Source of the DNA: an uncultured Nitrososphaerota archaeon
GTDB lineage: Archaea > Thermoproteota > Nitrososphaeria > Nitrososphaerales > Nitrosopumilaceae
Assembly: GCA_963701075.1 (NCBI GenBank)
Contig: OY969559.1
Location: 1,550,540 to 1,582,539, forward strand
Reading direction: 5' to 3'
DNA length: 32,000 nt
Made by a program: the position numbers and the translations under genes. The notes beneath the pieces were generated by a model. That model worked only from the letters and a program-made list of their open reading frames with translations, was not told where the DNA came from and did not search any database. Positions 1-32,000 of this stretch are shown one piece after another (positions within the stretch are counted from its first letter, which is position 1; every line of letters starts with the position of its first letter).

Positions 1-534
1 TGGTTCACATGGAAGAACCATTGCCATATGCCCCATTGTCGTATACCATGGAGTGGTGTCAGCCACATCCAGAAATTGTCCTGGTTTGAGATGTACGCTA
101 CCAAAATGGAACCATTCTTCAGTTGGGATGTTTGGAGGAGCATCAGCAGTTTGATTATATCCCGGTGAGAACGCTTCGCAGCGACCATAATATGCTATTC
201 CTTGATAGACATAGCACGGATTAGCTGCTGATGAAGCAGAGCTGTCTGCAACACACCAACCAGTGAATGTCCACGGATTACCTAAAAATGAGGTAGTATC
301 AGTGAAGGTTGGTATTGGCGGCCCTCCCAGATATGTGGCAGGATATGTCGTCTGCTGACAAGTTCCTTCAGATGTTGTGAACGCCGGTACATACACCCAA
401 GGAGTGGAGGTATACATTTTTGGGGTCACAAGTGCGTACGCAGAAGGTACTATGTGAGTCGGACCTAGTCCAAACCCAACAGTAGCAACAATTGTCAGTA
501 CTAGGATTGTAGTTAGAAGCGATTGTTTTTGCAC
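1..534 (-). CDS. secreted Cys-containing protein, partial (C-terminus runs off the left edge)
   Basis: Not in the supplied track. GTG start at 534-532, frame open to nt 1 (178 codons). N-terminus VQKQSLLTTILVLTIVATVGFGLGPTHIVPSAYA looks like a signal peptide. The tracked ORF 368..550 is in another frame and looks spurious. A TATA-like TTAAAATAAA and the palindromic motif at 571..593 lie upstream. Confidence 0.6.
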   Translation of the reverse strand, partial: MQKQSLLTTILVLTIVATVGFGLGPTHIVPSAYALVTPKMYTSTPWVYVPAFTTSEGTCQQTTYPATYLGGPPIPTFTDTTSFLGNPWTFTGWCVADSSASSAANPCYVYQGIAYYGRCEAFSPGYNQTADAPPNIPTEEWFHFGSVHLKPGQFLDVADTTPWYTTMGHMAMVLPCEP

Positions 535-570
535 TATTGAACTTGAACAAATTGATTTATTTTAAGAGTC

Positions 571-593
571 TGGTTCATTCTACAAATGTACCA
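571..593 (-). promoter_or_regulatory. imperfect palindrome TGGTTCA-N9-TGTACCA next to the TATA box of the 1..534 gene
   Basis: Read directly: tggttca ttctacaaa tgtacca. Same arm/spacer geometry as the perfect palindrome at 2398..2420. TATA-like tttattttaa at 556..565, 5 nt from the proximal arm; start codon at 534. Confidence 0.55.
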
Positions 594-687
594 GTAGTGT
601 TTTGAGATAAATCAACATGTTTTGTTTCTAAAGATCGTAAGTTTCTAAATCAGAATTTCTCAGGATCAAATACAATTTCGATACAAT

Positions 688-879
688 TTACAAATAGTTG
701 GAATCTATTTGTAATGCGAAATATTGTGGAGTGGCATTTGGATGTAAAATTTTTCCAACCCGATCCCCGTTGCACGGCATGACATGCCATACAACAAAGG
801 ATGGATCAGTGATGAAGTCAAAACGATACGCGTCTTGTTTATTGATTAAACATTTTACAAGATAAAGCAATAGATACAT
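688..879 (-). CDS. hypothetical small protein (63 aa), doubtful
   Basis: ATG-initiated ORF only, with no recognisable motif. It lies downstream of oligo-T tracts that may terminate the upstream gene. Confidence 0.25.
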   Translation of the reverse strand: MYLLLYLVKCLINKQDAYRFDFITDPSFVVWHVMPCNGDRVGKILHPNATPQYFALQIDSNYL

Positions 880-897
880 TTGCAGAATAAACCACTG

Positions 898-914
898 AAA
901 AAATTATGAAAAAA
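898..914 (-). terminator. candidate archaeal oligo-T terminator after the 935..2353 gene
   Basis: Two T6 tracts on the minus strand (A6 at 898..903 and 909..914 on plus), 21-37 nt past the stop codon. Oligo-T is the known archaeal termination signal. Confidence 0.3.
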
Positions 915-934
915 TAGATTCAGAATATACAGAG

Positions 935-2353
935 TCAGTTGCAGACAGGATTGTTTAGACAATGAAGACTTGCGCCAGTAAGAGTTGCACCGCCCAAGTC
1001 TACGCTCCTTAAATCAGCACCGTCAAAATTAGCTCCTGTTAGGTCTGCATAAGCAAATCCAGTACCTTGCAAGCTTGCACCCCTGAAATCAGCACCTCTA
1101 AGGTCAGAATTCATGAGAAGTGCACCGTCTAGATCCGCGCCATTAAATGAGACACGTTCCATAGTTGCCCACCTCATCTGACTCCCCTGCAAATTAGCAC
1201 CAGTCATGTTTGCACCATTAAGAGTCACATAGTCAAAATCAGAAGTTCCCAAGTCGGTGCCAATCATTTGCGTGCCACTCATATTTGCGCTAGAAAGATC
1301 ACTGTTTTCCATATTAGCATTGGTAAAGTTAGCAAAGTCAATGTTTGCTTCCACCAAGTCTGATTTGTAAAGGTTCGCACCAGCAAAATTTGCGCCAACA
1401 AGATTGGCTGACGATAGATTAACATGGCTTAGATTATTTCCAGATTTATCGCAGAACGCCCAATCCACACTAGGAAGGTTTTCTGTCTGACAATAACCCG
1501 CGTGACGTACCACATCTACATTTACTTGATATGGAGGCCTTGCGGGAGAACTGAAGTATTTTATATAATCAGCTGATGTCAAGTTGCCTGATGATAACAC
1601 TCCTGCCAAATCTGCTAGCGCATTAGGCGTGGATAGCATATTAGATTGTGGTGTTCCTGCCATACTATTCATCATACCTTGCGCGTAATAATCAAATGAA
1701 AATATTCCTGACATGCCAATCATGTTATTCTCAATCTTATCAAAGAAAGAAGGGATAATAATGCACTGCGATGTCTGTCCTGGCAAGCTTTGCGTGTTAA
1801 CACAATTTGGTTTTGAATATGACATGCTGCTACCAGAGGTCGACATGCCTGACATGCCGTTCATGCCTGACATGCCGTTCATGCCTGACATGCCGTTCAT
1901 GCCTGACATGCCGTTCATGCCTGACATTCCTGACATGCCTTGCGTATTACAATTTGTCATTTCCGACATGGCTTGCGGATTATATGCCATGCTTTGAACG
2001 TCATTACAGTATATCGTTTGCCCCATCGCTGTTAGCAAACCATCAGATGTACTGCTTATTCCTGACATGCTACTCATACCTGACATATTGGCAGACATCC
2101 CAGACATACCTTGCATGTTATTTGAAGATGAGTTAGCAAAGTTTTGACCTGAAACAAGAGTCTGTATCGAATTAATAAAATCTTGGTCACTGATTTGCCC
2201 ATTGGCCCACAGTAATGCCTTGTAATGAAACCATGCCGGTATGGTGGTTGGCATGACTTGGGCGCTAGCATGATTTTGTGACAATCCCATGCTGAGAATC
2301 AATACAGAGAAGAGTAGCGTTACTGCTGTTAATGTTATTCTTGTTGTTTGCAT
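935..2353 (-). CDS. secreted chimeric protein: signal peptide + IPAW..LWANGQISDQDF module + Met-rich (MSGM/MNGM) tracts + C-terminal pentapeptide-repeat domain
   Basis: N-terminal hydrophobic signal (LTAVTLLFSVLILSMGLS..ASA). Met-rich tracts QGMSGMSANMSGMSSMSG and GMSGMSGMNGMSGMNGMSGMNGMSGMNGMSGMS. About 170 aa of A(N/D)LxG-type pentapeptide repeats (ANLVGANFAGANLYKSDLVEANIDFANFTNANM...GADLRSVDLGGATLTGASL). Confidence 0.85.
   Translation of the reverse strand: MQTTRITLTAVTLLFSVLILSMGLSQNHASAQVMPTTIPAWFHYKALLWANGQISDQDFINSIQTLVSGQNFANSSSNNMQGMSGMSANMSGMSSMSGISSTSDGLLTAMGQTIYCNDVQSMAYNPQAMSEMTNCNTQGMSGMSGMNGMSGMNGMSGMNGMSGMNGMSGMSTSGSSMSYSKPNCVNTQSLPGQTSQCIIIPSFFDKIENNMIGMSGIFSFDYYAQGMMNSMAGTPQSNMLSTPNALADLAGVLSSGNLTSADYIKYFSSPARPPYQVNVDVVRHAGYCQTENLPSVDWAFCDKSGNNLSHVNLSSANLVGANFAGANLYKSDLVEANIDFANFTNANMENSDLSSANMSGTQMIGTDLGTSDFDYVTLNGANMTGANLQGSQMRWATMERVSFNGADLDGALLMNSDLRGADFRGASLQGTGFAYADLTGANFDGADLRSVDLGGATLTGASLHCLNNPVCN
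1844..1915 (-). repeat. four perfect tandem copies of an 18-bp unit (catgcctgacatgccgtt) inside the CDS, decaying to about 1940
   Basis: Read directly. Units at 1844, 1862, 1880 and 1898, with a fifth diverged copy from 1916. They encode (NGMSGM)n on the minus strand. Confidence 0.95.
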
Positions 2354-2397
2354 TTATCTTCTAAGAATCTAGAATTGCTGCGAGATAATAAATAACA

Positions 2398-2420
2398 TGG
2401 TACATTCGATAATTGTACCA
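2398..2420 (-). promoter_or_regulatory. perfect palindrome TGGTACA-N9-TGTACCA next to the TATA box of the 935..2353 gene
   Basis: tggtaca ttcgataat tgtacca, with 7-bp arms that are exact reverse complements. TATA-like ataataaataa at 2385..2395, 2 nt from the proximal arm; ATG at 2353. Confidence 0.65.
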
Positions 2421-2535
2421 ATATTCAGATTTTAAAACTAGAAATTAATTTTGCATTTTAATAAATGAATTTAGAAATATGTTGTAATTATATTAAAGTG
2501 TAAATATTTTTTATCATTGTTCCTTAGCGTTTAAT

Positions 2536-3429
2536 TTATTTTCTTGGAATCACTCTAGACATAACTATTATACCAACAAATGATATCATCACAAGTAGTA
2601 TTGGCATAGGAAACTCCGGTACGGCAGTTATATTGAATGCAGATATCAGGTTAGGATGAATTTGCATGTGCACCACCATCATGACATCATTACCAGATCC
2701 CTGGGCATCTATTTTTTGTTTGAGTTCAGGGAGCGCAGTTCCAACTTTGTCAAGGTATACGGATGTACTTGACGGTGCAATTGATTGCAAATTATTAAAC
2801 ATGGTTTGAGCCGCATCAGTCATAGCCTGTGCACTTTGATATGCCGCCATATTGACAATTGGCGTGCTAGATGCAGTACTAGATGATGACATTCCGGACA
2901 TGCTGCCCATGTTCATATTATTCATGTTGGTAAGATCTACCTTGGACCCTATAGCATTACCATAGTCCTTCAACACTTCATTTAAGACATAAACCGTTGC
3001 AAGTGCCTGTACCGTAGCGTTATTTTGTGAAGCGCTGCTGACTTCTTCTGATTCTGCTTGGTCCAAGAGTTGGCCTATCTCATCTGCAGTTTGGTTTGCT
3101 GCGGCAGGATTTGCGTTTGGTTGTCCTGCCATAGAATACAAGTCATCTATAGATGTAGATAACTGAGTAGCAAGACTCGAGTTTGTTTGAGAAAGAATGC
3201 CCATCTCGTTGCTTCCCCAATATTCCTGACTTTGCGATATGTGCCACTGGGCCAAGGTACTATTAGAAATATTATTTGCTATCAATTTTGATTCTACCTT
3301 GAACTCTTGAACTTTTGCTATCAAACTTGCATCTGAATTTTGAACAAAGTTATGGGCAAACGCTGGATGAGCAACCAACATGCCACTGAACACAATAACC
3401 ATTATTGATACCGCCAGCGCCCTTTTCAT
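2536..3429 (-). CDS. secreted helical protein with predicted N-terminal His after signal cleavage, Met-rich tract and PEF-CTERM sorting tail
   Basis: Signal MKRALAVSIMVIVFSGMLVAHPAFA followed by HNFVQ. Met-rich tract MNNMNMGSMSGMSSSS. C-terminus AVPEFPMPILLVMISFVGIIVMSRVIPRK (PEF + TM + basic tail). Confidence 0.8.
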   Translation of the reverse strand: MKRALAVSIMVIVFSGMLVAHPAFAHNFVQNSDASLIAKVQEFKVESKLIANNISNSTLAQWHISQSQEYWGSNEMGILSQTNSSLATQLSTSIDDLYSMAGQPNANPAAANQTADEIGQLLDQAESEEVSSASQNNATVQALATVYVLNEVLKDYGNAIGSKVDLTNMNNMNMGSMSGMSSSSTASSTPIVNMAAYQSAQAMTDAAQTMFNNLQSIAPSSTSVYLDKVGTALPELKQKIDAQGSGNDVMMVVHMQIHPNLISAFNITAVPEFPMPILLVMISFVGIIVMSRVIPRK

Positions 3430-3465
3430 ACCAGTGGGTGCGCTGGCAACATTTTAAAATATTTT

Positions 3466-3472
3466 GGTACAC
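3466..3472 (-). promoter_or_regulatory. TGTACCA heptamer (gene orientation) 5 nt upstream of the TATA box of 2536..3429
   Basis: Plus strand tggtaca. TATA-like attttaaaat at 3451..3460; ATG at 3429. Confidence 0.5.
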
Positions 3473-3485
3473 ACATCAAGTAAAA

Positions 3486-3794
3486 TTAATCTGGGTTTTT
3501 TCGCGTTATGGCTACAACTGCTATCACTACACCGGCTGCACCAATTCCTATACCAGCCATGCTTATGACGTATAATGTATCAGTTGTGTCCTTTACTTCT
3601 TGAAAAGACTGGGCAACTTTTGCATAACTTTGAGCTGCATTATCTGCAGTATTCTTTGCGTCGGTGATATCATTGGTTAGCTGATTGATGACATTTTGAG
3701 ACACTTGTGCTGATACAGGATGTATAACATGTGGCGACATTGCAATAACCGTCACAGCAAGAATCGCCGCAAGTATCAATTGTCTGGATTTCAT
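3486..3794 (-). CDS. small secreted/membrane-anchored protein (signal peptide + C-terminal TM)
   Basis: MKSRQLILAAILAVTVIAMSPHVIHPVSA signal, a helical Q/N/D-rich middle, and C-terminal MAGIGIGAAGVVIAVVAITRKNPD. Confidence 0.65.
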   Translation of the reverse strand: MKSRQLILAAILAVTVIAMSPHVIHPVSAQVSQNVINQLTNDITDAKNTADNAAQSYAKVAQSFQEVKDTTDTLYVISMAGIGIGAAGVVIAVVAITRKNPD

Positions 3795-3835
3795 TTCGTT
3801 ATATCAACAAGTGTCGAATTTTCATAAATATGTTA

Positions 3836-3842
3836 TGGTACA
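3836..3842 (-). promoter_or_regulatory. TGTACCA heptamer 4 nt upstream of the TATA box of 3486..3794
   Basis: Plus strand tggtaca. TATA-like ttcataaatat at 3821..3831; ATG at 3794. Confidence 0.5.
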
Positions 3843-3864
3843 AATTCAAAGATTGTGAAATGGT

Positions 3865-4479
3865 TTAGAATTTAAGAAATCCTCTTGTTCTTCCAGTGAC
3901 TACAACAACACTGATTATTGCAATCACAAGAACCAGAGAAGCTACAGGACCAAATTCTGGCACAGTTTGATTGCCTGACATGGTGCTGTTCCCAGTCATG
4001 TTCATGCCTGACATACTAGTCATGGCTGGAAAGTAATACGCGTCCTTGGCTTCAACATCTTGCAGAGGATATGTGGTAGAAGGTATTGTTGTTCCGCCTA
4101 TTGTACCCTGGATTATCATGTTATAGGTTCCAATCTGAGTTGGATTCACAGCGGCATCATACTCTCCAGGCGTATCATCGCTTGGGTCAAAGCTTACTAC
4201 CTTTGTCTGTCCACCATACTGGATGGTTGTGGTCATGTTGTCAAGACCAGTATCTGCGATAGGCGGTGCGTTGTCACTTGTTCCGTTGTATATGAATATC
4301 TGGACTGCATTTGCGTCACCTACAAGCGGTGGCTCATTTACCCAGCCGATCTTTATCGTGACGTTGTTAAATGTTTTTGTGATGTGTGCTTCAGCTGGAT
4401 GAAGTGCAAATGGTGTAACCAAAATAGCAACTAGAGCAAAAACTACGGGAACTAAAAATTTTCTAAGATTCACCCACAT
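3865..4479 (-). CDS. secreted beta-sandwich-like protein with predicted N-terminal His, Met-rich tract and PEFG-CTERM tail (duplicate copy A)
   Basis: Signal ...FALHPAEA followed by HITKTF. Met-rich tract PAMTSMSGMNMTGNSTMSGNQT. C-terminus VPEFGPVASLVLVIAIISVVVVTGRTRGFLKF. Only 11 nt downstream of the 4491..4940 gene, so probably co-transcribed with it. Confidence 0.85.
   Translation of the reverse strand: MWVNLRKFLVPVVFALVAILVTPFALHPAEAHITKTFNNVTIKIGWVNEPPLVGDANAVQIFIYNGTSDNAPPIADTGLDNMTTTIQYGGQTKVVSFDPSDDTPGEYDAAVNPTQIGTYNMIIQGTIGGTTIPSTTYPLQDVEAKDAYYFPAMTSMSGMNMTGNSTMSGNQTVPEFGPVASLVLVIAIISVVVVTGRTRGFLKF
4042..4409. repeat. direct repeat copy A (368 bp, near-identical to 4509..4876)
   Basis: Manual alignment at a constant offset of 467 bp with only a handful of mismatches (e.g. 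ccgcct/ccgtct, gagttggattcacagcggc/gagtcggaatcacagcagc). Confidence 0.9.
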
Positions 4480-4490
4480 TCACTCCACTA

Positions 4491-4940
4491 TCAAGGAAAG
4501 TTATACTTGTCCTTGGCTTCAACATCTTGCAGAGGATATGTGGTAGAAGGTATTGTTGTTCCGTCTATTGTACCCTGGATTATCATGTTATAGGTTCCAA
4601 TCTGAGTCGGAATCACAGCAGCATCATATTCTCCAGGCGTATCATCGCTTGGGTCAAAGCTTACTACCTTTGTCTGTCCACCATACTGGATGGTTGTGGT
4701 CATGTTGTCAAGACCAGTATCTGCGATAGGCGGTGCGTTGTCACTTGTTCCGTTGTATATGAATATCTGGACTGCATTTGCGTCACCTACAAGCGGTGGC
4801 TCATTTACCCAGCCGATCTTTATCGTGACGTTGTTAAATGTTTTTGTGATGTGTGCTTCAGCTGGATGAAGTGCAAGTGGAACCATAATAACTGCTGCCA
4901 AAGCTAGAATTACTGTGACTACAAATTTTCTAGATTTCAT
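4491..4940 (-). CDS. secreted beta-sandwich-like protein with predicted N-terminal His (duplicate copy B), lacking the Met-rich and PEFG-CTERM tail
   Basis: Signal MKSRKFVVTVILALAAVIMVPLALHPAEA followed by HITKTF. The mature domain is almost identical to 3865..4479 but stops at ...KDKYNFP. Confidence 0.85.
   Translation of the reverse strand: MKSRKFVVTVILALAAVIMVPLALHPAEAHITKTFNNVTIKIGWVNEPPLVGDANAVQIFIYNGTSDNAPPIADTGLDNMTTTIQYGGQTKVVSFDPSDDTPGEYDAAVIPTQIGTYNMIIQGTIDGTTIPSTTYPLQDVEAKDKYNFP
4509..4876. repeat. direct repeat copy B (368 bp, near-identical to 4042..4409)
   Basis: See copy A. Confidence 0.9.
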
Positions 4941-4984
4941 GTCTCTCCTGTGATTATCATCAAATTATTTTCTTATATACGTTA

Positions 4985-4991
4985 TGGTACA
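4985..4991 (-). promoter_or_regulatory. TGTACCA heptamer 5 nt upstream of the TATA box of the 4491..4940 / 3865..4479 operon
   Basis: Plus strand tggtaca. TATA cttatata at 4972..4979; ATG at 4940. Confidence 0.5.
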
Positions 4992-5026
4992 AAATCAAAA
5001 CAAGAATTGTTGTTCTATTTTACAAC

Positions 5027-5033
5027 TGTACCA
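5027..5033 (+). promoter_or_regulatory. TGTACCA heptamer 6 nt upstream of the TATA box of the CopC-CopD gene
   Basis: tgtacca, then TATTAAATTATAA at 5040..5052; ATG at 5081. It shares the divergent intergenic region with the 4985 site. Confidence 0.5.
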
Positions 5034-5080
5034 CTATTGTATTAAATTATAAGTGTTCATGAAACGTATAGATTGTATTT

Positions 5081-8000
5081 ATGACAGAAAGAACGAGAGG
5101 GCCAAAATCAACAATCAAAATAATTTTGCTAGTCGTTGTAGCTGTATCGGTCTTGGTCGTGGTGCCAAACATACCCAAGTCTTATGCGCATGCATTTGTT
5201 ATTGGTAGTGATCCTGCACCATTTGCGTCATTGAATACTCCACCAACACAAGTTGAAGTAGATTTTGTTGATCCCATAGACATGCGATATAGTCAGATAA
5301 AGGTCTTGGATTCTAACGGTAAAGAAGTCAATAACAACGACTGGCATTTCATCACTGCTGATCATGAAAAATCAGTTGTTACTTTACCTTCCATTCCGAA
5401 TGGAATTTACACTGTGTATACCAAAGTTCTTGATGCCACTGATGGCCATACCACTACAAACGCATTTGTTTTTGCCGTTGGCCAACCTATACCACAGAAT
5501 CTCTTAAACCAAAAAGAGAGTGTTTCCTTTACAGATATCGTATCCATTCAAGATACAATAGCAAGGTATCCATCACTTGTTGGACAAATCATTGTAGTTG
5601 GTGCTATCTTCTCAACTTTCTGGTTATGGAAACCACTATCTAGAATCTCTGCATTAAAAGACGTCTTTGGACAGACTCGCGTCATGATAGACAAGAGTAT
5701 GACCAAGTTGGTGCTAATTGGCTCAATAATTATTCTGGGTGGAGATGCGGCAATGATTTCATCTGAGATGTATTCAATAAATTCAGGACTCCTAGATGCA
5801 ATTAGCACGAATTTTGGACAAATGTGGATTGTACGTATGTCACTTTCTGCAGCCCTATTTGGAGTGGCATTTGTTGCATACCGTAAACAAAAGCAGTCAA
5901 ATGGGGTCTTGCCCAAAGGCCTAGTCGCAACTCTGTTTGGACTGGGGATAGCGGTACTTACGACAACTACACTGATAAGCCATGGTGCAGCAAGCGGAAA
6001 ATTTTTGGCACTAGTTTTTGATTTCGTACACAACGTTGTTGCTTCACTCTGGATTGGAGGTGTGATATATCTGGCGTTTGTTGTGGCACCGCTATTGAAA
6101 CGTATGCCTGATGATCGTGCCAGCGTTGCCATCATGTCTGTGATAATACCAAGATTCTCCACGGTAGTTGTTGCACTACTTGGCATAGTTGCAATGACAG
6201 GTCCCTCTCTTCTTTACGAACTTGAAAACAACCTCTCCCTCACTCTAGCATCCATATACGGAGATATACTTATCATAAAACTCTCATTGGCCGGTGCCAT
6301 GATTGGAGTTGGCGCTTTCCATCAGTTCATAATTTTTCGACAAGCGCGAAGCGCCATTGCTGTCTCGCCTCAGCAAGAGCATCATGTTGCCATGCCAATC
6401 GATCTAAAAATTCCTATCAAGAGGGGAAGCGAGGGCAAATCAGTCATCTCACATTTTGGCCGATTCATAAAAATTGAGGCAATAATAGGATTTTTGCTGA
6501 TTGCTTCAATAGCAGTTCTTGTCGATTCCGGTCTGCCCGCAATTCAATATCAAAATGAATTGTCGCAACAGAAAAACCAGATTCCGCCTGTCTACGCCTT
6601 TGCAACGCCACTTGTAACGCAGAACCAATTTACAGAAACGCGATTTACAGACACGGGGGACAAAATTGTCTTATCCATCAGTCCGTTCTATTCCGGAAAG
6701 AATAATGTAACGCTCTCGTTTTTTGATTCAAATGGTAACCCACTGAACAGCATAAACTCCACAACGATAACGCTTAACCAAGTAGACAAGGGCATAGGTC
6801 CGTTAGTGGTAGGGTACAACCCACTCGAACCACAGTTCAATAGCAGCAACTCTAAAGAGATATCACCGGGGGTATTTTCCATTAGCACAAGTGCCTTTGC
6901 AATACCGGGTCACTGGGAAGCACAGATAGAGGGAACAACCACACAGGCTGGTGCACTTAACGAGGTTACAACTTTTGATGATCTATATGTCAAGCCTAAC
7001 TTGGCCCAGCTGCAGGCAAACATAACAGAATACAAAATGCCAGATAACGCCCAGCCGTTGTATCCTCTTTATGATCCCATCAGAAATATAGTCTGGGTTG
7101 GAGACTCGGCCATTGGGAGTGGGAGGTTATGGGAGTTTGATCTAGACTCCAAACAGTTTACAGAACATAAGATCAATGGAACCAACATCATCATGTATAC
7201 AATAATGGACTTTCAAAACAACATTTGGTATTCTGACCCCCTAACAAAGATCTTGGGTAATTACGAACCAGACACGGGCAAAGAGCAGAATTACAATCTT
7301 CCTGCCAATGAGACCATTTCAGGTCTTGCCATAGACAACACAGGCAATCTTTGGATGACCTCTGCGTCAAGTAACCAACTGCTAGAATTTGACATGCAGA
7401 AAAAAACATTCCATTCATTGGACCTGCCAGCAAACTCTTCACCACTTGGAATTTCCATAGATCAATCAACCAACCAGATATGGGTAGCAGAAAGTAGTTC
7501 TGGAAAGATAGCAGAGGTAGATCCTTCCCAAAACTACAAAGTGACAGAATATGGTCCATCCAATGGCACCCTTGCAAGTCCCACGACGATTCTATTTGAC
7601 CCTGTAACTGGCAAAGTTTTTGTCTCAGAGCATGATGGCAAGGCAGTATCAGTTTTTGATCCCCTGACCAAGTCATTCGAAAGATATCAGACAGATCCTG
7701 ATCCTCAGGATCTGCCCTTTGGAATGGCATTTGATGCAAACCATGATCTATGGCTTGCTCAACACACCTTTGATAAGATTGCAGTTATAGATCCTAGAAC
7801 TGGCAAAACAAACGAATTTCCCATCCCTACGAAATCATCTTTTACCCAATGGGTCACAGCGGATTCAAAGGGAGATATAATACTGGCAGAACAACGCGCA
7901 AATGCACTTGGTCTTCTTACTACTAGCACAACTCCAGGATTTATCGAAAACGCCGAACAAACAGGTTCAGTCTTGGGCATACCACTGCCATTTAGTTATG

Positions 8001-8119
8001 CAGATGTGGTAGGACCCTCGATTGCAGGTTGCCTCGTAGCAGTGGCATTTCTCTACTCTAAAACCGTAATAGAGTTAAGTGACAGTTTGAGACATATAAA
8101 GAAAAACTACGGCCAGTGA
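5081..8119 (+). CDS. CopC-CopD fusion protein with an extracytoplasmic Ig-like domain, NHL/Vgb-like beta-propeller and C-terminal TM anchor
   Basis: The signal ends ...PKSYA, then HAFVIGSDPAP...VEVDFVDPI...IKVLDSNGKEV...GIYTVYTKVLDATDGHTTTNAFVFAVG, the classic CopC pattern. About 8 hydrophobic helices follow (residues about 160-480, CopD-like). Then repeated blades (IVWVGDS..GRLWEFD, NIWYSDP, NLWMTSASSNQLLEFD, QIWVAESSSGKIAEVD, KVFVSEHDGKAVSVFD, DLWLAQHTFDKIAVID). C-terminal TM IAGCLVAVAFLY. Confidence 0.9.
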   Translation: MTERTRGPKSTIKIILLVVVAVSVLVVVPNIPKSYAHAFVIGSDPAPFASLNTPPTQVEVDFVDPIDMRYSQIKVLDSNGKEVNNNDWHFITADHEKSVVTLPSIPNGIYTVYTKVLDATDGHTTTNAFVFAVGQPIPQNLLNQKESVSFTDIVSIQDTIARYPSLVGQIIVVGAIFSTFWLWKPLSRISALKDVFGQTRVMIDKSMTKLVLIGSIIILGGDAAMISSEMYSINSGLLDAISTNFGQMWIVRMSLSAALFGVAFVAYRKQKQSNGVLPKGLVATLFGLGIAVLTTTTLISHGAASGKFLALVFDFVHNVVASLWIGGVIYLAFVVAPLLKRMPDDRASVAIMSVIIPRFSTVVVALLGIVAMTGPSLLYELENNLSLTLASIYGDILIIKLSLAGAMIGVGAFHQFIIFRQARSAIAVSPQQEHHVAMPIDLKIPIKRGSEGKSVISHFGRFIKIEAIIGFLLIASIAVLVDSGLPAIQYQNELSQQKNQIPPVYAFATPLVTQNQFTETRFTDTGDKIVLSISPFYSGKNNVTLSFFDSNGNPLNSINSTTITLNQVDKGIGPLVVGYNPLEPQFNSSNSKEISPGVFSISTSAFAIPGHWEAQIEGTTTQAGALNEVTTFDDLYVKPNLAQLQANITEYKMPDNAQPLYPLYDPIRNIVWVGDSAIGSGRLWEFDLDSKQFTEHKINGTNIIMYTIMDFQNNIWYSDPLTKILGNYEPDTGKEQNYNLPANETISGLAIDNTGNLWMTSASSNQLLEFDMQKKTFHSLDLPANSSPLGISIDQSTNQIWVAESSSGKIAEVDPSQNYKVTEYGPSNGTLASPTTILFDPVTGKVFVSEHDGKAVSVFDPLTKSFERYQTDPDPQDLPFGMAFDANHDLWLAQHTFDKIAVIDPRTGKTNEFPIPTKSSFTQWVTADSKGDIILAEQRANALGLLTTSTTPGFIENAEQTGSVLGIPLPFSYADVVGPSIAGCLVAVAFLYSKTVIELSDSLRHIKKNYGQ

Positions 8120-8181
8120 TGCCACACCGCATAGGCAGTCACAGATAGCATCATCAGACTATATCAGGCACGTTCGTTCGT

Positions 8182-8188
8182 TGTACCA
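8182..8188 (+). promoter_or_regulatory. TGTACCA heptamer 5 nt upstream of the TATA box of the 8223..9115 operon
   Basis: tgtacca cttgg TTTAAAT (8194..8200); GTG start at 8223. Confidence 0.5.
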
Positions 8189-8222
8189 CTTGGTTTAAAT
8201 TTCATTTTGACCAATTTCCATT

Positions 8223-8615
8223 GTGTTCAGGCCCCAAACTCTGATTGAGACTAAGTCTACACTGTTAAGTGTAATAATATTTGCACTTGTTGCAGCGTTA
8301 TCAATTCCTGTCATCCTACCCCACATATTTCAACAATACGAGCTTTTCCACATACTTTTACACATTAGCGGAATAGGTTTTGCGTCTTTTCTTACAATAG
8401 TAGCTGCAATGGCATATCACAAGGTCAAGACCCGCAGACTTCTTTTCACTACCATTGCGTTTGGCACTTTTATTTTGTCTGAAGTATTTGATCTAATTGA
8501 TGCAGCATGGCAGTCAAAATATTATTTTTGGAGTTTTTCATCATCTGAGATAGCTCATCTTATCATGTTCTTCACATTACTGATGTTTGCACTAAGTGTG
8601 TTTAGGAGAGATTGA
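8223..8615 (+). CDS. small integral membrane protein (about 4 TM helices)
   Basis: GTG start. Four hydrophobic segments (LLSVIIFALVAALSIPVIL, ILLHISGIGFASFLTIVAAMAY, LLFTTIAFGTFILSEVF, IAHLIMFFTLLMFALSVF). 4-nt overlap with the next gene. Confidence 0.65.
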   Translation: MFRPQTLIETKSTLLSVIIFALVAALSIPVILPHIFQQYELFHILLHISGIGFASFLTIVAAMAYHKVKTRRLLFTTIAFGTFILSEVFDLIDAAWQSKYYFWSFSSSEIAHLIMFFTLLMFALSVFRRD

Positions 8616-9115
8616 AAATGGATAGAGTTACACAGTTAATTGAGGTTATTGAAAAAAACCCTGGAATAAAATTTCGCGAGATAATGCGAGAGACTGGAAT
8701 GAAAAACGGCGTTCTAGGATATTATGCAGGCAAGCTAGAAAGAGAGGGATCTGTAAAGGTTGATAGAAGTCCTGGGCAGACTAGATTTTATCCTCCAGGA
8801 ATATCAGATGATGACACATTACTGATAAAGAATCTAAGACAGGAGACACCAAGGCAGATTCTTGCATCTTTATTGCAATATGGAATGCTATCATTCAATG
8901 AGCTAGTTGAGAAGACACGAAAATCTCCGGCTACAGTTTCCCTCTATCTCTCACAAGTAACAAGAGACAATATCATTGAAAGTAAACTAGTCGATTTCAA
9001 AAAGAGATACCATGTTAAAGACATAGAAAAATTACAAAAAATTATTGATAAATATCATCCAAGCTTGATTGAAAGTTCAGCGGATCATCTTGCCGATACT
9101 TTCTCATCACTTTAA
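8612..9115 (+). CDS. archaeal transcriptional regulator with two winged-helix (ArsR/MarR-like) modules
   Basis: IEVIEKNPGIKFREIMRETGMKNGVLGYYAGKLEREGSVKV and RQILASLLQYGMLSFNELVEKTRKSPATVSLYLSQVTRDNIIE both fit wHTH patterns. ATGA overlap with the upstream membrane-protein gene. Confidence 0.7.
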   Translation: MKMDRVTQLIEVIEKNPGIKFREIMRETGMKNGVLGYYAGKLEREGSVKVDRSPGQTRFYPPGISDDDTLLIKNLRQETPRQILASLLQYGMLSFNELVEKTRKSPATVSLYLSQVTRDNIIESKLVDFKKRYHVKDIEKLQKIIDKYHPSLIESSADHLADTFSSL

Positions 9116-9359
9116 AAACATCACAGATATTATTTTCACAATATTTGAGTTAAAAAGCAGACAGCCGAGAACGAAGATCAGCGTTTATTTAGAGTTCAGA
9201 TAAATGCATACGATAAGATGGCACATGTCATGAGATCTGCATATTTTTTCAGCTATTTTCATCATTGTTGTTTCCCTTTTCCTTGTTTCAAAAGCACACG
9301 GTGACGGTTTAGTTAGTGAGATTCTTCCACCGTCTCTGATAGGAAACACTAATGTTACT

Positions 9360-10667
9360 TTGTCTATTGGTTCTGTCCCATTTTTAATTAACGATACTCA
9401 CGTAGGGACACAGTTGAATCTCGTACTGATGGATGCCGACACCCAGCAGCCAATTCAGGATGCAACACTTGCAATTTCAGCATTCAAGGGTCAGAATGCA
9501 GTTTTTGGCCACATATTCAAGAGTGATAGCGGAAATTTTATTTTGAGTTTTTATCCACAACAATCTGGCAACACGACATTTGACGAACAGGGCGGGCTTC
9601 TTTCAGACTTGTTCGGTCAAGATAGTGGAAATTACGACGTAAAAGGCCCAATCTTTAACACAGCAGGATTGTATAGATTCAAAATCGAGGTTATTACGAT
9701 GGGTGCATATGATAATCAAGTAAGCAGGTCGTATACTGCCGGTATATCAATACCAGAATATGACAACCTTACAATTAACGATCCAGGTTACGGAACTCAA
9801 CAGATGCAGATCATAGCATATTATGATAGGTTGCAGAACATCACATATGATCCAGTCAAAAAATTTGTTAATTTCACCATGCCATTTGACTGGTCAAATC
9901 AGACCATAAGCCAACTGAGTGTAGTACATCAAGAGATCAGAATTCCAAGAACTCTGGGAGATCTGGTGGTAACAAAATATGATGCCTATGTGAACAACAT
10001 CAAGATACCTGACAAGCTGATATCAATAGATGATTACTCCATGGATGCATATAGAATAGTGCATCTCATTTTATACAAGCCCGATGTACAAAATCTTTTT
10101 TCAGAACAAAAAGATCCGGGTCAAGTGATGAATTTTGCAATGAGGCCAAGCAATGATAACGCTTTCCCAATTGTACAGTTTACTAGAAATGCACAGTATA
10201 AAATAGCACTAAGTTGGAATCCACCAAAGATCCTAACTGGTTCCACTGTACAGTTTAACTTTAAGGTTCTAGATCCATTTGCCATGAATACAACAGTGAG
10301 TCCAATTTCTTATGATTTTTCTGTACTTGAAGGAGAAAATGGAGTGATATACCACCAGATAGGAAAAACAACTGATACAAGCTACGGAGACAACATCAAT
10401 GTCGCATTTCCATCTAATTACACAGGATCAATCACAATAGCATTTGAGAACCTAAATGGAAGTAGTTTTTCTGCTACAGAATTTCCAGCTACAGTTAGCA
10501 ACCCAGCAATGACAACCAATCAATCAGCAGTCAACAGCCAAGCTATTGCAGCTAATCAATCTACAGTGCCAGAGTTTCCGTTAACTACATTTGTAGTACT
10601 TGCAACCGTATTTGGATTAGTTGTGTCATTTTCAAAGATGAGTTTGCTCAAATCAATGCGGATTTGA
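9360..10667 (+). CDS. secreted PEF-CTERM protein; 5' end apparently disrupted (see finding)
   Basis: C-terminus STVPEFPLTTFVVLATVFGLVVSFSKMSLLKSMRI. The tracked TTG start lacks a signal peptide. The same frame is open upstream from 9234 and encodes IFSAIFIIVVSLFLVSKAHG, but the ATGs (9218, 9230) are in the adjacent frame. Confidence 0.8.
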   Translation: MSIGSVPFLINDTHVGTQLNLVLMDADTQQPIQDATLAISAFKGQNAVFGHIFKSDSGNFILSFYPQQSGNTTFDEQGGLLSDLFGQDSGNYDVKGPIFNTAGLYRFKIEVITMGAYDNQVSRSYTAGISIPEYDNLTINDPGYGTQQMQIIAYYDRLQNITYDPVKKFVNFTMPFDWSNQTISQLSVVHQEIRIPRTLGDLVVTKYDAYVNNIKIPDKLISIDDYSMDAYRIVHLILYKPDVQNLFSEQKDPGQVMNFAMRPSNDNAFPIVQFTRNAQYKIALSWNPPKILTGSTVQFNFKVLDPFAMNTTVSPISYDFSVLEGENGVIYHQIGKTTDTSYGDNINVAFPSNYTGSITIAFENLNGSSFSATEFPATVSNPAMTTNQSAVNSQAIAANQSTVPEFPLTTFVVLATVFGLVVSFSKMSLLKSMRI

Positions 10668-10668
10668 T

Positions 10669-10866
10669 TTATCCTTTCATACCATATCCGACTAGTACTG
10701 AATAACACCCAAGACCACAATCTTCACAAATAGGTTTCATGGATTTGTCCTCAGCACTGCCAATACAGCAAGGCCTTTTTTCCCTTCCAAGATGATCTAC
10801 AGAGAGTATAGCCCATGTAGGACAATCTACGGGCGTTGTGCCCTTGCCACCCCAATTCTTTTTCAT
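10669..10866 (-). pseudogene. Cys-rich C-terminal portion of the radical SAM gene, in a +1 frame relative to 10751..11617
   Basis: NWGGKGTTPVDCPTWAILSVDHLGREKRPCCIGSAEDKSMKPICEDCGLGCY resembles the C-terminal Cys cluster of HpnH/DUF3463-type radical SAM enzymes (C-TPW...PC...C-x-x-C). It overlaps the 3' end of the main ORF. Confidence 0.6.
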
Positions 10867-11617
10867 TCAGCTCAAGTTGACTATCAGGATTTATGATATA
10901 ATCAGGATATTTTTCTCTCATTGCCATTATTTCATCAACAACCCGTGTTCTTTCTTCTCCAAACGGAAGCCACAAAGGATCATTTTTCATAAATGGAGTA
11001 TGGAATTGAAATCCAATTTTATTTGAATAATTGCGCCATTCTTCTATGACATTTTTTATAGTTTTATAGTTGAGTGAGTTTATAGTCATTGTAATCCACA
11101 TGTCCTTGTAAGCCAATTTGCCATTTTTTTCTACATAATCAATAACGTTGTTTCTTGTTTTATCCCATGCACCATTACCACGAATCTTGTCATGAATGTC
11201 TTTTGTTCCATCTATTGATATCCAATAGAAATACAGATTATCGTATTTCTTCAGCGGGAGTGTCCCATTGGACACTATACAAATTCTTTTTGGAAATTCT
11301 TTTATGAATAATTCAATCACATCTGGCCTCATAGTAGGCTCACCCCCAACAAGTGTGATTATGAAAACATGGTTTTTCTTAAATTTCTCATCTATTACAT
11401 TTTTCCATTGCTCTACAGTTAGCTCTTCATTTTCTTTTCTATTGAGCCACCAGTAACAATGCGTACAGTGAAGATTGCACACATTGATTATATCTGCCGA
11501 GCCATATACCGGACTGCGTTTGTTAAATAACTTGTATCCGGCAAATTTGGTAAATATGTGCACATAACTTGGAGCCTCTTGAATTATTTGCCTTACTCCT
11601 CTTCCCATTATTTCCAT
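10751..11617 (-). CDS. radical SAM enzyme (HpnH/DUF3463-like), 3' end apparently frameshifted
   Basis: CNLHCTHCYWW (CxxxCxxC 4Fe-4S/SAM motif), GGEPTMRPD and VSNGTL. The terminal approximately 36 aa (ELGWQGHNARRLSYMGYTLCRSSWKGKKALLYWQC, i.e. everything past the putative shift site at 10850..10863) look non-native. Confidence 0.8.
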   Translation of the reverse strand: MEIMGRGVRQIIQEAPSYVHIFTKFAGYKLFNKRSPVYGSADIINVCNLHCTHCYWWLNRKENEELTVEQWKNVIDEKFKKNHVFIITLVGGEPTMRPDVIELFIKEFPKRICIVSNGTLPLKKYDNLYFYWISIDGTKDIHDKIRGNGAWDKTRNNVIDYVEKNGKLAYKDMWITMTINSLNYKTIKNVIEEWRNYSNKIGFQFHTPFMKNDPLWLPFGEERTRVVDEIMAMREKYPDYIINPDSQLELNEKELGWQGHNARRLSYMGYTLCRSSWKGKKALLYWQC

Positions 11618-11723
11618 TATGTTCTAGATATGCCATAGCGCCTTATAAGATCTTTTTATTTTTTTCAATTACGATGTTTTAGAAATCTTGCGATGACTGT
11701 CTTTGTAAGATCTGTGCACGCAT

Positions 11724-11954
11724 TCAGTTAGCACATATCAATGTAGTAGTGCATCGGATTTTATCAAGACTACGAATTCTTGTGGTTATGGTTTGCTTAA
11801 TCTCGTCAACTTTTGCAGATTCAATCTTGACAAGCACGTCATAGTTACCAAATACTCCTGTTACCTCCTTGACACATTCTATTGGTTTTAATTTGTCTAT
11901 GACAGAACTTTCTGACCCCATCTCACAGTTAATCATCACATAGGCAGTTTCCAA
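11724..11954 (-). CDS. stand-alone Lrp/AsnC-type ligand-binding (RAM) domain protein
   Basis: 76 aa. ETAYVMINCEMGSESSVIDKLKPIECVKEVTGVFGNYDVLVKIE matches the AsnC/Lrp C-terminal domain pattern, and there is no HTH. Confidence 0.75.
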   Translation of the reverse strand: METAYVMINCEMGSESSVIDKLKPIECVKEVTGVFGNYDVLVKIESAKVDEIKQTITTRIRSLDKIRCTTTLICAN

Positions 11955-12029
11955 CCCATGAATATTACGTAGTTATAGTATATGAGATTTACACATCGTC
12001 AAAATATCATGAAAATAAAAAAGTAGGAG

Positions 12030-12827
12030 TTACTGTGCCCCAATTAAGAAAATGACGTTGACCGTTGCTGTGATGTCTTGATTTGATGCAAGTATTGGCG
12101 TTTGTGCCATCTGAGGTGCAGGAGCACTCATCGCTGTCATACCATAGGTTTGAACTGGCGAAGGCATGTTGAACTCAGATAGGTTTACCGTTTTTACACC
12201 TATGATTTTCTGGCCAAGTGGAGCTAATGCCTTTTCAGCTTTTGATTGTGCATCCAAGACTGCCAAACTAATTAGATCGTTTTGAACACTCTGTTGTTTT
12301 GCCGGTGAAAGTAAGAACGATACACTATCCACCCTATTTGCTCCTGCGCCAACTGCTGCATCAAGTATTCTACCTGTTAGGTGTAGTTGAGTTGTTTTGA
12401 TGAGTAATGTATTGGAAACTTGGTATCCGACAAGATCATTTTTGTATTCGTTATATGGAGGATACGGACCCGTCTGATTATAGACTGGATCTATTGTAAA
12501 GCTGTTAGTGCCGGTTTCATTGTTGGCAATGCCAAGATTTTGTATCGCAGTAATTGTGGCATTTGTCGCTTGAGCGTTTTCACTCATTGCATCTTGCGCT
12601 GTTTTTGCTTGTGTGTCAACACCTAACTGTATGGCTACAAGATCTGGAGAGACTGACAAGGTTGCAGTTCCAGTCACAGAGGTGGTGTTCTGCTGCGGTA
12701 GGAAATAATATGATGCTTGTTGTGCATATGCTTTATTGCCATAGGTTTGCATATCAGCAGAGATCGTTGTCGACACAATTGCAATTGCTGCAAGTGCGGC
12801 CAGAATTATTGTGGTTTTATTTGTCAT
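12030..12827 (-). CDS. SIMPL/DUF541-family secreted protein
   Basis: N-terminal anchor TIILAALAAIAIVSTTISA. VTGTATLSVSPDLVAIQLGVDTQAKTAQDAMSENAQATNATITAIQNLGI and GYQVSNTLLIKT are typical of DUF541. Confidence 0.7.
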   Translation of the reverse strand: MTNKTTIILAALAAIAIVSTTISADMQTYGNKAYAQQASYYFLPQQNTTSVTGTATLSVSPDLVAIQLGVDTQAKTAQDAMSENAQATNATITAIQNLGIANNETGTNSFTIDPVYNQTGPYPPYNEYKNDLVGYQVSNTLLIKTTQLHLTGRILDAAVGAGANRVDSVSFLLSPAKQQSVQNDLISLAVLDAQSKAEKALAPLGQKIIGVKTVNLSEFNMPSPVQTYGMTAMSAPAPQMAQTPILASNQDITATVNVIFLIGAQ

Positions 12828-13184
12828 TAATACGTATTAAATGTAATCTCATATAGGCTTTGATTAAAATTTGTTTTAACTTAATTGTATACGAGAAAGT
12901 TATGTTAAACGATCATATACTTGAAATTTTTTATTTTTAACCTTATATCGAAGAATGAGTTGTTTTGACTTTTATAATTTTCAATGATTTTGTCAATTTG
13001 CCCAATTCATAGAGAGAGTCGATCTTGCAATTATCTCGTGAAATTACTTCACATTTAGATGTTCGAGCTAGTAATTATATGATATAAGTAAAATGATCAT
13101 TGATTTAAGACAACATTCCAATTTGGAATCAGAAAATACGATATTCTTCCACATCTTTTTAGTATTTTATTAATAAGCACAAGT

Positions 13185-13469
13185 ATGGTCAGCAATCATG
13201 GAATAGAAAAGGGGTTAGTGGGGTTGGCCATAGAACATACTCTTTTGCAGATGGGTAAACCTATCTTCGATAAAGTTGAAAATCAGTTTCGCGAGAAATA
13301 CCAGTGCTCTATAATAGATTGCTATGATCATCCACAGTACCTAAATGAGGTCTTAAGTGAAGTTTTTGGAAGATCCCATTCAGACATAACCAGATCTATT
13401 GAAGAGTTCCTCAAAGAATTCAGATACGAATATCACATAGAGACGTTCATCGAGAAAATAAAACAATAA
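13185..13469 (+). CDS. hypothetical protein (94 aa)
   Basis: ATG ORF with a plausible composition and no recognised motif. Confidence 0.45.
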   Translation: MVSNHGIEKGLVGLAIEHTLLQMGKPIFDKVENQFREKYQCSIIDCYDHPQYLNEVLSEVFGRSHSDITRSIEEFLKEFRYEYHIETFIEKIKQ

Positions 13470-13529
13470 GCAGGTTACAAAAATCTAAAAATACGTCCAA
13501 TCTTCAGACAGGCAAATTTCAAGGCGGTT

Positions 13530-13685
13530 CTACCTATCAGACATGCTCCACTTTTCTTCTTGATTCATCTTTAATATTTTTTCAATTGGGATATCGCTGT
13601 GGTCTTTGCTTAGATGTGTTGTATATTCAAGAAGACTAGTGAATCGTTTCTTGCAGATAGGACAATCTTTCTCAAATCCAGCCAT
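13530..13685 (-). CDS. C2H2 zinc-finger mini-protein (51 aa), below the ORF-track cutoff
   Basis: Hand translation: MAGFEKDCPICKKRFTSLLEYTTHLSKDHSDIPIEKILKMNQEEKWSMSDR. This gives C-x2-C-x12-H-x5-H with the conserved F and L of classical C2H2 fingers. An A/T-rich TATA-like stretch lies upstream. Confidence 0.6.
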   Translation of the reverse strand: MAGFEKDCPICKKRFTSLLEYTTHLSKDHSDIPIEKILKMNQEEKWSMSDR

Positions 13686-13837
13686 TGTCATTTTAAAAAT
13701 AGGGATTTTTCTATTTTAATGTATGCTAGATTATCACATCTATAATTTTCTAAACTTTTCTTCCATATGATTTTGCCCAATAATTTTCATTGGTACTCAA
13801 AGATAACAACTAGACAAGCAAATCACTTGAATGCTAG

Positions 13838-15007
13838 CTATTTGAGGCGTAATTTTGAAATTGCAGTTATGATATTTTTCTGAATTCTCTTGTCATACAT
13901 GCTTGGTATGATGTGGTCATAGTGAAGTTCCCTATTTGAGACCGTTTTTGCTATTGCCACTGCAGTAACAAGTAATAATTTCATCGTTATTTTGTTTATT
14001 CTTTTATCCAGTATTGCCCGCATAAGGTGAGGAAATACTAGGGCATTGTTGACTTTGTTAGGATAAAGATAACTCCCAGTTGCTACAATTTTTGCACCAG
14101 CTGCTTTTGCTATCTCAGGTTTTATCTCAGGATCGGGGTTGGTAAGTGCAAAAACTATTGGATCTTGGTTCATCGTTTTTATAATTTTAAAAGTGAGCAG
14201 ATTTTTCTTTCCTGATACACCGATGAAAACATCAGCATTTTTCAGTGCGTCACACAGCGAGCCTTTTTCTTTTTTTGGGTTTGTCATATCTCCGAGTTCT
14301 TTTTTGTATTTGTTCATATTTGCAGTTCGTCCCTTGTAAATTATGCCATCAGAATCTGTAACAAGTATATTTTTGCAGCCAGATGCAGCAAGTAATTTGC
14401 ATATACCATACCCTGCAGAGCCAGCTCCTGCCACTACCACCCTGATTGTAGAGAGTTGTTTTTTGGTGAGTTTTAACGAGTTTAGCAATGCGGAAAGCAC
14501 TACCACTGAAGTTCCATGCCTATCATCATGAAAGATTGGAATAGGCAGTGACTTTTCCAACTCGTCAGATATTTCCATCACTTTTGGAGATTCAATATCT
14601 TCCAGGTTTATGGCGCCAAATACAGGTTCAATTGCCTTGATTGTAGCAATGATTTCATCTTTCTTTGTGGTATCAAGACAGATAGGAAAAGCGCTTACAC
14701 CACCAAATTCTTGGTAAAGAACTGCCTTTCCTTCCATAACTGGCAATGCAGCATACGGGCCTATGTTTCCCAATCCAAGTATTCTTGTACCATCAGTCAC
14801 TATAGCTACATTATTTCCTTTGGAGGTAAGAGTATATTTTTTTTCAGGATGATGATAGATTTCTTTGCATACTGCCGCAACCCCTGGAGTATAGATTAGT
14901 TTTATCTCGTTTGATCTCAAATTCTTGATTTTTCCTGTAACAATTATCTTTCCTTTTAATTTCTTGTGTAATGCAAGTGCCTTCTTTGAGTTCTGATCAG
15001 AAATCAT
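13838..15007 (-). CDS. NAD(P)-dependent malic enzyme (oxaloacetate-decarboxylating malate dehydrogenase)
   Basis: LALHKKLKGKIIVTGK...IYTPGVAAVCKEI, DGTRILGLGNIGP..ALPVMEGKAVLY, NLEDI..P, FHDDRHGTSVVVLSALLN and VVAGAGSAGYG are all hallmark short-form malic enzyme motifs. Confidence 0.92.
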   Translation of the reverse strand: MISDQNSKKALALHKKLKGKIIVTGKIKNLRSNEIKLIYTPGVAAVCKEIYHHPEKKYTLTSKGNNVAIVTDGTRILGLGNIGPYAALPVMEGKAVLYQEFGGVSAFPICLDTTKKDEIIATIKAIEPVFGAINLEDIESPKVMEISDELEKSLPIPIFHDDRHGTSVVVLSALLNSLKLTKKQLSTIRVVVAGAGSAGYGICKLLAASGCKNILVTDSDGIIYKGRTANMNKYKKELGDMTNPKKEKGSLCDALKNADVFIGVSGKKNLLTFKIIKTMNQDPIVFALTNPDPEIKPEIAKAAGAKIVATGSYLYPNKVNNALVFPHLMRAILDKRINKITMKLLLVTAVAIAKTVSNRELHYDHIIPSMYDKRIQKNIITAISKLRLK

Positions 15008-15071
15008 ACATTATCACTCTAATAGCTGCTTTGTAAGTCTTTTAGTCATTCTTGCAAAATAATCCTAACTC

Positions 15072-15629
15072 TTACCGGTCGTTATCGCATGCATATTTTT
15101 TATCAAGTCTATATATGATAGTATTTTCTGTTAAATCAAATTTTACATTGCACCCAAGCTCCTTGAATGCTGCTTCATAAAATGCCTTGAAATGTTTGGA
15201 CCATTTAATTCCCATGTCATGTCTCATGATGAACTTGATTTCGTTTTTACCTTCGATCTGGGTGAAACTAAAGCCGGCAGCCTTTGCCCTGCCACGTAAA
15301 ACAGATATCCATTCCCAGACATCAGACGTTCCTTTCATTGCAAACAACATATCTCTTGAAACATGTTTTCCTTTTTCCTCTGCAATGCTCAGAATTACCT
15401 TATCATCGAGTTTATCAAACCAAGACATGAGAAGCGCTTTTGGCACAGGCACCCACCCAGATTTTGATGCCACAATATCCCAATCTACCGCATGTGCAAG
15501 GAGTTGGTTCACCAGTGCGTTAAGGGTGATTCTCTCAAATGTGGCATGAGATTTGATCTTGTCTAGAACTTCCTTGTCTATCCTAAATGTTACTGTCTTA
15601 TTCTTCTCAATTGTGGATTCGTCATTCAT
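15072..15629 (-). CDS. ribbon-helix-helix (CopG/Arc-like) regulator with an uncharacterised C-terminal domain
   Basis: KTVTFRIDKEVLDKIKSHATFERITLNALVNQLLAHAV fits the beta-alpha-alpha RHH pattern. Confidence 0.55.
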   Translation of the reverse strand: MNDESTIEKNKTVTFRIDKEVLDKIKSHATFERITLNALVNQLLAHAVDWDIVASKSGWVPVPKALLMSWFDKLDDKVILSIAEEKGKHVSRDMLFAMKGTSDVWEWISVLRGRAKAAGFSFTQIEGKNEIKFIMRHDMGIKWSKHFKAFYEAAFKELGCNVKFDLTENTIIYRLDKKYACDNDR

Positions 15630-15819
15630 GACATTGTTTTTGTTGATTGCGTACTGATTAATATTGCGAAACAGAGTTCACTTGCACTCATTTGTGACAT
15701 AACCAAATACGTCATTGTATAGAGACACCCGACGTTCTAGTAGCACCTACAGCTTCTGGCATTATGTGTATTTGTGGCATCTCTGGCTAGTTCAAGCGGC
15801 TGTACTAGCACACTACAGA

Positions 15820-16263
15820 TTAGTTGTTTCTAATTCCAGGAGTAACAATATTGTATTTGTCTAGTTGATTTTTTATGATAGCAAGGAATTGTTTAGAATT
15901 AATCTTTTGAATCAAAGAAGTAGGATCTACACCCTTCTTTGCTATGACAATCATTATGTTTGAAAAGATCGGTATTGTTATGAATTTTAATTTGCTTCTT
16001 TCTGTTGTGATATAGTTAACAGATCCTAATTCTTCATCAAAATCGGCATGCATCGAGTGTTGCAATCTTATGCCCATACACAGCATCTCCATCTTTTCTC
16101 TGCTCAAAGTGAGATTTTTTGGTGCTTGCTCTAGCATTCTGCCTTGAGCATTTATTATTCCAACATATTCCAAGTTATATTTTAACAACGAATCAAGATG
16201 ATCTGCTAAATCTTTCTCTTCCACATAATCATATGTCACTCTTATGCTAAAAAATGAGAGCAA
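15820..16263 (-). CDS. hypothetical protein (possibly Roadblock/LC7-like)
   Basis: TTG start. The fold guess rests only on the size and the pattern YVGIINAQGRMLEQ...; weak. Confidence 0.4.
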   Translation of the reverse strand: MLSFFSIRVTYDYVEEKDLADHLDSLLKYNLEYVGIINAQGRMLEQAPKNLTLSREKMEMLCMGIRLQHSMHADFDEELGSVNYITTERSKLKFITIPIFSNIMIVIAKKGVDPTSLIQKINSKQFLAIIKNQLDKYNIVTPGIRNN

Positions 16264-16328
16264 TATTATGCACTAGCTTGCAAGACTGGAAATGCTAGAC
16301 AACAAAACTGTATGTCAAAATATCAAGA

Positions 16329-17714
16329 TCATTCAACATGATGTTGTACTATCAGCTGGTCGTAGAATCTTACTGACTTGATATTGACAAACTCTAACAT
16401 GCCATATCTTGAGAGTTCTCTTCCAAAGCCACTTTGTTTTACTCCACCAAAAGGTATTCTTGGATCAGAGACAACAACGTTGTTTACTGCAACAAGCCCA
16501 GATTCGACCAATCTTGACAGCTTGTCAGCTTTATCCAGATCCTGAGTCCAAATACTCCCACCAAGGCCATATTGTGACCCGTTAGCAAGGCGTATTGCCT
16601 CCATTTCATCTTCTACGATAGTTATTGGTGCAACGGGTCCAAATGCCTCCTCATTAGCCATACGCATGTTGGTGGTAACATTACCAAGTATTGTTGGACT
16701 GTAAAAGTATCCCTTGCTGTTCATCCTCTTACCACCAGTTAGTACTTCAGCACCTTTGTCTACGGCATCTTTTACAAGTTCTTCTATTTTTTCAAGACCT
16801 TCTGAATTTACCATAGGTCCTATGTCAGTATCTTCAGATGTTGGGTCTCCCACTCTGAGTTTCTCCGTTTTTTGAACAAACTTTTCAATAAATTCTTTGG
16901 CAAGATTTTTTGTTACAAAAAATCTTTTTGATGCAATACAGCTTTGTCCACAGTTGATAAAACGCCCTTTGACTGCACCTGTGGATGCCTTTTCAGCATC
17001 TGCGTCCGAGCACACTATGAAAGGATCGCTGCCGCCAAGTTCTAGGACGCATTTCTTTATTTTGGAGGTAGCCCGTTGTGCCACTTTTGCGCCAGCCATG
17101 TTACTGCCAGTAAATGTCACAGCGTTAACAGAATCTATGAGCTGCTCTGCCATGGAAGAATCAGCAATCGCGGTTTGGAAGACACCTTCAGGCAATCCTG
17201 CTTTCTTGAACATATTTTCAATTTCTATACCGCACTGCATTGTGGCACTAGCCGGCTTTAGAACAACAGTATTCCCAGCCATCAACGAAGGAGCAGCAAA
17301 TCTCAAAGCTTGCCAGTATGGAAAATTCCATGGCATTATACTTCCAATTACCCCTATTGGCTCAAACGCAATGAAGCTCTTTCTAGCATCAGTGTTTACG
17401 GATTCATCATGAAGAAAGGTTCCACTGTTATCGGCATAAAACTCCATAACCCAAGCACACTTTTCAACTTCGGATAACGATTCCTTGATTGCCTTACCCA
17501 TCTCTTTTGTTGCAGTAAGTGCCAACTGTTGTTTGTTTTTTCGCAAAACATCAGCAAAAATATTGATAAAATCAGATCTTCTTTTGATATCTCTTTTCCA
17601 ATCAGAAAAGGCCTTTTTTGATTTTTCTATTTTTTTATCCAGTTCGTCTTTTGTTATAACATCGTATTGTGCCAAAACCTCCTCTGTTGTAGGATTAACT
17701 GTCTTGATTACCAT
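16329..17714 (-). CDS. NAD(P)+-dependent aldehyde dehydrogenase (succinate-semialdehyde dehydrogenase-like)
   Basis: MVIKTVNPTTEEVL start (internal ATG at 17714 preferred over the tracked 17780). WNFPYWQ, VLKPAS, FTGS, ELGGSDP and the catalytic FINCGQSCIASKR. Confidence 0.9.
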   Translation of the reverse strand: MVIKTVNPTTEEVLAQYDVITKDELDKKIEKSKKAFSDWKRDIKRRSDFINIFADVLRKNKQQLALTATKEMGKAIKESLSEVEKCAWVMEFYADNSGTFLHDESVNTDARKSFIAFEPIGVIGSIMPWNFPYWQALRFAAPSLMAGNTVVLKPASATMQCGIEIENMFKKAGLPEGVFQTAIADSSMAEQLIDSVNAVTFTGSNMAGAKVAQRATSKIKKCVLELGGSDPFIVCSDADAEKASTGAVKGRFINCGQSCIASKRFFVTKNLAKEFIEKFVQKTEKLRVGDPTSEDTDIGPMVNSEGLEKIEELVKDAVDKGAEVLTGGKRMNSKGYFYSPTILGNVTTNMRMANEEAFGPVAPITIVEDEMEAIRLANGSQYGLGGSIWTQDLDKADKLSRLVESGLVAVNNVVVSDPRIPFGGVKQSGFGRELSRYGMLEFVNIKSVRFYDQLIVQHHVE

Positions 17715-17821
17715 ACCAGGGTAAAATAAGGCGTCGTATATAATCCTCCAACTGCCTGGTTGCAAGCGAGTAATTTGCAATTTTTGAAGCTTTTAATATT
17801 TTAATCAATAAGGCATACCAT

Positions 17822-18919
17822 ATGCAATCTCTCTCCTCTCGTGAAAAGCAAAACTTGCAGTTTGAGACAGTTCTCATCTTGCAGGGAGGAGGATCTCTCG
17901 GGGCTTATGAATGCGGGGTCTACAAGGCCTTATACAGACATGGAATCAAGTTCGACATAGTAGCAGGAACTTCTATTGGAGCAGTTAATGCGTCTATTAT
18001 TACAGGAAGTAGAAGCGACGATCCGGCAAAGGCATTGGAGGAGTTTTGGCTGGATTTGGCAGAAGGTGTAACTTCCTCTAGCTTGCCTGACAAGATACGA
18101 CCATACTTTGCATCAATGTATTCTGCAGTTTTTGGAAACCCCAAAATGTTCTTTCCAAAATGGTTTATTCCAAGTGCAGATTATTTTATGCCGTATTTTT
18201 GGCAATACATTTACGACATAGCCCCCCTCAAGAAAACATTAAACCAGTATGTCGATTTTCAAAGGATTCAAAGCTCCGATAAGCCAAGACTCATAATAAC
18301 ATCCACCGATGTCCAAAATGCAAAGCCTTCTGTTTTTGATAGCGAGTATGACAATATCGAAGCAGATCACGTACTTGCCAGTGCAGGGTATCCATTTTAT
18401 GGCATATCATGGACCCAAAAGAGCGGAAAATATCTCTGGGATGGGACTCTTTTGAGCAACACACCTCTTCGTGAAGTGATAAATGCTTCACCAAAACACG
18501 ACAAGAAAGTTTACGTGGTAGATCTCTTTCCAAAAAATCAGCCCGAGCTTCCAAATAACATGTTTGAAGTCTGGCACAGAGCAAGAGACATCATACATAC
18601 TGATAAGACAGAGCATAACATACACATGTCAAGGATAATCACTCGCTACCTGAAATTAATACGAGAGATGCATGAAATTCTTAGTTCTTCCACACTTGAC
18701 GAAAAGGCCAAATCCAAACTTGCACTGTTAGAACTAGAATATCACAAGCTTGCCTCAGAACGAGGTAGCATCATAGAGCAGATAGTAAAAATACAACGTC
18801 ATGAACATGCTCATTTTCTCTTAGAAGATGCAGATTTTTCAATTGCTACAATAAGAGAATTGATAGAAAAAGGCGAAAGAGATGCAAAGGAAGCGCTCGC
18901 TACAAACAGCGTGGAATAG
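17822..18919 (+). CDS. patatin-like phospholipase/esterase (candidate PHA depolymerase)
   Basis: LQGGGSLGAYECGV (oxyanion GGGxxG), GTSIGAVNA (GxSxG nucleophile) and WDGTLLSNTPL (catalytic Asp DG motif). Confidence 0.85.
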   Translation: MQSLSSREKQNLQFETVLILQGGGSLGAYECGVYKALYRHGIKFDIVAGTSIGAVNASIITGSRSDDPAKALEEFWLDLAEGVTSSSLPDKIRPYFASMYSAVFGNPKMFFPKWFIPSADYFMPYFWQYIYDIAPLKKTLNQYVDFQRIQSSDKPRLIITSTDVQNAKPSVFDSEYDNIEADHVLASAGYPFYGISWTQKSGKYLWDGTLLSNTPLREVINASPKHDKKVYVVDLFPKNQPELPNNMFEVWHRARDIIHTDKTEHNIHMSRIITRYLKLIREMHEILSSSTLDEKAKSKLALLELEYHKLASERGSIIEQIVKIQRHEHAHFLLEDADFSIATIRELIEKGERDAKEALATNSVE

Positions 18920-19023
18920 TAGATCGCAAGATAGAGTAGAAAAACAGACCAAAGACAATTTACACAGTGTCAAATGATTATAACGAAAAAGACTTATCAT
19001 GCATGCTTTCTCCCTACATATAG

Positions 19024-19622
19024 TTGCAAACCAAGTTTGCAGATGTCTGGGGGCACAAAGTAAGATACTTGGAGGAAGGCAAGTCAGGTAAAACGATCCT
19101 GCTTATCCATGGATTAGGCGGTTCTGCAGAGAGATGGTTAAAAGTCATCCCTATTTTGAGCCCAAAGTACAGGGTTATCGCCCCCGATATGATCGGTTTT
19201 GGATATAGCGACAAGCCTTCAGTTGACTATACAATAGAATTTTTTGGCAAGTTCCTATCTGCTTTTATTGATACATTAGGCCTAAAAACAGCGATTCTGG
19301 TAGGTACCTCTCTTGGAGGGCAGATTGCAGCAGAATGTACTAACACCAATCATGCCATAGAAAAGTTAGTCCTTGTTTCCCCTTCTGGGGCCATGAAACA
19401 GTCTACTGCAGCTGTAGACGCATACATGATGGCTGCTCTCTATCCCAATCATGCAAGTGCTAGAACTGCATTTGAGATGATGGCCAATTCAGGTACAGTT
19501 GACGAGTTTACAGTATCTGATTTTGTAAAAAGAATGTCCATTCCAAACGCAAAGCTTGCGTTTATCTCTTCAGTCCTAGGAATAAAGAACTCGAAGATAG
19601 ATGAAAGTTTGCAGAAGATCTG
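19024..19622 (+). pseudogene. alpha/beta hydrolase paralog 1, N-terminal fragment (nucleophile half), cut by the inversion junction
   Basis: Collinear with the 23131..23919 paralog (HGLGGSAERW, GTSLGG, LYPNH) up to ...IDESLQKI. The rest of the tracked ORF (CMFVGKRDSIF...) is antisense to a phasin-like N-terminus. Confidence 0.8.
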
Positions 19623-19760
19623 CATGTTTGTAGGTAAAAGGGATTCTATCTTCTCAATTACATTAGTGGCATTAGTGTGCATAATGTCACAAACAGAAAT
19701 AGTTGACTTGTTCTCAACAGTATCAGGATTTGTAGGCTGTGGTCTCTTTTGCGCCATCAC
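19623..19760 (-). pseudogene. phasin-like paralog 2, N-terminal fragment (46 codons)
   Basis: MMAQKRPQPTNPDTVENKSTISVCDIMHTNATNVIEKIESLLPTNM. It joins in frame to 22691..23014 if 19623..22690 is flipped. The remainder of tracked ORF 19449..19760 is antisense hydrolase. Confidence 0.6.
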
Positions 19761-19967
19761 CTGCTATACTATGAGGTATCTTTTAATGATTTGTGGGTGA
19801 GGTGTGTTAAGATTCGAACTGGGATAAAACCACTCCTTTTGAATATCCGTACAGCAACTATTCCTTCTTTGTTAATCGTTATCTAATATCGATGAGACAC
19901 TCTGTGATCTTTATCTCAATACAAAGTAGCAATCTCTATAAGATGTGAATGTTACTTAATACACTTA

Positions 19968-20546
19968 ATGAGTTATACGGAAGAGTATAAGAAATCATTA
20001 GGGTATTACAAGCATGTCTCCCTATTTTGGACAGATTTGATATCTCTGATGTCAAGTAGGCCACAATCGCTCATGTCCACAGGACCCTTTAGGAAACTAG
20101 GTGTTAATGCCAAAAAGGCCAGTGCTGAAATGATAGAGATCAACCAAGGGCTGGCTGAATTTAATGTAAGACTTGGTGAATATTATAAACAACTCATAGA
20201 TACGTGGAATGAGGCACAAAAACAATTTAGCAAAAAAGTGCCAGAGATTCCAACCGATACGGAACATCTTGACGCTACCAAGCGTATCTGGATAGACATA
20301 TTCGAAAATTACTTTACAAGACTGTTTGATTCTCAGGAATTTGCAGAAAACTTTGGAAAACTAGTATCAAGTGAACTTGATCTTGCAAAACACTGGAATA
20401 ATGTAGCATCGCTCATGTTGGAGACTGTTAACATGCCAACAAAGAAAGAAATTGACGAGCTGTATAAAGAATTACACTTGTTGCGAAAAAGAGTTGCCAA
20501 ACTTGAAAAAATATCTAATCATGGAGGAAATGGAAATGGAAAGTGA
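19968..20546 (+). CDS. phaE: class III PHA synthase subunit PhaE
   Basis: C-terminal PhaE box NMPTKKEIDELYKELHLLRKRVAKLE. Located immediately upstream of phaC and overlapping it. Confidence 0.8.
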   Translation: MSYTEEYKKSLGYYKHVSLFWTDLISLMSSRPQSLMSTGPFRKLGVNAKKASAEMIEINQGLAEFNVRLGEYYKQLIDTWNEAQKQFSKKVPEIPTDTEHLDATKRIWIDIFENYFTRLFDSQEFAENFGKLVSSELDLAKHWNNVASLMLETVNMPTKKEIDELYKELHLLRKRVAKLEKISNHGGNGNGK

Positions 20547-21606
20547 ACTTAGAATAGACCCCCGTATATTGGAGGAGTTTCTACAAATGAACAGAAATAT
20601 TCTTGATGCGCCAAAGTTGGTTGCGGCGCCAGATGAGATCAGCATGGAAATGACCCCATACGATGTTGTGTATTCTGAAGGAAAGATGAGATTATTACAT
20701 TTTAATTCTTCCCAGAAAAAACAGGTAAAAACTCCTCTTTTGATTACATATGCTTTGATAAACAGATATCATATCCTAGATATTCATCCGCAAAAAAGCT
20801 GGGTGAGAAATATGTTAGAACAAGGTCTAGATGTATATTTGATAGATTGGGGAACCCCGACTACTATGGATAGATATCTTGGTTTTGATGATTATGTAAA
20901 TGGCTACATGGACAACTGTGTAGACTTTATTCTTAACGAGTCAGGTGTTGATAAGGTCTCAATGCAAGGATACTGTACGGGAGGCACTCTTGCTACAGTT
21001 TACGCGTCACTGTATCATGAAAAAATAAAAAACTTGATTTTAACGGCTCCAGTAATTGACGGGAGCAGGGATAGTACAGTGGTAGCAAACTTGGCAAAAC
21101 ATATGGATGTGGACAAGATGGCTGATATCGTAGGAAATGTACCTCCTGAATTCATGTATTACGTGTTCTCTATTCTCAAGCCCTTCGAACAGGGCCTTGA
21201 AAAATATGTCCAATTCTTTAAAAATATTCACAACAAAGAGTATGTCGAAAACTTTATCCGAGTGGAAAAATGGCTAAGCGATACCCCGCCTATTCCGGGC
21301 GAACTTTTCAGGGAATGGGTAAAGAATGTCTACCAGGACAATTTACTGATTAGGAACCAAATGCATGTATCGGGCAGGCAGATAAATCTCAAAAATATAT
21401 CCATGCCTGTCTTTACTCAAGTGGCAGTGGGAGATCATCTGGTATCTCCAGAATGCAGTATGCCAATACACTATGCGGTGTCTAGTGAAGACAAAACGTT
21501 GAGAATGTATGCTACCGGGCATGTAGGTATGATAGCAAGCTCATTTTCTCAAAAAAAGGTACTACCAGAACTAGGTCAATGGATAAAAGAAAGATCTGAA
21601 AAATAA
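20521..21606 (+). CDS. phaC: class III poly(3-hydroxyalkanoate) synthase PhaC
   Basis: Lipase-box variant MQGYCTGGTLAT (G-x-C-x-G catalytic Cys). WLSDTPPIPGELFREWV, and GHVGMIAS (His). The ATG at 20521 gives 361 aa, the usual class III size. The tracked 20452 start lies inside phaE. Confidence 0.9.
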   Translation: MEEMEMESELRIDPRILEEFLQMNRNILDAPKLVAAPDEISMEMTPYDVVYSEGKMRLLHFNSSQKKQVKTPLLITYALINRYHILDIHPQKSWVRNMLEQGLDVYLIDWGTPTTMDRYLGFDDYVNGYMDNCVDFILNESGVDKVSMQGYCTGGTLATVYASLYHEKIKNLILTAPVIDGSRDSTVVANLAKHMDVDKMADIVGNVPPEFMYYVFSILKPFEQGLEKYVQFFKNIHNKEYVENFIRVEKWLSDTPPIPGELFREWVKNVYQDNLLIRNQMHVSGRQINLKNISMPVFTQVAVGDHLVSPECSMPIHYAVSSEDKTLRMYATGHVGMIASSFSQKKVLPELGQWIKERSEK

Positions 21607-21629
21607 AAAAAGAGTTAGATACTAACTAA

Positions 21630-22046
21630 CTAATTTCTTGTTGGTGTCCATGCTGAGAACCAAGATTGCAGTATGTTTGCATTCATATCAGAAAACGCTT
21701 TTGTGTTGTCGTTGAATGTCTTTACGTTTTGTCTGATTGCATCAATTGTTGCTAGTACTGCTTTGCTTTGGACAGAACCTGTCTTGACTATCTCTTCTGT
21801 TGCATCATTAACTATTTTGAAGTATGCTGATGGTACATTTGTAGATAGACCTGTTCTTGAAGTATATTCATGTTGCATTGAAATTGCATTCTCGATTGTA
21901 TTTTTACATGCTGTTGCATATTCTTGCTGTAGATTGGTTACTGCTTGTAAACACTGTGCAACATTCTTCTCTGCTTCATCAAAGCATCGGTTAACATTCT
22001 GCTTGTACACTGCAAAGATCTCTTTTGTCTCTGTTGTCTTACTCAT
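21630..22046 (-). CDS. phasin-like protein (PhaP-like, helical, 138 aa)
   Basis: Helical Q/N/K/E-rich protein, translationally coupled (ATGA) to the AbrB-type gene upstream. This matches the phaR-phaP arrangement known from haloarchaea. The assignment is by context. Confidence 0.55.
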   Translation of the reverse strand: MSKTTETKEIFAVYKQNVNRCFDEAEKNVAQCLQAVTNLQQEYATACKNTIENAISMQHEYTSRTGLSTNVPSAYFKIVNDATEEIVKTGSVQSKAVLATIDAIRQNVKTFNDNTKAFSDMNANILQSWFSAWTPTRN

Positions 22047-22462
22047 TCTTTCACCTCCTCTTTTTGTTTTCTCCTTTCGACCGGTATGACAATTACTTGT
22101 ACAAGGTCTTCTTCCTTGATTCCAAGAGCTTCTCGTTCTGCTTCCGGTATCGAAATGCGACCATTACTTCCTACTGACGTTTTGAAGGTACCCCATGATA
22201 GGAGCGAGGGTAGTAGCTGTGAAGGGTTGAACATGTTGTACATTCCCTTTGACTGCATATCTGTAAAATTTTGGACAAAATCGGACTGTGCTTTTGTAGT
22301 CTTGTTTGTTATTTCTTTTAGTGTTTCAAGCGGATTGATTTGGTTGTTTCTGCTCATCATCTCGCCAAAAGTCTTCATGAAATCCATCTGTGCCTTTCCA
22401 CTTCGTTGTATCCACTCGTGGAACATCTCAGTCGGATCGTATTGGTTGTTATTACCAGTCAT
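22043..22462 (-). CDS. AbrB/SpoVT-domain regulator (PhaR-like)
   Basis: C-terminal SNGRISIPEAEREALGIKEEDLVQVIVIPV is a looped-hinge-helix AbrB motif. Haloarchaeal PhaR is an AbrB-domain protein encoded next to phaP/phaEC. Confidence 0.65.
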   Translation of the reverse strand: MTGNNNQYDPTEMFHEWIQRSGKAQMDFMKTFGEMMSRNNQINPLETLKEITNKTTKAQSDFVQNFTDMQSKGMYNMFNPSQLLPSLLSWGTFKTSVGSNGRISIPEAEREALGIKEEDLVQVIVIPVERRKQKEEVKE

Positions 22463-22487
22463 TGGTAATAGTTACCAGTAACTGGTA
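22452..22487. promoter_or_regulatory. four alternating TTACCA(GT)/TGGTAA half-sites forming nested palindromes across the PhaR-like start codon
   Basis: TTACCAGT cat TGGTAA tag TTACCAGT aa CTGGTA. It includes the perfect 15-mer palindrome TACCAGT-A-ACTGGTA (22473..22487). The ATG is at 22462-22460. Confidence 0.4.
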
Positions 22488-22488
22488 T

Positions 22489-22689
22489 TTAACTCTTGGC
22501 CAAAATGAGTCTTGAATCTAGGAACTCTAGTATGGATTCGGAGAATATGTCTGGCTTTTCCACATGTGGCAAGTGACCGCAGTCGTCTAACTCTAGGAAC
22601 TTGCAATTCCTAATTGAGGAGACAAATTGCTTAGCATGCTCAATGGGTATCACTCTGTCTTCTTTTCCCCACACCAATAATGTGGGCAC
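22489..22689 (-). pseudogene. alpha/beta hydrolase paralog 1, C-terminal fragment (Asp/His half)
   Basis: VPTLLVWGKEDRVIPIEHAKQFVSSIRNCKFLELDDCGHLPHVEKPDIF aligns without gaps to VPTLLIWGKEDKMIPIEYSKEFVSSIPGCDFVVMNGCGHTPYEEKPNEF of the intact paralog. It has no N-terminal half of its own. Confidence 0.8.
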
Positions 22690-22690
22690 C

Positions 22691-23014
22691 CAGATGTATT
22701 CGGATTTTTACACAGAATACCTACATTCATTACAAGATCTTTTTGGAGCATGCTATATAGCAGAAAACGAAATTTTATCCAAGATGGGAATTGACCAGAA
22801 AGATCTCCAGTCCTTTGACACATATACCAAGACAGCTACCAGATCAACAATCGTTCAAATTGAAATGGCTAACAATATTCAAAAAACATATTTACAAACT
22901 CAGATATCAGCCATTAAAACACTTGATGAGTACATACGTCTTACACTTGATTATTATTCTAGGATGCTTTCCATGTCTCTCAACTCTCCTTTTCAGAAAA
23001 TTTCAAACCACTAG
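22691..23014 (+). pseudogene. phasin-like paralog 2, C-terminal fragment
   Basis: QMYSDFYTEYLHSLQDLF...IQKTYLQTQISAIKTLDEYIRLTLDYYSRML has the same helical architecture as 21630..22046. The upstream part of tracked ORF 22601..23014 is antisense to the hydrolase fragment. Confidence 0.6.
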
Positions 23015-23130
23015 TTCCTTTTTCTCAAGACAATGCCTTTAGTTGTAGTTAGATTCAATAAATTGCCAAAATTGGTAAATAATATAGCTCGACAAAAACT
23101 TATGTAACGATTAAATTGACCAAATTATAC

Positions 23131-23919
23131 ATGCAAGAGAAATATATCACAGTCAACGGAAATAAGATAAGGTATATTGAAGAAGGAGACTCGAAAAATA
23201 CCATAATTTTACTTCATGGCTTAGGAGGAATAGCAGAGAGATGGTTACCTGTAGTTCCGCTTCTGAGTAAAAAATACAGAGTGATTGCACTTGATTTGAT
23301 CGGATACGGTCAAAGTGATAAACCACAGGTAGATTACACACCAGAGTTCTTCAGAGATTCTGTACTTGGCTTTCTAGAAACATTGTCATTGCAGAAGACT
23401 GTTATGGTGGGTACATCTCTCGGAGGGGAGATAGTGGCGGAATGTGCAGCTACACAAAATCCTTTGATTAAAAAAATAGTTATGGTGGCACCGGCTGGCA
23501 TAATGAAGAGTCACACTCCTGTTCTTGATGCATATACAATGGCTGCACTATATCCAAATCACGAATCTGTAAAAATAGCATATCAGATGATGATGGGAGA
23601 AAATAAAGAGATAAGTCCCCAGTCAGTTGAAAACTTCATTTCGAATATGACTAGACCCAACTCCAAGATGGTGTTTCTTTCCACACTTTTAGGGATGAAA
23701 AACTCTCCTGTCATAACAGAGAAACTAAAGCTAATCAAAGTACCTACGCTTCTCATATGGGGAAAGGAAGACAAGATGATTCCAATAGAATATTCCAAAG
23801 AGTTTGTGAGCTCAATTCCAGGTTGCGATTTTGTAGTTATGAATGGATGCGGACATACGCCATACGAAGAAAAACCCAATGAATTTTCAAAACTAGTGCT
23901 TGACTTTTTATCCAGGTAG
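23131..23919 (+). CDS. alpha/beta hydrolase paralog 2 (intact; MhpC/BphD-like fold)
   Basis: HGLGGIAERW, GTSLGG nucleophile elbow, GKEDKMIP (Asp) and GCGHTPYEEKP (His). The ATG at 23131 is preferred because MQEKY aligns with MQTKF of paralog 1. Confidence 0.85.
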   Translation: MQEKYITVNGNKIRYIEEGDSKNTIILLHGLGGIAERWLPVVPLLSKKYRVIALDLIGYGQSDKPQVDYTPEFFRDSVLGFLETLSLQKTVMVGTSLGGEIVAECAATQNPLIKKIVMVAPAGIMKSHTPVLDAYTMAALYPNHESVKIAYQMMMGENKEISPQSVENFISNMTRPNSKMVFLSTLLGMKNSPVITEKLKLIKVPTLLIWGKEDKMIPIEYSKEFVSSIPGCDFVVMNGCGHTPYEEKPNEFSKLVLDFLSR

Positions 23920-23937
23920 GGGAGTCATGATTTTTCC

Positions 23938-24282
23938 TTGATAAAAATAAAAAGGGTTTACGAGTCCTCATCTGAAGAAGACGGTTTTAGAATTCTCATC
24001 GATAGACTGTGGCCGCGTGGATTATCAAAAGAATCTGCGCAGATAGATGCATGGTTAAAAGATATAGCGCCTAGCGATAATCTCAGAAAGTGGTTTTCTC
24101 ACGATCCAAAAAAATGGATCGAGTTCAAGAAAAGATACTATAAAGAACTCGAGGAGAAAAAAGACATAGTTTCAAAGATCAGGTTGTTTGAAAAAGAAAA
24201 GAGAATGGTGACATTTCTCTATTCTGCAAAAGATAAAGAACACAATAACGCGGTTTTTCTACAAGAATATATGCAAAAATAG
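23938..24282 (+). CDS. DUF488 (YeaO-like) family protein
   Basis: IKIKRVYE...DGFRILIDRLWPRGLSKE...DAWLKDIAPS..LRKWF.HDP.KW.EF..RY..EL is the DUF488 signature. TTG start. Confidence 0.8.
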   Translation: MIKIKRVYESSSEEDGFRILIDRLWPRGLSKESAQIDAWLKDIAPSDNLRKWFSHDPKKWIEFKKRYYKELEEKKDIVSKIRLFEKEKRMVTFLYSAKDKEHNNAVFLQEYMQK

Positions 24283-24619
24283 ATCAAGATCAGATACTAA
24301 GCAAGCACATACTAAATCAAAATAAACCAATTATAGACAAAATAATTATTTTGTACTTGTTATCTTACACAATATTCATGTATCATGCCGATAATTTTAG
24401 ATACATGGGTAGCAAACAAAGCGATGAGTTTCTTGACGAGGAACCAGAAGATAGCGAAGAAGACACAGAATACCTAAATGATGAATTCGAGGAAGACGGT
24501 TCAAAAGACAAATGAGTGCCACAGCACATTAGAAACATATCAGAGATTTACCAAAACGGTACATTTGACTGATGAATCATTCGTTCTAATCACTTAAAAG
24601 ATAGACTGACTTTTAGATT

Positions 24620-24874
24620 GTGTTGAGTGAATCAGAGTATAATTCTCAAATTGAGAAAATTTCATTGATGATTACTGAGGATAACATGTCGCTTGATGAA
24701 CAAGATCCCATGAAACTTCAAAAATATTACGACTTTGTGAAAAAACATTTTCACTTGGATGGCGAACCTGTCATTCAATTAGTTAACGAAGCATTCTTGT
24801 ATCTAAAACTGAAAAAATCAGATTCCATAGACCCTCTCCAGCATGGAGATGAGTTTGGAGCAGGCTTTAGCTGA
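24620..24874 (+). CDS. hypothetical protein (84 aa)
   Basis: GTG-initiated ORF with a plausible composition and no motif. Confidence 0.4.
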   Translation: MLSESEYNSQIEKISLMITEDNMSLDEQDPMKLQKYYDFVKKHFHLDGEPVIQLVNEAFLYLKLKKSDSIDPLQHGDEFGAGFS

Positions 24875-24901
24875 ATTAAGAGTTTTTCACAATATACCAG
24901 T

Positions 24902-25405
24902 CTACAAACCAAACTTGAACTTGGTCTTTGAGGAAATTGCAATTATTGATAAAATTGATACAGCAAGAATAACAAATGACAGAGAACCAAATTCTGGAAG
25001 AACTTGTGTTCCTATTATTTCAATTCTTTCAGTGCCATTAGTGAATCCGATTGAAAGAGTTCTATCAGTGCCTGTTTTGTTTTCATGAAAGTCAGTATAA
25101 GTATCATCCACAAGAACAATGAACTGATCATCGTTTGCACCAACCTTTGCATCAATTAGAGTTCTAGGCAGGTCTATAATCAAATTCCCATCGCTTGTAG
25201 AATTTAGTGAAATTACAAGCGACGTTTCATGAGTGCTAATCAGCATATCGTTTATCGTTGCACCTGTTATTGTGTAGTTAACGTTGTAAGATTGCCCACC
25301 TGCAGGATTCTTTATGACATAGATATTCGTCGATTGTGCAAAGGACGGCGCACTTGCCAAAGAGATCACAAATACAGCCAAAATCAAATATGGTTTCCAG
25401 TGCAC
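24902..25405 (-). CDS. secreted PEFG-CTERM protein
   Basis: Signal ...LASAPSFA, a beta-rich body, and C-terminus VLPEFGSLSFVILAVSILSIIAISSKTKFKFGL. GTG start. Confidence 0.8.
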   Translation of the reverse strand: MHWKPYLILAVFVISLASAPSFAQSTNIYVIKNPAGGQSYNVNYTITGATINDMLISTHETSLVISLNSTSDGNLIIDLPRTLIDAKVGANDDQFIVLVDDTYTDFHENKTGTDRTLSIGFTNGTERIEIIGTQVLPEFGSLSFVILAVSILSIIAISSKTKFKFGL

Positions 25406-25461
25406 AAGAGGTTTGACATTGACCTGTATTTTTCCTTTGCGAGCAATTCGACCTCCAGATT

Positions 25462-25576
25462 GTTCCAGAATTCAGAGTCTGTTGTTTTGACTCTCACATA
25501 CTCAGTTTTGGCTGTCATAGCAATGACTAGTAAAACTAGACGAGGTTTTGATCTGAACACTTACACCAATTTTTAA
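25462..25576 (+). pseudogene. orphan, frameshifted PEF-CTERM tail remnant
   Basis: gtt cca gaa ttc (VPEF, 25462..25473), then after one extra base ESVVLTLTYSVLAVIAMTSKTRRGFDL. A stop codon lies only about 14 codons upstream of the PEF, so there is no protein body. Confidence 0.45.
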
Positions 25577-25590
25577 TTCAAGTTATTATA

Positions 25591-25878
25591 GTGCGTTTTT
25601 GCCTTCTAGTAATGAAAGACTTGTCTAATCCAGTCCTGATAAAAAAATTAAAGGAAAAAATAAGCCAGAACGAGAACCGCCTACAGAGATTGATGATCGA
25701 GTATGAAAACATTTGGGAAGAAACCGGCCTAGATCCAAGAGATTCTTCCTACCTTGTAGAAAAAACCATGCGTTTTGAGATTGCACAAAAAAATATTACT
25801 ACCATATTTTCCGCCTTCAAGGATTTAATTGAAAATTACAAGAATCTCTGCCAAGAACTAGAAAAAATAGATGAATAA
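25591..25878 (+). CDS. hypothetical coiled-coil protein (95 aa)
   Basis: GTG start and a heptad-like charged sequence. The stop overlaps the ATG of the HD-domain gene (TAATG). Confidence 0.5.
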   Translation: MRFCLLVMKDLSNPVLIKKLKEKISQNENRLQRLMIEYENIWEETGLDPRDSSYLVEKTMRFEIAQKNITTIFSAFKDLIENYKNLCQELEKIDE

Positions 25879-26222
25879 TGCAAATAATAGAATCTGCCGA
25901 GTTATTTGCCAAGGAAAGACATGCTGGCAGGATAAGAAATGACAATACTCCTTACTTGGATCATTTGAAAGGAATGGTAAACAGACTGAAAAATCTTGGG
26001 ATATCAGACCAAGAAGTACTTGCAGCAGCATGGCTACATGGCATCATGGAAGAAACCAACACGACATTTGATGAAATTGATAAAAGGTTTGGCAGCAGGA
26101 TAGCGGTTCTTGTTCTTGCATCACACAAAGACAAAAGCCTTCCAAGGGATCAGGTAGAAAAACAGTATATCAAGCAATTAAAGGAATCTCCCATTGAAGC
26201 GAAGCTAATCAAGACTTTGTGA
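25878..26222 (+). CDS. HD-domain protein (RelA/SpoT-type hydrolase fold), truncated by a frame break
   Basis: ERHAGRIRNDNTPYLDHLKGMV and AAAWLHGIMEETNTTFDEIDKRFGSRIAVLV follow the SpoT/Mesh1 HD pattern (AH.GQ.R..G.PY..H; LHD..EDT; FG..VA.LV), but with HD replaced by HG. Confidence 0.7.
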   Translation: MQIIESAELFAKERHAGRIRNDNTPYLDHLKGMVNRLKNLGISDQEVLAAAWLHGIMEETNTTFDEIDKRFGSRIAVLVLASHKDKSLPRDQVEKQYIKQLKESPIEAKLIKTL

Positions 26223-26427
26223 TATTTCAACAAATCTCAAAGATTTAAAAAACGCCACATGGTCAAAGACCAAAAAAACAAAACAAGTTAAAAAGAATCT
26301 ATATTATCTCAATATAATAAAGTTAGAACTATCAAATAATAAAACCCAGTATCCAGAGATTCAAAATATCGTAAATGGCATAAATGAAGTAATTTCAACA
26401 CATGGTCAAAGACCAATTGTGTTATAA
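26215..26427 (+). pseudogene. continuation of the HD-domain gene in the +1 frame
   Basis: LCDISTNLKDLKNATWSKTKKTKQVKKNLYYLNIIKLELS... The segment K-L/T-C-D-I-S-T-N-L aligns with the KLADRLHNM helix of SpoT-type HD domains. Confidence 0.55.
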
Positions 26428-26436
26428 TTAGAAGAC

Positions 26437-26628
26437 TTGTCCAATATAAGAAGAGATATCAATGAATGCCCCATAACACATACAATGGTAGAAGAAAAAA
26501 AGAAAATAAAGTCAAACACGGAGGATGAGTACAACAATGCCTTGGCCTCTGACGATCCAACCAAAATATCAAAGGACGCCCAAGAGACATTAGCACGAGA
26601 GGCAATCAAGAAATTCAAGTCTTTGTGA
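26437..26628 (+). CDS. hypothetical small charged protein, doubtful
   Basis: TTG ORF (internal ATG gives MVEEKKKIKSNTEDEY...). No motif. Confidence 0.3.
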   Translation: MSNIRRDINECPITHTMVEEKKKIKSNTEDEYNNALASDDPTKISKDAQETLAREAIKKFKSL

Positions 26629-26653
26629 CATACCCTATCGCTTTTATCTGGGA

Positions 26654-27094
26654 TTGAATACCTATCATTTATTGTCTGATAACTTGGTAAATTCTGTTCA
26701 ACAGATCATCATTCTTGGCAAAGGAGACCGCCTAAGATTAGAGTACATTCTCGAACTCTTAACAAAAGGCAAAACTTTGCCCACATCGGATCAAAAATAT
26801 TTGGAAAGCATCATTCCCTTGTATCTAGGCACACAAGATGCGGAATCTCTACAAAAGCACATGGAAAACGTGATAGATACACTGCACGGAGAGATCCGGA
26901 CACTCAATGAGAGACTTTCAAGGCTTGAAAGAAAAGGGTTTGAGAAATATGTTGGTAAAAAAGCAATCTTTTTCTTTGCTACTGTATTTGTGGGCTGGCA
27001 TGTATTTCAGAGTCTATACAATGTCTTTTCTTGGACCATATTTGCCTTCCAACATAGAACAATATCTATTTCCACTAAACATGTTGGCAAATAG
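26654..27094 (+). CDS. hypothetical coiled-coil protein with a C-terminal TM segment
   Basis: TTG start at 26654. MNTYHLLSDNL...HGEIRTLNERLSRLERKG, then AIFFFATVFVGWHVF. It may continue in the +1 frame (next feature). Confidence 0.55.
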   Translation: MNTYHLLSDNLVNSVQQIIILGKGDRLRLEYILELLTKGKTLPTSDQKYLESIIPLYLGTQDAESLQKHMENVIDTLHGEIRTLNERLSRLERKGFEKYVGKKAIFFFATVFVGWHVFQSLYNVFSWTIFAFQHRTISISTKHVGK

Positions 27095-27284
27095 TTTTAA
27101 TGCCAACTCTTTGGTCTGGCTAGTTTTCATTTTCATGGCAGCAGCATGGCCATTTATTGGTGCTGCGTATCTGGCAAAATTCATAAAATCACACAAGAAT
27201 GTTTCATGTACCGATAAGACGATAAATCGCTGCAATATACAAGAAACTGCAGGTAAGTTAGAAGGATGGGGTTGGAATATCTAA
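27030..27284 (+). other. possible +1-frame continuation of 26654..27094 encoding a second TM helix
   Basis: LGPYLPSNIEQYLFPLNMLANSFNANSLVWLVFIFMAAAWPFIGAAYLAKFIKSHK. Without it, 280 bp of convergent intergenic space is left unexplained. Confidence 0.35.
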
Positions 27285-27375
27285 CTTTATCCTACAGTCT
27301 CTATGAGCTGTGCTGATAATATGTTATTAAGAGGATAGCATTAAGTTGCAACTATTTGCAATCTGTATTTCCAAC

Positions 27376-28101
27376 TCACTTTAATGGAAATTGCAATTTT
27401 GCCTTCGCTGAAATAATTATGATAGAAACCATAGAGAAAATAAGAACTGCTGATACAACAGATCCAAACTCTGGCACAGTAGGCTGCGGTCCTACATAAA
27501 ATGTGTATACGGATCTCTCAAAATCCGCTGCATTTTGATTAAAACCATTCGGTGATGAGACCATAACAAGGAAATACTGCCTGCCATCCTTTAACCAGAA
27601 GGAAAATTCTTCAGTAATTGGACTATTCTGCGTAGCTTGGTTCCCTAAGGCAGTTTGATTCTCTGCAACAACTGCTTGAATCACAAAGCCGTCAGAAAAC
27701 CTCTGAATATTTTTTTGATATACAACATATTTTGATGTATCAAATAGCTTTGCAATGGCAAGATCTAGAATCTGATCATCTGGGATCGATAATACCGCGT
27801 CAGATATGGGTTTACCTTGATAAAAGTAAATTGCAAAGTTGGCCGTGCTGTTTTGATTCTCATTTTCAAATACTGCCAATGTTGAATCTGACTGATTGGT
27901 CTGTGGCACTGGAATCCACCCAAGCGGAGGCAAAATGGAAAAGTTGTACGCAGGATCAGTATATGTATTGGTTTGAATGTTTGCAGGGTTAAACATAGGA
28001 GTTAACGAACTCTGAGTAGTGTTTCCTTCTGCCCATGCAGGATTTGTCATCAAGAAAGTAAGGGTAACGCCCAACAGAATAGAGCAAAAAACTAATCTCA
28101 A
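27376..28101 (-). CDS. secreted PEFG-CTERM protein (possibly PsbP/DUF1795-like fold)
   Basis: TTG start. Signal ...LMTNPAWA, FSILPPLGWIPVP, and C-terminus TVPEFGSVVSAVLIFSMVSIIIISAKAKLQFPLK. Confidence 0.75.
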   Translation of the reverse strand: MRLVFCSILLGVTLTFLMTNPAWAEGNTTQSSLTPMFNPANIQTNTYTDPAYNFSILPPLGWIPVPQTNQSDSTLAVFENENQNSTANFAIYFYQGKPISDAVLSIPDDQILDLAIAKLFDTSKYVVYQKNIQRFSDGFVIQAVVAENQTALGNQATQNSPITEEFSFWLKDGRQYFLVMVSSPNGFNQNAADFERSVYTFYVGPQPTVPEFGSVVSAVLIFSMVSIIIISAKAKLQFPLK

Positions 28102-28183
28102 TTTAAAAGAATTTCTAGTATCTACTATAAGAAGTATGATGCACGATAATTTTGTTTTTTAAGATGGGGATTACATCAGACGT

Positions 28184-28846
28184 TCATGAAATAATTCTGT
28201 AGCATAGACAGCCGTCTCTTATTTCAGGTTTGGAAAAAGAAACAGGGTATTCTTTGACTCTGCCATCACCGTCTGGAATCAGTTTATTGTAAGGATAGTA
28301 TGATAGGGATTGTGGATCTGACGGATCATCGCCTTGGCCAAACAAGAGCTGTGAGATTTCAACATGAAATCTTATCGGATAAGGAAAATTTCCGCTCTTG
28401 TTCCACCATTCTATACCAGTGAAATGGTTTGCGCCCTCGAAAATAAACGACCTATCGTCCACGATAAAATCAAATTTCTCAGATTTGTTTACGGTTATGT
28501 CCTTTAGAATATATGTGATGGACTTGGTAGCCGAATTCATAATTATCTGGCGCATGTAGGAATGATCTACTTCTGGTCTTATCATAGTGAATTCATGCTG
28601 ATTTATTCCTCCAAATATTGCATGAAACTTGCCGTCGTCATTAAAAGAACAGATAAGATTAAGCTCAAGTGGCACGTTTTGTCTGTTAAACAACTCTAGC
28701 AGATATAGCATCCATGACTTGTCAGGTATTTTGTTTCCAAGATCTGCGTCTAATGTTATGATATCAGATATAGAAATAACACGTGGAGGAAAAAACACGT
28801 TTCCCCTATCTTCAATATGGCAGAAAGAGCCTACCCAAAAATGCAC
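28184..28846 (-). CDS. hypothetical cytoplasmic protein (220 aa)
   Basis: Long ATG ORF with no signal peptide and no recognised motif. Confidence 0.55.
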   Translation of the reverse strand: MHFWVGSFCHIEDRGNVFFPPRVISISDIITLDADLGNKIPDKSWMLYLLELFNRQNVPLELNLICSFNDDGKFHAIFGGINQHEFTMIRPEVDHSYMRQIIMNSATKSITYILKDITVNKSEKFDFIVDDRSFIFEGANHFTGIEWWNKSGNFPYPIRFHVEISQLLFGQGDDPSDPQSLSYYPYNKLIPDGDGRVKEYPVSFSKPEIRDGCLCYRIIS

Positions 28847-28982
28847 ATAGGTAAATAAGATTTGATACTATTTTTCATTTGTTATATCGTAACATGTTTT
28901 AAAATTGATTATGTGTAAAAGAAATACTCTGTTATGACATGTAATATGCGATTGAGCAGACTTTTTATCCTATCTTGGTTGC

Positions 28983-30377
28983 ATGAATTTTATGTTAAAA
29001 TATTTTTTACTTCTTTTGCTTTTTGTTCCTGCCGAATCATTTGCCTTTACAACAGGTCAGAATGCTACTTTGGTCATAGGACATGATGATTTTGATACAG
29101 GAGGGACAATCCATGATAATGCAACATCAGACGTCCTGTATTCTCCAGACGGCGTGGCATTTGATAAATCAGGAGATCTTTGGATTGCGGATACTGGATT
29201 CAATCGTTTGCTAGAGTTTGCTCCTCCGTTTACAAGCGGTGAAGAAGCAACACTTGTACTAGGACAAGATGATTTTGTTTCCACCAGTCCTGCATTGTCT
29301 GCAACTGGTCTTGACCAACCCTATGGATTAGCATTTGATAGTGACGGAAACATTTGGGTTGCTGATACTAATAACAACAGAATAGTGGAATACAGGACAC
29401 CTTTTACAAATGGCGAAACAGTCTCTCTTGTGATTGGATATCCAAGCTTTGACAAAGGCGTATATCCAACAACTGCAGGCTCACTTGCTGCTCCATATGG
29501 ACTTGCGTTTGACAAATCAGGAAACTTGTGGGCCGTGGATTATTATAACAACAGAATACTGGAATATGTTCCACCATTCAAAAATCAAATGAATGCATCA
29601 CTTGAAATAGGACAGCCTGATCTTACAAGCAATTCGGATGGAACAACTGCAAATCGATTGAATTTACCAAGTGCTATTGCATTTGATGAAAAAGGTAACC
29701 TATGGGTGACTGACAGTCTTAATAACAGGGTACTAGAGTTTTCTTATCCATTTTCTACTGACCAATCTGCTACATTGGTAGTTGGACAAGAAAATTTTAC
29801 AACAAACCTTCCAGGTGTTACTGATGATTCCATGAATACTCCATACGGAATAATATTTGACAGATCAGGAAACTTGTGGGTTACTGATGGAAACAACGCT
29901 AGAGTCTTGGGATATACCCCACCATTTAGCAACGGTATGAGCGCGTCTCTTGTTTTAGGTCAGACAAATTTTGCTGAGATGGTTTCCGGTACATCGGCTA
30001 ACCTGTTGGCTGAACCATATGATGTAAAAGTAGATAATAGTGGTAACCTTTGGGTTGCAGACACTGACAACAACAGAGTGCTAGAATTTGCTACAACTGT
30101 CACTAGCACCCAGATTCCATCATGGGTCAAAAACAACGCCAAATGGTGGTCAGAAGACACTATTAGCGACCAGACATTTGTAAGCGGAATTCAATACATG
30201 ATAAAAGAGGGAATCATAGTTGTTCCATCTACCAATTCTAGCACTAGCCAATCACAGCAGATTCCCTCATGGATAAAGAATTCAGCAGGGTGGTGGGCAA
30301 GCGGTCAGATATCAGACGATAGCTTTGTGAAAGGAATCCAATATCTTATCAGCAATGGAATAATCAATGTTGGATGA
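28983..30377 (+). CDS. secreted six-bladed NHL-repeat protein with two C-terminal IPSW..WW..ISD..F..GIQY modules
   Basis: Signal ...VPAESFA. Six repeats of the type P(Y)G(L/I)AFD.SGNLWV(A/T)D..NNR(V/I)LE(F/Y). Modules at 30114..30224 (IPSWVKNNAKWWSEDTISDQTFVSGIQYMIKEGIIVV) and 30261..30374 (IPSWIKNSAGWWASGQISDDSFVKGIQYLISNGIINVG). Confidence 0.85.
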   Translation: MNFMLKYFLLLLLFVPAESFAFTTGQNATLVIGHDDFDTGGTIHDNATSDVLYSPDGVAFDKSGDLWIADTGFNRLLEFAPPFTSGEEATLVLGQDDFVSTSPALSATGLDQPYGLAFDSDGNIWVADTNNNRIVEYRTPFTNGETVSLVIGYPSFDKGVYPTTAGSLAAPYGLAFDKSGNLWAVDYYNNRILEYVPPFKNQMNASLEIGQPDLTSNSDGTTANRLNLPSAIAFDEKGNLWVTDSLNNRVLEFSYPFSTDQSATLVVGQENFTTNLPGVTDDSMNTPYGIIFDRSGNLWVTDGNNARVLGYTPPFSNGMSASLVLGQTNFAEMVSGTSANLLAEPYDVKVDNSGNLWVADTDNNRVLEFATTVTSTQIPSWVKNNAKWWSEDTISDQTFVSGIQYMIKEGIIVVPSTNSSTSQSQQIPSWIKNSAGWWASGQISDDSFVKGIQYLISNGIINVG

Positions 30378-30954
30378 TATTTGAGTCAGTACTAGGTTTT
30401 CTTTTTTTCCTAAAATCATTTATAGTTATTAGCGAACCTACTATCAACGTGATCATTCCTATTATGACCATTCCAATTGCTACAGGTATGACATAGCAGT
30501 TTATTCCATTAGCAGAATCACATGTTCCACTAAGATAAGGATCTTCTCCCAATACCACGGTGACATTTACTGGCGCGTTGCCTAGGTTTAGTATGCTTAA
30601 AGAGTAATTCCCTTGTTCTTGCGGTCTTTTCTCTATGATGTGGTACACAAATCCATTGTTACTTTCTTTTTCAAATATTTCTCCATTAGGCTCTGTTACT
30701 TGTAATTTTATCGAACCTAAGGTAGGCATTACATGAACCACAAGTACAGTGTGTTCACTCAATTCATCCCAGGTAATTGTTGAATTTATCGATTGACCCT
30801 GCGATACTTCCGTATCTTCAATTATGTCATGTTTTGTCTTCATCATTGATTCAACTAGATCGTATGAGTTATCAAAGATGTTAGAGCCCACAACAAGCAA
30901 GACTGCTCCAATCGATACAATTATCAAGCCACGTAGAGGGCATAATTTTGCCAA
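30364..30954 (-). CDS. membrane protein with N- and C-terminal TM helices flanking an extracytoplasmic beta-rich domain
   Basis: TTG start. LRGLIIVSIGAVLLVVGSNIF and VIPVAIGMVIIGMITLIVGSLITI. 14-nt convergent overlap with the NHL gene. Confidence 0.6.
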   Translation of the reverse strand: MAKLCPLRGLIIVSIGAVLLVVGSNIFDNSYDLVESMMKTKHDIIEDTEVSQGQSINSTITWDELSEHTVLVVHVMPTLGSIKLQVTEPNGEIFEKESNNGFVYHIIEKRPQEQGNYSLSILNLGNAPVNVTVVLGEDPYLSGTCDSANGINCYVIPVAIGMVIIGMITLIVGSLITINDFRKKRKPSTDSNIIQH

Positions 30955-31048
30955 ATTGCAATTACAAAACAGATCTGCCTAATAAGAAACTACCCTGTCA
31001 TTTTGAGAAATATGTCTGCAGAATCTAGCAAGATGTGAAAAATTTGCT

Positions 31049-31321
31049 TCATTCCTTAGGTTCAATAAAAGACGATATATCGATGGTGGAACAAGCGCAC
31101 TTGCAATAGACATTATTCTTACTTTTGAAGGTAAAGTGTTTTTTGCCGCTTTTGTCTATTGAGCCAGACACTAGCAGTAGTTTTTTGTCACTTAGCCTCT
31201 TAACCTGTCTATATATGGTGGTCAAGGAAACATCACAGTCCTTGCTTAGTTGATAGGCACTTTTGGGAGAAGTGGCAGAACGTAGAATGTGCTTTACACT
31301 TTCATCTGAAAGTATCTTCAA
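31049..31321 (-). CDS. small winged-helix transcriptional regulator (ArsR/TrmB-like)
   Basis: ILSDESVKHILRSATSPKSAYQLSKDCDVSLTTIYRQVKRLSDKKLLLVSG. TTG start; the frame is open a further 19 codons upstream without a canonical start. Confidence 0.6.
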   Translation of the reverse strand: MKILSDESVKHILRSATSPKSAYQLSKDCDVSLTTIYRQVKRLSDKKLLLVSGSIDKSGKKHFTFKSKNNVYCKCACSTIDISSFIEPKE

Positions 31322-31457
31322 TAGATGTTCTGGAATTGTCCCATCCTTTTGGTTATTTTGAGGCGTATTGATCGTGTCATATTAAATTATTACACTCCTA
31401 AAGATAAACTTGATTTAAGTGGTTGCAAACGATTGCAGAAAATGAGATAAAAAGATC

Positions 31458-32000
31458 TTACGATGAATTAAAGTATTTTAGTGCATCCTGAATTGTGTTT
31501 ATCTCAATTACTTTCATCCCGTATTTGCTCTCCATTAGTGGTGAGAGCGGTTCTTGCTCGGTAGTACACGTTTGATATGTTATAGGTCCCTCGTTTTTTT
31601 CACTGCAGTTTTGAACAGTGCTAACTGCTTGCCCTTGAGGTACAAGAAATATTTTTGCGCCATATTGGCCTGCCGCATCAGCTTTCACGTCTGCTGCCCC
31701 TATCTGCCCGATAGTACCATCTGGCTGGATTGTACCAGTCATCAATACCTGATTGTTGATTTGTTTTCCAAGTAGTTCTGAAACCAGCAATACCGTCATA
31801 GCTCCTCCTGCACTACCACCATCAACAGCCTGCAAGTCTTGATTATTTCCAGAACTAACTGAAAAAATTACATCTTTTTTGGATAGATCTATTCCAGTAA
31901 CATTTTGAGCTACCATGACAGCAGTGTGTGCAGAAGACTGGAAATCTACGCCTGTCGGAATGGCAGTATTAACTAACACAAGTCCACTGCCATCTCGAAT
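31458..32000 (-). CDS. Lon-type (S16) peptidase domain protein, partial (N-terminus beyond the right edge)
   Basis: VDGGSAGGAMTVLLVSELL (DGPSAG-like Ser motif), MTGTIQPDGTIGQIGAADVKADAA (MTGEI..G.V.PIGG...K..AA with the catalytic Lys), and KIFLVPQGQ. The frame is open to nt 32000. Confidence 0.75.
   Translation of the reverse strand: MRDGSGLVLVNTAIPTGVDFQSSAHTAVMVAQNVTGIDLSKKDVIFSVSSGNNQDLQAVDGGSAGGAMTVLLVSELLGKQINNQVLMTGTIQPDGTIGQIGAADVKADAAGQYGAKIFLVPQGQAVSTVQNCSEKNEGPITYQTCTTEQEPLSPLMESKYGMKVIEINTIQDALKYFNSS

Follow-up and report, generated by a model that had tools for sequence, protein, structure and literature searches.

A probable copper-acquisition regulon of Nitrosotalea arranged like Bacillus subtilis ycnKJI, with a Pfam-less N-terminal-histidine family beside CopC-CopD

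The closest described bacterial system is ycnKJI of Bacillus subtilis, which encodes YcnJ, YcnI (DUF1775) and the regulator YcnK and is induced by copper starvation (PMC12154828, PMC13344008). YcnJ is a CopC-CopD-YtkA protein, and YcnI, anchored in the membrane, is a Cu(II) protein of the N-terminal-His/Glu/Trp kind; Cu(II) is exchanged between it and the CopC domain of YcnJ (PMC12154828, PMC13344008). Among archaea, copper limitation induces copC/D_a and copC/D_b of Nitrososphaera viennensis together with neighbouring exported proteins of unknown function and an ArsR-type regulator that is co-transcribed with a motif-bearing gene; the motif, TTCSGSMTTTGWACYANT, lies upstream of induced genes around both copC/D loci (Reyes et al. 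2020, PMC7785015). The exported proteins were left uncharacterised in that study, which makes no mention of an N-terminal His, an HxxxH pair or bacterial CopCD neighbours (PMC7785015).

Here we describe positions 1-9115 of a 32,000-nucleotide stretch of DNA (the window) whose host, to judge by the organisms named for its homologues, is Nitrosotalea, an acid-soil ammonia-oxidising archaeon. This island holds eight complete genes (g1 to g8) and one truncated by the window edge (g0), and all open reading frames placed in a preliminary description were recovered at the same coordinates. We estimate a probability of roughly 0.7 that the island is a Nitrosotalea copper-acquisition regulon, arranged like ycnKJI and built partly from other proteins.

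The g6 gene (5081..8119, + strand) encodes a 1012-aa CopC-CopD fusion, as had been claimed, with Pfam matches to CopC (E=2e-13) and CopD (E=8e-11) and a TGTACCA box 5' of the gene. In order, the protein comprises a signal peptide, CopC, the CopD membrane domain, an Ig-like middle domain, a Vgb_lyase/NHL-type beta-propeller (E=2e-21) that had gone unmentioned, and a C-terminal transmembrane helix. The signal peptide reads ...PKSYA|HAFVIGSDP and obeys the -3/-1 small-residue rule; some CopCD orthologues have SYE|H, a poor signal-peptidase site. H37 is invariant in 17 CopCD fusions and belongs to an invariant ligand set, H37/D121/H123 (D121-G-H123), the classical His1/Asp-x-His Cu(II) site of class C0-1, and H301, D314 and H317 are invariant in the CopD domain. 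The N-terminal domain is a true member of CopC (PF04234), a family of beta-sandwiches in which His, as first residue of the mature protein, is a Cu(II) ligand and CopD is the partner. Like ycnKJI, the island encodes fused CopC and CopD domains with a Cu(II) site of the His-brace kind, but the archaeal fusion adds the beta-propeller and the final transmembrane helix.

Divergent from g6 lie g5 (4491..4940, - strand), a 149-aa Ig-like beta-sandwich domain with a predicted N-terminal His and no anchor, and g4 (3865..4479, - strand), a 204-aa protein in which such a domain (AEA|H) is joined to a Met tract, MTSMSGMNMTGNSTMSG, and a PEFG-CTERM sorting tail. The g4 gene starts 11 nt past g5 and lacks a separate promoter. 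Both proteins read ...HPAEA|HITKTF, again in keeping with the -3/-1 rule, and H30 is invariant in four alignments (A1, A2, A4 and A7). Across 149 family sequences, down to 24% identity, H30, E47, P48, N55, Y105 and G115 are essentially invariant and W44 is near-invariant, and the His at +1 is the sole fully invariant position. When 148 distant g5 relatives are compared, 145 have an H...GW..EP motif; of these 145, 127 have Ala before the matched His and 121 have Ala or Val at -3. Counting g2 below, four -3/-1-compliant sites were read, those of the two unannotated secreted families (g4/g5 and g2) being of A-x-A type, each with a His invariant in its family, consistent with the earlier prediction that these proteins expose His as residue 1. 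In the AlphaFold model of g5 (pLDDT 89), strands 30-35 and 38-44 pair as a hairpin, so that His30 would lie beside positions 43-47; the His-Glu-Trp geometry is predicted from this hairpin register.

The family resembles YcnI in its hallmarks, a signal-peptide protein adjacent to CopC-CopD with a mature N-terminal His and conserved Glu and Trp, and in the transmembrane anchor that ends most members. However, g4/g5 are not DUF1775, an assignment that we rejected: neither has a Pfam match, and neither is detectably related to YcnI (sequence of 7ME6; hhalign probability 0.1%). They also lack the Asp-x-His pair of C0-1 CopC and show no profile similarity to CopC (hhalign 0.3-0.7%; AOA CopC domains 0.7%). 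The YtkA-like/FixH domain (PF13115; CtaK and the YcnJ C-terminal domain) is likewise an extracytoplasmic Ig-like beta-sandwich tied to copper delivery. PF13115 is reached at E<=0.01 by 14 of the 149 g5 relatives (best 2.6e-8), and hhalign gives a weak alignment between g5 and the CopCD fusion's middle domain (E=1e-3, probability 21%), but the window proteins themselves have no PF13115 match, and the family is set apart by its invariant His at mature position 1 and its GW..EP motif. To our knowledge, these two features have not been described for YtkA domains. The best solved-structure matches of g5 are generic Ig/filamin folds, with CrdA at the top (E=4e-4, TM 0.47/0.62).

Relatives of g5 comprise 987 cluster representatives at E<=1e-3. 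CopC-CopD adjoins the 149/204-aa family in about 30 of 39 AOA loci and in 9 of 10 distant loci, some of them bacterial; the distant loci include contigs of 64-67% G+C and a Dehalococcoidia MAG. By analogy, the role of YcnI would be played by this other, Pfam-less family. A further difference from ycnKJI is that the Nitrosotalea partner is divided among three forms: an unattached domain, a Met-rich copy anchored through PEFG, and a stalk-anchor that stands apart. The last is g3 (3486..3794, - strand), a 102-aa protein with a signal peptide, a helical stalk and a C-terminal transmembrane anchor; the same stalk-anchor forms the C-terminal part of the His1 protein in P0046, P0068, P0101, P0106 and most distant relatives, and g3 may be the detached stalk-and-anchor module of an ancestral His1 protein. 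As judged by sequence comparison, Met tracts and PEFG tails attached to the His1 domain are restricted to the Nitrosotalea lineage, a difference from N. viennensis.

Two further - strand genes encode secreted proteins. The 297-aa, all-helical g2 protein (2536..3429, - strand) has a predicted N-terminal His (...HPAFA|HNFVQ, the -3/-1 rule obeyed), a Met-rich loop at its centre and, at the C terminus, an anchor of PEF type. H26 (alignments A3 and A5), H254 and H258 (H254-x3-H258, HxxIHP) are invariant in its family and H63 nearly so, and 108 of 111 members are Met-rich. One relative carries a plastocyanin domain inserted in the Met loop, and distant members are clustered with CopC/CopD and with g7-like and g8-like genes. 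A structure search with g2 gave no significant match (best EfeO/EfeM/Algp7, E=0.16-0.5). The 472-aa g1 protein (935..2353, - strand) combines a signal peptide with a small W-x-W/DQDF domain and a low-complexity insert rich in Met (38 residues, (MSGMNG)n); at its C terminus is a beta-helix of pentapeptide repeats (PF00805, E=5e-39) that ends in a Cys pair.

As stated previously, Met-rich tracts (at least 5 Met per 20 residues) are limited to g1, g2 and g4 (maxima 7, 5 and 5 among the three); the remaining open reading frames of the window have at most 4, and its other PEF/PEFG-tailed proteins at most 2. On the His1 domain, such tracts occur in 54 of 113 near relatives versus 1 of 148 distant ones, and the g1 tract is missing from three of the four Nitrosotalea orthologues examined. 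The tracts may therefore be dispensable low-complexity linkers. The proposed PEF(G)-CTERM tails stood in part: g4 matches TIGR04296 PEFG-CTERM (26.0 bits, cut-off 25; E=5.3e-6), and the g2 tail (VPEFP, a hydrophobic stretch and a basic end) is PEF-type by motif only, with no model match.

The genes share a putative control site. TGTACCA is present in 12 copies where 4.2 are expected, a count attained in none of 100 shuffles, with eight copies in the approximately 1.1 kb of intergenic DNA of positions 1-9359 and four inside open reading frames. Six start codons have the box 35-54 nt upstream, just upstream of a TATA-like box. The boxes are half-sites of a palindrome, GGTACA-N9-TGTACC, and several genes have a full or near palindrome upstream. 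The perfect form (1 match, 0.00 expected) precedes g1 (2399..2419; proximal half-site -51 to -45), and related pentapeptide-repeat genes in other genomes have the palindrome upstream in five of six cases (L008, L009, L010, L014 and L015) and a half-site in the sixth. The g2 box (3465..3471, - strand; -42 to -36) is directly followed by TATA-like ATATTTTAAAA, and the g3 box, TTTGTACCA (3836..3842, - strand; -48 to -42), by ATATTTAT. The divergent g5/g6 promoter region (4941..5080) holds TTTGTACCA for g5 (4985-4991, - strand), TGTACCA for g6 (5027-5033, + strand) and a degenerate palindrome (5012-5032), which is kept in 14 Nitrosotalea-type loci. Upstream of g7 is a near-palindrome with two mismatches, GGCACG-N9-TGTACC (8167..8188, + strand; TGTACCA box -41 to -35), followed by TTTAAATTT. 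A one-mismatch operator, GGTTCA-N9-TGTACC (572..592), lies upstream of g0 (1..534, - strand; GVG start 534-532), the 5' part of a secreted protein with a predicted signal peptide (...VPSAYA|LVTPK), no Pfam match and homologues near the same cluster in L003, L008 and L010; because of this operator we assign g0 to the regulon. Beyond the range first described, g9 (9231..10667, + strand) is a syntenic PEF-tailed secreted protein with no TGTACCA box, a +1 residue that is not conserved and a signal peptide that is frameshifted in this window.

TGTACCA matches the core of the N. viennensis motif, and Nitrososphaera loci L033, L034, L035 and L039 carry that motif read on the opposite strand, as TGTGGTACAAAGCCCGAA, the complement of TTCSGSMTTTGWACYANT, or in a form that differs from it at one or two positions. 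Both systems have the core TTTGWACYA at -35 to -70, whereas the 5' part of the motif, TTCSGSM, is not kept in Nitrosotalea, which has the GGTACA-N9-TGTACC palindrome instead. With six promoters bearing the box and palindromes kept in other genomes, the earlier proposal of a shared promoter motif and one coordinated module is upheld.

The linked regulator that had been noted is g8 (8612..9115, + strand), a 167-aa cytoplasmic protein with two winged-helix domains (HTH_24 E=8e-12, HTH_HVO_0163_N E=5e-10, HTH_5 E=1.8e-6) that overlaps g7 by 4 nt. It falls below the ArsR/SmtB metalloregulator cut-off (21.7 vs 55 bits), has no conserved Cys or His able to sense copper directly, and is a candidate palindrome binder. 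Always paired with it is g7 (8223..8615, + strand), a 130-aa four-helix membrane protein with invariant P-H, H-x3-H and E-x2-H motifs in Nitrosotalea, Nitrososphaera and Nitrosocosmicus, and a candidate membrane copper sensor or small transporter. The order of CopCD, small membrane protein and ArsR-type regulator is that of the N. viennensis regulon and recurs in Nitrososphaera loci L034, L035, L039 and L051, and the exported proteins of unknown function nearby are the same ones. Similarly to ycnKJI, a transcription factor is linked and the archaeal orthologous cluster is induced by copper limitation (PMC7785015), but the archaeal factor, instead of being a repressor of the YcnK type, has tandem winged-helix domains and a His-rich membrane protein as its partner.

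The copper link itself has independent but indirect support from the CopC ligand set, the published copper-limitation motif, the CopC-CopD adjacency and the plastocyanin insert. A copper-resistance or buffering system in which the His1 and Met-rich proteins soak up excess Cu(II)/Cu(I) and CopCD detoxifies rather than imports is a reading that we consider unlikely. It presumes high free copper at an acidophile surface, and the Met tracts and extra His1-domain copies are expansions specific to the acidophilic Nitrosotalea lineage. Met-x-x-Met tracts typify periplasmic Cu(I) resistance proteins (PcoA/CopA, PcoE, CusF), Pfam/NCBIfam name the g6 domains copper resistance or copper homeostasis proteins C and D, and the top structural match of g5, CrdA, is a Helicobacter copper-resistance determinant. 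However, in N. viennensis it is limitation of copper and not its excess that induces the orthologous cluster and motif (PMC7785015); the CopC site is of the Met-less C0-1 type, which goes with uptake in YcnJ, YebZ and P. fluorescens CopCD (PMC12154828, PMC13344008); and neither the open reading frame list nor Pfam gave an efflux ATPase, a multicopper oxidase or a gene of CusCBA type in the island. Where capturing or buffering copper had been proposed, the evidence thus points to capture under scarcity, and buffering of excess is not favoured.

Quite improbable is that the proteins other than CopCD are ordinary components of the surface or associated with the S-layer, with His1 and Met linkers incidental or serving iron, nickel or zinc and CopCD co-located through shared envelope biogenesis: the plain fold of g5, the non-significant iron-uptake leads (EfeO/EfeM) of g2, the several other PEF/PEFG-tailed surface proteins of the window and g1, a pentapeptide-repeat protein of no known metal role, would fit, but the invariance of the +1 His in 149 sequences, CopC-CopD adjacency from Nitrosotalea to Dehalococcoidia, the plastocyanin domain in a g2 relative, the lack of Met tracts and TGTACCA boxes in the window's other PEFG proteins and the absence from the island of EfeU/EfeB or other iron, nickel or zinc transporter genes all argue otherwise.

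For the copper-acquisition regulon, we propose that when copper is scarce a g8 dimer, possibly informed by His-rich g7, would act on the palindromes to turn the genes on. Free g5 and PEFG-anchored g4 would bind Cu(II) through the amino terminus and imidazole of His1 and Glu47, beside Trp44, in a mono-histidine brace of the YcnI kind. The g2 protein may bind metal through His1 and its HxxxH pair, and the Met tracts of g4, g2 and g1 could retain Cu(I) or concentrate copper locally. Copper would then be handed to the CopC domain of g6 and pass across the membrane via CopD. Overall, the common control site and gene set, as read from sequence, most likely allow scarce copper to be captured at the cell surface, and g4/g5 represent a large unnamed family that neighbours CopC-CopD importer genes in archaea and bacteria.

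Eight complete genes, plus a ninth truncated at the window edge, occupy the first 9.1 kb of the window. The source names of homologues assign it to Nitrosotalea, an acidophilic ammonia-oxidizing archaeon. With a probability of about 0.72, we read this island as a system for copper acquisition under scarcity. The reading is based on a shared operator, a CopC copper site, protein families with an invariant histidine predicted as residue 1 after signal-peptide cleavage (His1), and conserved gene linkage, all of which were observed in this analysis. Scans against Pfam and NCBIfam gave no match for g2, g4, g5, g7, g9, the g0 fragment or the middle domain of g6, with the sole exception of the g4 tail (TIGR04296).

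A single shared promoter motif had been proposed for these genes, and the counts bear this out. The heptamer TGTACCA occurs 12 times in the window where 4.2 copies are expected; eight of the 12 lie in the approximately 1.1 kb of intergenic DNA of the island, the other four inside ORFs elsewhere in the window. The island boxes are located 35-54 nt 5' of the start codon, a few bases ahead of a TATA-like box, in the upstream regions of six genes (g1, g2, g3, g5, g6 and g7). Since g4 starts 11 nt after g5 and g8 overlaps g7, both probably use the promoter of their neighbour. The box is one half of a 21-bp palindromic operator, GGTACA-N9-TGTACC, which is present in perfect form upstream of g1 (0.00 matches expected) and in imperfect form upstream of g6, g7 and g0 (a partial secreted protein, 1-534, minus strand). 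Six related pentapeptide-repeat genes were checked in other genomes; the palindrome precedes five of them and a half-site the sixth, that of locus L003. Paired boxes are conserved in the divergent g5/g6 promoter at 14 Nitrosotalea-type loci.

In Nitrososphaera viennensis, genes near copC/D_a and copC/D_b that are induced by copper limitation carry the motif TTCSGSMTTTGWACYANT at -35 to -70, and the induced set includes exported proteins of unknown function and an ArsR-type regulator co-transcribed with a motif-bearing gene (PMC7785015). The same work leaves open how the cop genes are regulated, and its motif-bearing induced genes mostly encode hypothetical or unknown proteins (PMC7785015). The Nitrosotalea box equals the core of this motif: TGTACCA at -35 to -54 falls inside the published range, and an exact TTTGTACCA is present for g3 and g5. 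Nitrosotalea lacks the 5' part of the motif, TTCSGSM, whereas the Nitrososphaera loci have it; in these we found TTCSGSMTTTGWACYANT exactly or with 1-2 changes, on the opposite strand at the same intergenic position. It is mainly because the box matches the core of the N. viennensis copper-limitation motif that we read the island as a copper-starvation regulon.

The preliminary description had also recognized a CopC-CopD fusion in g6 (1012 aa; 5081-8119, plus strand). Both profiles score above their cut-offs, CopC (PF04234) at residues 37-133 with 51.6 bits against 23.3 (E=2e-13) and CopD (PF05425) at residues about 170-480 with 42.6 bits against 32.1. Additionally, g6 matches a Vgb_lyase/NHL-type beta-propeller, which is followed by a last transmembrane helix. 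The Cu(II) ligand set of CopC is complete, with H37, right after SYA, and D121-G122-H123 both invariant among 17 archaeal fusions, as are H301, D314 and H317 of the CopD part. Methionine density never exceeds 2 per 20 residues, i.e. there is no Met-rich Cu(I) site, and the domain is predicted to be of the Met-less C0-1 class. The middle domain of g6 itself has no Pfam match; faint YtkA-like matches near CopD in one marine and one Nitrososphaera relative recall the CopC-CopD-YtkA order of Bacillus YcnJ. In the propeller (residues about 690-980), W716, D719, W801, E804, H851, D885 and H895 are invariant across Nitrosotalea, Nitrosocosmicus and Nitrososphaera. In the orthologues of L003, L010 and L022, Glu rather than Ala precedes the CopC histidine (SYE|H), an unusual -1 residue for signal peptidase I. 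Two further fusions, in a Dehalococcoidia MAG (L047, 5790-8048) and on a related contig (L048, 5625-7790), have a cytochrome c domain at the end where the propeller would be. These endings hint that the variable C-terminal extracellular domain of CopC-CopD fusions could serve copper redox chemistry.

Predicted mature N-termini were judged from conservation of the histidine and of the residues preceding it across relatives. The three His1 contexts reported previously hold and occur in four proteins: AFA|H in g2, AEA|H in g4 and g5, and SYA|H in g6. A possible fourth case, g9, was rejected, as the +1 residue among its orthologues is His, Gln or Tyr. This syntenic PEF-tailed secreted protein (9231-10667, plus strand) has no TGTACCA box upstream. 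Its orthologues start at the ATG at 9231; in the window one extra C near 9252 (TTTTTTCAGCT versus TTTTTTAGCT in L024) frameshifts the signal peptide, reflecting either an assembly error or a pseudogene.

The tandem genes g4 (204 aa; 3865-4479, minus strand) and g5 (149 aa; 4491-4940, minus strand) represent a large family. A word-indexed search returned only Nitrosotalea-type relatives; a full HMMER profile scan returned 987 cluster representatives at E<=1e-3. The family comprises about a thousand clusters at 50% identity, none with a Pfam or NCBIfam name, and a sampled member whose source is named carries just the label "hypothetical protein". In an alignment of 149 relatives, H30 is the sole fully invariant column; E47, P48, N55, Y105 and G115 show little or no variation, and W44 is almost constant. 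The pattern H...GW..EP recurs in 145 of 148 distant representatives, of which 127 have Ala before the matched histidine and 121 have Ala or Val at -3. The usual layout is a signal peptide, the domain, a helical stalk and a C-terminal transmembrane helix, the last present in most relatives. P0046, P0068, P0101 and P0106 have the stalk-anchor joined to the domain, whereas in Nitrosotalea it forms a separate gene, g3 (102 aa; 3486-3794, minus strand). The signal peptide of g3 (MKSRQLILAAILAVTVIAMSPHVIHPVSA) resembles that of g5, and the remainder equals the stalk-anchor fused to the His1 domain elsewhere; g3 looks like a His1 paralogue minus its Ig domain. Across 3865-4940, g4 and g5 share about 98% identity in the DNA for their mature domains, including roughly 250 nt without a difference, whereas their signal-peptide regions are only about 60% identical and the same two paralogues in other Nitrosotalea are 60-70% identical. 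This pattern suggests that the tandem pair recently underwent gene conversion.

The AlphaFold model of g5 (pLDDT 89) is an eight-stranded Ig-like sandwich in which, as read from strand register, a hairpin of strands 30-35 and 38-44 brings His30 beside residues 43-47. By this register H30, E47 and W44, residues like those of the mono-histidine brace of YcnI, would lie together, with the conserved Trp at a different place in the sequence than that of YcnI. The proteins share with YcnI a membrane anchor in most relatives and a gene adjoining CopC/CopD. Homology to YcnI was rejected: hhalign of family alignment A4 against the YcnI sequence of 7ME6 gave a probability of 0.1%, and neither g4 and g5 nor the 149 relatives had a DUF1775 match in Pfam. 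Homology to CopC was likewise rejected (probability 0.3-0.7%). Foldseek against the PDB retrieved Helicobacter CrdA (E=4e-4) and filamin repeats, i.e. the general fold only, and a g5 profile gave only chance matches among PDB sequences. YtkA-like (PF13115) matched 14 of the 149 relatives at E<=0.01 (best 2.6e-8) and FixH matched one, the window proteins themselves being without a match; the family aligned to the g6 middle domain with a probability of 21% (E=1e-3).

The strongest evidence on this family is its genomic context. A family gene adjoins the CopCD fusion in about 30 of 39 ammonia-oxidizer loci from Nitrosotalea, Nitrosocosmicus and Nitrososphaera. Among 10 loci of members found with family profiles, eight of them at 26-34% identity to g5, the immediate neighbor is CopC or CopC-CopD in nine, among them loci on contigs with a G+C content of 64-67% and one from a Dehalococcoidia genome. 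A genome scan with a closer alignment matched only Nitrososphaerota, the bacterial context coming from single-locus look-ups. In three high-GC bacterial loci (L043, 5353-5946; L049, 4398-4973; L042, 638-1354), the gene for a small membrane protein with conserved GH..DY, GH and E..ER motifs immediately precedes the His1 gene and CopCD. After CopCD comes a lipoprotein, which in L043 matches a DUF4399-like domain weakly and in L049 is similar. This arrangement may be a conserved four-gene bacterial cluster.

The second His1 family is that of g2 (297 aa; 2536-3429, minus strand), whose relatives keep the histidine and small -1/-3 residues down to 24% identity (AFA, VFA, IYA or ALA|H). Positions that do not vary are H26 (in alignments A3 and A5), F28, and H254 and H258 of HxxIHP, while H63 is almost constant. 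Of 111 members, 108 have a central loop rich in Met. In one relative this loop holds an inserted plastocyanin domain with a Cys-His-Met ligand motif, and relatives at 28-31% identity cluster with CopC/CopD genes and a g7-like/g8-like pair. The model is all-helical (pLDDT 84), the N-terminal residues pairing with a segment past the last helix. Foldseek gave nothing significant; EfeO, EfeM and Algp7 ranked first (E=0.16-0.5, TM 0.2-0.29), and neither PDB nor Pfam gave a significant sequence match. Similarity to these M75, imelysin-like proteins is not supported. SipD, matched by the g2 profile among PDB sequences (E=0.0016) over a low-complexity stretch, was rejected.

Met-rich tracts had been noted in three proteins, and only g1, g2 and g4 indeed reach >=5 Met in 20 residues; no other PEF/PEFG-tailed protein in the window exceeds 2. 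Both PEF-type tails noted on these proteins are seen: g4 passes the PEFG-CTERM model (TIGR04296, 26.0 bits against 25, residues 173-197), and g2 has the PEF, hydrophobic and basic pattern without a model match, as does g9. Two PEFG-tailed secreted proteins on the minus strand (24902-25405 and 27376-28101) have neither a Met tract nor a TGTACCA box and serve as internal controls. In the g4/g5 family the Met tract and PEFG tail are found in 54 of 113 near relatives, whereas among 148 distant ones the Met tract occurs once and the PEFG tail never; this combination on a His1 domain appears to be Nitrosotalea-specific. A second Met-rich insert, at the hairpin turn after HILKTF, occurs in 21 near relatives. 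Such tracts, along with an acid habitat, would also fit copper resistance or buffering. This alternative is unlikely, however, since the orthologous N. viennensis cluster is induced by copper limitation (PMC7785015) and efflux genes are absent from the island. That these are incidental surface proteins, or handle another metal, is less probable still, being hard to square with a single invariant histidine and with CopCD linkage in both archaea and bacteria.

The Met tract is variable in g1 (472 aa; 935-2353, minus strand), because among the related genes examined the insert is limited to the window copy and L008. This secreted pentapeptide-repeat protein (PF00805, residues about 290-470, 131.9 bits, E=5e-39) belongs to a set of related genes that keep the palindrome. 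Near its N-terminus is one copy of a short W-x-W...G-x-ISD-x-F...GIQ motif, and an NHL-repeat secreted protein elsewhere in the window (28983-30377, plus strand) has two copies at its C-terminus. The motif seems to be a small surface module that recurs in these archaea.

A candidate regulatory pair completes the island. The four-helix membrane protein g7 (130 aa; 8223-8615, plus strand) has P-H, H-x3-H and E-x2-H motifs invariant across three genera, and in the loci compared it is always directly followed by g8 (167 aa; 8612-9115, plus strand). The latter has two winged-helix domains (HTH_5, PF01022, 28.2 bits against 22, residues 81-123) and falls below threshold for the ArsR/SmtB family model NF033788 (21.7 bits against 55). 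As for metal ligands, g8 has no Cys and no His that is invariant across eight orthologues. We infer that g8 binds the palindrome, with copper status sensed by g7 or another partner.

In Bacillus, Cu(II) is exchanged between an N-terminal-His protein and the CopC domain of the CopCD importer (PMC12154828, PMC13344008). Under the copper-acquisition reading, a His1-Glu brace in g4 and g5 would bind copper, the Met tracts would handle Cu(I), and copper would be handed over to CopC and then to CopD. More tentatively, the g4/g5 family might constitute a third independent class of N-terminal-His Cu(II) carriers, after CopC and YcnI/DUF1775, serving archaeal and bacterial CopD importers, and g7-g8 might be a new type of copper-starvation switch, with a Cys-free tandem winged-helix regulator that binds GGTACA-N9-TGTACC and receives its signal from a His-lined membrane protein.

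The regulon and motif were already known in Nitrososphaera, and the logic is that of ycnKJI. What is new is the recognition of exported proteins of the Nitrososphaera-type regulon as two putative N-terminal-His families, the apparent reach of the g4/g5 family into bacteria beside CopCD (9 of 10 distant loci), the palindromic form of the predicted operator and the pairing of g7 with g8. The energy metabolism of ammonia oxidizers runs on copper enzymes, and to our knowledge how these organisms obtain copper is not understood. Testable features are supplied here for exported proteins of unknown function, namely an N-terminal His (after maturation) together with Glu and Trp, the HxxxH pair, and loops rich in Met. 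The window also defines the operator as a 21-bp palindrome and points to candidates for the regulator and the membrane sensor. A bacterial His1 partner of CopCD would fill the role that YcnI has in Bacillus using an unrelated sequence family.

Follow-up and report, generated by a model that had tools for sequence, protein, structure and literature searches.

A composite cis-regulatory site, (TGGTACA)-TTY-N6-TGWACCA-N5-TATA, with the heptamer TGTACCA as its invariant core, stands at seven promoters of a gene island in Nitrosotalea, a soil ammonia-oxidising archaeon. Judged by its consensus, its position and the genes behind it, this box is the element already reported upstream of genes that Nitrososphaera viennensis induces when copper is limiting, and the explanation that we consider rather probable as a whole is that of a composite copper box, bound by a tandem winged-helix regulator and conferring activation in low copper.

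An exact-word scan of both strands of the window (the whole 32,000-nucleotide stretch of DNA analysed) returned 12 copies of TGTACCA, against 4.2 +/- 2.1 in shuffled sequences, none of which reached 12 (0/100). Eight of the copies, at 587(+), 2398(-), 2414(+), 3465(-), 3836(-), 4985(-), 5027(+) and 8182(+), lie in the 951 bp of intergenic DNA of the island between 535 and 8222, where a composition-aware expectation is 0.095 (Poisson P ~1.5e-13). The other four (14786, 21831, 30641 and 31731) fall within ORFs and possess neither an upstream TTY nor a downstream A/T-rich box. A previous, sequence-only reading of this DNA had arrived at 11 copies, eight of them in the island and three inside coding regions; the island sites and the coding location of the rest hold, while the numbers become 12 and four, the minus-strand copy at 30641 having been overlooked. 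Its statement that no other promoter in the window has the motif agrees with a scan for the composite pattern, which found none at any other promoter even with one mismatch permitted.

At all seven promoters the proximal copy reads toward the gene, with 34-47 nt between its end and the start codon, the word being TGTACCA in every case except the TGAACCA at 571-577, as previously described. Five of these promoters are on the minus strand. The promoter of gene 1..534 (558..593) comprises a distal TGGTACA (593..587), the spacer TTTGTAGAA, the proximal TGAACCA (577..571) and, after 5 nt, the TATA box TTAAAATA (565..558), and that of gene 935..2353 (2385..2420) carries a perfect TGGTACA-N9-TGTACCA (2420..2398) followed by a 5-nt spacer and the TATA box TTTATTAT (2392..2385); both palindromes that had been proposed, at 571-593 and 2398-2420, are confirmed. 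The promoter of gene 2536..3429 (3452..3471) has TGTACCA at 3471..3465 (its site spans 3465-3471, not the 3466 first assigned to it), the spacer AAATA and the TATA box TTTTAAAA (3459..3452), while in the promoter of gene 3486..3794 (3823..3842) the word at 3842..3836 is separated by TAACA from TATTTATG (3830..3823). The operon 4491..4940 + 3865..4479 is preceded (4972..5000) by TTT-N6-TGTACCA, with the word at 4991..4985, the spacer TAACG and the TATA box TATATAAG (4979..4972). This promoter is divergent from the plus-strand promoter of the CopC-CopD gene (5018..5046), which consists of TTT-N6-TGTACCA (word at 5027..5033), the spacer CTATT and GTATTAAA (5039..5046). Finally, the promoter of the regulator operon (8173..8201, plus strand) displays TTC-N6-TGTACCA (word at 8182..8188), the spacer CTTGG and TTTAAATT (8194..8201); the GTG start of this operon lies only 34 nt past the motif, so that its transcript is probably leaderless.

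The TATA boxes fall in a single register. The gap from the word is exactly 5 nt at 7/7 window promoters and again in the 34 non-identical promoter sites collected from the window and ten related loci, in which only 2 of 204 letters at positions +13 to +18 from the motif start are G or C, the T at -8 is invariant and positions -9..-7 read TTY. The range of 2-6 nt reported earlier arose because the TATA register had been chosen by eye. A TATA box 5 nt away also means that the word sits immediately upstream of the canonical 6-nt BRE, sharing at most its last base with it, rather than on the BRE where it had been placed before. From the TATA register, the site would extend from about -57/-50 to -35 relative to the transcription start, touching the upstream edge of the BRE. 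Of 19 inverted pairs in about 100 related loci, 18 have their arms separated by precisely 9 nt, and most of the distal arms come without a TATA box; a tandem pair was found before a Nitrososphaerales secreted-protein gene (locus L017).

The link to copper comes from the motif TTCSGSMTTTGWACYANT, which Reyes 2020 (ISME J; PMC7785015) found before copper-limitation-induced genes of N. viennensis, at -35 to -70 from the start codons and with two copies or either strand noted; it precedes copC/D_b, NVIE_014290 (in an operon with the ArsR gene NVIE_014280), MCO4 and exported proteins. Under copper limitation the log2 fold change of the cluster, regulator included, was +2.2 to +2.8, with +2.72 for NVIE_014290, the counterpart of 8223..8615 (PMC7785015); by annotation and gene order, NVIE_014280/014290 are the counterparts of 8223-9115. 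Our sites follow the published consensus, with TTY at -9..-7 and TGWACCA at 0..6 in the 34 sites and in 60 regulator promoters; they share its distance from the start codon and its inverted and tandem second copies, and behind them, in the window and related loci, are CopC/D, exported proteins and an ArsR-type regulator operon. The S-rich middle of TTCSGSMTTTGWACYANT is not conserved in low-G+C genomes and is visible in the G+C-rich Nitrososphaerales copies (TTTGAGCGATGAACCA, TTTGACGCGTGAACCA). By analogy with N. viennensis, the related organism from which the induction data come, the box would mark the copper-acquisition regulon of ammonia-oxidising archaea.

The members of this putative regulon in the window are mostly secreted proteins. 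The CopC-CopD fusion (5081..8119, plus strand), which ends in a beta-propeller, is a probable copper importer. On the minus strand, 3865..4940 encodes two paralogous secreted beta-sandwich proteins, each with a signal peptide followed by HPAEA-H and the second with a PEFG-CTERM anchor; 935..2353 encodes a secreted protein with Met-rich (MSGMNG)n and pentapeptide repeats, 2536..3429 a 297-aa secreted protein and 3486..3794 a 102-aa secreted or membrane protein, each of the three behind its own box, and 1..534 the 5' part of a secreted-protein gene that continues beyond the left end of the window. Further examples lie just to the left, among them a Met-rich protein of 141 aa and a His-rich one of 100 aa. 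An assignment of 4491..4940 to YcnI/DUF1775 was rejected, with no Pfam or NCBIfam match even at E = 10; structure prediction gives it an Ig-like sandwich, for which H. pylori CrdA (E = 4.6e-4, TM 0.5-0.66) is the top PDB match, among generic filamin-type folds.

The site is maintained well beyond the window. In the window and ten Nitrosotalea loci together we counted 62 matches in 25.9 kb of intergenic DNA and 31 in 148 kb of ORF DNA, and the site is strongly intergenic across about 100 related loci (the loci were gathered through CopCD or the regulator, and the sample of genomes is therefore biased). The genes behind it in 101 loci include the regulator operon, CopCD, HPAEAH beta-sandwich proteins, Met-rich proteins and others. 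It is kept before CopCD in 9 loci and precedes the regulator operon in 60/63 testable metagenomic loci, whose regulators are 49-90% identical to that of the window, as well as in Nitrosopelagicus and in three Nitrososphaerales loci with G+C up to 62%; two distant regulator homologues (L100 and L101) have no site before them. Conservation at the regulator promoters amounts to 1.9 bits per column in the motif and 0.26-0.59 in the flanks, and the TGAACCA variant is the form used throughout the marine clade.

The regulator operon (8223-9115, plus strand) couples two genes translationally. The first, 8223..8615, encodes a membrane protein of 130 aa, with some four hydrophobic stretches, in which H34, H43, H47, H112, E87, E109, D93 and W96 are (near-)invariant, the four His among the invariant ones, and this His-rich protein is a candidate copper sensor or channel. 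The second, 8612..9115, encodes the candidate binder of the box, a 165/167-aa regulator with two winged-helix domains in its predicted structure (pLDDT 88) and a conserved disordered C-terminal tail. Its C-terminal domain, and that domain only, is ArsR-like in profile and modelled fold, matching Pfam HTH_5 at 1.8e-6 and the PDB profile of HlyU at E = 1.5e-7, and superposing in Foldseek on PagR, NolR and HlyU with an rmsd of about 2 A and a TM of about 0.7-0.8. In an alignment of regulators at 32-86% identity, no variation occurs in the N-terminal residues of the two recognition helices or in one arginine of a wing. The same alignment reveals no Cys/His metal site of the alpha3N or alpha5 type (0 Cys and three His, none invariant), and the regulator itself therefore shows no evident metal site. 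Another conserved HTH protein, of 242 aa, is encoded nearby in locus L098 (17982-18710).

The box is most likely the operator of the 8612-9115 regulator and probably activating in low copper, as far as sequence can tell; the identity of the binder, which way control runs and how copper is sensed are what we infer. The sequence-only reading had offered an operator for a dimeric regulator, with the double-wHTH protein as candidate, as one of two alternatives, and this is the one favoured by the dyad, the rigid 9-nt spacer, the tandem copies and the TATA-less distal arms; its remark that the operon of this protein carries the site is borne out across the metagenomic, Nitrosopelagicus and Nitrososphaerales loci, binding itself being part of the model. 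The tandem winged-helix protein would be expressed with its His-rich partner, a possible sensor or conduit of copper, from a two-gene operon under its own control and would bind the site, one protomer reading the bipartite TTY-N6-TGWACCA and a second occupying the inverted arm where present. When copper is scarce, the bound protein would aid TBP/TFB assembly on the adjacent promoters, switching on CopCD, the secreted Met/His-rich proteins and the regulator operon, and copper would reverse this activation. The fixed register and orientation to TATA point to close cooperation with TBP/TFB, in which TFB may have a role. A regulator encoded within a regulon need not control that regulon. More tentatively, and with considerable doubt about the reading as a whole, the conserved operon may represent a new kind of archaeal metal-sensing pair of Nitrosopumilales and Nitrososphaerales ammonia oxidisers, in which the four-helix membrane protein would report external or membrane copper to a winged-helix protein devoid of its own metal site, which would read TTY-N6-TGWACCA as a 'pseudo-dimer' and activate by TFB/TBP contact from a position locked 5 nt from TATA. 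If true, these organisms, which need copper for their energy metabolism, would have in this pair the master switch of their copper acquisition.

The direction of control could be the opposite, which we regard as unlikely though worth serious attention: the same site, and probably the same protein, would then serve repression, the copper-loaded regulator (loaded directly or via its membrane partner) blocking TFB/TBP and scarcity derepressing, following the logic of Bacillus subtilis YcnK on ycnKJI. The proximal half-site lies against or across the edge of the BRE, which also fits occlusion, and, because it ends 5 nt from TATA, a winged-helix protein bound there would leave little room at the BRE. 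The published induction by copper limitation fits derepression equally well, ArsR-type domains mostly occur in repressors and the CopC-CopD importer of the closest bacterial analogue is under a copper-dependent repressor (PMC8424229). Yet occlusion needs no strict single register or orientation to TATA such as that observed here in eight or more unrelated gene families, and the regulator lacks the Cys or conserved His cluster with which to hold copper as a corepressor. Moreover, archaeal repressors usually bind over the TATA box or the start of transcription, whereas a site wholly upstream of the BRE, like this one, is characteristic of activators, with Ptr2 and TFB-RF1 as examples.

Far less plausible is the other alternative of the sequence-only reading, that TGTACCA is a specialised, extended BRE through which one TFB paralog, with no separate regulator, provides copper-dependent selectivity. 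TFB paralogs are numerous in these archaea, whose TFB genes are responsive to growth conditions (PMC12448741). The box also resembles a core-promoter element such as the BRE in lying upstream of TATA at a strictly fixed orientation and distance, and its last base, at -6 from TATA, falls on the outer edge of the canonical BRE. The canonical archaeal BRE (about 6 nt), however, directly abuts the TATA box, whereas 5 variable nucleotides intervene in every site here, and in place of a single oriented element per promoter there are 18 inverted N9 pairs as well as tandem pairs. The inverted arms (at a rigid 9 nt) and the tandem copies (12 nt apart) are too far upstream to act as a BRE and usually have no TATA of their own; the conserved TTY lies one helical turn upstream, out of reach of a TFB footprint; the complete site has dyad symmetry, whereas TFB binds DNA as a monomer; the site is confined to one small regulon; and a sequence-specific regulator is encoded behind one such site in 60/63 loci. 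Chance, compositional bias or remnants of repeated mobile elements could be invoked for so short a word in A/T-rich intergenic DNA of repetitive character, but this explanation is effectively refuted by the window Poisson P of ~1e-13, the unrelated flanks of paralogous sites, the persistence of the site in orthologous promoters whose flanks diverge and in genomes from 31% to 62% G+C, the lack of any Rfam family match and the intergenic excess in the window and ten Nitrosotalea loci (62 against 31).

Among known systems, the copper-response elements of Chlamydomonas and plants (CRR1/SPL7) have a GTAC core in copper-deficiency-induced promoters. The likeness is probably coincidental: the functional variant TGAACCA has no GTAC, and no Pfam match to an SBP domain was found in the tandem winged-helix regulator. 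The B. subtilis ycnKJI operon (PMC8424229, PMC12154828) likewise pairs a CopC-CopD fusion with accessory secreted copper-binding proteins, is on when copper is scarce and has a dedicated regulator in its own cluster. It differs in its bacterial sigma-70 promoter and in that the beta-sandwich proteins of the window are not recognisable as YcnI (DUF1775) by sequence, their fold match being generic only; YcnK is described as a copper-dependent repressor (PMC8424229), and nothing here suggests kinship with the tandem winged-helix protein. ArsR/SmtB proteins share the second winged-helix domain by profile and fold, and the N. viennensis counterpart is annotated 'ArsR family'. Members typically have one domain per subunit and form homodimers that repress in the apo form. 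The window regulator differs in its two winged-helix domains per chain, the lack of Cys and of conserved metal-site residues and the pairing of its gene with that of a membrane protein, and here the response would be to metal scarcity rather than excess, from an operator upstream of the core promoter.

Ptr2, TFB-RF1, EarA and GvpE, archaeal activators with binding sites just upstream of BRE/TATA, are expected to act by TBP/TFB recruitment. The present box shares their location directly upstream of the BRE and their fixed core-promoter register, and differs in protein family and DNA sequence, activation here being the proposed outcome. As for the motif of Reyes 2020 (PMC7785015), known since that year, it has the same core and layout (TTC-N6-TGWACYA), the same start-codon distance and the same set of CopC/D, exported-protein and ArsR-operon genes, in another archaeal order than the Nitrosotalea (Nitrosopumilales) sites, whose G+C is much lower. 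In that study the motif was not placed relative to TATA or the BRE, the 9-nt-spaced palindrome was not described and the ArsR-type protein was not proposed as the binder; cross-species conservation was tested for its 'downregulated' motif only. What the present analysis adds is the conservation of the site across ammonia-oxidising archaea and, alongside it, of a gene pair that may encode the regulator.

The heptamer TGTACCA occurs 12 times in the window when both strands are considered, against 4.2 +/- 2.1 in shuffled versions of the same DNA, none of 100 shuffles reaching 12 (a sequence-only reading had counted 11, having overlooked the match at 30641 on the minus strand). Eight of these matches fall within the 951 bp of intergenic DNA between positions 535 and 8222, the copper island of seven boxed promoters, where 0.095 would be expected from local composition (Poisson P ~1.5e-13), so the clustering noticed by eye holds. 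The other four, not three as claimed, do lie inside ORFs, and are accompanied neither by a TTY upstream nor by a TATA-like box downstream. In agreement with the same reading, the word points toward the gene at all seven promoters (in the form TGAACCA at 571-577), and palindromes are found at 571-593 and 2398-2420. From the end of the word to the start codon these promoters span 34-47 nt.

The architecture of the element was derived from 34 non-identical promoter-proximal sites, taken from the window and ten related loci and aligned on the heptamer. An A/T-only box with the consensus TTTAWAWT begins exactly 5 nt past the word, with G or C at only 2 of the 204 letters from +13 to +18; the variable gap of 2-6 nt proposed previously was an artefact of placing the TATA boxes by eye and collapses to exactly 5 nt in a single register. 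On the other side of the word, position -8 is an invariant T and -9 to -7 read TTY, and from this and the fixed gap the regulatory unit is therefore TTY-N6-TGWACCA-N5-TATA. In 18 of the 19 inverted pairs across all loci exactly 9 nt separate the two arms, yielding TGGTACA-TTC-N6-TGTACCA, and the distal arm usually lacks its own TATA box. Tandem direct copies also exist, for example TGTACCA-N12-TGTACCA-N5-TATA in the Nitrososphaerales locus L017, and both the TGT and TGA variants can be used within a single genome (window site 571; L017). At the regulator operon, which encodes a membrane protein and a tandem winged-helix protein, the start codon lies 34 nt past the word and ~26 nt from the TATA centre, as expected for a leaderless transcript; the remaining boxed units have short leaders, one of them with GGAG. 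An Rfam scan matched no RNA family. Expressed as promoter coordinates, the proximal word occupies ~-41 to -35, with the TTY around -49 and a distal arm at ~-57 to -51. Because the canonical BRE consists of roughly 6 nt abutting the TATA box and the word is 5 nt away, the word is located just upstream of the BRE and has at most its final A in common with it. When a BRE profile was sought from 82 non-motif promoters aligned on their best TATA match, no clear profile appeared.

The closest relatives of the CopC-CopD fusion encoded at 5081..8119 come from Nitrosotalea genomes (52-85% identity). Across the window and ten Nitrosotalea loci, intergenic DNA holds 62 copies of the word in 25.9 kb and ORF DNA only 31 in 148 kb, and its orientation and spacing are kept at orthologous genes. 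Searching 101 loci (653 kb) for matches to the composite pattern, we sorted the downstream ORFs into families, of which only a few recur: the operon of the membrane protein and regulator (80 sites), secreted HPAEA-H beta-sandwich proteins (10), CopC-CopD (9), a secreted protein of 435-544 aa (9), Met-rich proteins (8), a secreted protein of 297-321 aa (6) and a 394-aa secreted protein of Nitrososphaerales (4), the singleton families being mostly matches without the TTY. The gene pair itself is conserved well beyond Nitrosotalea. A metagenome scan seeded with a seven-sequence alignment recovered 63 loci with enough upstream DNA, their regulators being 49-90% identical to that of the window, and in 60 of them the operon is preceded by TTC-N6-TG[TA]ACCA-N5-TTTAAAT; the other three have TGAACCA at the same place, below the TATA filter applied. 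In most of these loci about 428-430 nt separate the box from the regulator start, and in four about 500 nt. At the regulator promoters the word carries 1.91 bits of information per column, the TTY 1.65 and the TATA box 1.55, compared with 0.26-0.59 in the flanks. TGAACCA is the variant of the marine clade, and the box also precedes the pair in Nitrosopelagicus, in Nitrososphaerales contigs and in a contig of 62% G+C, while one Nitrosopumilales lineage carries the one-base variant TCTACCA in an unchanged register (L011 5330-5350); in this same locus a plastocyanin-type copper protein gene immediately follows the regulator (6288-7199). No box was found upstream of two more distant regulator homologues (L100 and L101). 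Overall, a composite site that is conserved and held in fixed register with the core promoter fronts a coherent set of copper-related secreted and membrane proteins together with one regulator operon.

A motif of this kind has been described in Nitrososphaera viennensis, where Reyes et al. 2020 (PMC7785015) reported 5'-TTCSGSMTTTGWACYANT-3' upstream of genes upregulated under copper limitation, with 12 occurrences at -35 to -70 from start codons. It precedes copC/D_b (two copies), exported proteins of unknown function, MCO4 genes and NVIE_014290, presumably co-transcribed with the ArsR-family regulator NVIE_014280 (PMC7785015). Under copper limitation the log2 fold changes were +2.47 for NVIE_014280, +2.72 for NVIE_014290, +2.68 and +2.20 for the CopC/D genes and +2.80 for the exported protein between them (PMC7785015). 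The TTC-N6-TGWACYA layout of the published motif is exactly the pattern of the window and its relatives, and the match in sequence, position and gene set indicates that the element belongs to the same motif class; a specialist aware of the 2020 paper would not be surprised by the finding. That paper draws no relation of the motif to TATA or BRE, does not describe the 9-nt-spaced dyad and turned to other species only to check how well another motif, the 'downregulated' one, is conserved (PMC7785015). Later papers mention the N. viennensis cluster only as biofilm-induced, with NVIE_014290 as a putative cation channel, and our literature search returned no study of the protein that binds the motif and no later work on motif or regulator. 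Judged against the literature searched, what is new is that the element is conserved in both orders of ammonia oxidisers, keeps a register fixed at 5 nt from the TATA box, forms a dyad with a 9-nt spacer and is constantly associated with the membrane-protein/regulator operon.

The island continues beyond the left edge of the window in L098, an almost identical assembly (7 differences over 12.3 kb) that reaches 9 kb further (L098 12354-21419, directly left of position 1). In that stretch the genes for a 141-aa Met-rich protein (14095-14520) and a 100-aa His-rich protein (16892-17194) each have a boxed promoter, positions 19156-19178 form a palindrome, and three orphan boxes (12785, 12991 and 18890) with no convincing ORF downstream could drive small RNAs or antisense transcripts. 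This extension additionally encodes a CopA-type P-type ATPase, a YHS-domain protein and two Cys-rich, metallothionein-like small ORFs (14614-14760 and 17387-17500). For most regulon proteins Pfam and NCBIfam returned nothing even at E = 10. The tandem paralogous genes at 3865-4479 and 4491-4940 share about 400 nt of nearly identical sequence. Their products are secreted Ig-like beta-sandwich proteins, predicted to start with a His once mature; the downstream copy has an extra Met-rich linker and a PEFG-CTERM anchor, and the best fold match in the PDB, a weak one, is the H. pylori copper protein CrdA. Gene 935-2353 contains a perfect tandem DNA repeat (1840-1930) encoding (MSGMNG)n within a secreted protein whose C-terminal half consists of pentapeptide repeats, an unusual pairing of a copper(I)-type Met motif with this domain. 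In two related loci (L007 6249-6873 and L010 7051-7668), four boxed promoters, including two full palindromes, are arrayed about 200 bp apart in a stretch devoid of ORFs of at least 70 aa, and downstream of each box there is either an ORF of just 29-41 aa or none; copper could here control an array of genes for small peptides or of non-coding transcripts. At 9205-10667 of the window, a 435-aa ORF is called from TTG 9360; its signal peptide is encoded upstream, in a frame other than that of the ATGs 9205 and 9229. If the T6 run at 9244-9249 were one T shorter, the product would resemble the L006 orthologue (MHAIRANALMRVEYFLIIF...AHGDGLASE). The same T6 is found in L098; the break is either a real frameshift or an error common to both assemblies. 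This gene has a copper box in other lineages (L007 17303 and marine loci) and none in the window.

The candidate regulator (8612-9115; 165 aa counted from the ATG at 8618) is composed of two winged-helix domains (Pfam; AlphaFold pLDDT 88) and a conserved C-terminal tail predicted to be disordered, and has no Cys. Its second domain is ArsR-like, with a profile E value of 1.5e-7 to HlyU and an rmsd of about 2 Å to PagR, NolR and HlyU; a whole-chain fold search of solved structures matched only generic tandem winged-helix proteins. The first residues of both recognition helices (N30-G31; T106 and S108) and a wing arginine, R50, are invariant among homologues of 32-86% identity, which fits an invariant DNA target. 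Translation is coupled to that of the 130-aa membrane partner (8223-8615), in which four His, two Glu, one Asp and one Trp are invariant or nearly so among 47 sequences. In L098 an extra G relative to window position 8904 leads to a 97-aa call for the regulator gene, intact in the window; this and the other single-base indels, at 241 and 10868, are probably homopolymer errors of that assembly. Several Nitrosotalea genomes carry a second conserved pair near the island, a 239-246-aa HTH_5/MarR_2 protein with a 102-aa Cys-rich, zinc-ribbon-like protein (L098 17690-18710; L006 2787-3506; L007 1086-2146; L009 3074-4141), an alternative or additional regulator candidate.

In N. viennensis the genes behind the motif rise under copper limitation (PMC7785015). 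The sequence-only reading had offered an operator for a dimeric regulator, with 8612..9115 as candidate; the dyad and the box before the regulator operon at 60 of 63 loci strengthen the operator part, and we infer that the tandem winged-helix protein is the binder and autoregulates. TTY and TGWACCA, which lie one helical turn apart, may be read by a single chain and the inverted arm by a second one, and the copper signal may come from the His-rich membrane partner. Within this regulator model we lean slightly toward activation, because the site lies upstream of BRE/TATA, the position of activators such as Ptr2, TFB-RF1 and similar factors; because a single register and orientation, kept at promoters that are otherwise unrelated, speak for stereospecific contact with TFB/TBP and not for simple occlusion; and because DNA binding by the apo form, the classic ArsR behaviour, would then give induction at low copper. 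Copper-dependent repression, by analogy with B. subtilis YcnK, is a serious rival that the crowding of the BRE by the proximal half-site would suit and the constant register would not. The other proposal of that reading, a specialised BRE read by a TFB paralog, is unlikely given the 5-nt gap to the TATA box, the distal copies without one and the dyad structure.

In ammonia-oxidising archaea both ammonia oxidation and electron transport depend on copper enzymes, and the supply of copper limits the growth of these archaea and hence nitrification. The sole clue that our literature search gave to how they sense copper was a motif reported for one species. This motif is kept in acidophilic Nitrosotalea of soils, in marine Nitrosopelagicus and in Nitrososphaerales of high G+C, and a conserved, promoter-locked box before one regulator operon turns it into a directly testable model of copper sensing (one protein, one 23-bp DNA, with and without copper). 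The composite site also provides a sequence signature with which to predict the copper-starvation regulon in any ammonia-oxidising archaeal genome or metagenome, and marks uncharacterised secreted Met/His-rich proteins as probable copper-acquisition factors. Compared with known systems, the element is not a canonical BRE, and the regulator shares an ArsR-like domain with the ArsR family but departs from its metal-site and single-domain features. Its functional logic resembles that of B. subtilis ycnKJI, whereas the parts are apparently unrelated.

Follow-up and report, generated by a model that had tools for sequence, protein, structure and literature searches.

The PHA locus of an uncultured soil lineage of Nitrosotalea (Nitrosopumilaceae, ammonia-oxidising archaea, AOA) raises the question of how two of its genes came to be broken at once. 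In the stretch of 32,000 nucleotides analysed here (the window), an inversion flips the PHA synthase (polyester-storage) genes and halves two accessory neighbours, an α/β hydrolase gene (hyd1) and a small conserved gene (phs2) (Table 1). This could reflect an error of assembly, a reversible switch or an accident of recombination. We give a probability of roughly 0.85 to an unprogrammed inversion of 3.07 kb that occurred once, in the recent past, and was fixed in one lineage.

Table 1. Features of the Nitrosotalea PHA locus, in window coordinates
Feature	Position	Strand	Remarks
Patatin-like phospholipase	17822..18919	+	Pfam Patatin E=9e-27; intact left neighbour, outside inversion
hyd1 5' fragment, codons 1-199	19024..19620	+	Collinear up to 19620 with the unbroken gene in relatives
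Chimeric 258-aa ORF	19024..19800	+	199 hyd1 codons, then 59 nonsense codons antisense through phs2 5' end
Left junction ATCTG	19618..19622	.	ATC common to both parental sites; TG from phs2 (reverse complement of CA)
phs2 5' fragment, 46 codons, GTG/ATG start	19623..19760	-	Now apart from gene body; gene ~152 aa, conserved
phs2-phaE divergent intergenic region	19761..19967	.	Carried inside inverted segment
phaE, class III PHA synthase subunit E, intact	19968..20546	+	Pfam PHA_synth_III_E 51 bits (cutoff 25.7)
phaC, class III PHA synthase catalytic subunit, intact	20521..21606	+	NCBIfam TIGR01836 428 bits (cutoff 365)
phaP-like gene, 138 aa, intact	21630..22046	-	Named solely by position downstream of AbrB-type regulator
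phaR-like gene, 139 aa, intact	22043..22462	-	C-terminal AbrB/SpoVT-type domain
hyd1 3' fragment, 67 codons	22489..22690	-	Asp (WGKEDRV) and His (CGHLPH) region
Right junction CAGAT	22691..22695	.	Native phs2 sequence; reverse-complemented copy at left junction
phs2 3' fragment, 107 codons, without native start	22691..23014	+	Homologue alignment across junction
hyd2, intact hyd1 paralog (55% identity)	23131..23919	+	Outside inversion

Two split genes and their restoration

An earlier note, made from the letters of this DNA, had proposed a 3,068-bp inversion at 19623..22690. This is borne out in two ways: flipping the segment in silico rebuilds two ORFs, and relatives align with the window in three blocks. 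In blastn comparisons the breaks between the blocks lie at 19618-19620 and 22690/22691, those against the relative L004 being q10713-19620 (-), q19618-22690 (+) and q22691-31787 (-). Read directly, the left junction runs from ...GCAGAAGATCTG into CATGTTTG, with ATCTG at 19618-19622, and the right junction from ...GGGCACC into CAGATGTATTC, with CAGAT at 22691-22695. Endpoints placed anywhere from 19618/22695 to 19623/22690 give the identical sequence upon an in-silico flip. The flip of 19623..22690 produces a 266-aa α/β hydrolase ORF starting at 19024 and a 153-aa conserved ORF, phs2. Each aligns over its whole length with unbroken homologues, in line with the claim that re-inversion restores the two frames.

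The restored hyd1 covers positions 2-245 of the 245 in the Pfam Abhydrolase_1 profile and is 55% identical to its paralog hyd2 over 260 aa. In the present arrangement, the 5' fragment keeps the GTSLGG nucleophile motif, whereas the Asp and His of the triad are missing from it. The note had placed this missing half on the opposite strand, and in 21/21 related loci where both halves were found the two are indeed contiguous. hyd1 is a pseudogene whose Asp/His half was lost through the inversion. The chimeric ORF that begins with its 5' fragment is annotated as an "alpha/beta hydrolase" in public MAGs; the protein has exact records (P0001; MFZ1077877.1, MGB6786073.1) and is encoded on 10 contigs.

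In the case of phs2, the restored protein aligns across the junction (..ESLLPTNMQ joined to MYSDFY..), and its halves are contiguous in 37/37 related loci, as expected of an ORF that, in the note's account, had been split from its 46-codon N-terminus. phs2 is likewise a pseudogene, having lost its start and first 46 codons through the inversion. Gene callers place a 123-aa ORF at its 3' fragment, beginning with an adventitious ATG at 22643 and on record as P0002. The label "phasin" that phs2 had been given has no basis in its sequence, as sequence-family searches lend no support to such an identity.

Ancestral order and age of the inversion

Comparison of gene order with relatives gives the ancestral arrangement as patatin, hyd1, phaR-like and phaP-like on the plus strand, phaC and phaE on the minus strand, and phs2 and hyd2 again on the plus strand; from hyd1 to hyd2 this is exactly the order that the note had reconstructed. 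We fetched 80 species-representative Nitrosopumilaceae loci, and the inversion occurs in none of these (0/80). Judged from these sequences, the inverted state is derived and unique to one lineage. The nearest ancestral-orientation relative shows 2-6% divergence. The closest such sequence, L093, is ~98% identical from ~19500 onward and reads ATCATGG; its contig ends before the second junction.

The fragments of the split genes carry no additional lesions, and their dN/dS values (0.05-0.09 for hyd1 and 0.10-0.16 for phs2) fall in the same range as those of their neighbours hyd2 and the patatin gene. The absence of decay in the split genes (dN/dS 0.05-0.16) marks the inversion as recent.

One could also envisage that a different Nitrosotalea lineage donated the core segment, which then became integrated the other way round. 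Identity to L093 does rise from ~90% in the left flank to ~98% in the core, which shows that recombination between lineages occurs. However, the step in divergence lies at ~19500, ~120 bp to the left of the junction rather than on it, and every pairwise comparison shows higher conservation in the core than in the flanks, so that we regard such an import as exceedingly improbable next to an inversion in place.

Recurrence of the junctions across datasets

The window itself has systematic long-read errors at AGCT sites and is hence an imperfect assembly. This raises the possibility that the inversion exists in the assembled contig alone and is absent from the DNA of the organism, a case in which an undecayed restored state would also be expected. 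Against this, the two junctions turn up again, with identities of 99.9-100%, in at least eight independent runs or assemblies, some of them represented by short contigs that lack AGCT-type errors. Contigs with the left, the right or both junctions come from the assemblies ERZ25039544 (1.48 Mb), ERZ25039501 (0.79 Mb), GCA_049677745.1 and GCA_049279315.1 and from the runs SRR28061178, SRR28061621, SRR27973124, ERR10755947, ERR11593882 and ERR11523672. How independent some of these are is uncertain: the ERZ assemblies could have been built from the ERR runs, and the SRR runs could be the source of the GCA MAGs. Some of the junction-bearing contigs show errors at AGCT sites, as is typical of nanopore data, others do not, and several single contigs (L083, L087, L085, L081 and L082) cover both junctions. 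Furthermore, a 5-bp repeat is too short to mislead a k-mer or overlap assembler, and a balanced inversion with two junctions requires two exactly reciprocal chimeras. The chance of an artefact is practically nil, and the recurrence of the junctions excludes the mis-assembly that had been kept as an alternative.

A switch or a one-off event

Site-specific invertible DNA switches include the Hin/Gin/Fim-type invertons and the shufflons. The Nitrosotalea segment resembles them in being a discrete unit with an inverted repeat whose flip alters which ORFs are intact. One possibility is therefore phase variation, with a programmed, reversible inversion via the ATCTG/CAGAT sites toggling hyd1 and phs2; both genes come back exactly in frame upon flipping, the segment has a perfect 5-bp inverted repeat at its ends and the split genes are undecayed. 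Yet this repeat is just 5 bp long, and was probably 3 bp before the event, unlike those of invertons and shufflons. We found no terminal inverted repeat of more than 5 bp at the inversion ends, and no recombinase, transposase or integrase domain in any of the ORFs and called genes that were examined within the 32 kb. These repeat and domain searches agree with what the note had seen in the sequence. Its ranking of illegitimate recombination or mis-assembly above a switch holds for the former, given the lack of a recombinase and of long repeats, and fails for the latter, given the recurrent junctions.

Other features also set the segment apart from the known switches. Flipping it back yields a non-native Trp200 in hyd1, implying that the exchange was not conservative. 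All assemblies of the clone show one orientation, the inversion being confined to a single lineage and absent from all 80 related species-representative loci. A collection of ~15 billion proteins holds no exact match to intact hyd1, whether Trp or Met stands at 200, or to intact phs2, whereas both broken ORFs (258 aa and 123 aa) are represented in it. Phase variation is thus very improbable, and to judge from the assemblies and the protein collection the inversion appears to be fixed in the Nitrosotalea clone, although the ancestral orientation may persist at low frequency in the populations sampled.

Microhomology and formation of the junctions

The note had read ATCTG/CAGAT as a 5-bp inverted microhomology at which the exchange took place. 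At the hyd1 breakpoint, relatives have ATC-AT-GGTG (Met200) versus ATC-TG-GGTG (Trp) in the re-flipped window. Codon 200 is ATG or another non-Trp codon in 16 related loci, encodes Met in each of the 14 full-length sequences of the 90% cluster and encodes Met, Thr, Ala or Lys in more distant relatives. Because relatives read ATCAT at this site, the inverted microhomology before the event was probably ATC/GAT alone, that is, 3 of the 5 bp. The five matching bases probably did not pre-exist as such: they would combine this ATC/GAT with a 2-nt patch from the other site and would mostly be a by-product of the junction, in which the CAGAT of phs2 was duplicated in inverted orientation.

Taken literally, the note's model has the 5 bp of inverted microhomology in place beforehand and a clean reciprocal exchange there, the immediate ancestor having carried ATC-TGG (Trp200) in hyd1. 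It predicts the present sequence exactly, and two randomly chosen breakpoints would share inverted identity of at least 5 bp by chance with a probability of ~0.006 (~0.06 for at least 3 bp). Codon 200 is variable among more distant relatives, and with the nearest ancestral-orientation relative 2-6% divergent, a Trp200 ancestor could have escaped sampling. Nevertheless, Trp occurs in no relative, be it among the 16 loci or among the 14 full-length members of the cluster, and ATG to TGG takes two adjacent substitutions in a region ~2% divergent from L093 (rough expectation ~4e-4 for both positions). Both differing bases, moreover, sit right on the junction and are identical to those of the other parental site. 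We consider the clean exchange unlikely and favour the 3-bp overlap with a 2-nt patch.

One breakpoint lies in hyd1 at codon 200 and the other in phs2 at codons 46-47, the intervening segment having been re-joined in reverse. At the junctions, two hyd1 bases (AT) would have been lost and replaced by two phs2 bases (CA/TG), so that the phs2 CAGAT, duplicated in inverted orientation, now flanks the segment on both sides. We infer illegitimate recombination through a short, partly mismatched overlap, which could have proceeded by microhomology-mediated joining of two breaks or by replicative template switching; in a template-switch model the microhomology at the right junction is 0 bp. Site-specific recombination does not fit the 3-bp shared identity and the 2-base replacement.

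Illegitimate recombination at short homologies yields chromosomal inversions via MMEJ-type joining or template switching of the FoSTeS/MMBIR type. The Nitrosotalea inversion resembles such events in several respects: its breakpoints lie in unrelated sequences whose inverted identity extends over just 3-5 bp, no recombinase or mobile element takes part, the junction shows a small non-conservative change (2 nt lost and 2 nt duplicated) and the event is single and fixed in one lineage. Unlike typical end-joining scars, the 2-nt replacement is length-neutral and neater. Ku-type end joining is, among AOA, reported for Nitrososphaerales only (PMC7554672). Since the complete NHEJ complex is reported to have been acquired only in the Nitrososphaerales ancestor (PMC7554672), Ku-independent repair routes would be favoured in Nitrosotalea. 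The inversion is best read as illegitimate recombination fixed in one clone, well documented yet ordinary; it is a one-off rearrangement, neither an assembly error nor a genetic switch.

The PHA core and its neighbours

phaEC and phaRP are unbroken and moved jointly with their upstream regions. The promoters of phs2 and phaE would lie within the intergenic region between these genes and hence would have moved along with the inversion. Gene callers start phaC at 20536, giving a protein of 356 aa. The matches of the phaR-like protein are slightly sub-threshold (TIGR01439, 26.3 bits against a cutoff of 28.3; Pfam MazE_antitoxin, 21.6 bits against 24.7), and the phaP-like protein matched no family in Pfam and NCBIfam profile searches. 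hyd2 and the patatin-like gene, which keeps the same position in relatives, are untouched by the inversion. PHA synthesis would be unaffected, and the loss of the two split genes may be tolerated or neutral.

The PHA gene cluster of Haloferax mediterranei comprises phaR (AbrB-like), phaP, phaE and phaC, with a patatin-like depolymerase. The Nitrosotalea locus shares with it a PhaEC of class III, a gene of ~140 aa that comes after the one for a small AbrB-domain protein, and a patatin-like gene close by. It differs in its convergent phaRP and phaEC, in the α/β hydrolase paralogs on its flanks and in small proteins without a detectable sequence-family match. We know of no small PHA-locus protein of AOA for which granule association has been demonstrated. 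In Nitrosotenuis uzonensis and other Thaumarchaeota, the phaCE locus is described as two partly overlapping genes, present in all sequenced AOA, and canonical depolymerases are noted as absent (PMC3835317). The conserved hydrolase and patatin neighbours and the inversion are not part of that account (PMC3835317), with which the Nitrosotalea locus agrees in the partial overlap of phaE and phaC.

A gene-splitting inversion in the PHA locus

A direct reading of the window sequence bears out the coordinates and sequences from which the earlier note had proposed that a 3.07-kb segment of the PHA locus, carrying phaE, phaC and the phaR-like and phaP-like genes, lies inverted and splits a gene at either end (see table). 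The first of these, hyd1, reads as an alpha/beta hydrolase as far as ...IDESLQKI and then runs on through 59 nonsense codons; its C-terminal part (..VPTLLVWGKEDRVIPIEH...CGHLPHVEKPDIF..), with the catalytic Asp and His, is lost to it and lies on the opposite strand at the far end of the segment. The second, phs2, consists of a body of 107 codons without a start and a separate 46-codon N-terminus. The segment is bordered by ATCTG and CAGAT, and the product of a flip is identical for any ends chosen within these five bases. Flipping the segment in silico joins both genes: hyd1 yields a 266-aa protein that matches the whole Pfam Abhydrolase_1 model and shows 55% identity to its intact paralog, hyd2, over 260 residues, and phs2 yields a protein of 153 aa whose alignment with intact homologues covers the full length and runs through the junction. 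The two reconstructed genes contain no additional stops or frameshifts.

Coordinates of the features discussed (positions in the window unless another contig is named)
Feature	Position	Strand	Remark
Inverted segment	19623-22690
Left end, ATCTG	19618-19622
Right end, CAGAT	22691-22695
hyd1, broken ORF	19024-19800	+	hydrolase up to nt 19620
hyd1, C-terminal part	22689->22489	-
phs2, N-terminus	19760->19623	-
phs2, body	22691-23014	+
hyd2	23131-23919	+	intact paralog of hyd1
Conserved PHA block	17822-23919		compared with loci L001-L080
Longest nearby inverted repeat	19514-19529 / 22891-22906		outside the inverted segment
Overlapping palindromes	22440-22500		5' of the phaR-like gene (minus strand)
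AGCT-motif differences in the window	16237-16238, 26214, 27013
AGCT-motif difference in L085/L087	20799		other sites in L081/L082
HD-domain gene, 1-nt insertion	26214
203-aa gene, 1-nt insertion	27013		split into 26654-27094 and 26907-27284
PEFG-type protein 1	24902-25405	-
PEFG-type protein 2	27376-28050	-
Second inversion	about 27478-30105		common to the window and L004
Second inversion, breakpoints	about 27478-27484 and 30097-30111
Second inversion, region in the window	27376-30377
Second inversion, region in relatives	L003 1605-3875; L005 348-2645; L004 1414-4412

The ancestral gene order

A PhaC scan over one genome per prokaryotic species gave 80 loci, all from Nitrosotalea, Nitrosopumilus or other Nitrosopumilaceae, the best of them with 96-100% protein identity, and gene order in them was read from tblastn searches with eleven gene pieces as queries. 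A single arrangement is found throughout, which in window orientation begins with aldehyde dehydrogenase (-), patatin (+), hyd1 (+), phaR-like (+) and phaP-like (+) and goes on with phaC (-), phaE (-), phs2 (+), hyd2 (+) and DUF488 (+). The halves of hyd1 adjoin in 21 of 21 loci and those of phs2 in 37 of 37, and the inversion was found by tblastn in none of the 80. Blastn alignments of the window with close relatives fall into three blocks whose breaks coincide exactly with the junctions, those with the related locus L004 being q10713-19620 (-), q19618-22690 (+) and q22691-31787 (-). Given these breaks and the single arrangement of the relatives, the window order is the derived one, and the order that the earlier note had reconstructed is that of the ancestor. 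The block in which the hydrolase, phaR-like and phaP-like genes converge with phaC-phaE is kept from Nitrosotalea to Nitrosopumilus; Nitrosotalea adds to it the patatin gene, phs2 and the second hydrolase.

The junctions in other assemblies

Mis-assembly had initially been left as an option. Exact-protein lookups with the window's phaP-like protein, phaR-like protein and 258-aa broken hydrolase led to carrier contigs in ENA assemblies (ERZ25039544, 1.48 Mb; ERZ25039501, 0.79 Mb), in Logan assemblies (SRR28061178, SRR28061621, SRR27973124, ERR10755947, ERR11593882 and ERR11523672) and in NCBI MAGs (GCA_049677745.1 and GCA_049279315.1). These contigs match the window at 99.9-100% identity and run collinear with it across the left, the right or both junctions, both being spanned by the same-clone contigs L081, L082, L083, L085 and L087. 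Differences between assemblies of this clone fall at AGCT motifs in 11 of 13 sites. The pattern is a signature of modification-dependent long-read base-calling errors and hence points to AGCT methylation, which has been reported for Thaumarchaeota MAGs (10.1101/2021.05.08.442635). Contigs free of AGCT-type errors show identical junctions. That a balanced inversion with a 5-bp repeat at its ends recurs, with both or either junction, in no fewer than eight further runs or assemblies whose error profiles differ rules mis-assembly out.

An apparent PhaC frameshift in L085 and L087 was not taken as biological: one nucleotide is deleted at AGCT, the motif at which nearly all other differences between the assemblies fall. 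In the window itself, 1-nt insertions artificially shorten an HD-domain gene to 114 aa, its length elsewhere being 182 aa, and divide a 203-aa gene into two ORFs. Exact lookup of PhaC from its first ATG gave no match, since gene callers take a later start. The 21-mer left of the hydrolase breakpoint had 0 matches in the JGI metagenome contigs, though it is contained in L093, a JGI contig from a relative with the ancestral orientation; the scanned JGI collection is thus evidently without the relevant samples.

Junction sequences and mechanism

In the relatives, ...CAGAAGATC ATG GTGCCC... and ...AACATGCAGATGTATTC... stand at the hydrolase and phs2 sites, respectively. Codon 200 of hyd1, which lies at the breakpoint, specifies Met in each of the 14 full-length proteins of its 90%-identity cluster and Trp in none, and L093, ~98% identical to the window from ~19500 on, reads ATCATGG. 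The "5-bp inverted microhomology" of the earlier note is real in the present sequence but probably does not describe the state before the event, since the reconstructed parental sites, with Met200, share ATC/GAT. No homology longer than 5 bp between the breakpoint sites was found in an inverted-repeat search; chance inverted identity at the breakpoints has P ~0.006 for at least 5 bp and P ~0.06 for at least 3 bp. The left junction is as predicted for reciprocal exchange within the shared ATC/GAT, and the right one departs from the prediction by one dinucleotide, CA being observed where AT is expected. The net effect is that two hydrolase bases have given way to two phs2 bases, so that the CAGAT of phs2 stands at both ends, inverted. 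Since this replacement is length-neutral, both frames appear "restored" in silico, with a non-native Trp in hyd1.

We infer that a short 5-nt overlap, with 3 matched and 2 mismatched positions, was resolved toward phs2 in the course of illegitimate recombination. Alternatively, an earlier ATG to TGG double substitution could have created a true 5-bp microhomology, which is what the present sequence displays; this would need two adjacent changes placed precisely at the junction, with divergence in the region at ~2%, and is quite improbable. As for the route by which the mismatched overlap would have been joined, a complete NHEJ complex is reported to have been acquired among ammonia-oxidizing archaea (AOA) only in the ancestor of the Nitrososphaerales (PMC7554672), making a Ku-independent one more plausible; microhomology-mediated joining or template switching would be candidates.

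Two other routes were considered and rejected. Exchange mediated by the CATG palindrome at both sites would have had to insert 3 bp at one junction and remove 3 bp at the other. L093 (JGI 3300086352), aligned to window 16967-19620 and 21731-22690, steps from ~90% to ~98% identity at ~19500, 120 bp left of the junction; import of the core in inverted form from an L093-like donor does not agree with a divergence step at that distance. The step itself speaks for homologous recombination inside hyd1 between lineages of Nitrosotalea.

A probable single event rather than a switch

Invertons are flanked by terminal inverted repeats that serve as recombinase sites and typically measure 10-30 bp or more. 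No terminal inverted repeat beyond the 5 bp of ATCTG/CAGAT is present at the segment ends. The longest inverted repeat nearby (16 nt, 94% complementary) lies 89 nt and 196 nt from the junctions and was discarded as a recombination site, being off the ends and within chance (reached by 11% of shuffles). No recombinase, integrase or transposase Pfam domain occurs in the ORFs and called genes examined in the 32-kb window, several ORFs of which match no family at all. The earlier note, which had reported neither a recombinase gene nor longer terminal repeats, is upheld by these domain and repeat searches.

All assemblies of the clone show one orientation, as far as assembled contigs go, where minor variants would go unseen. 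A collection of ~15 billion proteins contains both broken ORFs (258 aa and 123 aa) and no exact copy of the intact hydrolase, whether with Trp or Met at 200, or of the intact phs2. Nor does a second flip regenerate the native sequence, as it gives ATC TGG at codon 200, against ATC ATG or another non-Trp codon in the relatives. The inversion occurs in one near-clonal lineage and in none of the 80 loci, and everything points to a one-off event, apart perhaps from reversal at low frequency. On every testable point it fails as a site-specific invertible switch: unlike an inverton, it has no long terminal repeats, no recombinase domain in the genes examined and no conservative exchange. With classical short-homology illegitimate recombination it shares non-homologous breakpoints with a few bp of inverted identity, and like it represents a monophyletic, single historical event. 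Hence, we regard it, with a probability of about 0.85, as a fresh instance of this known type of event, working in the same manner.

Age of the inversion and its effect on the PHA genes

Compared with relatives, dN/dS is 0.05-0.09 for hyd1 and 0.10-0.16 for phs2, indistinguishable from the intact neighbors hyd2 (0.05-0.09), patatin (0.06-0.09) and phaE (0.05-0.10), with dS to the nearest relatives of ~0.25. Almost all divergence therefore accrued while the split genes were under selection, which indicates a recent inversion.

The phaE, phaC, phaR-like and phaP-like genes lie with their upstream regions wholly within the segment, unbroken, and hyd2 and the patatin gene are likewise intact. PhaC is a class III synthase (TIGR01836, 428.3 bits against a cutoff of 365.3). 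PhaE scores 51 bits against 25.7 with PF09712 (PHA_synth_III_E) and 38 against 155, below the cutoff, with the NCBIfam PhaE model; the phaR-like protein has an AbrB-type domain near threshold. Neither hyd1 nor hyd2 is recognized as a PHA depolymerase, the best such model (NF050089) giving 108.7 bits against a cutoff of 300 and being outscored by generic alpha/beta hydrolase models. All AOA are reported to encode phaCE and to have no canonical depolymerases (PMC3835317), which makes the conserved hydrolase and patatin neighbors reasonable candidate genes for PHA turnover. The designation of phs2 as a "phasin", a guess from context, has no sequence support: it matches no Pfam or NCBIfam family, shows no similarity to the phaP-like protein by BLASTP (E=5.6) or by hhalign of the two family alignments (probability 2.4%), and found no relative in the PDB in a profile search. 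The protein, of ~152 aa, is conserved, its gene always stands divergent to phaE, and only this conserved position links it to PHA.

Also within the inverted segment are overlapping palindromes (TACCAGTCATTGGTAA / TTACCAGTAACTGGTA) and a TTAAATA box ~26 nt upstream of the phaR-like ATG, which could be the promoter and an autoregulatory operator of the AbrB-type regulator.

The inversion reveals no new mechanism or system, and its interest is limited to three points. It is a natural inversion documented at base-pair resolution, with its polarity set by 80 related loci and its presence repeated in many datasets, in an ammonia-oxidizing archaeon from a group for which Ku-type end joining has not been reported. 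A successful soil clone lives without one of two hydrolase paralogs and without a conserved gene divergent from phaE, a natural double knockout for probing the neighbors of the PHA locus in a group said to have no canonical PHA depolymerases (PMC3835317). Finally, public MAG annotation missed a pseudogene, the 258-aa chimeric ORF being named "alpha/beta hydrolase" in MFZ1077877.1 and MGB6786073.1 with no pseudogene mark.

A second, older inversion

The window and L004 have a further inversion in common, perhaps of greater interest than the first; its ancestral state is seen in L003, L005, L008, L009, L010, L011, L013, L017, L020 and L022. It swapped the C-terminal modules of two divergent genes for secreted proteins. 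In the window and L004, a 224-aa secreted protein ends with a PEFG-CTERM anchor and an NHL beta-propeller protein with two IPSW...GIQYLI repeats; these tails are exchanged in L003, L005 and the other ancestral-state loci. Both ORFs are intact in either state, and neither chimera has been disrupted over a divergence of at least 6%. Each breakpoint falls within a Thr-rich linker (ACT ACT G / ACA ACT G), with ~4-7 nt of similarity between the two.

Short-homology inversions within genes could conceivably be a recurrent means of gene remodeling in this Nitrosotalea clade, with the PHA-locus case a destructive one possibly under selection, a reading we hold to be rather unlikely. If true, the PHA-locus inversion would be the destructive counterpart of a process that can also make viable domain-swapped genes. 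The loss of a putative depolymerase and a putative granule-associated protein might then have altered PHA turnover in a way favored by selection, which could explain why the inversion became fixed in a widespread soil clone.

A PEFG-type C-terminal sorting signal is typical of Thaumarchaeota, and two proteins in the window carry one (..VLPEFGSLSFVILAV.., ..TVPEFGSVVSAVLIF..).
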